From assembly GCA_032718475.1 (NCBI GenBank), contig JAUCBJ010007359.1, positions 1 through 64,000 on the forward strand: a DNA stretch of 64,000 nucleotides, written 5' to 3'. A model generated the notes under the pieces. The model was not told the origin of the DNA and searched no databases. It was given only the letters and a program-made list of their open reading frames with translations. Both the position numbers and the translations under genes were made by a program. Within the stretch, counting starts at the first letter, position 1. Every line of letters starts with the position of its first letter. Source of the DNA: Nemertoderma westbladi. Taxonomy: Eukaryota > Animalia > Xenacoelomorpha. Shown here in pieces: positions 1 to 64,000 of the stretch.

Positions 1-384
1 GGTAGCTATCATAAAGAACATATCTACTAATGTTCTAGAACTTTCACCAATAACAAAAAAATTTAAAAACTCTAAAAAAGGATTGGTGAAGAATGGCTGG
101 GGTGTCGACAGGGCGAAGTAGGGACCGTATTGCTTAACCCCTTAGAGCCTATGACGTCCAGTGCATGTCACCATGGACAACACTAAGACATGCAGTGGAC
201 GTCATGCTGCAATACATGTTTTATTGGAAGGCTCTTGGTCTAGGTATACTGGTGGATAGTATTAAAGACATTTAGTGCTCTTCATGGCAAAAAATCCATT
301 CTGTACTGTAGATAGGATAGGCTTTATTGTAGACTGTATTATCAATGTTAGGTATATGGCGTAATGCCAACCACAGTACAGTAG

Positions 385-933
385 TACAGACTGACAGTAA
401 GACCGACAGACAGACAGACTGGATTTATGTAAACGTGTAAACTGACATCAGAAATGAAATCAGCAACCCTTAACACCCCCATAGCGGGAATGTTGGTTAG
501 TTAGTATACTTTCTTAAGTTTTGACAGACTGACTGACAGAAAGACCGACAGACCAACAGCCAGACAGACTAGATTTATTAAACGTGAAAACTGACATCTG
601 AAATGAAATCAGCACCCATTAAAACCCCCATAACGAGAATGTTAGTTAGTTTGTATTCTTTTTAAAGTTTTGACAGACTGACTGACTGACAGAAAGACCG
701 ACAGTCCGACAAACTAGATTAATGTAAACCTGAAAACTGACATCAGAAATGAAATCAGCACCCCTTAAAACCCCCATAGCGAGAATGTTAGTTAATTTGA
801 ATTATTTTTTATGTTTTGACAGACTGACTAACAGAATTACCGACAGACAGACAGACTAGATTTATGTAAACGTGAAAACTGACATCAGAAATGTAATCAG
901 CACCCCTTAAAACCCCCACAGCGAGAATGTTAG
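385..933 (+). repeat. Tandem array, about 4 copies of a ~146-bp unit with (CAGA)n microsatellite; the unit is also found inside MITEs
   Basis: The core ACTGACATCAGAAATGAAATCAGC recurs near 441, 590, 736 and 878. The same unit appears at 24560-25330 (both orientations) and 42570-42670. Confidence 0.85.
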
Positions 934-1954
934 CGACACGTTTTAATTATTAACCATATTTCGTAAGATATATTTCATCATCGTGTCTGCACGGTATTTC
1001 ACATAGCGCCCCATTTGGTGATCTCCAGTGAATGTTTGGATTTGACCTGACCAAATTGGTTTACTACGGAAGATCCGCAGTGGGCACACGTGAGCGGGTG
1101 TGGGCCACTCGGACTAGGACTTTGTAATTATTTTGCAAATATTGGGACCATGCATTTTCTAACTTACAGGTTTCGTTGCATTGCTTGGATCAAACTTATC
1201 CTGTATTCTATAATGAGTGGTATTTTACTCTCCGACATCGGTAGAGGTGAAGAGGTGTGTTGTTGGTCTGCCTCTGCGTCATTGGGGCGGGGGGGGGGGG
1301 GGGGGGGGGGTGTGTGTTGGGGCAAGTGTCAGATTCATCTATTCGTGTTGATGGTTGGTGAGGATTCTACTTCTGGCTAGGTCTGGCCTAGAGTAGAAGC
1401 AGTTCCGCGGCAATAATAATATTGCTCCATTGCTCCTCAAAAGAGGGCCCTTACTGCATCAGGGACGCGTTTTTCGACAGAGCCCCGTCAGCTGAAACAG
1501 CCAGTGCCGCTAGTCGGTGGGGTTGACTTGTTGACGAGAGGCTATTATGAGGCGCAATGGGATACGCATTGCGTATCTCCTTCTGTCAACCAATACTGGC
1601 CTAAGATATATTTTTCAACATTTATTTATTAATAATGCAATAACTGAATAACCAGATAACGGAAAGACAAATCGAATTGAAACTTTTAATTACTAATAAT
1701 AATTGTGGTGAGAGGTGATTGGAAATCAAGCATATATGTTATGTTATGGTAGGCACAGGCAAATGAATTGATGTCTGTTGAGATGTATTGAAGGAGCACT
1801 ATTCCTTCTACTAGACTACTACAGGTTAGGCCATGTCCTTGTGTGCTAGCCTAGGCACTGGCTTGGTCAATGACTTTAGCTTTAGCTGCCATTTTAGTAA
1901 TGTACAACTTCAAGAAATATTATTGGGCACGGCTGCCCTTGTTCGTGCCTTGTT

Positions 1955-2243
1955 GTCACACACACACATACACACACAGAGACTTTTGAAAAACGGCCAT
2001 AGTATAATTACAGTATATCAGTTCGCTGATGGCTCGCCATTCGTGTCTCGCCCCACACAAAATACGCATTCACGCAAACAAACAAGTAAAATTAGCCTCG
2101 AGATAGCGATAGTTTATGTGCTCGGGAAGAGAGCTTTCGATCATTTGCTCAGATTGGTGCTCGTGTGTCGGAGCGTATAGCTTGGACAGACTCACAGACT
2201 CATAGACTCACAGACAGACAATGCATATTTATATATAACACTA
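1955..2243. mobile_element. Short interspersed repeat with (CA)n core, Helitron/HINE-like non-autonomous element
   Basis: (CA)n-GACTTTTGAAAAACGGCCA-TAGTATAATT...CTCGCCCCAC is repeated at ~3600-3700 and partly at ~22460-22490. This copy ends in ...TATATATAACACTAG. The family assignment is inference. Confidence 0.45.
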
Positions 2244-2459
2244 GAAACCTTCTAGTTCACAAGCTTCTATACAGTAAATCAATCAATGGACAATATCAAA
2301 CATAAATAAATTAATTAATTAACTTAACAAAACTTTACATAAGTGAGCATTCTCTCAAACAAACAGACTGATGCCGCTTTAGTTGCAGCTACATACAATA
2401 ATAAACATAAGGCTTTATGTTGTAATAGATAAATAATAAAATGGGAAAAGGTTTAAACT

Positions 2460-2915
2460 GTGTGATATTTTCCCCTTAGTGGAAAACTGTATAACTGCAG
2501 AGTAGTGGTCAGCGTCCTCGCAAACAACCTGTAGTGCAGTAGGTCACTGCAGCAACTCTATCGTATTAAAATGGAAGGTTGTAATTTCAGACATTTCGCC
2601 CCCTAGTGACAGACTGCCTGCCAAGTGCCAAGTATCAGCAAAAAAGCATTCATAAACAACAAAATTGTAGGTTTCCTCATTCAGACATTTCATCCCCTAA
2701 TAGCGGCAGACTGGGGAACTGTAGATTGGTCATCATCGTCTCCCCAAGCCCAAATACACACCCTTACGGTGTAGTATACTCTGCTTGGTATCAGCAAAAA
2801 AAAACATTATAAACATATTGTGTAAAGGACCTAAGTATCAGCTAAAAATCATTATTAATAACAAAATAGGATAAGATTTTCACTTTCAGACATTTCGCCT
2901 CCTAGTGGCAGACTG
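2460..2915. repeat. Degenerate tandem repeat carrying CTCF-like motifs
   Basis: CAGACATTTCGCCYCCTAGTGRCAGACTG-like core near 2465, 2588, 2682 and 2886. Confidence 0.55.
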
Positions 2916-3719
2916 AAGAACCGCAAACTGGTCGGCGTCCTCCCAACACGCAGCTGTGGTCTGGTAGAATTTATTCTGCAAAGTGTCAGCAGAGTGGTTA
3001 CGATGATGCTGTTATAATTTCCTGCTTGCTGATCAGTAATTTCTCCGATAACAAAACAACTGTAGAATAATGCAATTTTACCTCAAAGACGCATTCATGC
3101 AAGTATCAAGTAAATGTGTAAAATAATCAGCCTCGAGATAGCCTTTACAATTCATGTTCACGGGCTCAGGATGGTCTGCATCATATAGATGAACGCACAT
3201 GATAGAGTCAAGATCCAACTTGTAGGATGACGGACTGACGACCTGCTAGGCCTACCTCGCTAGCACCCATCCGGTACATTGCAAAATTGAATAATTGAAT
3301 CATTTTGTGTTTATGATTATAAACAATATGTGAACTGAAAAAAGCTAATCTAAGATTCACTGCTGGTTCTTACCAATGTAAGTCAAGAACCAATCACAGC
3401 ACAGTAGATCCTCTCCGCTCTCCTGCTGGGTCCTATTTATTGAGATTACTACTTAACCAACCCAGCCTGCTGCAGGCCACCTATGATTGGTCTGCAAGTA
3501 GCTAGCTGCCTTGCTAACCGATGTATCATTCGCTCAGATTGGTGCTCTTTAGCTGAATATATTAATTTAGATTATGGCTTCCGACATTTATGGCTACCGA
3601 CACACACACATGTCACACACACACACACAGACTTTTGAAAAACGGCCATAGTATAATTATATCAGTTCGCTGATGGCTCGCCATACGTGTCTCGCCCCAC
3701 AATAGTCCTACAGTAAGTT

Positions 3720-4060
3720 ATTAGTTTATTAATTATTTACTATTTATACTGTAATTACGTTATACTGTATATTAAATTGTTCTGTACATTACATCTTTAT
3801 CGTTGAGTCGGGCATTGTCACGCTCTCGGTAAAGTTGTACATGTACATAGTGTAATTACGTTTTATATTGGTCTTAGGATTAGCGTAGTGTAATATTGTA
3901 TCCTTGTAACATAAAGGACCCCCTTGGAAATAAGCTGCAAAGCTTTAGGGGTAATCCTATATGTTATGTTGGACAATACCTTTATACCGGTACATTGTTT
4001 GGTGTATTTGTTATTGTTTTTACATAATGTATAAATAAATCTATCAGTATCTATCTATCA
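3720..4060 (+). mobile_element. 3' end of an L2/CR1-group LINE
   Basis: GGACCCCC...AATAAGC...GGGGTAATCC stem-loop followed by AATAAATAAA and a (TCTA)n tail, typical of L2-group 3' ends. Confidence 0.5.
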
Positions 4061-4277
4061 TTTTTCCAAAGGTGCCTATTAATTGACTTAATATTTTCCC
4101 AGAGGTGCCTATTAATCAGTGGAGGAGATATGTATTTGGGAGCGGGGGGTACATAAAGAGTATGAACTTTTTTAATTACTTTAATTTATTTATTTACTAA
4201 AATAACCTTTGTGGGGCGAGCCACAAAGTAAGCGAGTATGAGTGTGCGTATGTTATATGACAAACAAAAACCTTAAA

Positions 4278-4836
4278 TCAGTTTCCAAAAACATTCGTTC
4301 GAATTTCAGTCTGTTTCGTAAAAATACATATAAGTTTTTCAATGTCACAATAATCTAAAACGTTTTTGTGCACATGACATACAGTTAAGTAGTTTTAGAG
4401 TTTCTGAGCCATCGTAGATCTCAACCAAGTTTTCAATCGGCGTAGGATGGAAAAGCTCCGCTCACATTCGCATGAAGATAAGGGCAAACCAGTCACAGTC
4501 TTAGTAACTGAAATAGGGAAATAGGTTTTTCACGTCTGCTGACATTGCTTTATCAGATGACACAGCCTTACTTAGGGAACTGGATTTGGTAGAGCGATTG
4601 AACATTTTCAATTCAAGTTCAATAAGGCTGTCACCACTCAGTTCTGGATATTGACTAACAATCTCACGGTTAACTGTCCCAGTTGTTAAACATTTCTCTA
4701 ACTCGATGTAATTTTTGATACTACTATTGTCCGGAGAAAATCTGTCACGTAAGTCAGAGAGTATGTTATTAGAGCCTGATATTGAATCACAGGACTTGAA
4801 TGAAGCCTCAGCTGATTGACTGATTGAGCTGAACAT
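4278..4836 (-). pseudogene. hAT transposase C-terminal (dimerisation) fragment, ZMYM1-like
   Basis: ORF 4501-4836 continues after a frameshift as LPLSSCECERSFSILRRLKTWLRSTMAQKL*NYLTVCHVHK...VFGN*, which contains the hATC ERSFS motif. Confidence 0.85.
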
Positions 4837-5050
4837 TATACTTTTTACTAGAATAATTATTATATTATTTGGTTTAATAGAAATTAATAAATTATTAATA
4901 AAGATTATATTATAAAAAATATTTTATAAAAAAACTGCCAAATTCGCGAAAAACCTCCGGTGAATCTCGTGACAAAATGAACAGAAATTAATTCGAGAAA
5001 CTGACAGTTTTCTCTCTTAAATTAACTGGCATTTGTAATATCCTTTGATT

Positions 5051-5788
5051 CAGGGCATGTTTTATGAAATTTATACCGGTGGGCCAAATTTAAAAAAGGG
5101 CCCTTTTATATACCGAAATTTTATTTAGAAATTAAAATAGCCAATTAAACAATTAAAAATAGGTTAATTAATTAATTAAAATAGTAAAAGATATTAGCTG
5201 CAAAGATATACAATTATAATGAATATTATTAACAACACAATTACGATACTAAACTAAACTATACTAAACTATTGAGTAATACGCCCATAACGCAAACCAC
5301 GGACAAATAACACTATATTGCAGTACGCCATTGTGTTTTCAATATTGGAGGGAATCCATTCCTATTGTATACCGTATACCCAACTAAGGGCCCTCATATT
5401 TTGTTTCACTGGCAAAGTTACAGTAGGCCTATGTTAGCATTGGATGGATGCCCTGCCCACTCATGGGGCTTCCCAAATCCACAGCCGGCTACGTCATTGG
5501 CAGACAACCAATAGAAACAACTAACATTCACTTTAAAATGTTTCTACTTGTTTCTACCACTCTATTAGCTGACTGATTCACCCCATGTTAAATAAATATT
5601 TGTTCTGGAATTAATATTTACAATTTTTCCAAATAAAGTAATTATCTAAATGTGGTTAGAATGTCTTTAAAATCATTATTTAAAAAAATTAAGGTCTTGA
5701 ATTTTTGGAAGCCCCATGTTATAATGTGGCCCCGAGGCCGAGGCCGAGGCCTGATGGCCTTGTTAGCCTAGGCGGTAATCATGCCCTG
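5051..5788. mobile_element. Possible nested hAT-type MITE
   Basis: Short TIR CAGGGCATG / CATGCCCTG. No matching TSD seen. Confidence 0.35.
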
Positions 5789-5891
5789 CTCACAATGAGG
5801 CTATGATCTTCCCACCCCCCCCCCCCCCCCCCCCCAAGTTTTTCGCCTCTGATATTAATTGACTTCATATTAGTCCAGAGGTGCATATTAA

Positions 5892-7470
5892 CCCTATTAG
5901 TACCGGGCTATAAAATGTTGTACAAATACCGGGAGGGGGTCATATTGACCCCCCCCCCCCCCCCCCCCCCCCCCCCTCTAAATTCTACAAATATTTACGA
6001 AAACGTCTGATTTTTTGTTTGTACGTAGGTATCACTTGTCTGGATCCGACCGAAAAAAGAAATTTTCGAAAAAATGTACTGGGGTGGTTATATTGCAGCA
6101 CCAAAATTACAAGTAGTGCACAATTTTCACAAAATTTGAAAGTTACATTTTCGGCTAATTATTTTTCAATACAGGTTTTTTGGGGTGCAAAATACATTGG
6201 AAAATATTTAAAAATGATATGATTACTATAAATGGCTGTTTAGTCCTCTCTGCGTAGGAGAAAAATGAAAAAAACAAGTAACCAGCACTTTTCAGTTAGA
6301 ACACAAAATTTTTAATTCACTTATACGATGCTATAAATTCACATTTTCAGGTTTTCGAGGGCGCTGATTCTAATGGAATACATTTCTAATATTCCAGATC
6401 ATTGCTACTTGTATTTTTCGGCGTAATTTAGCAAATTTTGGTGCTAGCACCAAATTTCGTACCCATCACCAAAAAGTACAAGTTTGCGATGTCCAGTGCT
6501 GTTTTTATTGATTCCATCGGATTCAGGACCCTCATAAACCCGTATAACGCAAGAAACAAGGTGATACACTCTACTTATCAATTTGCATATTTTCCACAAT
6601 TTGGTGCTGGCACAACAATTTTCACCCACCGGCGAAAAATACAAGTTTGAGAACTCTTATGAAATTTTTACTGATTCCATTGAATTCAGAACCACCACAA
6701 ACCCGTATAACGCAAGAAACAAGGTGACACAATCAATTGATATATTTGATGGTTTTCAAAATTTGGTGCTAGCACCACATTTTGCACCCACATCCAAAAA
6801 ATACAAGTTTGAGATGTCTAGTTCGATAATTATATTTTCCAATTGAATTCAGAACAGCCATAAACCTCTAAAACGCAAGAAATAAATTGTCACAAGCAAT
6901 TTTATATATTGAATGGATTTTCAAAATTTCGTGCTAGCACCAAAATTAGCACACAGCACCGAAAAATACAAGTTTGATACGCTTGGTTCAACTCGTATAT
7001 ATTTCATCGAATCCAGAACCTCAAAAAACCCCAATTGCGTAAAAAACAAGTTTCAAACAATCAATTTACAAAATTGACTTATTTCAAAATTTGGTGCTGG
7101 CACCAAAATTTGGCACCCATCGAAAAAAACAGGTTTGAAATTTCTAAATCAATTTATATGAATTCCATCCAATTTCTAACACCAAAAAACCGGTGTAAAT
7201 CAAAAATAGAGATGTTACAATTCATATATAATGAAATGTAATTTTCAAAAAACGTCTCAAAAAAAGTACCAATAGTAGGGTTAAAAAATGGTGCTATAAC
7301 TCGAAAAGTACCCAATATTTTTGAAAACGGTTTTCACTACCATGAAGACAATAGATTTTTAGGAAAAGTCATAAAATTTCAGATTCCCAACTGCGTTTGT
7401 TTCAGAATTATAATAAAAAAACCACGGGGAGGGGGGTCATATTGACCCCCCCCCCCCGGGTTTAATAGGG
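5892..7470 (+). mobile_element. piggyBac-type non-autonomous element (MITE), copy 1
   Basis: TTAA at 5888-5891 and 7471-7474. TIR CCCTATTA/TAATAGGG. Subterminal GGGGTCATATTGACCCC palindromes. Internal ~162-bp repeats with GGTGCTAGCACC core. Confidence 0.9.
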
Positions 7471-8255
7471 TTAATTAATTTAATACGTTTCCAGAGGTGC
7501 CTATTAAGTGACAGGCAGAGGTTCCTGAAAAGAGAAAAATATGTATGGACTCAATCAGCCACCGTAAAATACAACTGGTGTAGAAGGTCGTTGCTACAGT
7601 ACCATCTACCAACTAATAAAAATACATGTAGCATGTAGGTATACTGTACCAGGCGCGTCGGAAAATAGAGGATAGCAAGGGTCAGTTCAAATAATACTGT
7701 AATATTATTGGAAAATATGAATATAATATAAATTATTGGCAAGTAATATGCACCAATGTCTCTAATACTGTAGTAGTTAAGCTGTTGCATGATGGCAGCG
7801 GTTCCTATCTAATTGGACATTGGGTTTGGGTTCACTCCTTGTGTAGCAAGTTATTATTGTATCACATAATGCGGTGGCAGTTGTTCTCAGATGGGGAGTG
7901 GGTTCCATGGGTTCAAAGGTTCTCTCATTATCTTAACAATTTTTAGGACGTTCGCTGCCAAAGTACCATAAAAAAAATGGAGAAATTATCCTTAAAAATG
8001 GTTCAATTTAAAGTTTAAAGGTTCATTAAAGTTTCCACAGTAACATTATTGTTAGTCAATTTACTTTTGACCGAGCAGGACATGATACTGTAATATGGGG
8101 TAGACCCTACCATCTGCAGGATAATTTTATTTGTAATCTTGAAATGCCATTAAGTTGGCTTGGAACGAACCTGCAATTGTAACTTTCACCTAAATCGCTT
8201 ACCGGACCGTTCTGACCCAGGATTTCCAACTGTACAGTATGTGCGTGCAATCCGT

Positions 8256-8545
8256 GTCCCAATGTGTCCGAGTGGATCAGTAGCGCCAGAACTGATTTCA
8301 CAATAATGTATGGCGGCGCAGGTTCAAATCCGAGTAAAAGCTGTAGAAATTTCGCATTGTTTGTGTCCCTATAGGCAAGAAAATTTAGGCGCTGTGTTTA
8401 CGCAAACCCAGCGGTATAATTGGGTATCTGAAATCTGATGGGAGAGTAAAGTGGCTACAGGCCATGATCGGATGATATGGCGCAACAGATATAATAGCCA
8501 TAATTGTTTCTGCCGGGCTATAAAGTCATACAATTATTATTATAC
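8256..8545 (+). mobile_element. tRNA-derived SINE
   Basis: A-box TGTCCGAGTGG (8265), B-box GGTTCAAATCC (8321), central ACCCAGCGGTATAATTGGGTA domain and (ATT)n tail. Confidence 0.65.
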
Positions 8546-9182
8546 AGTATACAAATACTGTAGCAATGTTATTCCGTATCATTCCGTTTCGATAGCATGC
8601 TGTTTCGAACAATGGCCAAGCACGGCGTAATTTCTATACCATGCTAAACGGGCGACGGACGGTACTCAAACAGGGAGTTAGGCAAACGAGATATTACATC
8701 AATAAATAGGATATGCGAGTTTACGCAAACTGGCCGTTACGCAAACAAGACTTAAAGCAATCAGGACGTTTTTGACAAACAACTTTAAATCTGGTGTAAT
8801 GTCTCGTTGTCATAGAGCCCAGTTTGCATAAAATGTCCTACCCACCTACACACAGCAGGCCCTAACAGTCTACAGTATGATACTCCATTTCAAGCACATA
8901 CGTACGAAGAGTGTGGAAAAAAATAAAGAAAAATTCGTAATGAGGAAAAGTGTAATGTCGCGTTTACGTAACGTCCTGTTTGCGTGGCGTCAGCTCGCCT
9001 GCTAAACAGTATGATTCTGTAGTATACCGCGTGATATATGGTTCCTTATCCCACATAGCTATTGTAGTCCGTACGGGTATGAGTCTAAAAATATATAAAT
9101 GTAATGGCATTATTTTGTTCTCAGGTAGAACGTTTTCTAGATAAATGACGTAACATGAATTGTGACGTCATAGTTAGTCTTA

Positions 9183-9378
9183 GGCCGCGTTCACACTACC
9201 GAGTCAAAGTCAAAGTCAAAAGAAAATAAATATAGCTAGCTAGCAATAATAAATAATAATAGATTATATAGGCCTAATATAATACATAATGGCGTTCTAG
9301 AAAAAAATAAATTTCTTGTTATTTTTTTTACATTTTGTCTTTTGACTTTGACTTTGACTCGGTAGTGTGAACGCGGCC
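9183..9378. mobile_element. Palindromic MITE (Harbinger/Tourist-like)
   Basis: ~40-bp TIR GGCCGCGTTCACACTACCGAGTCAAAGTCAAAGTCAAAAG, flanked by TTA/TAA. Confidence 0.8.
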
Positions 9379-9479
9379 TAATAAAGGTTAACAATATATA
9401 CCATAAATTTAATTTATATCAAACGAACGTAATGGTAAAATGTAACGTATGTACGTAGTAAGTTTTTATCAATCGTTTG

Positions 9480-10640
9480 AAGGACTATTCTACTGTTGTA
9501 CTGGAAGTGTTTCTGATACCATTCGGTATCGAATTCCATACAAAAGGGGCGGCTACAGAGAATGCACGTCTACCGTAATTTTCAAGATTGTATCGTTGTG
9601 TTGAAAATAACATTGTATTACAGAACGAATTTCAGTTGGACAGTACAGAGATATTAATCGACTTATATACACCATGTCCTGGAATATAACCTTAAAGAGA
9701 GGGCATGAAATTTGAAACAGAGATAGTTTCACCTCCCTCCTCCTTCCTGGGTGAGCCTAAATTATTATTTTTTTCTTTCTATCTTTAGCTACAAGTGTTT
9801 GAAAAATGTGTCTCCGGCGATATTTCACAGGTCACAGTGCAATCATTCTTCAACCTTATAGTGATGTGATGGTACCAATAGAAAGCTGCCCATGCAAGGA
9901 TTCCAAATATGTAAAAACATTTGAATTTGGTTGGGAAATAGCTGATAGATATGGGCATTCGAATGTTGCATGTATTTGGCTGCCCCTGCAGGCAATTTAT
10001 TATATTTAATAAAATGTACCATATTCTATAACATTTTGTTTATTCCAATGGGCAACAATGCAATACCTCTTTAAACATACTAATACGTAGCTATTCATAA
10101 ATAAACAAAATGTTCTTGAATATTGTATTTTTATTTAATAGAATAAAATAGCCTCATGCAGATGCAAAACCATGCTTTCGACGAAATTAAGATTATGTTA
10201 CATATTTGGAATCCCTAATTGGCCAGCTTTCCATCAGTAGGCTACCAACAAATCACGATAAGGTTGAAGAATAACTTTTTTAAACCCTTGTAGTTAAAGA
10301 TTGAAAACAAAAATAAATATTATGGCTCATCCACGGAAGAGGAGGGAGGTGGAACCACATCTACTGTATTTCAAATTTCATGTAATCTCATTAGGATTGG
10401 TAGAAAAATTTGGGGGGTGGTGCCCAGGTGCGTGATTAACGACACTATACTGTATTCCGGAACATTGTGTTTGTAGGTACCATTCCATCAAGACATTTAA
10501 AAAACATTAGGCCTAGAGCGCAATCTTAAAGTTAATTCTGTAAGGAACTTTTGTGAACATTGCAGAATAATCGAGCAGCACTGTTTTGTACGTACTGTAG
10601 TTTCCTAATACTCCGTTGTGGTAGACCATAATATAGTGCA
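9480..10640. mobile_element. Degenerate foldback element(s)
   Basis: 9700-9960 is inverted against 10180-10385 (CATGAAATTTGAAA...CCTCCCTCCT vs AGGAGGGAGG...TTTCAAATTTCATG). Weaker outer arms are also present. Confidence 0.6.
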
Positions 10641-11519
10641 TTGTTGTAATCTATCTTGTTGGAAATAAACGCATGAACTAAGGAAAAACCGTTTAACCTT
10701 AGAAATATTTCTCAAGTGATAAAAGAAGTCTGCACAACTTTACTGATTTGTTTTTCGAGAGAAAGATGTTCGTGTCTCTAGCAAATGGACAGAAATTGAG
10801 GAGTTAATCTCAAGTTCTTATTTATTAATGTAATAAATAGTAATTCTTATCTGTGAATTTGATATTCACCTGAGAAATATAGCCGGACCACATGTTGTTG
10901 ATAAGTCGGTATAGCATTCCTAATGCATATGCTGCGCGGGGCATGCCAAATTGTGGATTTCATGGTGGCGGCAAAATATTTTTTCTTAAGCCAGCAGCAG
11001 AGCATCTCAATGTGCAACTTCAATGCAGAAGGTGGATTATAGCAGTAGTAGTACAGTATGCTTACTGGTGCTCATCAAATGAGGTAATTGTTAAATTTTT
11101 GTATAGAAGAATGCTACAAAGCTGACATGCTTTAATTAAATACATAAAGATTTCGTTGCAAAAATTATTGATAAATAAATATAATTACTGTATCTTACAG
11201 TACTAAAAAAAATGTGTAGCGCCTCGCGAATTACGAATCTAAATCCCGGGACATGGTGTAATTGCAGTGTGGGAACGTGTTTGGAAATATTCTAAAATCC
11301 ATAAAACTGGGATGACATATGCATTAGACTGACTATATACTGTATAATATATATGTAACCTAACTTTTGGAAATTTTACATTTTTATAGGCCTACTGCAT
11401 TTAGGCCTACAAATATTAAACTTTTGATAATTTTTATATGACTTTTGCAAAAGGAATTGGTGCTACACGTTACATTCGCTTCCATATCATGGGCGATATG
11501 ATTAAAGATTACGATGTTG

Positions 11520-12737
11520 TTACATTATTCTCGAATCAGTAAGAATTTTATCGGCTCTATCGTAACCCAACAATCCAAGATCAACGAACTCGTTACACCG
11601 ATCGAACATGTAGTCTGCCATACCGAGGCTGACACTGTCCATCCAAGACGCGGCTATCGCCGATGATGATTTCGAAACTGTAGTGTTTCGATCTTCTCGA
11701 CCCCAAAACAGTTTATGGTACGTCTTGTAATAAGTGTTGTTCTGGATAAATTTATCGACATCTTCGTGATTTCTGACGCTAGTAAATTTAACGAGATCTT
11801 CATAAACACCTTCAGTATCAGCTGATAGGTCTTCGTATCTTAGAAACATAACTCCTTTTCGTAGATCCTCATCACCCAAGTAGTCACTTATCATATAGTT
11901 TAACCAAGAACAATATTGATCAAGCATTCTACCAACAATTTCAATCGGCGCTTCAGAGATTTCCATACTCCCCTTAAGTGTCAGAGAATTGATTCGCCCG
12001 ATGGGATGGCGAACTAGAACAATTAATCTCATCCCCCCATCCAACGTGAGATTTTTAAACATTTTTATAGAACCAGCATCGGGTATTTTGGCAACTGTTG
12101 ATTTGTGGTCAAGACAAACTTGGTTCACATTATCGCACTCTTCACTGCACTTGGCAATATTCGTACAGGAAAGTTGAAACGCTTTCATGATGCAGCCGTT
12201 CTCTCTGAATGTTATTCTGGGCCAATCGCAATTAAAGATTGCATCCAACATTGGAGAAACACTTTCTTCGGACATATTACCTATGTGTCCATGGAAGTTA
12301 TTACAATTTAGATCATCCTTCTCACAAAGATTATAATATTGCAGAATATTTAAACTCGATTCCTTAAAAAGTTGTTCGTTTATTTTATGAATTGGTTCGA
12401 ATAGATACATCACGTTGGGATTTTGGTTTAATAATTCCCCTAAAAACGATGACCCCGACCGAATTTGGGTTATGATGGCCACATTATGTCTCGTTGTATC
12501 GGTTGTATCGTATTCACGGTTGCGTGTGGACTTGAAATCCGTTTCTGGAAAGTAATTGTTGTGTTCCGGTAAGTCATATTGGGGTTCTGTGATGTAATAT
12601 TGGGGTTCTGTGATGTAATATTGGGGTTCTGAGTTATTATATTTTGGTACATCCCGCATCCAAAGATACAAACCCGCCACTGAACACAAGGCGATACAAA
12701 TAATTATTTGGGTCTGGGCTTGCGATAAACGAAACAT
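11520..12737 (-). CDS. Golgi carbohydrate sulfotransferase (CHST1-7 / Gal-GlcNAc-6-O-sulfotransferase-like), single exon, type II membrane protein
   Basis: 405-aa ORF with an N-terminal TM helix (IIICIALCSVAGLYLW), 5'-PSB motif TQIRSGSSFLGELLNQNPNVMYLFEP, 3'-PB-like LVRHPIGRINS and RYEDL. Confidence 0.9.
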   Translation of the reverse strand: MFRLSQAQTQIIICIALCSVAGLYLWMRDVPKYNNSEPQYYITEPQYYITEPQYDLPEHNNYFPETDFKSTRNREYDTTDTTRHNVAIITQIRSGSSFLGELLNQNPNVMYLFEPIHKINEQLFKESSLNILQYYNLCEKDDLNCNNFHGHIGNMSEESVSPMLDAIFNCDWPRITFRENGCIMKAFQLSCTNIAKCSEECDNVNQVCLDHKSTVAKIPDAGSIKMFKNLTLDGGMRLIVLVRHPIGRINSLTLKGSMEISEAPIEIVGRMLDQYCSWLNYMISDYLGDEDLRKGVMFLRYEDLSADTEGVYEDLVKFTSVRNHEDVDKFIQNNTYYKTYHKLFWGREDRNTTVSKSSSAIAASWMDSVSLGMADYMFDRCNEFVDLGLLGYDRADKILTDSRIM

Positions 12738-12820
12738 TACGTTACATATAGTCCTATCTAGTTTCGCGTACCAGTATTTCCCTACTGTATCACAATCTTT
12801 CGAATAAACAGTATCTTGGG

Positions 12821-12828
12821 CTTTTATA
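12821..12828 (-). promoter_or_regulatory. Candidate TATA box of the sulfotransferase gene
   Basis: TATAAAAG on the minus strand ~85 bp upstream of the ATG. The context is AT-rich, so this is weak. Confidence 0.3.
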
Positions 12829-14817
12829 ATAAGGGATTATCATAAAACTAAGATACTATTAATAGTTTTGCGTCAGTTATACATGACACGTGTTTTATGA
12901 ACAGATGTGTGGACCTTAAATAATGCATCTATCACCATCAACAACTGTAGTCAAAAAGAAAACTGACCAATTATTTCAAACAATTACTCCTTCCTGTACG
13001 CAGTAGGAAGTCCAATCTTTCCCATAGGCCGCATTACACAGCTGCTATGGAATATATCTTTACATGGATTGAGTGTTGAAACCCGACTGGAGAAATATCC
13101 TAATATAATAAATAGTAATAATACTAATAATAAATATCCTAATAATACTACCACCTTCCGAAAAAAAAATTAAAGCTATTTATTTTATTTACTTACCATA
13201 AAGAAACATTTTTTATTTTTGTGTATGAAGGATAAAAAGAGTGAAGTTTGTTTTAATAAATTTAAATTACCCTACTTTTTGTTCCTGCCAAGGTATTTAT
13301 TTATTTGTGCTTATTGTCTATCATACCTAAGTATATAGTAGTACTACTATAATCGTCCTGCTGCATTGAAGCTGCACATTGAGAGACTATGCTGAGTTGG
13401 CTTAACAAAAATATTTTTGCCACCTCTATGCAATCAATAATTGGCATGTCCCACTGCAGCGAGCATTAAGAATGCTAATGCTAATGCTAATGCTAATGGT
13501 CCAAAATCGCAAATGTCGAGATTTATTAAATTGGATTTTTGGCGACTGACACTTGATCATACACCATCGTAGAACGGTAGAGGATAAACATAAGTTTGTT
13601 AAATAAGAGCCACCATTACGATCTGCTAAAGTGCACTTGTACAAATAAGTGTGCAAAAGTGCAAATTTTTTAATAAGGTTAAATTATATAGTATTGGGTT
13701 CGTTTCTTTGCAGATACTTTATTTTCATATTAATATGTTGTTTGAACCTTACTGAGCGCATTAGGGGATATGCGTACAAATAACCGGCCCTTATGAGGCT
13801 TCGATTGGGTAAATTAATAAAACATAAGGTTGTAATAATTCTAAAAAACCAGTGTGATATTAAATGCACTTTAAACAATAAATAGAGATCAAATAACAAA
13901 TGGACCACACAATTAAAAATTCGCACAATTTTGTACTTATTATATCGCTTCAAATTAATTCAACAGTGGATATTTGTGGGAAGGGGGAAGTTACAGTGTG
14001 CATTCGGGGGAAGTTTGGTGAACTGCATTTATGCAGTGAATCCAAACTCCCCCCTTTGAGATATCATATACTGTACTTTAAGACATGCTAGGTTGTCAGG
14101 GAAATATTTGTTACTGTCACACTTTGCTTCCATTTATCCTATCCTTTATTATTACCCCAGTCAGAAAAGATATAATAATCAGTAAAAACCAAACTAAACT
14201 GTCTTTCATTCAAACAAATTTCTAACTAAAGACGGGTGAATGACCATGACCATGGAAATAATTTTAAATAAATTGTATATCAACTATTTGGGGAGGCTTC
14301 CAAGTTAAACCCGAAAACAATTATTTCGTTACATATATATAGTAAATAACGTTGTATGTTCTTCTTCCTCTCATAATAAAATATCTCTGAAATATCTCTG
14401 ATCGCTGTGCCCTGTAACATTTCACAACCAAAATGTTTCAGTGTGAAAAGTGTAGGCCTACCACACCCCGCCCAAACAGCCGCAAACGCATAGCCAACAA
14501 ATTTAACAATAGGTTACATACATGTTGGGTTCATGACGAGATGAGGGAAAATTGATCGCATAATATAAACTAAAAATTGAGAGTCGGGCTGGCTCTCCTC
14601 CACTTTCTTACCCAATGGTTGTTGAAATGAATTGTTGTATCATTGTATGAAAAATGAATGAATTGTTGTTGAAATAATCTAATATTGGGGCGGCTTTCTC
14701 TCATTTGTTGCATTTAAGGCATGTTACTAAAAATACACAAGATTGTTACTGTCACATGTCATTTTACATCTAATAGTATACGTTTATTTTTATCCTTAGT
14801 ATTGGAGTGAAATTTCT

Positions 14818-15632
14818 TCATAGGTAGCATTGCCTTACATGGTACACATGTAGGTAGCATTGCCTTACATGGTACACATGTAGGTAGCATTGCCTTACAT
14901 GGTACACATGTAGGTAGCATTGCCTTACATGGTACACATGTAGGTAGCATTGCCTTACATGGTACACATGTAGGTGCATTGCCTTACATGGTACACATGT
15001 AGGTAGCATTGCCTTACATGGTACACATGTAGGTAGCATTGCCTTACATGGTACACATGTAGGTAGCATTGCCTTACATGGTACACATGTAGGTAGCATT
15101 GCCTTACACTGTACACATGTAGGTAGCATTGCCTTACATGGTACACATGTAGGTAGCATTGCCTTACATGGTACACATGTAGGTAGCATTGCCTTACATG
15201 GTACACATGTAGGTAGCATTGCCTTACATGGTACACATGTAGGTAGCATTGCCTTACATGGTACACATGTAGGTAGCATTGCCTTACATGGTACACATGT
15301 AGGTAGCATTGCCTTACATGGTACACATGTAGGTAGCATTGCCTTACATGGTACACATGTAGGTTGCATTGCCTTACATGGTACACGTGTAGGTAGCATT
15401 GCCTTACATGGTACACATGTAGGTTGCATTGCCTTACATGGTACACATGTAGGTAGCATTGCCTTACATGGTACACATGTAGGTAGCATTGCCTTACATG
15501 GTACACATGTAGGTAGCATTGCCTTACATGGTACACATGTAGGTTGCATTGCCTTACATGGTACACATGTAGGTTGCATTGCCTTACATGGTACACATGT
15601 AGGTAGCATTGCCTTACATGGTACACATGTAG
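14818..15632. repeat. 30-bp minisatellite, about 27 near-identical copies
   Basis: Unit TAGGTAGCATTGCCTTACATGGTACACATG with few variants and no spacers. Confidence 0.97.
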
Positions 15633-16062
15633 ATCTCGTGCAGTTTGTTGCTTCCCCTGTTGTGTACTGTTTATTGTTACGATTCTCTTTATATTTTGAA
15701 AGCGCTAATATGATGTGAAAAGTCTTTTCCCGTAGTTGAACTACTCCTATGTTATAATGTTCAGGTTGATTTTTGTCTGTTACTCCTCCGTAAGTATATG
15801 ATCATGTTCCTTTAATATTTTATTATTTTTTAATTGTTTTTTTTTATTGTAGGTGTATGAAACATGATATATATAATATGCTAATATAATCTGGCTTTAT
15901 TTATTGTTTATTGTTTATTGAAATGGTTTTAGGTATTCATTAGAAGTGAAGATCAGCTCTACCACGGAGAACTCGACGAGCGCACCAAATAAAATATACA
16001 ATACAATAAAATACATATTATACTTAAAAAATGTTAATTTGATTGATTGTAATTCTGTTTAA

Positions 16063-17614
16063 CCCTATTAAACCCGGGGGGGGGTCAATATGACCCCTCC
16101 CGTGGTTTTTTTATTATAATTCTGAAACAAACGCAGTTGGAAATCTGAAATTTTATGACTTTTCCTAAAAATCTATTGTCTTCCTAGTAGTGAAAACCGT
16201 TTTCAAAAATATTGGGTACTTTTCGAGTTATAGCACCATTTTTTAACCCTACTTTTGGCACTTTTTTTGAGACGTTTTTTGAAAATTACATTTCATTAAA
16301 TATGAATTGTAACATCTCTAATTTTGATTTACACCGGTTTTTTGGTGTTAGAAATTTGATGGAATTCATATCAATTGATTTAGAAATTTCAAACTTGTAT
16401 TTTTCGGCGGGTACCAAATTTTGGTGCCAGCACCAAATTTTGAAATAAGTCAATTTTGTAAATTGAACGTTTGAAACTTGTTTTTTACGCAATTGGGGTT
16501 TTTTGGGTTTCTGGATTCGATGAAATATATACGAGTTGCACCAAGCGTAGCAAACTTGCATTTTTCGGTACTGTGTGCAAATTTTGGTGCTAGCACGAAA
16601 TTTTGAAAATCCATTCAATAGATAAAAATGCTTGTGACAATTTATTTCTTGCGTTTTAGAGGTTTATGGCTGTTCTGAATTCAATGGAAAATATAATTAT
16701 CGAACTAGACATCTCAAACTTGTATTTTTCGGATGTGGGTGCAAAATGTGGTGCTAGCACCAAATTTTGAAAACCATCAAATATATCAATTGATTGTGTC
16801 ACCTTGTTTCTTGCGTTATACGGGTTTGTGATGGTTCTGAATTCAATGGAATCAGTAAAAATTTCATAAGAGTTCTCAAACTTGTATTTTTCGCCGGTGG
16901 GTGAAAATTGTTGTGCCAGCACCAAATTTTGGAAAATATGCAAATTGATAAGTAGATAGTATCACCTTGTTTCTTGCGTTATACGGGTTTATGAGGGTCC
17001 TGAATCCGAAGGAATCAATAAAAACAGCACTGGACATCGCAAACTTGTACTTTTTGGTGATGGGTACGAAATTTGGTGCTAGCACCAAAATTTGCCAAAT
17101 TACGCCGAAAAATACAAGTAGCAATGATCTGGCATATTAGAAATGTATTCCATTAGAATCAGCGCCCTCGAAAACCTGAAAATGTGAATTTATAGCATCG
17201 TATAAGTGAATTAAAAATTTTGTGTTCTAACTGAAAAGTGCTGGTTACTTGTTTTTTTCATTTTTTTCCTACGCAGAGAGGACCCTACAGCCATTTATAG
17301 TAATCATATCATTTTTTAATATTTTCCAATGTATTTTGCACCCCAGAAAACCTGTATTGAAAAATAATTAGCCGAAAATGTAACTTTCAAATTTGGTGAA
17401 AATTGTGCACTACTTGTAATTTTGGTGCTGCAATATAGCCACCCCAGTACATTTTTTCGAAAATTTTTTTTTTCGGTCGGATCCAGACAAGTGATACCTA
17501 CGTACAAACAAAAAATCAGACGTTTTCGTAAATATTTGTAGATTTTAGAGGGTGGGGTCAATATGACCCCCTCCCGGTATTTGTACAACATTTTATAGCC
17601 CGGTACTAATAGGG
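16063..17614 (-). mobile_element. piggyBac-type MITE, copy 2 (inverted relative to copy 1)
   Basis: TTAA at 16059-16062 and 17615-17618. Near-identical reverse complement of 5892-7470. Confidence 0.9.
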
Positions 17615-17659
17615 TTAAAGAGAAATATCGGATAAAAAACAAGGTTGATTGAAATTGTT

Positions 17660-20400
17660 TTAATTACAATTCAATCTTAAAAGTGAGTTCGACTGGACGC
17701 TCCTGCAGGCTGTGTAACCCCGGCAGCCCGGTTGGTCTGGAATGTCGCTCAGATATGTATCTAATTTTAGTTTAAATATTTCCAGACTGCAGCCAGTCAG
17801 GTCTCGTATTTCCTTTGGCAAGGAGTTAAATAGTTGCGGTCCAGTCACCACCAAGCTATTCTCGTGCAGATTGTGGACGTTTGATCTGCAATTTCGTAGT
17901 AAGGTTGGAATCTGGCAATTTCTACCCCGCCGCAAACTAGATTTCAGGGTGATTGGTTTGTTTGATAAATTGGGAACGAGGTTTTCCAATATCTTCCATA
18001 TGTAAATGACGATGTAGCGTTCCCTGCGCCGTTCCAGCGAGTTTAACTTTAATTGCTTAAGGCGTTCCCAGTAGTTAAGCTCGTTCATTCCTTGGATTCT
18101 CCTCGTGAACGATCGTTGTACTTCTTCTATTCTTTGAGTCTCATGTATGTTATTGTTCGGATGCCACAGCTGACAACAGTACTCGAGTTTAGATCGTACT
18201 AAAGATGTGAACAGTGTTTTCATTGTTAACGGGTCGCGTATTGTGAAAACACGTAGAATCCAGCCACATAGTTGCTTAGCATCTCGACATGTGCTTTCAA
18301 TGTGGATCTTGAAATTGCCAGTATGGCTCATGTTGATTCCAAGGTCCTTTACATCTTCCTTGACTATTATACTTTCATTACCCCCAGTGTCTCTGTTTAT
18401 AAACGTATAGTTTCCACCCCGGTCCAGGCTGGGGTTCTGTGTTGGTGTATAGCACAGGCACTCGAATTTATCACCATGCAGTTCCATGCCATTGTTATCG
18501 GCCAAGTCGTATATCGTGGCAAGGTCTTCTTGGATTTTATTATCCGTGGTTGATGATGTAACTGGACCCGACACCCTGGTATCATCAGCAAAGGAAGTTA
18601 TTTTATTTGTTGTATTATGGTCGATGTCATTCATCAGAATGATAAAAAGGAGAGGTCCTAGCACCGAACCTTGAATAACTCCACTTATAATGTCTTTCCA
18701 GGTTGAGCTCGCTCCGTTCAGAACTACTCGTTGCTTCCTGTTTGAGAGAAAGTTCCACAACCAGCACCCGAGCTGCCCACCAATTCCGATGGCCCGGATC
18801 TTTCGCATAAGTGAACCATGGTCCACTTTGTCAAATGCTTTGGAGAAATCCAAATAGACTACATCAATACCATCTCCTTTTGATAAGTGATCGATGATAT
18901 TCGCGTAATGGTCAATGAGCTCAGAGAGGCATGAGCGACCTCTCCGGAAGCCATGCTGTCCTTTGTTTAATAGGTTGTTGGATTCTAGGTAGTCTACAAG
19001 TGAATCTCGGACAATTCTTTCTAATATTTTGGATATGTGGGAAGTCAAAGATACCGGCCGGTAGTTGCGCGCATCTGATCGAAGGCCCTTCTTGAATATC
19101 GGCGTTATTTCGCACAATTTCAAAGATGTTGGTAGGGCCCCGGATGACAAGGATTTATCAAAGATGACGAAGAGTGGTTTGAGAAGTTCTTCTTTGCATT
19201 TCTTTAATAAAAGTGATGGGACTCCATCAGGGCCAGCAGCGGAGTTTGATCGTAGTTCATCAATCGCTTTCCCGATGAGATTCGTTGTCAGTTTGATTTG
19301 ACCGAGACGCACATCACCATCTGTTGTGAGTATCGGGTCTGGAACAACTGGATCCGCCACTGGAGTCGAAAACATAGAGACATATTGATTCTGTAGTGCC
19401 TCACACATTCCTTTATTGTCAGAGACTAATTCGCCATTCACAATTAGTGGTCCAACACCAACTCTGTCTTTGCGCTTTCGGTTGGCATATGAGAAGAAGT
19501 ATTTGGGGTTCGACTTAATTTTAGATACGGCATCTTTTTCCTCCAACCTCCTTTCATCATCGCGCGTTTGATAGAGGTCTATTTCGATTTGCTTGATTTC
19601 TGCCTCCAACTTATTAAGATTGGTTCGAGAGGTTGTGTTTGATATTCGTTTGGTGAGGATTTTCCTTTTCTTATACAGGATACGTCGTATACGTGGGATA
19701 AATACTTTTGGCCGTTTACGAGCCGGAACGTTACCGTTGCATGCAAGTTCTAAATGAGAGTACAGAGTGTCTAGACAACTGTCGGCTGTCATGTTCTCTA
19801 GATTGGTATCCCAACTGACCACGCTTAATGAACTGCGGATATTTTCCCAATTCACGCTATTGGCATTGAAGTTGAGTTTTTTGAAGAAATTCTCCTTGTG
19901 GTCTTGATCTGGCGTAGCGTGGTGGTGGGGATCTGGACGTGTAGTGACTTTAGGTTCAGTTGTACTTATGTTAATTACATTATGGTCTGAAAAAACACAT
20001 GGGTACACATCTATACTCTCCATAAAATCGGCGTCATTCGTTAGACATAGGTCAATAATGTTTTCTTCGCGTGTTGGTTTATCGACTATTTGTGATAAAA
20101 ACCACTTGTTGGTAAAGTATAAAAATAATTTTGCCTGGATTTTTGCGGCAGCCAAGGTACTGCTGGTACTAGTAATTAATGATAATAGTTTCCAGTCAAT
20201 AATTGAAAAGTTCAGATCTCCCATGATAATTGTCCTACTCGATTTGTACTTTTCAGTACCTAAAATTTGGTCTATTACCTTTAAGATACCTTTGAGTTCA
20301 GTTGTAGGGCAGCCTGGTGGCCGGTACAATACTATTACAACGGTGTCTAAGTCATGTAGAAATATACTTAATAATTCGCAATATCCATTAGAAAATTGAA
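17660..20400 (-). mobile_element. CR1-group LINE ORF2 (APE endonuclease plus RT), 5'-truncated
   Basis: 889-aa ORF with YRPP, GDLNF, PTREENIIDL and SDH (APE); NYRPVSLTS, YLDFSKAFDKV, QGSVLGPLLF and FADDT (RT); C-terminal PDQP. The frame extends upstream as FSNGYCELL to ~20400, but the first APE motifs are absent. Confidence 0.92.
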
Positions 20401-20407
20401 TAGTATA

Positions 20408-21385
20408 GGTGGGGCAGGGTTGTTGGAATTTAAAGGAGTGGGTGGGGCAGGGTCGTTGGAGTTTAAAGGAGTGGGTGGGGCAGGGTTGTCGGAGTTTAAA
20501 GGAGTGGGTGGGGCAGGGTCGTTGGAATTTAAAGGAGTGGGTGGGGCAGGGTCGTTGGAATTTAAAGGAGTGGGTGGGGCAGGGTTGTTGGAATTTAAAG
20601 GAGTGGGTGGGGCTGGGTCGTTGGAATTTAAAGGAGTGAGTGGGGCAGGGTTGTCGGATGTTGAAGGAGTGGATGGGGCAGAGTCATAGGAGTTTAAAGG
20701 AGTGAGTGGGGCAGGGTCGTCTGAGTTTAAAGGAGTGGGTGGGGCAGGGTTGTCGGATGTCGAAGGAGTGGGTGGGGCAGGGTCATTTGAGTTTAAAGGA
20801 GTGGCTGGGGCAGGGTTGTCGGAGTTTAAAGGAGTGAGTGGGGCAGGGTTGTCGGAGTTTTAAGAAGTGATTGGGGCAGGGTTGTCGGATGTCGAAGGAG
20901 TGGATGGGGCAGGGTCATTGGAGTTTAAAGGAGTGAGTGGGGCAGGGTTGTCGGAGGTCAAAGGAGTGGGTGGGACAGGGTTGTCGGATGTCGAAGGAGT
21001 GGGTGGGGCAGGGTCATTGGAGTTTAAAGGAGTGAGTGGGGCAGGGTTGTCGGATGTTGAAGGAGTGGGTGGGGCAGAGTCATAGGAGTTTAAAGGAGTG
21101 AGTGGGGCAGGGTCGTCTGAGTTTAAAGAAGTGAGTGAGGCAGGGTTGTCGGAGTTTAAAGGAGTGGGTGGGGCAGGGTTGTCGGAGTTTTAAGAAGTGA
21201 TTGGGGCAGGGTTGTCGGATGTCGAAGGAGTGGGTGGGGCAGGGTCATTGGAGTTTAAAGGAGTGAGTGGGGCAGGGTTGTCGGATGTTGAAGGAGTGGG
21301 TGGGGCAGGGTTGTCGGATGTTGAAGGAGTGGGTGGGGCAGGGTCGTTGGGGGTTGAAGGAGTGGATGGGGCAGGGTCGTTTGAG
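20408..21385. repeat. 33-bp G-rich minisatellite, about 29 copies
   Basis: Unit GGTGGGGCAGGGTCGTTGGAGTTTAAAGGAGTG with variants. The minus strand reads as 11-aa TPLNSNDPAPP / TPSTSDNPAPP. Confidence 0.92.
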
Positions 21386-23369
21386 GAGGATAGGGTTTGG
21401 GGGCAAGGTTTAAACTGCGTCTGTTGTTGTTATGCAAACCATGCGTTCATGGCATGACTTATTTGATACATCAGATTTAACTACCACCAATGTTCTTGAT
21501 ATTGTTAAGGAGTTTACATGGTGCAGCAACTCTTCTGAACTTGCAGATTGCATCAGTGAGCAGCATTTCAGCAATCCGGCATTGAGTAACTGTGACATGG
21601 TCTGTGGTTATTCTCAAGAAGATAAAAACAATCTATGCAATTCTGATACTGATTCGGGAAATGTTTCTGGTAAAGATGATATGGATGTATTTTCAAGTAA
21701 CTGAATTTGAATTTGAGTCAGAATCAGCTTATACAAATTATAGCAAGAAAACGAAACGTAACGTTCTTAATGAATGTCCTTCATGAACCACTTTCAATTC
21801 TATATTGCAAATGTATATCAAGTTGTTTATCAGGAAAATTTGTCATAAAATTATATATTCGAATTGATTTCTTATTGTTTGTTGAAATAATAAATAGGGC
21901 AGTGAGGGGCGCCATTCTGCTTTAAAAGACGATTACTAAAGTATTTGATTCCCAAATTGGCACATTCGATATATATTCTACTTACTTAAAATTAATCTCT
22001 ACTTTTTAGGTGACAATGAATTCCTAGTCCCCATTTTGAACCATGCCACACATACTGCTGCGTTTGGTCAAAATGTTAAATTAGATCACAACATATTAAT
22101 TACATTGTAGATTCCAGTCCCCACATTGAACAACAGCACCCATACTACAACGTGTGTTTGGAATGTTATATTAACTGTATGGAAAAGGGGACACTTGAAA
22201 CTATCGCATTATACTGGGGTCAGTGAAATTTTCAAAACTCAAACACAAATTTACACACGTATTTGACAGGTTTGGGTGGAACAGGGGACATCGCCAAAAT
22301 GATCTGAAATTTTCAGAATCCATTAATTTTAGTACGTAGATTCCATTTTTGATATCTTTTCATTCCGGGGACGTCCCCGGATTGTAGATCGTCCCCGGTT
22401 TGTCGCTGTGTATTCATGCAATTGTCCCCTGTTTGAACCAGTTCACCTACACACCCCCACACACACACAGACTTTTGAAAAACGGCCACCTATACGGGTT
22501 AACTATGGATTCTGTGGACAAGCTCACAACCAAGGGATCTGTGGACGTACTTATTTATTAAATATCTAGAGAACTATCCAATGAAAATCCTTCAAATTTT
22601 CAAATTAGCTTCCTAATAAGTAATGGGAAATGTTTGCTTTTTAAAATTTAAAATTTTTCCAATATTTCAAAAATCATTTTTTTACATTCACTGTGCGGAC
22701 ATTGCTTTTGGTGACGTCATAGTTATGTGTGTTGTGCCTGAGTGTGTTTAGTGATGTCCACAAACCCCAACTGGGGTCAAGACACATACGGAAATTAATG
22801 TCCACATTCCACAACTGGTGTAACACATACAGTATATGGGAAAGGAAACTGAAATGCTTTGTTTTTATGCAACTTCGTGGATATGATTATAGTAATTGGA
22901 TTACTTGGCCAGGTCAGTCCATAGAGATAATGTTCTTTTATTGTTTTTATACACTCGTGAATAATTATTGTAAAAGTTAATATTTCCCTATTAGTTACCT
23001 AAGGACTATTTGTGGTACAAGTTTCCTTAGTTTACTCAGTTACTATAACAATGGGTTTTCACTTAGTCTATAACGATAGCGCTGAAGAATCCCGCCTGTA
23101 AAGCAATGCATACAAGTTAGCATGTATCAATTTGTTTTGAAAATACTTGCAGTCTCAATAAATAAACCGTAATACTACCATCACTGCTCAAAATATTATT
23201 TTTTTCTGCGGTAAGACTAATTATTTTTAGGTTGTATATAAATACAAATAGAGTGGCGCACAGCAATTAATGATATAACTCTTATCATTCAATTATACTG
23301 TATTAATTATGAATTTTATGTTTTAAAATTATTTGGACCCTTCTACAGTACGTATTGTAAGAGCAATAG

Positions 23370-23705
23370 GCGCTAAGAATATATAATAAATTAACGAGAA
23401 CACACCGTTCTAAATACTGTCCCTTGCGCACATCTGGGGACATTAGTTTTTGTATTGTTTTTCTGCAGACCATACGGTATGTAGTTGCAATGGACATTAA
23501 GAAATATTTTTATATATTGACGAAAACACACCGTTCTAAATACTGTCCCTTGCGCATATCTGGGGACATTAGTTTTATTAGTGCTGGGAGTATTATATTA
23601 GGTACTACGTTTAGTTGCAATGAATGTTAAGAATATTGAATATATTATCAAAAACATACCATTGAAAATACTGTCCTTTACGCACATCTGGGGACATTGG
23701 TTTTT
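23370..23705 (-). repeat. ~125-bp tandem repeat, left arm (inverted relative to 27510-33520)
   Basis: Reverse complement of the AATGTCCCCAGATGTGCGCAAGGGACAGTATTTAGAA units. Confidence 0.85.
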
Positions 23706-24073
23706 GTATAGGTGAGATAGGCTCTACGTGAACCATGTTCTGGAATATAGTGTCGTCATTCAGGTCCCTGCCCCCCCCCCCCCCCCCCAGGGTTTAGGGT
23801 TTTTTCTAAATATGTTAGGGAAATTTATAAATGAAAATAGCGATTTCTAAATTTTTATACTTGTTTAGAAATTGGTCACATAGAGACTAACCAATTCGCG
23901 CGGGAAGGTTTTAAACTTTACATGCATTTAACTCAGAATATTATTTCTCATTTTTTCCTTCACTCAAAATCTATCTACACCGTCATTTTTTAATGAATTC
24001 GTTTGAAATTTTCAGTGAATGGTCTTGACATATTCACTCACATATTGGCTGTTAATCAGAAGACTAATGTTAA

Positions 24074-25449
24074 GGGCACGTGTTTGTCCATACGACTATT
24101 AAGCTTATGTACCTCTTCTGAGGAATTGATTCAACAGAATGACTTGAAATTTGGAGGGGAATTAATTTTGCATGTGACTCAGACGTGGTAGCAGAATAAA
24201 TAAAAAAAATTATTGTGATCACCAGAAATTTTCAAAGTGAAAAATTTTATTTGCAAAAAGTGAAAAAAAACACGTATTTTGGCCGTTTTTTGTTATGTGT
24301 GTTTTTAAATTTCCAGCCCATATGTCTAAATGTGCTATCACCTATAAAGGATTAGTAAGATTAAGAACATATACTAAAAATGTCATGCAATTTGGTCCAG
24401 TAGTTCCAGAGAAACAGGTACATGAGTGAAAAATGAAATCGAAAAATAAAATTCTGAGATAAAGCCATTTAAAGTTTTCAAACCTTACCGCCATTTTATG
24501 TTAAATGGAGGGATAATTCAAATTGTATTGAAAAAATAAGGAAGAATCCCTCCAAACTAAAATTTTCGATATGGGGGTTTTCTGGGGTGGTGATTGCATT
24601 TCCGATGTCAGCTTTGACGTTTGATGAATTCCAGTCTGTCTGTTTGTCGGACAATCTGTCTGTCTGTCAGTCAATAATTAAGGAAACACACTACCGAAAT
24701 GAAATTTAGGTTATGGGGGTTTTCCAGGTCGGTGATTTCAGCACCGAAGTTAGTTTGGACGTTTGAAGAATCCCAGACTGTCTAACTGTCAGTCTGTCTG
24801 TTTATCAGACAATCTGTCCGTCTGTCAGTCGAAATTTAGGAAAGGACACGACATTGCTAAAAATTGATTTAAAGGGGTTTTCCTGGTCGGTGATTCCATT
24901 TCTGATGTCAATATTTAAATATAATGGCTTTGTGTTGGGTCTGTATTCATGTCGGTCTGTCCGTCAAAATATAATAGACAGACAGACAACCTAATAGACC
25001 ATCTAGAATCCTTTAACCGTTAAAACGGACATAAGAAATGGAATCATAGACCGGGAAAACCTCTACAACAATATTTTCAGTTGTGTATTTCATTCATTAC
25101 TTTTTGACTGACAGACAGGCCAACAAACAGAAAGACAGACAGGCAGACAGATAGACAGACAAGCAGGCAGGCAGAATGACAGACAATCTAGAATACATAA
25201 ACGTTGAGACTGACATTATAAATGTGAAACTAAACAGGAAAATTCCTACAGTATGGCAAAATTGTACATTGCACGTGTTTCTTAAATTTTGTCAGACTGA
25301 CCGACTGACAGACAAACAGACAGCTATAACTCGAGAACTAAAATAGATCTCGCTATGTCGTTCAGTTTTGAAATAGCCATTAAATTTTGATACAGAATCC
25401 TTAAAAAAAATTTTTGATTTTTTTAAATTTTGACCACAAACACGTGCCC
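24074..25449. mobile_element. Kolobok-like MITE
   Basis: TTAA at 24070-24073 and 25450-25453. TIR GGGCACGTGTTTGT. Internal inverted arrays of the ~146-bp unit. Sits inside another inverted-repeat element (23937-24070 / 25454-25670). Confidence 0.8.
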
Positions 25450-25670
25450 TTAACTAAAAAAATGAAAAAATGTTAACTAAATGTGTTTTATTTTTGGCCG
25501 ATATTTTCAGATTATCGGCTAAAAACATAACTTACGCTCGAAATTTCAAAATTCTGCCTACAAGTTTTATTGGTTAATGTCAAGACCATTCACTGAAAAT
25601 TTCAAACGAATTGATTAATAAATGACGGAGTAGATCGATTTTGAATGAAGGAAAAAATTAGAAATAATAT

Positions 25671-26421
25671 CATCGCCCTGCTCTCTAATACGCTAGCAGA
25701 TGCACAGCTTCTACTAAATAAAGTGGAGAGGGCTGCTAAGGAGGTTGGATTGCATATAAATGCTAGCAAGACTGAATTCATGACCTTTAATGTTGATGGA
25801 AACTTGACAACCATTGACAATAATGAACTAAGGAAGGTCGACGACTTCCAGTACCTTGGATCATGGATAGAGAGTAGCAAAAAGGACATAGAAGTTAGGA
25901 AAGCAAAGGCTTGGGTAGCTCTATCAAAAATGGATACCATCTGGAAATCAGATCTCTCCAGGCACCTGAAGACTAAGTTCTTTCGAGCCACAGTGGAAAG
26001 TGTATTTATTTTTACACGGGGGTAAGACCTGGACACTGACGAAATCACTTGAATAACGAATTGATGGTTGCTACACAAGACTACTAAGGGCAGCCCTAAA
26101 CATCAGCTGGAGACAACACATGACAAACGCCGAGCTTTATGGTACAATACCACCTGTATCAACCACCCTCCGTGAATGCAGATTAAGATTCAGTGGGCAC
26201 TGCTGGCGAAGTAAAGACGAGGTCATACCAGATCTACTTTTCTGGCAACCAACTCATGGAAAGCGTAGTCGTGGACGACCGGCCTTAACATATATAGATC
26301 AACTTAAAAGGGATACTGAACTTGGGAGAAACGAAATTGCGACAACTATGGAGAATCGGGAATCCTGGAAGGATCTCATTTCCACTATCCGAGTTCGCTC
26401 GACTTAGTAGTAGTAGTAGTA
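25671..26421 (+). mobile_element. RTE-clade LINE 3' fragment
   Basis: IALLSNTLADAQLLL...GLHINASKTEFM, DFQYLGSWI and RFSGHCWRS with frameshifts and stops; (TAG)n tail. Confidence 0.88.
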
Positions 26422-27501
26422 CGGCAGCTCCAAACCAAAACCCAGCAAGTACATTTTTTGACTTTTCGAGATAATCGCGTTTAAAGTTTTTGGACTTTAA
26501 ACAGCTGGCATTTGGTTAAAATTTAATTTGATGAGTTATACAGTAATTTTGTGTACCTTTACAAATTGTACATATAAACTGTATTAGTGCCAAAAATTTT
26601 TTTTAAATTTATTCTTTACTTTTCATATAAATCGACTTACACGGTTCTGGTATGGTAGATAAGAAAAGAATTGTGATTTTTGATGCATCAATACCCAGTA
26701 ACGTCATGATTCCCATTTCAAAACACAGTAACTAATTTGCCCACACCAAAACCCAGTAAACTAACATTTAAATTTTCCAATCAGTTACCTTTCCCATGCC
26801 AAAACCAAGTAACTGACAAGTCCCTTCGCCAAAACCCAGTAACTCTGACTTCTTTCGCCAACGGTTAGCGAAAACAAAGAGGCAACATTCTAGAATATAA
26901 TATTCTAGAACATTTAATTATTTGTCTACGTCTGTTGCGTTGCCGGAGTTACTGGGTTTTGGTTTGGCATAGTATCTGCATTCGGGAAATCCCACGTCAA
27001 AACCCAGTATCTCAAACTGCTAGAAACCCAGTAACTCTGTTTACTGGGTTTTGACGTGGTAAATCTCACATTATCAATATACATACTGGGTTTTGACTTG
27101 GACAATTTGTCTTTCGGAAATGATACTCAATTTTGTTCAGAAAATACCATGTGAAAACCCAGTAAAGAATTTTGCTCGAAACCCAGTAAGTGCAGTTGCT
27201 GGGTTTTGGCGTAGGATCTTGGGATTTTTGAGCACATACTGGGTTTTGATGGAGTAACTTTTTCAAAATAACACCAGAAAGGATACACGAAACCCAGTAA
27301 CTAGCATTACTGTGTTTCGACGTGGTATTTGCTCTAAATTAGCTAATTAGTTAATTAATTAATTGTTAATACTGCGAAATCAGTTACTGCTATGGTTTCG
27401 AAACTGAAGTCAGATGAATTCTACGCCCTCAAAAACCCCAAAAATCGAAAAACTCGATTTCGAAAAAAATTGACATACTGGGTTTTGGTTTGGAGCTGCC
27501 G
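26422..27501. mobile_element. MITE with 24-bp TIR and 4-bp TSD, inserted in the RTE (TAG)n tail
   Basis: TIR CGGCAGCTCCAAACCAAAACCCAG. AGTA on both sides (26418-26421, 27502-27505). Many internal AAAACCCAGTA motifs in both orientations. Confidence 0.85.
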
Positions 27502-27782
27502 AGTAGTAACATTCATTGCAACTATATGTAGGGCCTATTATAATACTCCCAGCACAAAAACTCATGTCCCCAGATATGCGCAATGTACAGTATTTAGAAT
27601 GGTGTGTTTTCGTCAATATATAAAAACATTTCTTAATGTCCATTGCAACTACATAACGTATGGTCTGCAGAAAAACAATACAAAAACTAATGTCCCCAGA
27701 TATGCGTAAGGGACAGTATTTAGAATGGTGTGTTTTCGTCAATATATAAAAATATTTCTTAATGTCCATTGCAACTACATAC

Positions 27783-30700
27783 TGTAGAGATATCACATTA
27801 GAGACTGGGAGACCATAGAACATGGCTCGCCCCATTATATACTGGATAGGTATATATAGTAGAGTAGTGGATATAGTTCCATACATACTTACTTATTATT
27901 ATGCCTGTCAGTAGTCTGTCAGTATATAGCATGCAGTAGTCATGCAGATATAGTTATCTGAGAGTATCAGAATATTAGATATGAAGTACCACAGTCTGAC
28001 AGTGTTATGCTCACCAGTCTGCCAGTACGTTCATATCCCCATATGGCGCAGTATTGTAGTCAGTCAGGAACTCTAACAGTGCTCCTTAAGTGAAGAGTTA
28101 AGCTTTCGTGCGGACTCGGATCTTTGGCGGACAGCCTACAAATAAAAGGAAGGGATGGACGAGAAAAACACGACAGCCGCCGGATCGGAGGTGACTGAGT
28201 TCGCGGGCGGGTCGGACGACACCAACCCCACTGTGGATCTCCTCACCGACCTTCGATCGGAAATGGCACATCGAGAGGCTGCAGCAGACGCGCGCCTCGA
28301 TCGCCTTACGCAGCTGCTGGATCGGCAGCGGGCAGCGGCGGACGCACAGATTGCTCAACTCCTCGGGGCGCTTCAGGTGCAACAGCAGCAGGGCGCTGCG
28401 CAGCCCCAGGTTGGTGTGGCGGCCGCCCCCGTTCCCGGCGCGAACCCCGCTCGACGCCGGGTATTCGACATTATGGGCGTTGAGAAAATTGATGGCGATG
28501 TAGAGTTTACATCATTCCGACGGTGGCGCGAGGCGTGGCGGGTGCATGCGTACCGACAACAGGCCTCCACGTTTCCACGCATCGAACAGGTTTACGCGTT
28601 GGTGTCCGCACTCGGGCGGGACCTACAGCAAACAGTCACGGTCACTCTCGGTGTCGACATCGACGACGACGCGACAACAACCGACTCCATCATGGACGCC
28701 ATCCAGACTCATCTTCGTTCCAAACGATCGATCGCGATTGACGGAATTAAATTCCACGGGCGGAAACAAGGGCCAAACGAATCCTTCGACTCGTTTCGAA
28801 TAGCTCTAGAAGAACTTGCTGATGACGCAGAACTATGTGCACACTGCAGGGACAGGCAGATAGTGACACAGGTTCTGGTCGGAGTTCGGTCATCCGAAAC
28901 ACGAACCGAGCTCCTCAAGGTGTTACCCCAACCCACTCTGGCTGACTGCGTTCGGATTTGTCAGTCGAGGGAGGCGAGCGAACACAACGACGACGTGATC
29001 GGTAGCGGGAAATCCATCGCCAAGGTGACGTCGTCCTACAAACGCGGACGATCCGAGGACAGGCGACCGCCTGCACCGCGATCGGACAGCAAGGACTCAG
29101 CGTGCATGAGTTGCGGACGGGAACACGCTGCAGGGAAATCCAACTGTCCGGCGAAGAACGCGCGCTGCAATGCGTGCGGTAAAATGGGACATTTCCGCGC
29201 CGTATGTCGCTCTAAAGCGACCAGAAAACCAAAAGGTAAAGACCCTGCGACAGTCAATACAGTAACGGAAGGCGACGGAGTAAACTCGATTAACTTCGCG
29301 TGCAGGCTCCCACGCATCACCGTTAACATGTTCGGTCGGGACGATGACGAGATACAGGGGAAAATCCACAACGTCCTCCCGGATAGCGGCGCCGCGGCCA
29401 CCATGCTGAATCTGGACATATTCAGTCGTATGGGGGGCCGCGTACGGGACCTCACACCGTACCCATCCGCCGACCTACGCGCCGCGAATCAACTTCCCCT
29501 CGAGATAGTCGGACTTTTCCACGCGAGAGTGGATTACGCAGGGAACTCGACTGAATCCCTGGTCGCGATATCTCCGGAGGTGGAGGGATTGATACTATCA
29601 TACGAGGCGCTACGAGGACTCAACCTTCTCCACCCCAACTTCCCTCTACCCTTCGTGTCGGTGTCAGCCGTGACGTCATCGCTACCCCTCCCGAGCGTTC
29701 GGGATGGATTGATGAGCGAGTTTAAAGACGTGTTCGACGACGTCGAGGAGGAGCTCGGGACGATGAAGGGGGACCCGATGCGGGTCGAGTTGAAGGACGG
29801 CGCCACGCCATTTCACGCCAACGGCGCGCGACCGATTCCGTACGCACTACGCGACGAGGTGAGGGAGCACCTCGATGCCATGGAGCGACGGGACGTCATT
29901 GAGCGCGTCACCGAACCCACGGAATGGGCACACCCACTCACAGTCGCTCGTAAACCCAACGGGAAGCTTCGGGTTTGCGTGGACTTACGACATCTGAATG
30001 ACCAGATAAAGCGGCCATACTACCCCACACCCAGTGCACGGGTGGCGGTGACGGGGATCTCCACCACGGCGCAGTTCTTCTCCGTATTCGATGCTGCGGC
30101 CGGTTACTGGCAGGTTCCCCTCGAGCCAGCTTCACAACTCCTCACCACGTTCGTTACCCCATGGGGGAGATACAAATTTAAACGGAGCGTGATGGGTCTC
30201 ATCTCCAGCGGAGATGAATTCAACCGCCGCGGCGACGACGCGCTGCGCGGACTCCCCGGGATGGTTAAAGTCGTCGATGACATTCTCCTATATGATGACA
30301 ACCTCGATGATCACATCGCCAGTGTCCGGCGGTTCCTTCTCCGATGCCGCGAGGCAGGGATCGCCCTCAACCCCGATAAAACGCAGTTCGCCCAACGCGA
30401 AGTGAAATTCGCGGGCTACTATGTCGGGGCCGACGGGATCAGGGCGGACCCGGCCAAGGTCCGGGCCATTGCAAGTTTTCCTCGCCCAACCAACCTAACT
30501 GATCTAAGGAGCTTCGTAGGGTTGGCGGAACAACTCGCCCCATTCTCAACGGAGATCTCGACTACGATGTCCCCCCTTCGCCCCCTCCTGCGCGCGCACA
30601 GCCCATACGACTGGAACAGCGATCACGAAGCGGCGTTCGAGGCGACCAAAAAAGTCCTGGTTTCTCCTCCCATTCTAGCTCCATTCGAGCCGGGGCTCGA

Positions 30701-32815
30701 TACACAACTAGAAACTGACGCATCCCGGAAAAACGGCCTAGGTTACGTGCTGCTACAGCGACACGGTGACACCTGGAAACTCATCGAGTGCGGCTCAAGG
30801 TTTATCACAGAAACAGAGTCGCGATACGCAATGGTGGAACTAGAACTCCTCGCAGTCGTGTGGGCCGCACACAAATGCCGCCTATACCTTGTGGGACTTC
30901 CACACTTTACATTGGTGGTGGACCACCAACCCCTCGTGTCTATACTCGATAGACAAACGCTAGACGGGACCGACAACGCCAGGATCCAAAGACTGAAGTC
31001 TAAGATGAGCACATTCACGTTCACTACAACTTGGAAGAAGGGAAAGCTCCATCGAATCCCCGACGCGTTGTCCCGATCCCCAGCCGACGACCCAACCCCA
31101 GACGATTTGGTCGATGATGGGGACATGGCGTCCTATGTGTGCGCGGTGACCGAACAAACCGCCACCAATATCACCGAGGATAACGGACCGGCGGCGGAGC
31201 AACCCGACCTCCTCCTCCGATCGTTATCTACATCGGCTCGGAATGACTCTGACTATGTTGCGCTGCGGGAGGCCATCGAGTCAGGGTTCCCTGCGACGTC
31301 ACGCCAACAGACGGGAGTCCAACCCTACTGGTCCATTCGGGACGAATTATCAACCGATCGGGACCTGGTCCTCTACGGACACCGCATCGTCATCCCGCGG
31401 GCGAACCGGCGGGATACGTTGGCGCACCTCCACGCCGCACACCAGGGGGTTGAAAAGACCCTACGTCGGGCCCGCCAGACAGTCTACTGGCCGGGCATCA
31501 CTAACGATGTCCGGACGACCGTCTCCTCCTGCGAACCCTGCCTCACCCAACGGCCCAGCCTCGCTCGGGAACCCCTGCTGAGGGACCGCGAGGCCACACG
31601 GCCATTCCAGGAACTATCTGGAGATTTATTTTACCTCAATGGAAATAATTATCTCGCAGTCGCAGACAGATACTCCGGGTGGCCCGAGATCTACGGATAC
31701 ACCAGCCACCCCACCGCCGCATCCACCGCTGAACACGTACGGGACATATTCACACGGTTTGGTGTCCCCCTACGGTTTGGGTCGGATGGCGGCCCTCAAT
31801 TCGCCGGCGAGGCGTTTAAACATTTCTTACATACTTGGGGGGTCGAGCCCGTCACCTCCTCCCCAGAATACCCGCAAAGCAACGGCCACGCGGAGTCCAC
31901 CGTCAAGGCTCTCAAGGCGTTGCTCACAAAGACTGGGGGAAAACTGACTTCACCAGCGTTCCTGGAGGGCCTCCTGGAACTCCGTAACGCCCCTCGCGCA
32001 CACGGGAAGTCACCGTCCCAGATATTATTCGGCCACCCCACACGGTCTCGGGTGCCAACACACAGCCGCGCGTTCCAGATGGAACACCAGCAGGCTCGCA
32101 CGGAGCTCGACCGGGCAGTGCCCACGCTCCTCGAGTCGCAGACGGAGGGTTATAACACCCACGCGAAACCCCTCACACCTCTAGCTGTGGGCGACCCAGT
32201 GCGGGTCCAGAACCCATCCACGAAAAGGTGGGACCGCACCGGGACGATTGTGGAATCGGGCCTCAACCGGAAGTACACCCTACGGACTCCGTCTGGCCGA
32301 TGTCTAATTCGCAACCGTCGTCACCTACTCCGGGATACCTCCATAGACACCCCAGTGACCCAGGACACAGTTGCCGGGCCACCAGCCGGAAACGGCTCCA
32401 AGGGACGCAATGTACACTGGGCGGACCAGTTGGTACAACCCGCCTCCCAACGCCGCAAATACCCTACCCGCGCGAGGCGCCAGCCAAACCGCCTCTAAAA
32501 CTGCGAAACTGAAAGTTATTGATAGTTTATACTGTGGGTAGAAACTCGAAAGGGGGTGTAGAGATATCACATTAGAGACTGGGAGACCATAGAACATGGC
32601 TCGCCCCATTATATACTGGATAGGTATATATAGTAGAGTAGTGGATATAGTTCCATACATACTTACTTATTATTATGCCTGTCAGTAGTCTGTCAGTATA
32701 TAGCATGCAGTAGTCATGCAGATATAGTTATCTGAGAGTATCAGAATATTAGATATGAAGTACCACAGTCTGACAGTGTTATGCTCACCAGTCTGCCAGT
32801 ACGTTCATATCCCCA
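27783..32815 (+). mobile_element. Full-length Ty3/Gypsy LTR retrotransposon, Mag-like
   Basis: LTRs at 27783-28041 and 32557-32815 (TGTAG...CCCCA) look identical. PBS TGGCGCAGT (tRNA-Ser-like) at 28044. PPT GAAAGGGGG at 32548-32556. TSD (TA)CATAC. Confidence 0.96.
28155..32498 (+). CDS. Gag-Pol polyprotein (2 CCHC, protease, RT, RNase H, integrase)
   Basis: 1447-aa uninterrupted ORF: [69 protein letters not shown] and SNGHAE. Confidence 0.95.
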
Positions 32816-33524
32816 TACATACCGTATGGTCTGCAGAAAAACAATACAAAAACTAATGTCCCCAGATGTGCGCAAGGGACAGTATTTAGAACGGTGTGTT
32901 CTCGTTAATTTATTATATATTCTTAACGTCCATTGCAACTACATACCGTATGGTCTGCAGAAAAACAATACAAAAACTAATGTCCCCAGATATGCGCAAG
33001 GGACAGTATTTAGAATGGTGTGTTTTCGTCAATATATAAAAATATTTCTTAATTTCCATTGCAACTACATACCGTATGGTCTGCAGAAAAACAATACAAA
33101 AACTAATGTCCCCAGATGTGCGCAAGGGACAGTATTTAGAACGGTGTGTTTTCGTCAATATATAAAAATATTTCTTAATGTCCATTGCAACTACATACCG
33201 TATGGTCTGCAGAAAAACAATACAAAAACTAATGTCCCCAGATGTGCGCAAGGGACAGTATTTAGAACGGTGTGTTCTCGTTAATTTATTATATATTCTT
33301 AACGTCCATTGCAACTAACTATCTACATAAGTAGAACGTAGGGCATAATATAATACTCTCTGCAATGCAAAACCAATGTCCCCAGATGTGCGCAAGGGAC
33401 AGTATTTGGAACGGTGTGTTATCGTTAATTTATTATATATTCTTAACGTCCAGTGCAACTACCTACATAAGTAGAACGTAGGGCATATATAATACTCTCT
33501 GCAATGCAAAACCAATGTCCCCCC

Positions 33525-33526
<2 letters not shown>

Positions 33527-33586
<60 letters not shown>

Positions 33587-33590
33587 ACAC
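33527..33590. repeat. (CA)n microsatellite
   Basis: Seen directly. Confidence 0.95.
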
Positions 33591-35664
33591 GCGCGTCTTG
33601 AGATCTAAGCTAGGCTACGATAGGCTTATCAGTAGAAATATTTATTATTTGAGGAGATATTTAATATTTTTTACATAGGCATAGCGACACCCTTCTGACT
33701 GCTATTTTCCTGTCGGCAGTATTGTTTTACGCTAGTGTCGTTGACCCGCTACGTCGTATACCCATATAAATCACACCGCGGCAAGTTTACAGTATTTTAG
33801 ATCCATTAGCGATAGTTAGGATTCGCTACGCGGGGATTGTTTTCCCCGTGAGTCTGGTCTGTATCTGTAGACTGTACATCTGCCTCTACGGTTAGAGGCC
33901 GGGCATCCTGTTTGTCTAGTTATCCCGGGCATTGATTCGCCCACGTATTAGAATAGACATCAGGCTCCGTTCCCTCACCAGTAGTAGTTTGTGTACTTAG
34001 TATCTGTTTATTTAGACACCCTGGACTGGGATTTCTTGTCAGATACTGTACGAGCCCGTATACACTGCTGGATTCTACAGTAAGGTACTTCGTTACTAGG
34101 ATCTGGTAGGCGGTATACTACTGGACTTATCAGTTAACATTACGAAATGATTGTACATATACATTATAAGTGATAGAAACTGCACAAATTATATTAGTTG
34201 CTCTATAAATAAATGTAAAAATACATAAATTATGTTATAAATAAGTTCGTATCTTTATGGTGGCGTTTGGAGCCATGTTATAATAATATAGCTAGGCCCT
34301 ACTGGTATTAATAGCTATACCCCGCCTACCAGTAGGTAATGCAGTAGGCCTATCTGGCTGTCAGGCAAATTTCCACCTATTGTTTACGTGGTATCCAATG
34401 ACTGCGTTAAGTAATGTACCCCTTAGTGGACATTATTTAACGCCGTCATGGGTTACCACGTAAACAATAACACCAAATACAATACTAAATGTACAGGCCA
34501 ATACAGTGCTGTAATGTCCTCTAAAGTTGTAAGTGCTAAATAACTATGTGATTAGTTATTTCACATGTTCCACGTGTTGTTACATAGTTGTTACACATGT
34601 ACTGTGGTATGTATTTTGATTATTTTTATCCCTTAACAACTATTTACAGATTCTAAAAGGGCATTGTTTGGGGGGAGAGTTTACAAAATGGGGCTTGGAA
34701 AGTTTTGGGGGGTGTTTATATTGATTTTTCCCAAGGGCATTGGAAAATTTTCGGAGTGTTTCACTTTAATTCATTATTGCATATGTGTTATTTTGCCCAA
34801 GGGAATAATAACACCCAAGCTCCAAAGGTAAAACATTAGGCCTACTGTGTCATGTGTGTTGTATAGCTCTATGCTTAATTCATCCAATCGCCGTAAGATT
34901 TGATCATCAAAAAAGCACCTGAATTTGTTAGTGAAAATTGATGTCAAACTTATTTAAATGGTTTAGCGTCTGTAAAATAAAGGTTGGTAAATATGAAAAT
35001 ACTGGTTGCTGAAAAATTGCGATTTGAAAAATAGTAGAAGTTACCTGATGCTAAGTGTAGACACTCGAACACCTGTAAAATAAAGGCTTATGATTGGACG
35101 GATGAGTAGCGTTGGGGGACTAATAACGCCTCTAGCGGAAGATGCGGGAACTTGAGAAGTTGCCATGGTTACGGATTAAATGCTGACATCTGATTGGTTG
35201 AAATAATAACGACCACCGCTAAAGGTTGAAATAGTGGCTTCTGATTGGACAGAGTACCAGAAATGGACGGTAATGATGGGCTACGGGTGACCATGGCCGG
35301 GTGTCATAGTATCTTATACTACTCATGTACCGGTAATAAAGTTTAAGAAATTCCACGAAAAATATTTTCACATTTACATTTTTCGCCGGGAAAAGTAAGT
35401 TCAATGCAATCCTAGGCCTACTGTATGATTAACTATTATTCCCTAGGGAAAAAAGTATGTACTTCTTTTTCTCCACATTTTGAGCTATATTTGAGCTAAC
35501 TAAATAGTAACATTATAAGAATAACATTAATATTCCCATACAGTAGTAACGGGTTGTTATGCCAGTTTTAAAAGAATGATGTCACTTAGAGTCGACCAAC
35601 ACCTATCTCCGCTCCACTATATCAAAGTATGGTCTAGAAAATGTAGTTTTGGCTAAGAACTGCA

Positions 35665-35930
35665 TAAAAGTAAAGTAAAGTTATATTCAAACGTGTAAGA
35701 AGAAACACCCGAGGCAACAACCCAAAGGCTCCATTCTCTTGGCTATTATCTGTAACGCAGGAAAGGCACCACACTACTCCCAAGGTCGAGTACTCTGGTT
35801 ATCTAACCATATTCTTTACTCCTTAACTCATGACAGGTTGCCATTAGCCTACAGTACAACTGGAAGCTAGCAACAATTTGGCTGTTCTGGGGCTTGAACA
35901 CCAGACCTTCCGCTTAGAAGACCGGTTAAT
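35665..35930 (-). mobile_element. Degenerate tRNA-derived SINE
   Basis: Reverse B-box-like GTGTTCAAGCCCC at ~35890-35902 and a (TTTAC)n-type tail at ~35670. Confidence 0.35.
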
Positions 35931-37151
35931 ACCTTTTTTTTACTTTACTTTAATATTAAAACGTTTCAATCTGTCAATGTCTGTATTAAAAAGGAAAAGG
36001 CAGAAAGGGGCGAACGTATTTAAACGACATTCTTAGATATCTTTTTTTAACATTTAGGAGGAAGGAACTGGAGAAACGCCTCACTGCAGTACGAGGTAGT
36101 ACGGTACCTTTCAGCCTATATAAATACAGGCCAAACTAGACCTACCTGCAGGGCTGCAGGCTGCAGACCTGGTACGGTGCAACTCTGGACTGTGACACTA
36201 TGTAGGCCTACTGTACCGGTACCTCTTAATTTGACGTGGAAATTGAAAGTTTAGTCATAGGTCAGTGCCGTCAGTATAAGTCGTCAGTATGAGTATGACA
36301 ATGAGGTGATTAATGAGACATAAATAGGCCTTGCTGTCTAGTGGAGCACAACCCAATAATAATGAAACATGAAATACAAAACGCCCAATAAAAATGAAAC
36401 ATGAAGTACAAAACTAGTTGGTGGTCTGAATACCTGATTTACACCTGATGTGACACACAACAGACCTAAGACGAGTACAGCAGCATTACCGGTTCCAATG
36501 TTTGTATGTCAGTATGTGGTGTCACGATAAACACTTCACTACTAAGAGGGAATAACATGGTTATTTTGCCCTAGGGCAAAATAACCTTTTTGGCCGTAGC
36601 CCAGCATTAGGGATAGTTATCATCTTGCTAATAAATGTGTAACAACTAGTGATTATTCCTAGAGATATATGTCTTAAATATTGTAGAAGGGCTCAAAGCC
36701 CAATCTACAGAATGAATCCCATTTAAGTTACTAAAAATAATACTTCCAATTGTCGTTCCCTTCCCCATGGATCTGCAGGTCTAAAATCTCTGCAGTAACA
36801 TGATATTGTCAAAACCCCCAACCAAACAGCAGCAGGGAGGAGGGATGCGTTGTCTGGGATCCTGATATCGTAGCATTTACGTAATATTATGGCAAACGGT
36901 TAGCAATATGAAACGTTGTGGGTAACCAATGACACTGAAATGGTTGCTGTTAAACTTGAGTTCAACTTTATCACAAACAAAAATAATGTTTAGTAACGAG
37001 CCTTATGTCTTACTTCCTTAGGACTAAAGAAAAAAACAAAGACTCAATATAACAGAATATAATAATAATTACACGGAAAATTAATCCGAATACATTTTAC
37101 AAATATTTTAACCCTATTAGTAACCTGGTTATAAAATGTTGTACAAATACC

Positions 37152-38866
37152 AGCCGATCGCCTCAATGGTTGGAAAGCCCACTTTGAAAAGCTCCTCAAT
37201 AATGACAGGGTATTGCCTGATAACTTTATAGAAGTAAAAGTGTCTGAGTCTGTACTCCCAGATATTCCCATTGGCGATATCTCCTTTGCAGAAGTGAAGG
37301 CTGCTGCAAAGAGCATTAAGACCAATCGTGCCAGTGGAGTAGATGGTGTTCCCCCTGAGGTCTTTAAAATACCTGAGTGTTTAAAGCTCATCTATCCCAC
37401 CATAGTAGACATGTACCGTACAACAAGAGTCCCACAAGAAATGAAAACAAATAAGTTGGTGCCAGTTCCCAAGAAGGGCAACCTAACACTCTATGGTTCT
37501 TTTCGGGGAATCTCATTGATCTCGATTGCTGCAAAACTATACAATAGAATTCTATTAAATCGCATCAGGGATCCCATTGAGAGACTGCTACGTGGAAATC
37601 AGAATGGGTTCCGTAAAGGTCGTGGGACCATGGAACCCATTTTGGCACTTAGAAGGATAATTGAAGAGTTATCAAAAAAGAAAGACAGGCATCTGGCTGT
37701 TATCTTTGTTGACTTCTTCAAGGCCTTTGATTCAGTCTCTCGCTCACGTATGTTCAGCATACTTTCATTATATGGGATCCCTGATGAAATTATTGCAGCA
37801 ATCAGATCAGTATACGATGGTTCGACAACATTTGTGTCTACTGTTGACGGTGACACAGAACCATTTGAAGTGTTATGGGGCGTCCTCCAAGGAGACACAC
37901 TTGCACCATTCTTGTTCATTATTGTGGTTGACTATGTTCTACGCATGTCCTTAGATCATCATAATGATGATGGGATGATGATAACTCCACCTACTGGCTC
38001 CAGAAGTCGAGGAAATCCTGCCAAGTACCTAACTGATCTAGACTTTGCTGATGACTTAGGAGTACTCTCAGAATCATTAGAGGGAGCCCAGCGGCTCCTC
38101 AGCTCGTTAGAACATGCTGCTTCTAGTGTTGGTCTTTTTATTAACTCCAGAAAGACCAAAATTCTGACAGTTAACTTTGAAAGTCCTCAGCAAGTCTCTG
38201 ACCGGATGAGCATAAGCTCAAAGGATGGTATGCTTGAGCATGTGGACGACTTCTGTTACCTGGGATCATGGATCCGGAAGTCAGGTGAGGACCTTCGAAT
38301 ACGTAAGGGAAAGGCATGGGCAGCCTTGAATAGGCTTTCCAGGATTTGGAAGTCACCTAGAATTAATCGGAAACTTAAGGTCCGATTATTTAGAGCAGCA
38401 GTAGTTCCAGTACTCCTCTATGGGAGTCCATGCTGGGCTCTAACTGCTGAGGACACCAAATCTCTGGATGGCACATTCACAAGAATGCTACGCCGGGTAC
38501 ATTGTGTCAAGTACAATGCACACATCTCCAACCAGACACTATATAACATTGGAGGTGTCTCATTGGTTCCCCCAAGCTTGACACTAGAACAAAATCGCCT
38601 CCGCTTTGCAGGACATTGCTTTCGCCGTGAGGACCAGCCAGTGCATAATCTTGTACTTTGGCAGCCTCATGGAGTGAATAAGCGTGGTGGACAGCCTATG
38701 ACTTTCTTGAGACGCATCTTAAAGGACACTGGCCTTAAAGATGCGGATGATCTAGCAAATGTCATGGGTGATAGGGAGTTGTGGCGGTGCAATTTTGTTG
38801 ACAAGCCGGCACAGCATTCTTAAAAATGCAGCTGCAATGCAGCATGCCGATCATAGTAGTAGTAGT
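37152..38866 (+). mobile_element. RTE-clade LINE, 5'-truncated, with an open RT frame
   Basis: 536-aa ORF: FRGISLISIAAKLYNRILLNRI, QNGFRKGR, FVDFFKAFDSV, GVLQGDTLAPFLF, LDFADDL and RFAGHCFR; (TAG)n tail at 38854-38866. Confidence 0.92.
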
Positions 38867-40025
38867 GGGTGGTCATATTCACAACCACCCCCCACCCGCC
38901 AACCCCCCCCCCCCCCCACCCCACCCCCTTTCCTCTAAAATCTACAAATTTTAACGAAAATTTCTGATTTTTGGTTTGTACATAGATTTCACAATTTTGA
39001 ATTTTCAACGAAGAAAATTTTTCAACGAAGAAACACCAAAACGGATTTTTGCAACACCAATATTTCAAGTAGTGAATAATTTTCTGGAGCGCTGAATACA
39101 TTCAAAGATATTTAAAAATCATGCGAATCAGCCGGATTAAATGGCAGTTTTACTCCTCAATGTAATAATTCTTCGCAATAATGAAAAATACAGATAGCCA
39201 GAACTTATTTTGAACCCAAAACATTTCATTTACTTATACCATGACGTTGTTATAAATTAAATTTTTAGGTTTTCTGGGCGATGATTCTAATGGAATAGAT
39301 TTCTAATTTGCCAGATCATTATAACTTGAATTTTTCGGCGTAATATGGAAAATATTTTTGAACAATACAAGTCTGAGATGTCCACTGCTGTTTGCATTTA
39401 TTACATCAGATTCAGATCGCTTATAAACCAGCATAACGAAAAAAAATTGAAAAAAAAATTGATAAATTTGCTTATTTTCAAATTTTGTTACTGGATCGAA
39501 AAATTTCAACAACGCACAGCCTAAAAAAATACAAGTTTGAAAACTCTTATGCAATTTGTACTTATTCCATTGAATTCAGAACCCTCACGGCAAACCCGTA
39601 TAACGAAATAAAAAAGGTGACACAATCAATTGATAAATTGGAATGTATGCAAAATTTCGTGCTAGCAACAAATTTGGCACCCACTTCCGAAAAATACAAG
39701 TTTGAGATGTCTAGTTAGAAAATTATTTGTACCATTGAATGCAGAACCCCCATAAACATCTAAAATACTTGAAAAAAGTCGGCACATTCAATGTAAGTAC
39801 AGTAATCGATGAATTTTCAAAATTTCGTGCTAGCACCAAATTTTGAAAAATTTCGAAAAATACAAGTTTGATTTGTCTGGTGCGATTCGTACATATTCCA
39901 TCCAATATTATATCTTTTAATATTGGAAACGTATATATTATATCCATATATTATAATCAGGACCCCAAAAAAACCCTATTTCGCAAAATAAAGGTTCACA
40001 CAATTTATTTTATTTATTTATTTAA

Positions 40026-42410
40026 GGGGGGGGGGGGGGGGGGGGGGGTGTACACTAGGGTGGAGTGAAAACAAATTTTTTCTTTACTTTTAAGGGAAGC
40101 ACTATTTTTCTGATGCCAAATCGGTCTAAACTAACATTGCAAAAAAAATTTTTGATTTTGAAATATTCTAAGCGGGCCTCACGACACTTGAAAATTTCAA
40201 ATTTTTGGGAAGGCAATGCCAGTTTTGAAATTCTTAGATATTTTGTATTTTTGATAAAAGTTAAGGAAAATGCAAATATTTAATGTCAAATAGGTTGGAA
40301 ACAAACACAAAATGTGAAATTGTGATTTTCATACAAATCTACCCCAGCCTCATGGCGTTTAAAAGTTTGCAAAATTTGCCAAATTTTGCCCTAAAAATAC
40401 AACAAACCTACTTCGTAGTCTCTATAGTTGAAATAGATTTACTGGGGTTTGGAGTTCTTCCTGAGTGAAAACCAAGTCCCCTGATTTGATCACAACTTTA
40501 TTTCAATACTAGAAACCCAGCTAGTTGGCTGTGAATTTGCCTTTGGATCAAATTCCCAATAAGTATATTATAAACAACAGTAGGCCTAGGTCTAGGAAGA
40601 AGGATAATTCTAAATTAGGAAAACACTAGAAAAACATATGAAAAACAATGTAAAGCACCCGGAAAACATTAAAATTATTGATCAACAGGAAATTTAATAC
40701 ATGATTACACTGAATTGGTCATCTTAAATGTACTCCTCGCATAGCACACGTTAAGTAATCTCCGTAAAACATAGGGAAAACTGGACTCTGGACTCTGGAC
40801 AACAGTGAAATTTTACCTATATTTCGCTAGAAAGCGGGGTAGCTCAATTGGCTGAGCGCCAGGCCTGCAATCCATTGGTTGTAGGTTCAGCCCCACCAGG
40901 GTCCACTCAGCCGCCTTTCATCCACTGGGGTCGATAAATTAGATTTGCTTTAATATAATTATTTAATTTAATTTAATATAATTAAAATAGATTTGCTTGA
41001 TATGCTGCTAATAATACTAGGTGAAAGAAGAAATCAATCAGCATGCAGTTCAGCACTATCCTTGTTTTACTGGTCAGCCAGTAGTACCAGTGTTGCTGTA
41101 TTCTGGTATTACATAGTGTATTCCAGTATTGTTAGTATTAGATCAATTCATCTGCTAAATGTTGGCAGTTGAAGTGCAGAAGTTGTGGTATTTATTATTA
41201 AGGATACCATTCATACCAGAAAACCGAACAGACTAGAAAATCATGTGTGATGTGTTCTAGATCTTGCATCTGCGCTTCTAGCCACACTGGTATGCCACTT
41301 CACTACAGTATCTCTGTAGGTAGGACCTAACTGTGGCCCTCTTGCTGTCTTAATATTAAATACCGCAACCATCTGCACTTTAACTGTTCAACATTTAGCA
41401 GATGACAAGACCCAACACTAACAATACTTGAATACACTAATACCAGAATACACCATTAATGTGCCTCTACCGACTGACCAGTAAAACTGTTGAAATGCAT
41501 GCTGATTGGTTACTGTTCCTTGGTTGCCGGGCAACAATGGTTTCTGTGTAGTATTAGACACTTTCAACTTATTTTTTAGCAGCATATTAGGTAAAATTTA
41601 ATGCTATTTAATGCCAATCATTTTTTCACTGTTTTCTGGACAGTTTATAGTTGTCCCTATGTTTTACGTAGATTACTTAATGGTGTGCTATGCGAGGAGT
41701 ACATTTAAGATTACCAATTCAGTGTAATTAATACATGTATTAAATTTCCTGTTGATCAATATTTTTACTTTTTCCGGGTGCATTACAGTGTTTTTCATTT
41801 GTTTTTCTAGTGCTTTACTGTTTTACTAGTGTTTTCCTAATTTAGAATTATCCTTCTTCCTATATACCTACTGTTGTTTATAATATACTTATTGGGAATT
41901 TGATCCGAAGGTAAATTCACAACCAGCAAGCTGGGTTTCTAGTATTGAAATATAGTTGTAATCAAATCAGAGGACGTGGTTTTCACTCAGGAAGAACTCC
42001 AAACCACAGTAAATCGATTTCAACTATAGAGTCTACGAACTAGGTTTGCTGTATTTTAAGGGTGAAATTTGGCAAATTTTGCAAAATTTCAAAGGCCATG
42101 AGGCTGGGGTAGATTTATATGAAAACCACAATTTCACATTTTGTGTTTGTTTCCAACCTATTTGACATTAAATATTTGCATCTTCCTTAACTTTTATCAA
42201 AAATACAAAATATCTGGGATTTTCAAAACTGGCATTGCCTTCTCAAAAATTTGAAATTTTCAAGTGTCGTGAGGCCCGCTTAGAATTTTTCGAAATCAAA
42301 AAATTTTTTTTGCAAAATTAGTTTAGACCGATTTGGCATCAGAAAAATAGTGCTTCCGTTAAATATAAAGAAAAATTTTTTTTTCACTCCACCCTAGTGT
42401 ACACCCCCCC
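40026..42410. mobile_element. 2.4-kb foldback (Kolobok-like terminus TTAA-GGGGTGTACAC)
   Basis: 40026-40830 is the reverse complement of 41640-42410. Inner arms 40990-41200 and 41360-41600 also pair. Confidence 0.88.
40834..40942 (+). mobile_element. tRNA-derived SINE head with Deu/Nin-like domain, inserted in the left foldback arm
   Basis: GGGGTAGCTCAATTGG A-box, GGTTCAGCCCC B-box, then ACTCAGCC..TTTCATCC..GGGGTCGATAAA. Absent from the right arm. Confidence 0.65.
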
Positions 42411-43329
42411 TCAGGTCAAATTTTCAAATTGTTATTTTATTAGTTAATCTAGAGCAGAATTTAATGAGGAGTTCAAATCTGAAAACCGCTTAGTGAGACC
42501 TCTTTCAGTTCTCGAGTTATCGTTGTTTTTCCGTATGTCAGTCTGTCCGTCAAATTGTATGAAAGACAGACGACCGACAGACAGACAGACAGACTAGATT
42601 CCACCAAACATTAAAACTGACATCAGAAATGAAATCAGCGACCCCGAAAACCCCCATATTGAAAATTTTAGATCCGTGGTGTGTATCCTTCGTGCCAGAA
42701 GTAATATTTCAACCAGAACATAGACATCCGATTTTGGCGGGAAGGTTTAAAATGCGAAGGGCATTTTCTCAGAATTAAAATCTGAAATATGAAAAATGCT
42801 ACTCCTCCGCTATTTTGTATCCAAATTTATCCATTTTTATGTCATTCGAATCAGATAGATGTGCTCTACAAATATTCTAGTATGGAATTTTGGAATAATA
42901 TATTTTTTAGTTATTTTGGTGCCACTTTTCGTAAAAAGGTCCTGTTTTGTTGCAAAAATGAGGGCAAAATTTATAAAAAATTAAATATAAAATTTTTTAA
43001 AATTTTTTTCAAAATTTGGTACTAGAATTATTTAATGTTATATATTTGAGAACACTTTAAATGCGAATCCGAAATTTTTCATTCAAGATTGGTAGACTAG
43101 TAGCAATTCAAATAAAAAAAGTTATTATATCGTTTGCCGCTAGGGGGCGTCTAGAAATTCATATTTTTACATGTAGGACTGATATTGACTTATATTGTAA
43201 CGAGTATGATACGTTTTTTCACAAACCGAAATATTATGCTTGTTCTATAGGCCGTATAAATTTGACATAAATGACCAGGCCCAAATTTCACAGCAATCAA
43301 AAATTTTAAATGCAACCGTTTCAGTAACC

Positions 43330-46300
43330 AACAGGCCTCATATTCCACTTGTCACCGCTGTGGATACAATAAATGCAGTCCTTCCAGTAACTGCTGATTT
43401 GGTCACAGCTGCCCTGGAACAATCTGGAATAAATTTACCCTACGATGGGTTATCCCCAGCCACAGCTCAATCAGCTGGTACTGTAGTAATAGGAGAACGT
43501 CCCAAAGGCCAGAACACCCCCGCTAAAGCCTTATCCTTTATTCATGCAGGTACAGGTGTGAACGCAAGCACAGATCAACCCGAAACTCAGTTAAATAGAG
43601 ATGTACATGGGTGGCTTAATTCGAATCACAATAACAGCCAGTCACAAATAAGTATACCCCTTGAGCCCAAATCTAAGGAATTCCAAAGGATACAAGGTGA
43701 GTTCGATACTGCAGTGGCACAAGGAACCATTGAAAATTATTCTTATCGAACTCTAAAGGGTTTAAGACGAGAAAATGAATTACAAAATGAAATTGTCCCT
43801 AATGATTCCGTCTCCAATGTAGGAAGTAGGTATCATAAACGAGCTACTTCAAAGGCATCATCCAAGGTGTCACGAGTCACCCAATCTGAAACTGGAAGGT
43901 CTAACATTATGGCTGCCCGCAGAGAAGCTGAGCTTCTATCTTTAAAAGCAGAGATGGGGAAGGAGGCAGAAGAGATGAAACTTCTTGAGCAAAGCAGACT
44001 CGATGCTCACCGCGCTGAGCACAAGCATCAAGAGCGAGCATTAAAGGTGAAAGTAAAGTTACAGGAAGCTAATGACAATGCAAAATTAGCCAGGGCCAGA
44101 TTAAAATTATTGGAACGGGATGCTGTATTAAGGGACTTCGCCCAAAATAAATCTGGGGAAAAAATTCAGGAAACAAAAAATTCGCGAATATCGATAGACC
44201 CTGATGTTCCATGTGCCAATGCAAGTATTTCTATTAGTGACAACATTAATGTGATACCGGTACCTGTTAGTAGTGTTAGTGTTAGTAGAGTGCAAATGGA
44301 GCGGAGTGCTGAAGTACCAAATGGACGTATGGGTGGAAGTGGAGTTGGTACACCTGTTCGTGCGACTGTTGAAGTGTGTAATGCAGCCAGTGGAAAAAGT
44401 AATGTACCGAAATTTATGTTAGTGGATAATGGTGTAGCAGGTACTAGTTACATTAGCCCTAGTTATCAACCCAAAAATGATCCTAATGTTTTAGATAAAA
44501 TTTCAAAATATCAGCCATCTAATGTTAATGAAAATGAATCAGTTCAGCTTGATAATGATGCTTCGGTGTCTATCGATGTTCATAATTGCCAAAATAAAGC
44601 CACTGCAGTAAACCGAACTTCACCTCACTCTGGGAATGTCAGTACATTCCCCGATACTGTAGGGAATTCCAAAGATCACTCTATAAAATTGACTGAGCAT
44701 GAGCTTGAACAGCCCAAAATGGATAACTTAGAGCCGAGATTACACATTCAAGCGAAAGGTGGGTCAGTGTCTTTGGGCCACACGCAGTCGACACCTGGCC
44801 TAAAAGTGAAATCGATGAGAGTGGCACGGTACCATACATCCTACTCAGATGCACCACAGCATAACTGTTTTGAATATGTTGATACTCCTGTAAAGCATTC
44901 AAACTTTATTGCATCTACAGCAAGGTCATTGAACCCAATTAAACGACCAGTAACTGGAAGGGCAGCCGAACTTGACACAATTATTGAAGAGAAACAAGAT
45001 GGCAATGACCAGGAATGTGCTGCATGCTTGCAAGGAGGGCCTCTTGCAGCAGTACACTACAACCCACGTGGCACCCCATATCATTTGCAAGCTGGCCCAA
45101 ATCTAATAGCCATTCCACACCCTGTACCAGTGTTTAAATCTCGTATCCAACCACCATTCCTACCTCGACCATACGGGAGCAATGGCATAAGAGCAACTCA
45201 GGAGCATTCCTTGGTAAAACCCCCTTTAGTGCCTACTCCCATTTATGTACCTGCAAAGCAGACTACAGAATTATCAACTGTGCTTAATCCTGCAGCCATC
45301 GTCAGCCCAGTGCTGTCTGAGCCAGAACCTATATATATTAGTTGCAATTCACAAAGACAGGTCACAAACGTTTACTCTCCCGACCAACAACAACCACAGA
45401 ATATGTTCGAACCCGATGATCACAAGCAGTCAGTTACCATGGCAACACAAACAGAATCTCATGGTAGGAAAGCGAGTGGAGAACAAGACAGAAATTACAA
45501 CAAAGTAATTATTTCCAGTCCTAGAAAGATAACCAAAGTAAGAGAACATGAGGTGGATACAGATATGCCTGACGAACCTGAACATTCAAGAAATATGTGA
45601 CAGTAGGGTAAGAGGTCGGCTAATTTCTAAGGCTGATACTATTCTAGCTCAGATTCTGGGTACACACAACGATTCGAACTCTAATTCAATCCTTGGCACT
45701 GGCACAGTTACAAATAATATAGGACAGTCAACAACTACAGAATCAGTTTGGAAAAATGTTGTTATGCGTTTAACATTGCCACCACAAATTCCAGAACCAT
45801 TCACTGGTAATCCTATTGAGTTTGTCAGCTTCATTCAAACCTTTTATGACAGAGTTCATGTCCATGACATTACAGACTCTGAAAGACTTAATTACCTGTT
45901 ACAATATACCCGTGGAACACCACATACTGCTATACGGAAGGTGAAAGGGCTGCAGTCAGGATATGCTAAAGCCTTGGAAATACTAAATGACCGTTATGGA
46001 AATTCATTACAAATAGTTGATAAGACAATATCCCAACTCGTTGATATCTCTCGTCTGGGTGATAATGATATCATTGGATTGAGAGAATTGGCTGATAACC
46101 TCACGCAAGCAACACAGTTATTGGAACAAATGGGACGGTCTAATGAAATGAATAGTGTAGAGCATATGAAAAGAATAATAAGTGTCTGCCCCACTCATGT
46201 GCAGTATAAATGGCAAAAACGTGTTCATGAATTAAAAATGATCCATAAGAGACAACCAACTTTCAATGATGTAGTACAGCATATTGAATGGTCAGCAGGA

Positions 46301-46740
46301 GTGTCCTGTAACTCAGTATTTAAAGTCAATAGAAAGGTTATCGGAGATTCCACATTATCATCTCAAGGATATGGCAAGGGCCAGAACAAGGATCGGGGAG
46401 GCAATAATAAAACAACATTTCGTCCACCAAATGATGGATCACAACACAATTCCTTTGAGAATTTGCCAGGGAGGCTGGGATTTCCACAACATCCCCGTGC
46501 AACCATGTTACTCACTGATACCCATTACGGAAATACCAATCAACAACCCTATGGAGTAAATCAAGGCTACACCCATATGTCAGAAAATGGACCATATCCT
46601 TTGCATCATGTTGCACCACCACCTTTATCAAATCCAGACTATCGACATCAGCCACTGACGGCACGATTTCAATCTCCAATGCAACTACAACAAACCTATC
46701 GTAAACCTGTATTAAACCCAAATAAACAGCAACAACCCAA
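43330..46740 (+). pseudogene. BEL/Pao gag fragment (long N-terminal region plus DUF1759-type core), frameshifted and truncated
   Basis: ORF 43240-45600 has PNDSVSNV, a Ser-rich stretch and a coiled coil. ORF 45548-46786 has FTGNPIEFVSFIQTF...ERLNYLLQYTRG...ALEILNDRYGN. No LTR or pol seen. Confidence 0.85.
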
Positions 46741-46781
46741 TAAGGGGGGGGGGGGGGTACCCCCCCCCCCCCCCCCCTTAA

Positions 46782-47059
46782 ACTAGACAATTATATCATA
46801 GGGATATTACGTCCATAACTATTGCACAGGTAATATTGTAAACAAGCAGAGCATGACCCATTAAAAAACGCAAAACAAAACACAGCACATAATATATTGT
46901 ATTGTAATATAATATTAGTAAAAGATAAAATATTTAAAAAATAATCAAGAAATCGAAGGATAAAAAAAAATATGCACAGCCTGTAATAATGTAGGCAGAT
47001 TATATTATAAAAAATCAATTGTTTCACGTATCCGACTCGACTGAGAAGTTGCCACCGCG
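46782..47059 (-). mobile_element. LINE-like 3' UTR fragment whose (TAAA)n tail lies at 40005-40025
   Basis: 7-bp TSD ACACAAT at 39998-40004 and 47060-47066. The fragment is split at a TTAA by the 40026-46777 block. Confidence 0.6.
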
Positions 47060-47639
47060 ACACAATCAATTTACAATATTGAGATACATTCAAATTTTTG
47101 TGCTAGCACCAAATTTGTGTGCTAGCACGAAATATTTTAATTCTAGATTATTTTATATGAATTCAATCTAATTGCGAATACCAAAAACACGGTGTAAATA
47201 AAAAATAGATATGTTTTAAATCATACTTCATGAAATGTACTTTTAAAAAAATTTATTTAAAAAAGTGACGAAAGTAGGGTTAAAAAATGGTGCTATAACT
47301 CGAATACTTCCCAATATTTTTAAAATCCGATTTCACTATTACGAAGACAATAGATTTTTAGGAGAAGTCATAAAATTTCAGACTCCCAACTACGTTTGTT
47401 TCAGAGTTATAAGGGGGTCATTTTGAGCCCCCCTCCACCCCCCCGTGTTTAATAGGGTTAATGATTACATTACCGTTAGTCTACAGTTCCATAACTCTGT
47501 ACCAATGATACCAACCCTATTATTGGTTACGTTGGCCTAATTGAATCCTCGATATCACTTTTATGTATATTAATCAAATTTTAGCAAATTAAACAAAAAT
47601 AACCAAAATTAATTCAACGATCAAACAACAATCAATTAA

Positions 47640-48885
47640 TTAATTACAACTATTTAACGCAATCCCAGCCTCGGCTACAGCCGCGCTCACGCCGGTCTCC
47701 TGCATCGTCTGTCTTGTTGCGAGCCTATCCTTCGGCATCCGTGCGCCCCGGAGGCACATGATGGAGGAACGGAATAGGGCGAAACTCAACCGAGTCCTGA
47801 TGAGGGAGAGAGTCTCCGAGTAGGGAGCTTCCCGTTTCGCCGACAGTAGGAGCGCGATGCGTGTGAGGAGCGCGTGGGCTGAGCGGCTGGCCCCACCAGT
47901 TGTAGCAATTACAAAAGGCGAGAAGCCGGCGTGCTCAACGTCATGGATTCTATCCTCGTACTTCCTCCGTTTCTCTCGCTCATGTTTGCTGTAAGCAGCA
48001 TCCACGGAGCGAGGATTGGAGGAGCACAGAGGATTGAATACCTTGACGTCGATATACACCCGCTCGAAACGCCCGCCCCACAGCCCACTCGCCGCAACGT
48101 CCAGACGGGCCTCCGGGTCTACCGTAGCAGATCTCAGGCGGAATGACTCGCCCTCGATCGGCTGGAGATGGGGTTCCACCTCGACGTCGTGTACGACCTC
48201 GCTGAGGAGCTCGGCGAGGAAATCGCGGACCTCGTTGTGCCACAGGATAGGGTAGGCTCCCATATGGCAGTGAAGGGAGTGTGAGATGGTGAATACAGCA
48301 CCGCAGGAGCAGTTGGCGGGCAGCCTCGGGGGGCTCCCACCCAAATCGCGCGGACACAACGCATCCCGGAAAGCGGATTTGTGTAGGGAAAAGTTGTATC
48401 TGGAAATGGGTAGGGCCGAGAGCCATGCCGACGCTCCACGCTCCTTCGCCAGTGTCCGATGGTAGAGGGCGTCTCCGGACAGTTGAGTTCAACCGCCGCA
48501 CATCGAGTCTTCACAGCCTCATCCTGCTCCTTGCGGATCTCACGCAGGATGGTCTGCTGTGTTGTACGAGCGGCTGGGTCCGAACACCGTAGGGGCTCGC
48601 AGAGTTGCAACGACTTCTCATAGCTTTCCACCTCATCCTGAGGTTGATTTATTGCTAGCCCCCCCTCCCTCACAGGGAGTGCCAGCAGCTGTCGTTCCGA
48701 AAGGCCGGGTGGGTATCTGCCAGTGAGTGTCGGGATGACTGTGCTGGAGAGCGTTTCCTCAACTGGATCCAAGTGACCGAATAACCCGGGTGTGGTGCGA
48801 GCCAATAAGTTTACCTTCGGCTGTAAGCCACGGACCAGGCATCCGTACGCGGGGTGGGGAGCAGTCACTGCGAAATGGCCTGATT
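47640..48885 (-). mobile_element. CRE-clade non-LTR retrotransposon 3' part (zinc knuckle plus restriction-like endonuclease), frameshifted
   Basis: LPVREGGLAI; CSCG...HSLHCHMG, HNEVRD, EARLDV, YIDVKV, HEREKRRKY and FSPFVIATTGG. Confidence 0.88.
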
Positions 48886-49450
48886 GAATAGGTTCCAATT
48901 TTCTGAGATTATGGTTCTATGGAACTGGGACCGCACTGGGAATAAGTCGTGAGACTTGATTAGTCAATCCTGCTGTCCGAAGTAAACTTGATGTTTTATA
49001 CAATAATTTGACATCCACAAACACCAACTACTACATTCTTGGATGAAACTCTCTTAATGAAACTGAATGGGTTGGTGTAACAGAATGCCCCCCTTCAGTT
49101 AATCAGGAAAATTTCATTGTTCATTGTCGTGTAAAACTTACTGGATTTTTATTGAGTGTCATTAAGAATAGCTATATAATATGTTAACGATAGAGGGTCT
49201 TCTGGTCTTCCCCAGCAATAAAAACGTTTTGTATTATTATTATTCGCGAGGCCTTTAGGGCCTAAACTGTGACGGGATCCGAGAATCCCGACCGGTGTTG
49301 TTTATGTACGCGTCAGCCGCACCGTGTGATGGAAAAGGAATTTGTTGTTCCGACGTTCTTAATAATATAGATATATATGTGATCTACAGATGTAAATACA
49401 ATAGCAGATAGCAACTGGTTATATGTTAATAGACCGGTAATATGGGTGAT

Positions 49451-49481
<31 letters not shown>

Positions 49482-50969
49482 ATGACGGTCTTAAACTGTC
49501 ACCGTACTGCCATGACTGTACTGAGATAACTGAGCGACTGAATAACACCGACCGGTAATATACTACACTACCTTTGGCCGTGTTACTCAGCTGATGCCCT
49601 GCTGTCCCCCCATTGGCCGACAACCTAATTCTCGCCTTTCCTCTGTGGGAGTGTTTCCCCCCCGCTGCTGTTACTCTCTCTCCTTGAGGTAACTTGACCT
49701 CTAACCTCTATTGTACGAGGCCCTTTGGGGTTCTTTGTCCCCGTTTATTGGGGGTGATACGAGGTTGATTGGCAATCAATCTCGTATTCCCCAATATTGC
49801 TTAAAGGCGCTCTTGCCCACTTTATGGGGGTTGGTGAGGCGGAATTGAATACGCTCACACTCCCCCCATGCTATCTTCCCGGTGAGAAGATAGCATCCAC
49901 CTTTAGTGCGCTACAATTCCGCTGGATCCCGATCTGCCATCGGGTGTGGGGTGGAATTATTTTCTTCGGAGCCGGCTTTCCAGGCCGCTCCCTATGGGTA
50001 TGATATCGCTACCCCGTTTTCCTGGCGTCCCGTGTCGGGCCGATCGTGACTTCCTCTCACACGACTTTTGTTTCCCCAACACTTTCACCGCTAACTCCGC
50101 TCCACTTTCACCCTAACTCTTCCATACTCCCGGACCTCCTCGTCCCTCACTATGCCTCTTGCTTCTCCCCCCCCCCCCCACACTTGAATTGCACCCGCAC
50201 TCTCTCCGCGCTATCTCCACACCACCTCTCGCTATCTCTCTTGCGTTCTCCTCCCATACTCTTCTCACATTCCTCTCATACTCCTCTCATACTTCTCTCA
50301 TACTCATCTCATCATACTCCTCACTCTCCACGCCTGTGGTCCCACCAAGTGCCCCTCCTACTCGTATCCCGGTAGTGCCTATCTGCACGATTCTTATCCC
50401 GCAGGATACGAGCTTTCACAATAAATCCTGAACTCCGCCCTGTTGTTTAATGACCACGCACTTATCGGGTCCCATGCATTTGCGCTCATGTTAGTGGGAG
50501 CCGTCTAAGTCCCGTCCTGTTGCCCTAGTCAATTAGTCCCCAGTCCCAGTAGCCAATTGGAAAAAGGTTGTGCTTGACTACGGTACATACTGTATAATAT
50601 ATACGAATTATTATATAATTATTATAAGATTATAATTATTGTTATTATATATATTATATTATAAGCTCGTCTACATAACGCGTTTCATTCCTACTATTCA
50701 CTACTCTCTCTCCGCCTTTCTCGCCTGGCGACTTCTTCCAGTCGCTTCCCCTCAAGTCTATCCGCTTCCCGCTTCTCCCACCTCTGATATGTGTATCCAC
50801 CTCCCTGTCTACTAGATGCCGGCTGTTGTATTACACCGACTCGCCCTCCAGCCCCGGGTGGTCTACCAGACCTTCGAAGGCCACCTAGAAGGCCCTTCTG
50901 TAGTTCGGAGGTGGTCCTGATATTCTTAACTTTTATTTTAATTTGTGTTATTACCCTATTTATCTTTCT

Positions 50970-52250
50970 AGCTGCTACTTCTATGGTCTCTACTCTCTTA
51001 CTGCTAACTCTACTGACTCCACTAGCTCTACTAACTCCCTGGCTCTACTGACTCTCTAACTCTACTGACTCTCTAACTCTACTGACTCTCTACCTCTACT
51101 AACTCTCTACCTCTACTAACTCTACTGACTCTCTACCTCTACTAACTCTACTAACTCTACTGACTCTCTACCTCTACTAACTCTACTGACTATGTACCTC
51201 TAACTAATGGTACTACGTACCCTCTTACTACTCTTACTAACTCCTCTAGCTAACGGTACTACGTACCTTCTTACTACTCTTACTAACTCCTCTAACTAAT
51301 GGTACTACGTACCCTCTTACTACCCCTACTAACTCCTCTAGCTAACGGTACTATGTACCCTCTTACTACCCTTACTACATGATGCCCTCCACGCCCACAG
51401 GTTTCGCACTTTCCATACTCCTTGGCAATAGCATGCGTACCCCCCCCCCTCACTTTGCGCCCTCTCTACTACTCTACTACCTCTAACTCTGCTACCACCT
51501 CTATCTACGTGGCGTTTGCGGTGCCCACAACCACTCTGCTTACTACCTCCATCTACGTGGCGCTTGCGGTGCCCACAACCACTCTACTACTTCTAACTCT
51601 CTAACTCTACTACCTGGCACCCTATGTGCCCTCTCTACTACTCTACTACCTGGCACCCTATGTGCCCTCTCTACTACTCTACCTGGCACCCTCAACTATG
51701 GCTATGTATACATGCTCCCCTCAATTCCGTACGTGCCGCCCTCAGTGCCATCAAAGGTGCTCATACTTCCCGTACTTCATACAAGGTACTCCTACACTTT
51801 GTGCACTTCGGCACGTCCATACCCTTTCCGTCCAACCCACTGGACCACTCAATAACTTATCGGCCACCCCTTCATCACGCATCTCTCCAGCCTTATCTAC
51901 TTCCTCTACATCTACTCCCTCTACTCTATCTACTTCCTCTACATCTACTCCCTCTACTTTATCTACATCTTATCTCCTCTACGTCTCCTCGCCTGCACGT
52001 GACTCTCTGAGTGCCGGCAAAGTGGGTATGTTAATTATGTGAACTACTACTAACTCTTACTAACTCTACTAACTCTCTACTAACTCTTACTAACTCAACT
52101 ACTTCCATCTACGTGACGCTTGTGGTGCCCACAACCACTCTACTACTACCTCTACTCTGCTAACTCCTACTAACTCTACTACCTCCATCTATGTGGCACT
52201 TGCGGTGCCTACAACCACTCTACTACTACCTCTACTCTGCTAACTTCTTG
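50970..52250. repeat. Low-complexity (CTCTA/CTACT) repeats inside the LTR element
   Basis: Seen directly. The transcribed (minus) strand is strongly purine-biased. Confidence 0.85.
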
Positions 52251-53039
52251 TGCCCGGCACCTCTCGTGCCCGGCACCCACCCTAATTAACATACCCTGCT
52301 CTTACATCAAACACGTCATCATGCCCGTGCCCTACTTATTTCAACGCACCCCCTGTACCCTTCTCATTTCTCCCATCTTTCTCCTCTAGCTCACCCTACT
52401 TGTTTCCTACTTGTTTGTTCTTGGTTGTTTATTTTGCTGATATTCGTAATGGGGGAATGTCACCCTGTCCCCCCCCCCCCCCCCACTGGTGTTATGTTTG
52501 GTACTGGGGCTGATGTTAATATATTGGGGCCCATCCATCTATCTGCAATATCCCCCTCAACCGGGTATATGTTGTGTCCCTGGATATTATAGTCATGCTG
52601 CTGTGCCGGTACCGATGTAGGCCTATCCACTTCTGGCCTACCTACCGGTATGTACTCCGCGACTTCCGGATCTAATCCCGTCGTTCGCGCTATCCCATCG
52701 CCTACACTATCTCTCCCAGCATGGCCTATAATAGTATGTGCAGTAAGGCCTACAGTATGTCCTGCAGTCTGCATGTGCCCTTCCGAACCGAAGTTTAATT
52801 CTCTCGAATCTCGAATCTCCCCGCGACTACCGTACTCTCGGTCGGCAGCTATATCCCATCGGGAAGTTTCTCTTCAATCCCCTTTTCTATTCTCGTCTTC
52901 ATATCGGTACACTCTGTACCGCTCTCCTGGCGTGCGGTGCGTTTCTCCAGGGCGACGGCAATCTCCCGGAGTTCGACCCCACTGACTCCCTAACTCCATC
53001 TCTACTCCACCACTCTCCATCGGCGGGTGCCACGGCTCA

Positions 53040-53470
53040 CCCAACTCGCCCCGTGCACTATCCGCCGATGCCTGTGGAACATTCTCTGCCCCCCCCCCCC
53101 CTCTCGCTACTAATCTCTCGTGGTGGGGTGCCCGTAGCCCCCCCCCCCCCCACCCACCACTTCTAACTTCACTATCTCTTACTACACTTCTGCGTCCCTC
53201 TTGTCGGACATTCTCTACCCCCCCCCCCCTCTCAAGCCACTAATCTTCCATGGTGGGGCGCCCGTAGCCCCCCTCCCCACCCGCTACTTCTAACTTCACT
53301 ATCTCTTACTTCACTTCTATGCCCCTCTTGTAGGGCATTCTCTGCCCCCCCCCCCCCCCCTCTCTCAACAGTAATCTTCCGTGGTGGGGCGCCCGTAGCC
53401 CCCCTCCCCCCCCCCCCACTCGCCACTTCTAACTTCACTATCTCTTACTTTACTTCTACACCCCTCTCTA
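53040..53470. repeat. Three ~125-bp tandem units inside the LTR element
   Basis: CTTCTAACTTCACTATCTCTTACT recurs at ~53160, 53287 and 53427. Confidence 0.8.
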
Positions 53471-53581
53471 GTCGACGCACTGTCTCTACTTCGGCTGGGT
53501 CTATTCACCCTCACCTCTCTCTCTACTACTACGTGGCCTTGCAGACCCCCGTCGGGTTGACTCATCCCCGACGCTCCCTGC

Positions 53582-54976
53582 CTAACTACGTGGCCTTGCA
53601 GGCCCCCGTTGGGGGTCTCTTGCCCCCGCTACTCTCTGCGCACTTACTGCGTTGCCTTGCAGGCTACCGTTGGCCGGACTACCTGTGTCTCCTACATTAG
53701 TATTAATAGCCCCATTGTTAATATTATTATTTTCTAAATTATTCAAATTATTTGAATTATTCTGTATATTTAAATTTAAATTATTCGGATTATTTTGAAT
53801 ATTTGGATTTAAATTAGAATTACCGGATAAAATATTATTTCCTGCAATAAAGGTTTGATTAGGGTTATCTAGTACGGTACTATTAATATTAATTACTTCT
53901 AATGTATTATTATTACCCCCCCCCCCCCCCAGTGCCTCTCGCCCGGTGCCTGTAAGTGGGGTATTAATAAACGTTTTCACTACCTCTGGCTCCTTGCAAA
54001 TACTACCCGAGCCAGCCTCACTATCTGATAGCCCCATCCGCGCCAGTTCTAGTCGGCGCTTCTGTTTGGCTTGATATTGCATAAGCCCCCTTAGGCAGGC
54101 ATGCAAATCATCCCGCTCACACTTTGCCTCTATCTCTCTCTCTCTGTCCTCTCGTAAACTTTGCTCGACCAACTCTGCCCCTCTCGCAACCCACTCAAGC
54201 CGTCTTGCCGGCTCGCTCTCTACTCTCATCTCCCTCTCTCTACGCTCCTCGACTCCCTCTCTATACTCCCTTGCCAACTCTCTTTCTCTCTCCAACCATT
54301 CCGGTCCCTCCCTCAGTCGCCTCTCTAACTCTTTCTGGTCTAGCGTCGCAACTCTCAATTTATACGCCAGATTTATCTCCAACATCCGTCTTACTTTTGT
54401 GGAGGATGTAGCAGACTTATCGGTTGCGACGGACTCCCGTCGCCCCTCCGTCCTACTAACTTTCCCCCGCTTTCCGGGGTTCTCGCTGACCGACAAGACC
54501 GAATCCTCGGAGTTAACCTCGGATTCGCCCTCGTGCGGTCCCGCCCAACCCACTAACTTAACTCCCCTGGCATCAACTAAGTATGGCCCTATGTACACTA
54601 CACCAGGCTCAATACCCCTACATTCCCACAGTTCAAACAGTTCGGTGGCAACCCCTCTCGCTCTTTCACCTGCCAACTCTCCTCGTCCAAGGTGGACTAG
54701 ATAGTTAAAATGTTTATTCGACTCACCTAGCCGCTTCTCTAGCTTCACCTGATCTAGTTTTACTCCCTCCTTAGCTTCCTTTATCTGCTTCCTCGTCGCG
54801 TTGTAGACCCGCCGGGGCCGGTCGCTAACTCCGACGTCCTCTTCGCCGACATCCCCTCTTTCTCTCCGTGTCCGGCATCGTACCGGCGGCCCCACCATCG
54901 CCGTTCCGGTGGGCCGTCCGTCGCCCTCGGCCTGTGGCTGGCCGGCGACATCGGTACGTCGACCGCCGTCGTGCAT
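53582..54976 (-). CDS. Gag-like N-terminal ORF (R/E-rich coiled coil, Asn-rich tail)
   Basis: 464-aa ORF just downstream of the 5' LTR. SEDSVLSV...Ser-rich...coiled-coil layout resembles the BEL gag N-terminus at 43240-45600. Confidence 0.5.
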   Translation of the reverse strand: MHDGGRRTDVAGQPQAEGDGRPTGTAMVGPPVRCRTRRERGDVGEEDVGVSDRPRRVYNATRKQIKEAKEGVKLDQVKLEKRLGESNKHFNYLVHLGRGELAGERARGVATELFELWECRGIEPGVVYIGPYLVDARGVKLVGWAGPHEGESEVNSEDSVLSVSENPGKRGKVSRTEGRRESVATDKSATSSTKVRRMLEINLAYKLRVATLDQKELERRLREGPEWLERERELAREYREGVEERREREMRVESEPARRLEWVARGAELVEQSLREDREREIEAKCERDDLHACLRGLMQYQAKQKRRLELARMGLSDSEAGSGSICKEPEVVKTFINTPLTGTGREALGGGGGNNNTLEVININSTVLDNPNQTFIAGNNILSGNSNLNPNIQNNPNNLNLNIQNNSNNLNNLENNNINNGAINTNVGDTGSPANGSLQGNAVSAQRVAGARDPQRGPARPRS

Positions 54977-55571
54977 CGACTCGTCTCTCCCTTCTCTCGA
55001 TTCGTCTCTCCCTCGCTGTGGTAGACGGTCGCCCTCCGCCTGGGCCGCCGGACCTTCTCTCGTCGACGAATCCAGCCTCGTGGGTCAATACCGTCTTGCC
55101 GCGGCCTTGCGGATCGTTAGGTTGTCGTCCGGGGTCCGCGGCGGTGTCCTCTCTCCCTCTTGGCTCATCTTTTACTTTCTATTGGTGGCTGGCAGTCACA
55201 GCTTCGGATAGGTTGGTCTTTTATTACTGTGATGGGATCCGAGAATCCCGACCGGTTGTTTTATTTACGCATCCCCGCCGTGTGTGTGTGAAAAGAGTTT
55301 GTTATTGGATTGAGAGTTCTAATGTCGCTGATAGATATGTATAAACTGAATGATAGGGTAAACCATAGACACAGTTAATGTTGAATGATATAAGATACCA
55401 GTAAAAAAGGTGATGATGGCGGCGATGACGGTAATAAAAGTCACCGTTCTGCCCTAACTGTACTGAGATAACTGAATATTATTAGAAACACCAACTGGTT
55501 ATATTGCACTGTTGGCCTTCCTACCTAGCTGATGCCTCCCCTGTCCCCCCCATTGGCTGATACCCTACTTC

Positions 55572-55934
55572 ATCATCATCATCATCATAATGTTTTTTAT
55601 GTACCCACAATAGCCGCTTGAGGTCTGATGACCTCATTTACAAGCGGGTTGTGGTAAGGCATGTATAACATTAGAGTGATATACAGAAGTACAATTTTTA
55701 CCGGTAAATTGAGTAAAATAAACAAAAAGTTTAAGAGTTAGATCCGTAATGTAAAATCTGGATTTTTCTATTCGTTGAATCGTTATATCGTCATATTTTC
55801 TTCGAGCCATTTTTTGCAGTTAACTGCAAACGACTTCAGTGAACGAGATTCGACCAGTGTGTTAGGAATTTTGTTCCATAACACGCTGGCAGAGTAACTG
55901 AAGGTCTTCTGAGTGGCGCTGAGGTGGGTTTGTG
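55572..55934 (-). mobile_element. CR1/L2 LINE 3' fragment inserted in the 5' LTR
   Basis: Encodes TQKTFSYSASVLWNKIP...KKWLEENMTI*; (TGA)n tail; TSD ACTTC at 55567-55571 and 55935-55939. Confidence 0.85.
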
Positions 55935-56269
55935 ACTTCTCGCCTTTAGCTCTGCGGGGGTGTTACTTTCCTTCTCCCCGGAGGATTAACCTCTGACCTC
56001 CATTGTGTGAGGCCCTCTGGGGTTTGTCGTCCCCGTTTTTGGGGGTGATACGAGGTTGGTTGTTAATCAACCTCGTACTCCCCAATATTGCTTAAAGGCG
56101 CTCTTTCCCACTTTATGGGGTTTGGTGAGGCGGAATTGAATCCGCTCACAACTCTTGAATCGATACGAAAAAAATTTCAGGAAAATTGATCGTAGATCAA
56201 TTCGTCAATTCATCAATTCGTCAATCGATCAAGATCGTAGAATCCATTAAAAGAAGTTAACAAATTATT

Positions 56270-56615
56270 TGCTTATTATAAATGGCAGTTTAAGTCCTCT
56301 ATGTAGGAAACAATTGAAAAAAAACAAGTAACCAGATCTTTTCAGTTTGACCACAGAAATTTTTATTGACTCATACGATGCTATTCATTCACATTTATAG
56401 GTTTTCTGGGGCTTCGATTCTAATTGATTACATTTCTAATGCTCCAGATCATTGCTACTCGTATTTTTTGGTGTAATATGGCGAATTTTGGTGCTGCATG
56501 AAATTTCGCACCGATGACCAAAAAATACAAGAGTGAGATACCAGTGCTGATTTTATTTATTCCATCGGATTCAGAATCCTTAACAACCTGTATAACGCAA
56601 GAAACAAGATGATAC
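56270..56615 (+). mobile_element. piggyBac-type MITE fragment (copy 4)
   Basis: Collinear with ~6225-6570 and cut at 56615 by a BEL LTR. Confidence 0.75.
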
Positions 56616-58839
56616 TTTTTCGCGCTTTTAGACCTTTAGCAGTTTAACCTGCCAATTTTAGTTGTCCTCTTGTTTATAAATCGACTTTAGCCTTTTACCA
56701 ATTACCTGGTGTACTGAAGTTACATCAGCCGAAGCCAGTCCGTGCGCGGCGTATGACCCACGGTGTGGGAGACTGGATTCGGATTCCTTGAGAATTATTG
56801 CAGTGTAGACCTACTGTATTATTCGATTGATCGCTATTATATAATCTCTGACAACTATATTTACTTTCGGGGAAATATTAACAGTTCCTTTAGGACGTGG
56901 CGGTTTAAGTATAAAAATAGAGTTATGACTTATTCTAATCACAACTAGATGGCCACAGAGTTTCGTAAATAGTGCATTCTTTATGAGATGCTTTATTAAC
57001 CTTCACACTACTTCACACTACTTTACACTACTTCGCACTAATTTGCCGACCGTCACTGAATTTGATCATATATAAGGAGGATTGCAACTGACACACGTAA
57101 GGATTATGAAATAGCATTTAATTCACACAAAACCACTATAATTTAAGTCGCAGTTGCTACCGGTAGACCCTATTCCTCTTACCTCAGTAATCAATAAGAT
57201 TGAGGGGTTTATGATTATTTATCGGTATTCTCCAAATATAACATCAATATCCATCTATTCCTCTTGGTTCTAATTCCTTCCCGTCGCGTAGTTGAATCAT
57301 TTTAGGGCTATTTTAGAGTATTCTGCGCATTGCGTAAAAATGAATTGTTATGTCCGCAAAAGCTTTAACACCGCTCCCAGAAAATGGGATTTAAGTCTAT
57401 AAAATATAAAAAATCACAGTTTCTAAAATACAAAAATACTCTAAACTATTAGTCCTTCTTTCGTGAACAGCGTTTACAAAGTTTTTTGAGGCTAGTAAGA
57501 GTCCTTTTCTCTTTGGGGCGAGCCACTTTACTAGGAGGGCTATAACTCCTGGGTGAGGGGTGCAATACAATTGCATCGGAAGGTTTCGGATTACGGTCAG
57601 TGTATCCGCTGGTCGAGGTACCCGGTTGATCGATATCAACCTCAGTGGAACGAGGTCAAACAACCTTTAGAGCGCGTTTCAGGACTTTTACTGGTCCGTG
57701 TCGGGTCGTTTGCACGAGAGTGGTAGGTTGACCGTGAGTAGTGAGAAATTTCCTTGGTTTGATGGTTCTTTCCAACTCGCGTTCACTGGCTCTATATTCA
57801 TATGGTCGTCTATGAACTTCTTGTAGCTCTGGATGCGAGTTTATGAACAAGTCACCATATTCCGGATCTTGATGGATGAAGTTGATCAAGTTATAGGAAT
57901 TCAGGTTGTTAGGATTAATATTCCTAAGGTACTTGCGAACAAATTTAGTTGAAATATTCACGCCAACACGCTTCATCAGCTCGTAGCTAGGAGTGTGAGA
58001 TTTTTGCTCGACGGAAGCAAAGAGATAGGGGTGAAATGCATAGACTCCTTCATAAGCACGTCCAGGATAGTATCGATGACGTGATTCGCAATGGAGATCC
58101 GCGTTAGCTTCCCAAGCTCTGATATAACGCAGGGCAACCATTTCATCTATGCTTTCTAGATCTCGGTTGAAAGGGCAATCGAAACTTGCGTGTCCTTTAA
58201 ACTGACAATGATGACGTTGAGTCATAAGTTGAGGACAGACTGCGAAGATGTGTAGATTATTAAGTCTACAATACGCACAATAAATCTCCATAGCAGGTTG
58301 ATCTTTAAAGTAGGAGCAGGGTACGCTGGAGTCCACCGGGGTAAAGTGATCTCGTGATGCGCATAATCGGCAACGTTTCCTAGAAACATAATTGGCATAC
58401 CGATAATCATATGCTGTGAGACATTGTGGACCTTGATACCATTCCAGCACATAATCATTGTCGTTGCTCCTGGGTGCTGTGGGTTGAATCTCCTCGGACT
58501 CCAAGCAAATTGGTTCGTCTTCCAATTGCATAGCTGAGGTAGGTGTAGCTGTTTCTTCAAGCGAACCCACTGTTTGTACTTCTACAATAGAATAACCCGT
58601 GGGAATTCAGGGTCTTTGTATGACAGATGAATGTAAGTTCTATATACAAATGTCCTTAAAAATAGTGAATCCAGCGCTGTCCAACTTCTCAGCAGCTGAG
58701 TCTCTTAAGCTGAGCTTGGTTAAAGCGCAGTCTTTGAACTGACTGTCCACATTGTGGAACGGAGTCAGAAAGCGCCTAAAGCATTCGAATCGTAGGAATT
58801 GATTGTATTCCTAATATGTCTTCCATTGATGATATAGGG
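56616..58839 (-). mobile_element. 3' part of a BEL/Pao element: 3' LTR 56616-57370, PPT and internal extra ORF
   Basis: The minus strand reads GGGAGCGG|TGTTAAAGCTTTTGCGG at 57378-57355. The LTR is homologous (inverted) to 58840-60092. Confidence 0.8.
57656..58570 (-). CDS. Uncharacterised Cys/His zinc-knuckle protein in the env position of a BEL-type element
   Basis: 304-aa frame with CRLCASRDH..C, CAYCRLNNLHIFAVC and HHCQFKGHASFDC. Probably 5'-degenerate. Confidence 0.6.
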   Translation of the reverse strand: MGSLEETATPTSAMQLEDEPICLESEEIQPTAPRSNDNDYVLEWYQGPQCLTAYDYRYANYVSRKRCRLCASRDHFTPVDSSVPCSYFKDQPAMEIYCAYCRLNNLHIFAVCPQLMTQRHHCQFKGHASFDCPFNRDLESIDEMVALRYIRAWEANADLHCESRHRYYPGRAYEGVYAFHPYLFASVEQKSHTPSYELMKRVGVNISTKFVRKYLRNINPNNLNSYNLINFIHQDPEYGDLFINSHPELQEVHRRPYEYRASERELERTIKPRKFLTTHGQPTTLVQTTRHGPVKVLKRALKVV

Positions 58840-60092
58840 TGTAAAAGCTTTTGCGGATATAACAGGTCATTTTTCTCCGCAATATATACTGTGTAGGTGT
58901 TTTAGCGGACATAACAAGCCATTTTCTCCGCAATGTACCGTGAAGGTGTTTTAGCGGACATAATAAGCCATTTTCTGCCGCAATGCGCCTAATACTCTAA
59001 AAGACTGGGACTCAGATGACGAAATCTGCCAGCTGATTTACTGTAAACGTGGAACATCTCTTTGTTCAGCTCGCTCAACTCAGCCAATCAGAGCGATTTT
59101 CATTTTTATCTTGTACAGAGGCCTACGGGAAATCGCGCAATGCATTACGGTCTTTGTTTACCTTTCTGAGCGAGAACAACTGCTTGGAAATTCTTCTGTA
59201 CTTCTGTGTTGGAAGTTTCAGACTTTGACCTAAACATCAGAAACATCAGATGGCTTTGATTACAAGAACGTAAAACTATTAACTGAATCATTGCTGAATC
59301 ATACTTCATATCTGAATCACTGAAACAACGCGGCACTACGCAACGCGATTCAACTACCGCATCACACCACAATTCATGCATTGCTGCACATGGAACACTG
59401 CATAAGTAACACATACTGACTGTTCACCGCATTATTTGATTCTGTTATTAATTGGTGTTATGTTGGTATATATTGCTGATATATTTGGAGAATACCAATG
59501 AATAATCATAAAACCCCAATCTTCTTGATTACTAAAGGTTAGAGGAACAGGTTTACCGGTAGCAACTGCGACTTACATTATAGTGGTTTTTGTGTGAATT
59601 GAATGCTATTTCATAATCCCTACATGTGTCAGTTGCGATCCTCCTTATATATGATCAAATTCAGTGATGGTCGGCAAATCAGTGCGCAGGATTGTGAACT
59701 AGTGTGAAGTCGTGTGAAGTAGTGTGAAGGTTAATAAAGCATCTCCTAAAGAATGCACTTTTTACGAAACTCAGTAGCCATCCAGTTGTGATTAGTATAA
59801 GTCATAACTCTGTTTTATACTTAAAGTGCCACTTCCTAAAGGAACTGTTAATATTTCCCCGAAAGTAAATATATTGTCAGAGATTATATATTAACGATCA
59901 ATCGAATAATACAGTAGGTCTACACTGCAATCATTATCAAAGCATCCGAATTCAGTCTCCCTTAACTGTGGGTGAATGGTTGCGCACAGGCTGGCTTTGG
60001 CTGATGTAACTTCAGTACATTAAATAATTCATATACAAAAAAGACAATTAAAATTGGCAGGTTAAACTGCTAAAGGTCTAAAAGCGCAAACA
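58840..60092 (+). mobile_element. 5' LTR (~1.25 kb) of a plus-strand BEL/Pao element
   Basis: TGTAAAAG...CAAACA termini. Three ~50-bp tandem U3 repeats at 58840-59003, CCAAT near 59084, TATATA at 59646 and AATAAA at 59733. Followed by gag. Confidence 0.8.
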
Positions 60093-60259
60093 TTAATAGT
60101 TTTAAACTCTTGATTGCACGTAGGCAATAAATATTTTGTCTATTGTTCTGGTAAGAACAATAATAGATTTTTAGATTCTTTATTGCACCGTAGGCAACAA
60201 AGTCGAAGGTACCGGTCGAACGGTAAGCTGTAGGCCTAACTGCCCAACTACCTGTAGAG

Positions 60260-63200
60260 TTGACACCCGAGATCGGAGCAAGGATGACAGAAGCGGTTTC
60301 TCCAGATCCACTTCTCATTCTTCCTGAAGCCGTACTCACTAGAGTATTGATTGCGGTGGAGGAACACCAAATTGATTGGGCGAGAAGTAAGCAATCGACC
60401 AAGGACAGTTATGCGGGATACACAATGGAGGAACTGAAGTCTATTGTCGAGACGCAATGGAACTTCCCCGGACCCGGACTCCCGTTTAACTTATCTGAAG
60501 CTGCCTGGGAGGACTTATACAGGATGGGAGTGGTAAAGGACACTAGAGATATCCAGCTGTATGGAAGAGGTCGGCAGCAGGATATGTACAGGGATTCTTC
60601 AGCTCTTTGGAGCGATTAGAGGAACAACTGTTTCAACAACCCCAAGGACCTCAAGAGCAGGGAGAGCTGCTTTATCAAGTTCGAGAACGAATATTAAGGA
60701 TCAGACTAATCCTTTCGGCCTTTGAGGAAGCCTCGAAGAGAAGCCAAGACACGTCGTTGCAAGTTGCCATAAAGACTTGGTTCCAACGGGTGAGTCTTAA
60801 AGTCCAAGGAACGACCCAATGGAAAATTCAGCTAACTGAGCGCGCGACCCATGGAGAATTAACAGACGCTACCTTTTCTCAGGTGGAAAGCGAAGCGACA
60901 TCAGAGAAACCTCAGAAGAAGGATGCCATCGACATCTATCTGTCGGACTATCAACGATTTATAGGTGACAAAGAGTTAAGGAGACGGCTAGCTGGACTTC
61001 ACCCTAATAGTGAGGGAGCCAAATTTGTGCTAGACTCATTAGATGCGGAAAGGTTAGCAGCGGATCGAGCTAAATTTGATGAAAGAATCCGCATCGTTAG
61101 GGTCCAAGAAGAGCAGCTAAAGAAAAGGCAGATAGAAGACAGAAAGGCAGCAGCATCAGCGGCGGTAGAAGCTGGAAAAAAGCGGCAGCGGCGGCGGCAG
61201 AAGTTGAAAGAAAAGCGGCAGCTGCATCGGCAGAAGTGGAAAGAACAGCGGCAGCTGCAGCGGCAGAAGCGGAAAGAAAAGCGGCAGAAGCGGAAAGAAA
61301 AGCGGCAGAGGCAGTGGCAGAAGCGGAACGGAGGGCATCTGAAGAGACAGCCCAACTAGAGTTGGAAAATCTTCAAGAGAAGCAAGATTACTTAAATAAA
61401 CAGATAACAGCTAGTCAGATGCAGATGATAAGTCGATCTACTCCCAAGAGACAGGGATTTACATCATCTGATGAAGGCAATACAACAGATCCTGAAGGCG
61501 GAGGAAATAGATCTCGTTCCAACAGACGTAGAAGAATGCCCCACCGTCAGAAATTGCCTAATTTGCCCCCAGCTGTGAGAAGGCAACTAGCTAGTGTAGA
61601 CTTAGGTAGTGCAGAGCACACAGACCAAATTATTAGAGTAGAAAGACTCCCTACTATAGTAGATGAGCATGAAATAATTAGGCCTGTTCTCGAAGCCACC
61701 CCCTATGTGATAGAGACCCCTGTACTTCCAGAACCTAACTCTAAATTCCCTTTGCACAGTACTAAACTACCTGTGCCCAGTAGAATAGCCCCTGAATCTG
61801 TCCCAGTCCTGGACGCCGAGCGAGACATCAATGATTTGTCGCCCGTCGTCCCTCGTCTACCCGCTACTATGTTGGCGGCTCCCGCTTCGGCGGTAGAGTG
61901 GGTGGATGAGCAACAGCGGGGGATGGATCTCCTGCTCGGACAATTGGAGGAAAATCGATTACGTTCCTCCCAGCACGTCCGAGAAATGGAAGGGACTGTT
62001 CAGCAGTTAAAGGGAACAGTAAGAGAGGGTAGGTTAGAACTGCAAGAAGTGCAGCAGAGTATCGCCTTAGAACGCGATAAATTAGTAAATATACAAAGTG
62101 GTATACCACCACCCCCTGTAACAATGTGTCAACCTGTTAGGTCTGAAGTATTTCACGCGCAAGGTGTGGAGCCTACACGCATCTATACTGCTAGTGAAGT
62201 AGAAACTCCTATAGTAAACCCTATTAAGGATAATTATAAACCTGTTGATAATGATATTCCATATAGAACTGATCATAATCCGAGAAATTTATATACCGAT
62301 AATTCGATATTAAATAATACGATGGCCCAAGAAAGTTTTACGCGTCAAATGGCAAGAACCGAAGCCCATCAAGCGGTAAAGGTGGGAGAGATCATCAAGT
62401 TTAACGGAGATGAGATGAAATGGTTACCTTTTAATGAATATTATAAAGATAACATACAGAACTCTGTACTATCTAACGGAGAGAAACTTAGATTCCTCAT
62501 CAAGTGCTTGGAAGGATCTCCCAAGTTAATGGCGTTAAAGTTTATTGGACATCCAGATGGATTAAGACAAGTTTGGGATACACTAAACATCAGGTATGGT
62601 AATAGGACTAACATAGCTAGGTATTTGTATGCGAAATTAATGGCGCCCCGAAAGTTTCTTAGCAGCGGGATTATAGAGTTTTCCGACGAGATTCAGGAGA
62701 TCTGTAGATAACTAGATATCATACATGTGTGGTGCATTATCTTGCTGCACACAGAATTTGAAAGAACCCGCACGAGTCAGGTAAGTGAGCCCGAACTACA
62801 TGTCCAATTCAGTGATGTGAACGACACTGACCACAGCTCTGAGATGGAAGGATTCTACACCGACAAATTCTCCGATGAAAACGAATCCTGTTATATGACA
62901 AACACCACGGTGTATCGAGCGCTTACGTATGAGACTGAAACCGATAATGAAGTCCAATCGACTATTCCGGACACACAACCAACTTGGAAAGCGCCAACTT
63001 CCAACATCGGAATCCGGGAATTCCCAGTGGTGCAGCTGAGAGTCCACGGGAAAGGTAAGAGTTTTATAGTAAATGCCCTCCTTGACTCCGGCAGCACAGG
63101 AACATTCATCGACAAAGAACTAGCCGAAGACATCTTTGCTGGACAACCCAAGTTCCGAACTAAGTTGAACCCCTTTCAGGAATTATGCAGGTTTGGAAAT

Positions 63201-64000
63201 CCACAGTAGCTACAGACTACTATGTAGGAGCATTGTCCACTCCCCAGGACGAACTAGGAGAACACAGCATAAGGTCAGTAAAAATGGTCGCGATAAAGAA
63301 CTTTGCTACCAGCCAAGTGGAACCTTACAACTGGGATGAAGACGATTTTACCCAGCAGCATGATATCCCTAGATTCAACACCGACTACCCAGGAGTACAG
63401 ATACTCATTGGCCAAAATGCGCATGAGGCGCTAGAGACATTAGAAAAACGGCCTGCTCGACCGCAACCATTACAAACATATGCGGGAAGAACGAGAGTAG
63501 GTTGGTACTTCACTGGACCTTCCCGTAGAACACTCATGGAAAGATTACCTAACGACCAAGTACATCAGGTGAGTGATGGGAAGAAGAAATCAGTGAGGGA
63601 GAGAACACAACTGAGGGAACACCATACTCCTCAGATAATGACGATATTAACTCTAATGTAGATCAATGGAGACATTGCCCTGGGACGATTAATCCAGCCG
63701 ACATCGCTTCCAAAGGAGCAACTCCTCAAGAACTGATAGATACTCCAGACTGGTTAGGTGGACCCGACTTCCTAAGTAAAGAAGAGGATGAATGGTCTCC
63801 TCATCTCACCACGGCTGAGATTAGACAAGCCAAGGGAGTGGAGAAAGTCAAACCTAAAACCTGGACGAGTAAATCAAAGTTATTTAAACCCGTGATTGAT
63901 CTGTCTGTACTACACATTTCAGGGGACGACGCTGTGGATCAAAACTCCCCCGCCACAAATAAATCTGTTGTGGAAATCAGAGAAAGAGACTGGAAATCTG
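60260..64000 (+). pseudogene. BEL/Pao gag-pol, frameshifted and internally deleted
   Basis: Coiled-coil gag N-terminus; DUF1759-type FNGDEMKWLPF...EKLRFLIKCLEG...RYGN; protease NALLDSGSTGTFI; RNase H end WRHCPGTINPADIASKG...WLGGPDFL at 63667-63774. RT core not seen. Confidence 0.9.

Follow-up and report, generated by a model that had tools for sequence, protein, structure and literature searches.

A BEL/Pao retrotransposon of Nemertoderma westbladi may prime its reverse transcription with RNA of its own LTR instead of a tRNA. In the window, by which we mean the whole stretch of 64,000 nucleotides analysed, the 12 nt that follow the 5′ LTR of this element (element B) lack the TGG of a tRNA primer-binding site (PBS) and are exactly complementary to a segment of the same LTR. 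From the sequence comparisons set out below, we give Tf1-like self-priming from that segment (59271-59282) a probability of roughly 0.55, and we hold a self-derived primer of any kind to be somewhat more probable still.

Identity and limits of element B

Judged by its sequence features, element B represents a degenerate BEL/Pao copy on the plus strand, of which the window contains the 5′ end. Its 5′ LTR (58840-60092, 1253 bp, TG...CA) opens with three tandem units of about 50 bp each (58853-59000), whose copy number differs among contigs, where the differences are seen as joints. Behind the LTR lie the primer-binding position (60093-60104); a leader (60105-60230) with predicted stem-loops, whose predicted fold of −30.8 kcal/mol carries no shuffle control; gag in three frames (60227-62711), with DUF1759 near its end (PF03564, E 2.9e-8); an aspartic protease region in two frames (62712-63661), assigned from a weak profile match below the cut-off (E 0.004); and a C-terminal piece of the BEL RNase H (63577-63999), identified by protein matches. 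The RNase H end at 63652-63852 was matched by 120 of 121 fetched proteins, nearly all of which carry PF05380. Because the RT and most of the RNase H are missing ahead of this piece and gag-pol is spread over several frames, element B is a non-functional copy. The DUF1759 of its Gag and its BEL-type protease and RNase H sequence bear out the BEL/Pao identity given in the original prediction, as do the TG...CA LTR and a polypurine tract before the 3′ LTR, the tract being that of a related copy (copy A) and the 3′ LTR of element B itself lying beyond the window. A tree built on a 53-column fragment gave element B no subclade placement, the RT being absent and the window stopping at 64000. A search with the gag protein returned no match, and a search of representative proteins returned one unrelated protein. 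The protein that matches the RNase H fragment best and the closest relative of that protein (P0001 and P0003) are both long polyproteins of BEL type that lack an RT Pfam match and are possibly members of a divergent-RT lineage.

The start of element B stands back to back with the truncated interior of copy A. The LTR of copy A (LTR A, 56617-57370, minus strand) is 85% identical to the LTR of element B (LTR B) over 645 nt, and the LTR B start at 58840 aligns with the LTR A start at 57370. LTR A follows a purine tract, which marks it as the 3′ LTR of another copy. We rejected an assignment of this inverted LTR pair to Penelope or DIRS, given the BEL domains and the purine tract of copy A. A 316-aa frame on the minus strand (57656-58606), located between the junction and copy A's 3′ LTR, contains several CCHC-like motifs; it had no Pfam match, and its zinc-knuckle leads in the Atlas all stayed below 0.9. 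Contigs of public runs cover the start of this frame, which is therefore a part of the family that is repeated.

Two of the last five LTR bases differ between A and B, so that LTR A alone is insufficient to fix the LTR end. For the LTR end and for variation across the family we aligned Logan contigs of five public runs (coded X1 and so on) to the window. The loose ends behind 60092 proved heterogeneous (21 contigs with an agreement of 0.39 in X1, 17 with 0.44 in X2 and 3 with 0.6 in X4), as is expected for 3′ or solo LTRs with unrelated flanks, and they fix the LTR end at 60092, the position at which it had originally been placed.

Absence of a TGG primer site

Directly after ...CAAACA (60092) the sequence reads TTAATAGTTTTA (60093-60104), in agreement with the original prediction. 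TGG is absent from 60093-60149 in the window sequence, and none of the eight substitution rows listed across 60048-60137 creates one. The claim that no TGG-type PBS directly follows the 5′ LTR therefore holds both for the sequence and for the contig variants listed. Nor did a comparison with the tRNA 3′ ends of a published table reveal the complementarity to a tRNA that is expected of BEL/Pao: none of these ends fits the TGG at 60056, and one fits the TGG at 60150 in 10 of 12 positions. A deeper PBS in the leader, at this latter TGG, was rejected, since it would stand 57 nt downstream of the LTR end as fixed above.

The 64-kb window holds no tRNA gene, and an Rfam search of 56400-60600 gave three weak matches below the gathering score and no ribozyme. 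As a positive control we used a Gypsy-type element at 27783-32817, which has identical 261-bp LTRs, a 1450-aa ORF encoding RT, RNase H and integrase, and a TGG PBS, the first nine letters of which fit a tRNA-Ser end listed in supplement 1 of PMC13524379. Another BEL gag fragment, unrelated to the first (DUF1759, E 1.3e-13), is found at 43210-46786, with no LTR evident upstream and other repeats there.

A 12-nt complement within the LTR

The exact reverse complement of 60093-60104 is present in the same LTR at 59271-59282, as originally reported, and occurs only once in the 64-kb window. We refer to 59263-59282 (plus strand) as site 1, the candidate self-primer: 59271-59282 pairs with the PBS at 12 of 12 positions, and past a 3×3 loop the helix resumes in register with five more pairs (59263-59267 with 60108-60112). 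This is the best duplex in the LTR, at −10.0 kcal/mol compared with −9.0 kcal/mol for a weaker complement (site 2), and it reaches −15.3 kcal/mol with the extension. Among dinucleotide shuffles, an anchored perfect complement of at least 12 nt arose in 15 of 20,000, or in 40 of 20,000 when offsets of 0-5 were admitted, and the 17 of 20 in-register pairs of site 1 and its extension were reached in 7 of 30,000. Judged against the shuffles, the match at 59271-59282 exceeds what chance would give. Real positions of the window, which is rich in inverted repeats, give higher frequencies: 0.51% of 62,650 for the anchored complement of at least 12 nt and 0.9% for the 17 of 20. An empirical window-wide chance of 0.5-0.9% is non-negligible for a scan over many LTRs.

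When the whole RNA is folded, the dominant structure is a local hairpin (60093-60101 with 60105-60115), and neither long-range helix is favoured; the predicted pairing of site 1 reaches 0.38 only for an RNA starting at 59271 and lies at 0.00-0.23 for starts at 59150-59250. DNA pattern scans returned 54 metagenome matches and one viral match, none of them similar outside the pattern.

How does the complement fare across the family? Position 60093 differs from the window in 64% (X1) and 61% (X2) of depth, 60097 in 50% and 37%, and 60100 in 36% and 44%, contig depth being distinct from copy number and liable to take in flanks aligned by chance; 60094-60096 and 60098-60099 show no substitution row. 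Among the loose-end rows listed (19 of 56), other subfamilies depart from the window sequence after 60096-60101. Among the rows listed, no TGG site stands at the end of the LTR in this family, and the PBS varies between copies. In element B all three variable positions pair with site 1, despite varying in 36-64% of depth in X1 and X2, and each of the three common variants would break one site 1 pair unless site 1 co-varies. The site 1 region recurs in other copies, with joints at 59280-59290 where 20-28 letters match on one side and divergence sets in directly behind. Among the variant rows listed (40 of 551) none falls at 59271-59282, in contigs that are short and do not link this region to the PBS. 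LTR A does not contain the stretch that holds site 1 (a gap against 59003-59306 of B) and offers no Watson-Crick complement to the PBS longer than 6 nt.

Other BEL/Pao elements

A profile scan of GTDB with a BEL alignment yielded 22 loci, and further loci were taken from the same genomes. The 22 loci (L055-L076) stand in bacterial MAGs, one of which (G001) has 13 PF05380 matches, and encode BEL/Pao polyproteins; they are most likely animal DNA that was binned there. Protein scans of viral contigs revealed no BEL locus. In nine unrelated BEL elements from MAG contigs, either a second LTR or a related copy defines the 5′ LTR end, and eight of these (L055, L065, L066, L067, L071, L077, L079 and L108) carry TGG within a few bases of it. 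Loci with no independently defined 5′ LTR end (L056-L064, L068-L070, L072-L076 and L080-L091) were excluded from this count; an unanchored complement scan of 14 loci, namely 13 excluded ones and L079, produced chance-type matches only. L055 was considered as a further element without TGG and rejected, for about 50 nt of its LTR end are duplicated in tandem (L055:9271-9520) and a TGG PBS follows.

The ninth element, L078, is without TGG. It lies on the minus strand in eukaryote-like DNA of a MAG (G001:C233) and has two LTR copies, 16295-17050 and 2262-3031; nested within it, at 10302-15021, is a copia-like LTR element. The first 11 nt of its PBS are exactly complementary to the junction that joining a GTAAGT donor to a TTTTCAG acceptor of its own LTR would form, and this is so in both LTR copies. 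The donor stands at LTR position 215, the acceptor at 602 and AATAAA at 639; the junction lies 32 nt ahead of AATAAA. Such a junction complement was obtained in none of 5,000 shuffles with strict sites and in 17 of 5,000 with any GT/AG. L078 was picked without selection for complementarity and counts as an independent case in favour of an element-derived primer; it is a single element, distant from the element B family and of a different, putatively spliced, design.

A model for self-priming and its alternatives

How might site 1 act as a primer? In the model that we propose, transcription would start upstream of 59271 and end after the AATAAA at 59733. The CCAAT box is a promoter element, and the sequence offers one at 59084-59088 (plus strand) as a candidate upstream element of a TATA-less promoter. 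The 5′ RNA would fold onto the PBS through 12 bp, the 3×3 loop and 5 bp, and a cut after 59282, probably made by the RNase H of an intact family member, would free a 3′-OH. Strong-stop DNA would then be synthesised from 60092 back to 59283, and strand transfer would rely on roughly 470 nt of R overlap, which is workable because site 1 lies 5′ of the AATAAA shared by both LTRs, provided that transcription begins upstream of site 1. Finally, plus-strand synthesis would copy the primer, so that any change in the primer would be carried over into the PBS; re-copying of this kind would explain how a variable PBS still matches, in element B, its own LTR at every position. What stands of the original self-priming reading is the BEL/Pao identity, the LTR end, the missing TGG and a site 1 match beyond chance, while the priming itself we infer.

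The position of the promoter bears directly on this model. A TATA-like motif (59646), an Inr-like motif (59679) and AATAAA (59733), together spanning 59646-59738 on the plus strand and recognised as motif matches only, are common to both LTRs at textbook spacing, which upholds the original caveat that site 1 lies upstream of a TATA/Inr-like signal. If TATA/Inr is the promoter, site 1 would fall in U3 and be missing from the 5′ RNA, and neither site 1 nor site 2 could act as in Tf1. The main alternative builds on this arrangement: TATA/Inr (59646-59684) would be the promoter, the match of an AT-rich 12-mer would be due to chance, and the primer would be some host RNA that lacks a CCA end, for instance a tRNA half produced by a cut in the anticodon stem, or a different small RNA. 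This account, which we regard as possible but rather unlikely, draws on the conservation of TATA, Inr and AATAAA in both LTRs, the lack of site 1 in LTR A, the share of A or T among the PBS letters (10 of 12) and the empirical chance of 0.5-0.9% for the site 1 match. With the 60097 variant, the first seven PBS letters would presumably also fit the anticodon loop of tRNA-Asn, which we count in its favour. Half-tRNA priming is known in Ty1/copia, according to the available part of PMC6317226. What speaks against a host RNA is that the complement begins exactly at the LTR end and continues in register. Moreover, a host primer should keep the PBS constant, yet the variation at 60093, 60097 and 60100 amounts to 36-64% of depth, and copies part from one another after 60098-60101.

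Alternatively, the primer might be derived from the element but made by splicing within the LTR, with a junction that is no longer clean in this old copy. The design is the one seen in L078, and a strong donor of LTR A (GAG|GTAAGA, 57182, minus strand), which differs in copy B, sits roughly where the L078 donor does within its LTR; both LTRs also have a donor-like site in common (59865/56864), and the first seven letters of the PBS are steadier than the variable rest, as expected of a two-exon primer. Against this, the GT-AG junctions of LTR B or A give at most 7 Watson-Crick pairs to the PBS, none of them with strict sites, so that neither LTR contains a junction complement of at least 11 nt, and an unspliced 12-nt match is already present. 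We consider a spliced primer in element B improbable. Least probable of all, to the point that we give it very little weight, is priming from site 2 (59841-59856, plus strand), which had been put forward as possibly the functional site: it does pair across the LTR/PBS junction with three G-U pairs and one mismatch (checked by eye), is identical in LTR A (56873-56888), is the sole match there to the variant-tolerant motif and would gain a G-C in place of a G-U pair from the 60097 variant, but its 11 nt with G-U pairs are no better than chance, being reached in 10% (A) and 11% (B) of shuffles, the region around it is 85% conserved anyway, pairs are lost with the frequent variants at 60093 and 60100, loose ends before 59874 reveal a subfamily with an altered inner base, and it lies 3′ of the shared AATAAA (59733), where by the standard scheme a cut would leave no R overlap.

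Self-priming from site 1 thus retains our preference for element B. A broader proposal, to which we assign even odds, is that a whole BEL/Pao branch dropped tRNA priming in favour of its own LTR RNA, with a spliced-intron primer in L078, a contiguous primer in the element B family and a PBS re-copied in each cycle. Element B is a middling example and L078 the cleaner case.

Comparison with known systems

What are the implications of self-priming in this superfamily? If it is real, BEL/Pao would be the third LTR superfamily with self-priming, after Tf1, in which it was shown, and some copia lineages, for which it was predicted. tRNA-fragment defence acts at the PBS, and self-priming elements would be freed both from it and from the tRNA supply. 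Self-priming would also explain BEL elements that are overlooked by PBS-based annotation tools, and the spliced form of L078 would couple the onset of reverse transcription to splicing by the host.

A literature search, conducted outside Repbase, GyDB, closed-access papers and most supplements, found no paper reporting self-priming in BEL/Pao. The main texts of PMC554778 and PMC3118150 make no statement on the PBS, and the available parts of PMC3601003, PMC3587641, PMC3286476 and PMC13524379 contain nothing on BEL self-priming. According to the ICTV, replication of BEL/Pao elements is tRNA-primed and poorly understood, and the PBS of Belpaoviridae comprises 18 nt for tRNA-Arg or tRNA-Gly (PMC8742986); a tRNA-Tyr PBS is given for Achilles in the available part of PMC4580426. 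Element B resembles Belpaoviridae and Achilles in its LTR, its gag with DUF1759, its protease, its BEL-type RNase H end and the purine tract before the 3′ LTR, and differs from them in that its family is without a TGG site at the LTR end.

Self-priming was established in Tf1, where the RNA's first 11 bases pair with the PBS and cleavage by RNase H was shown (PMC7175516, available part); the same mechanism was proposed for Tj1 of S. japonicus (PMC4600332, available part) and predicted for Tcn1 and for the plant Ty1/copia TAR lineage, Houba and Osr-1 (PMC6317226, available part). The original description of element B as an independent priming system is too strong in view of these last predictions. 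With TAR, Houba and Osr-1, as portrayed in that same part of PMC6317226, element B shares a self-priming reading drawn from LTR/PBS complementarity outside Ty3/gypsy, although it belongs to another superfamily and its host to another kingdom. Like Tf1 and Tf2 of S. pombe, Tj1 and the Tf1/sushi and Tcn1 groups of Ty3/gypsy, it has no tRNA PBS and carries 11-12 nt after the LTR that are complementary to an LTR segment (available parts of PMC7175516, PMC4600332 and PMC6317226). The Tf1-type arrangement, in which some 11 nt immediately behind the LTR are complementary to part of that element's LTR, is found in element B, whose complement agrees with that of Tf1 in length and position, as far as the available part of PMC7175516 describes it. 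Unlike the Tf1 group, element B is a BEL/Pao element, its site 1 lies 810 nt from the PBS, and the arrangement is read here from the sequence. Its domains are those of BEL and not the chromovirus Gag-Pol of Ty3/gypsy that marks Tf1/sushi; with moderate probability, element B works like Tf1 without belonging to the Tf1/sushi group.
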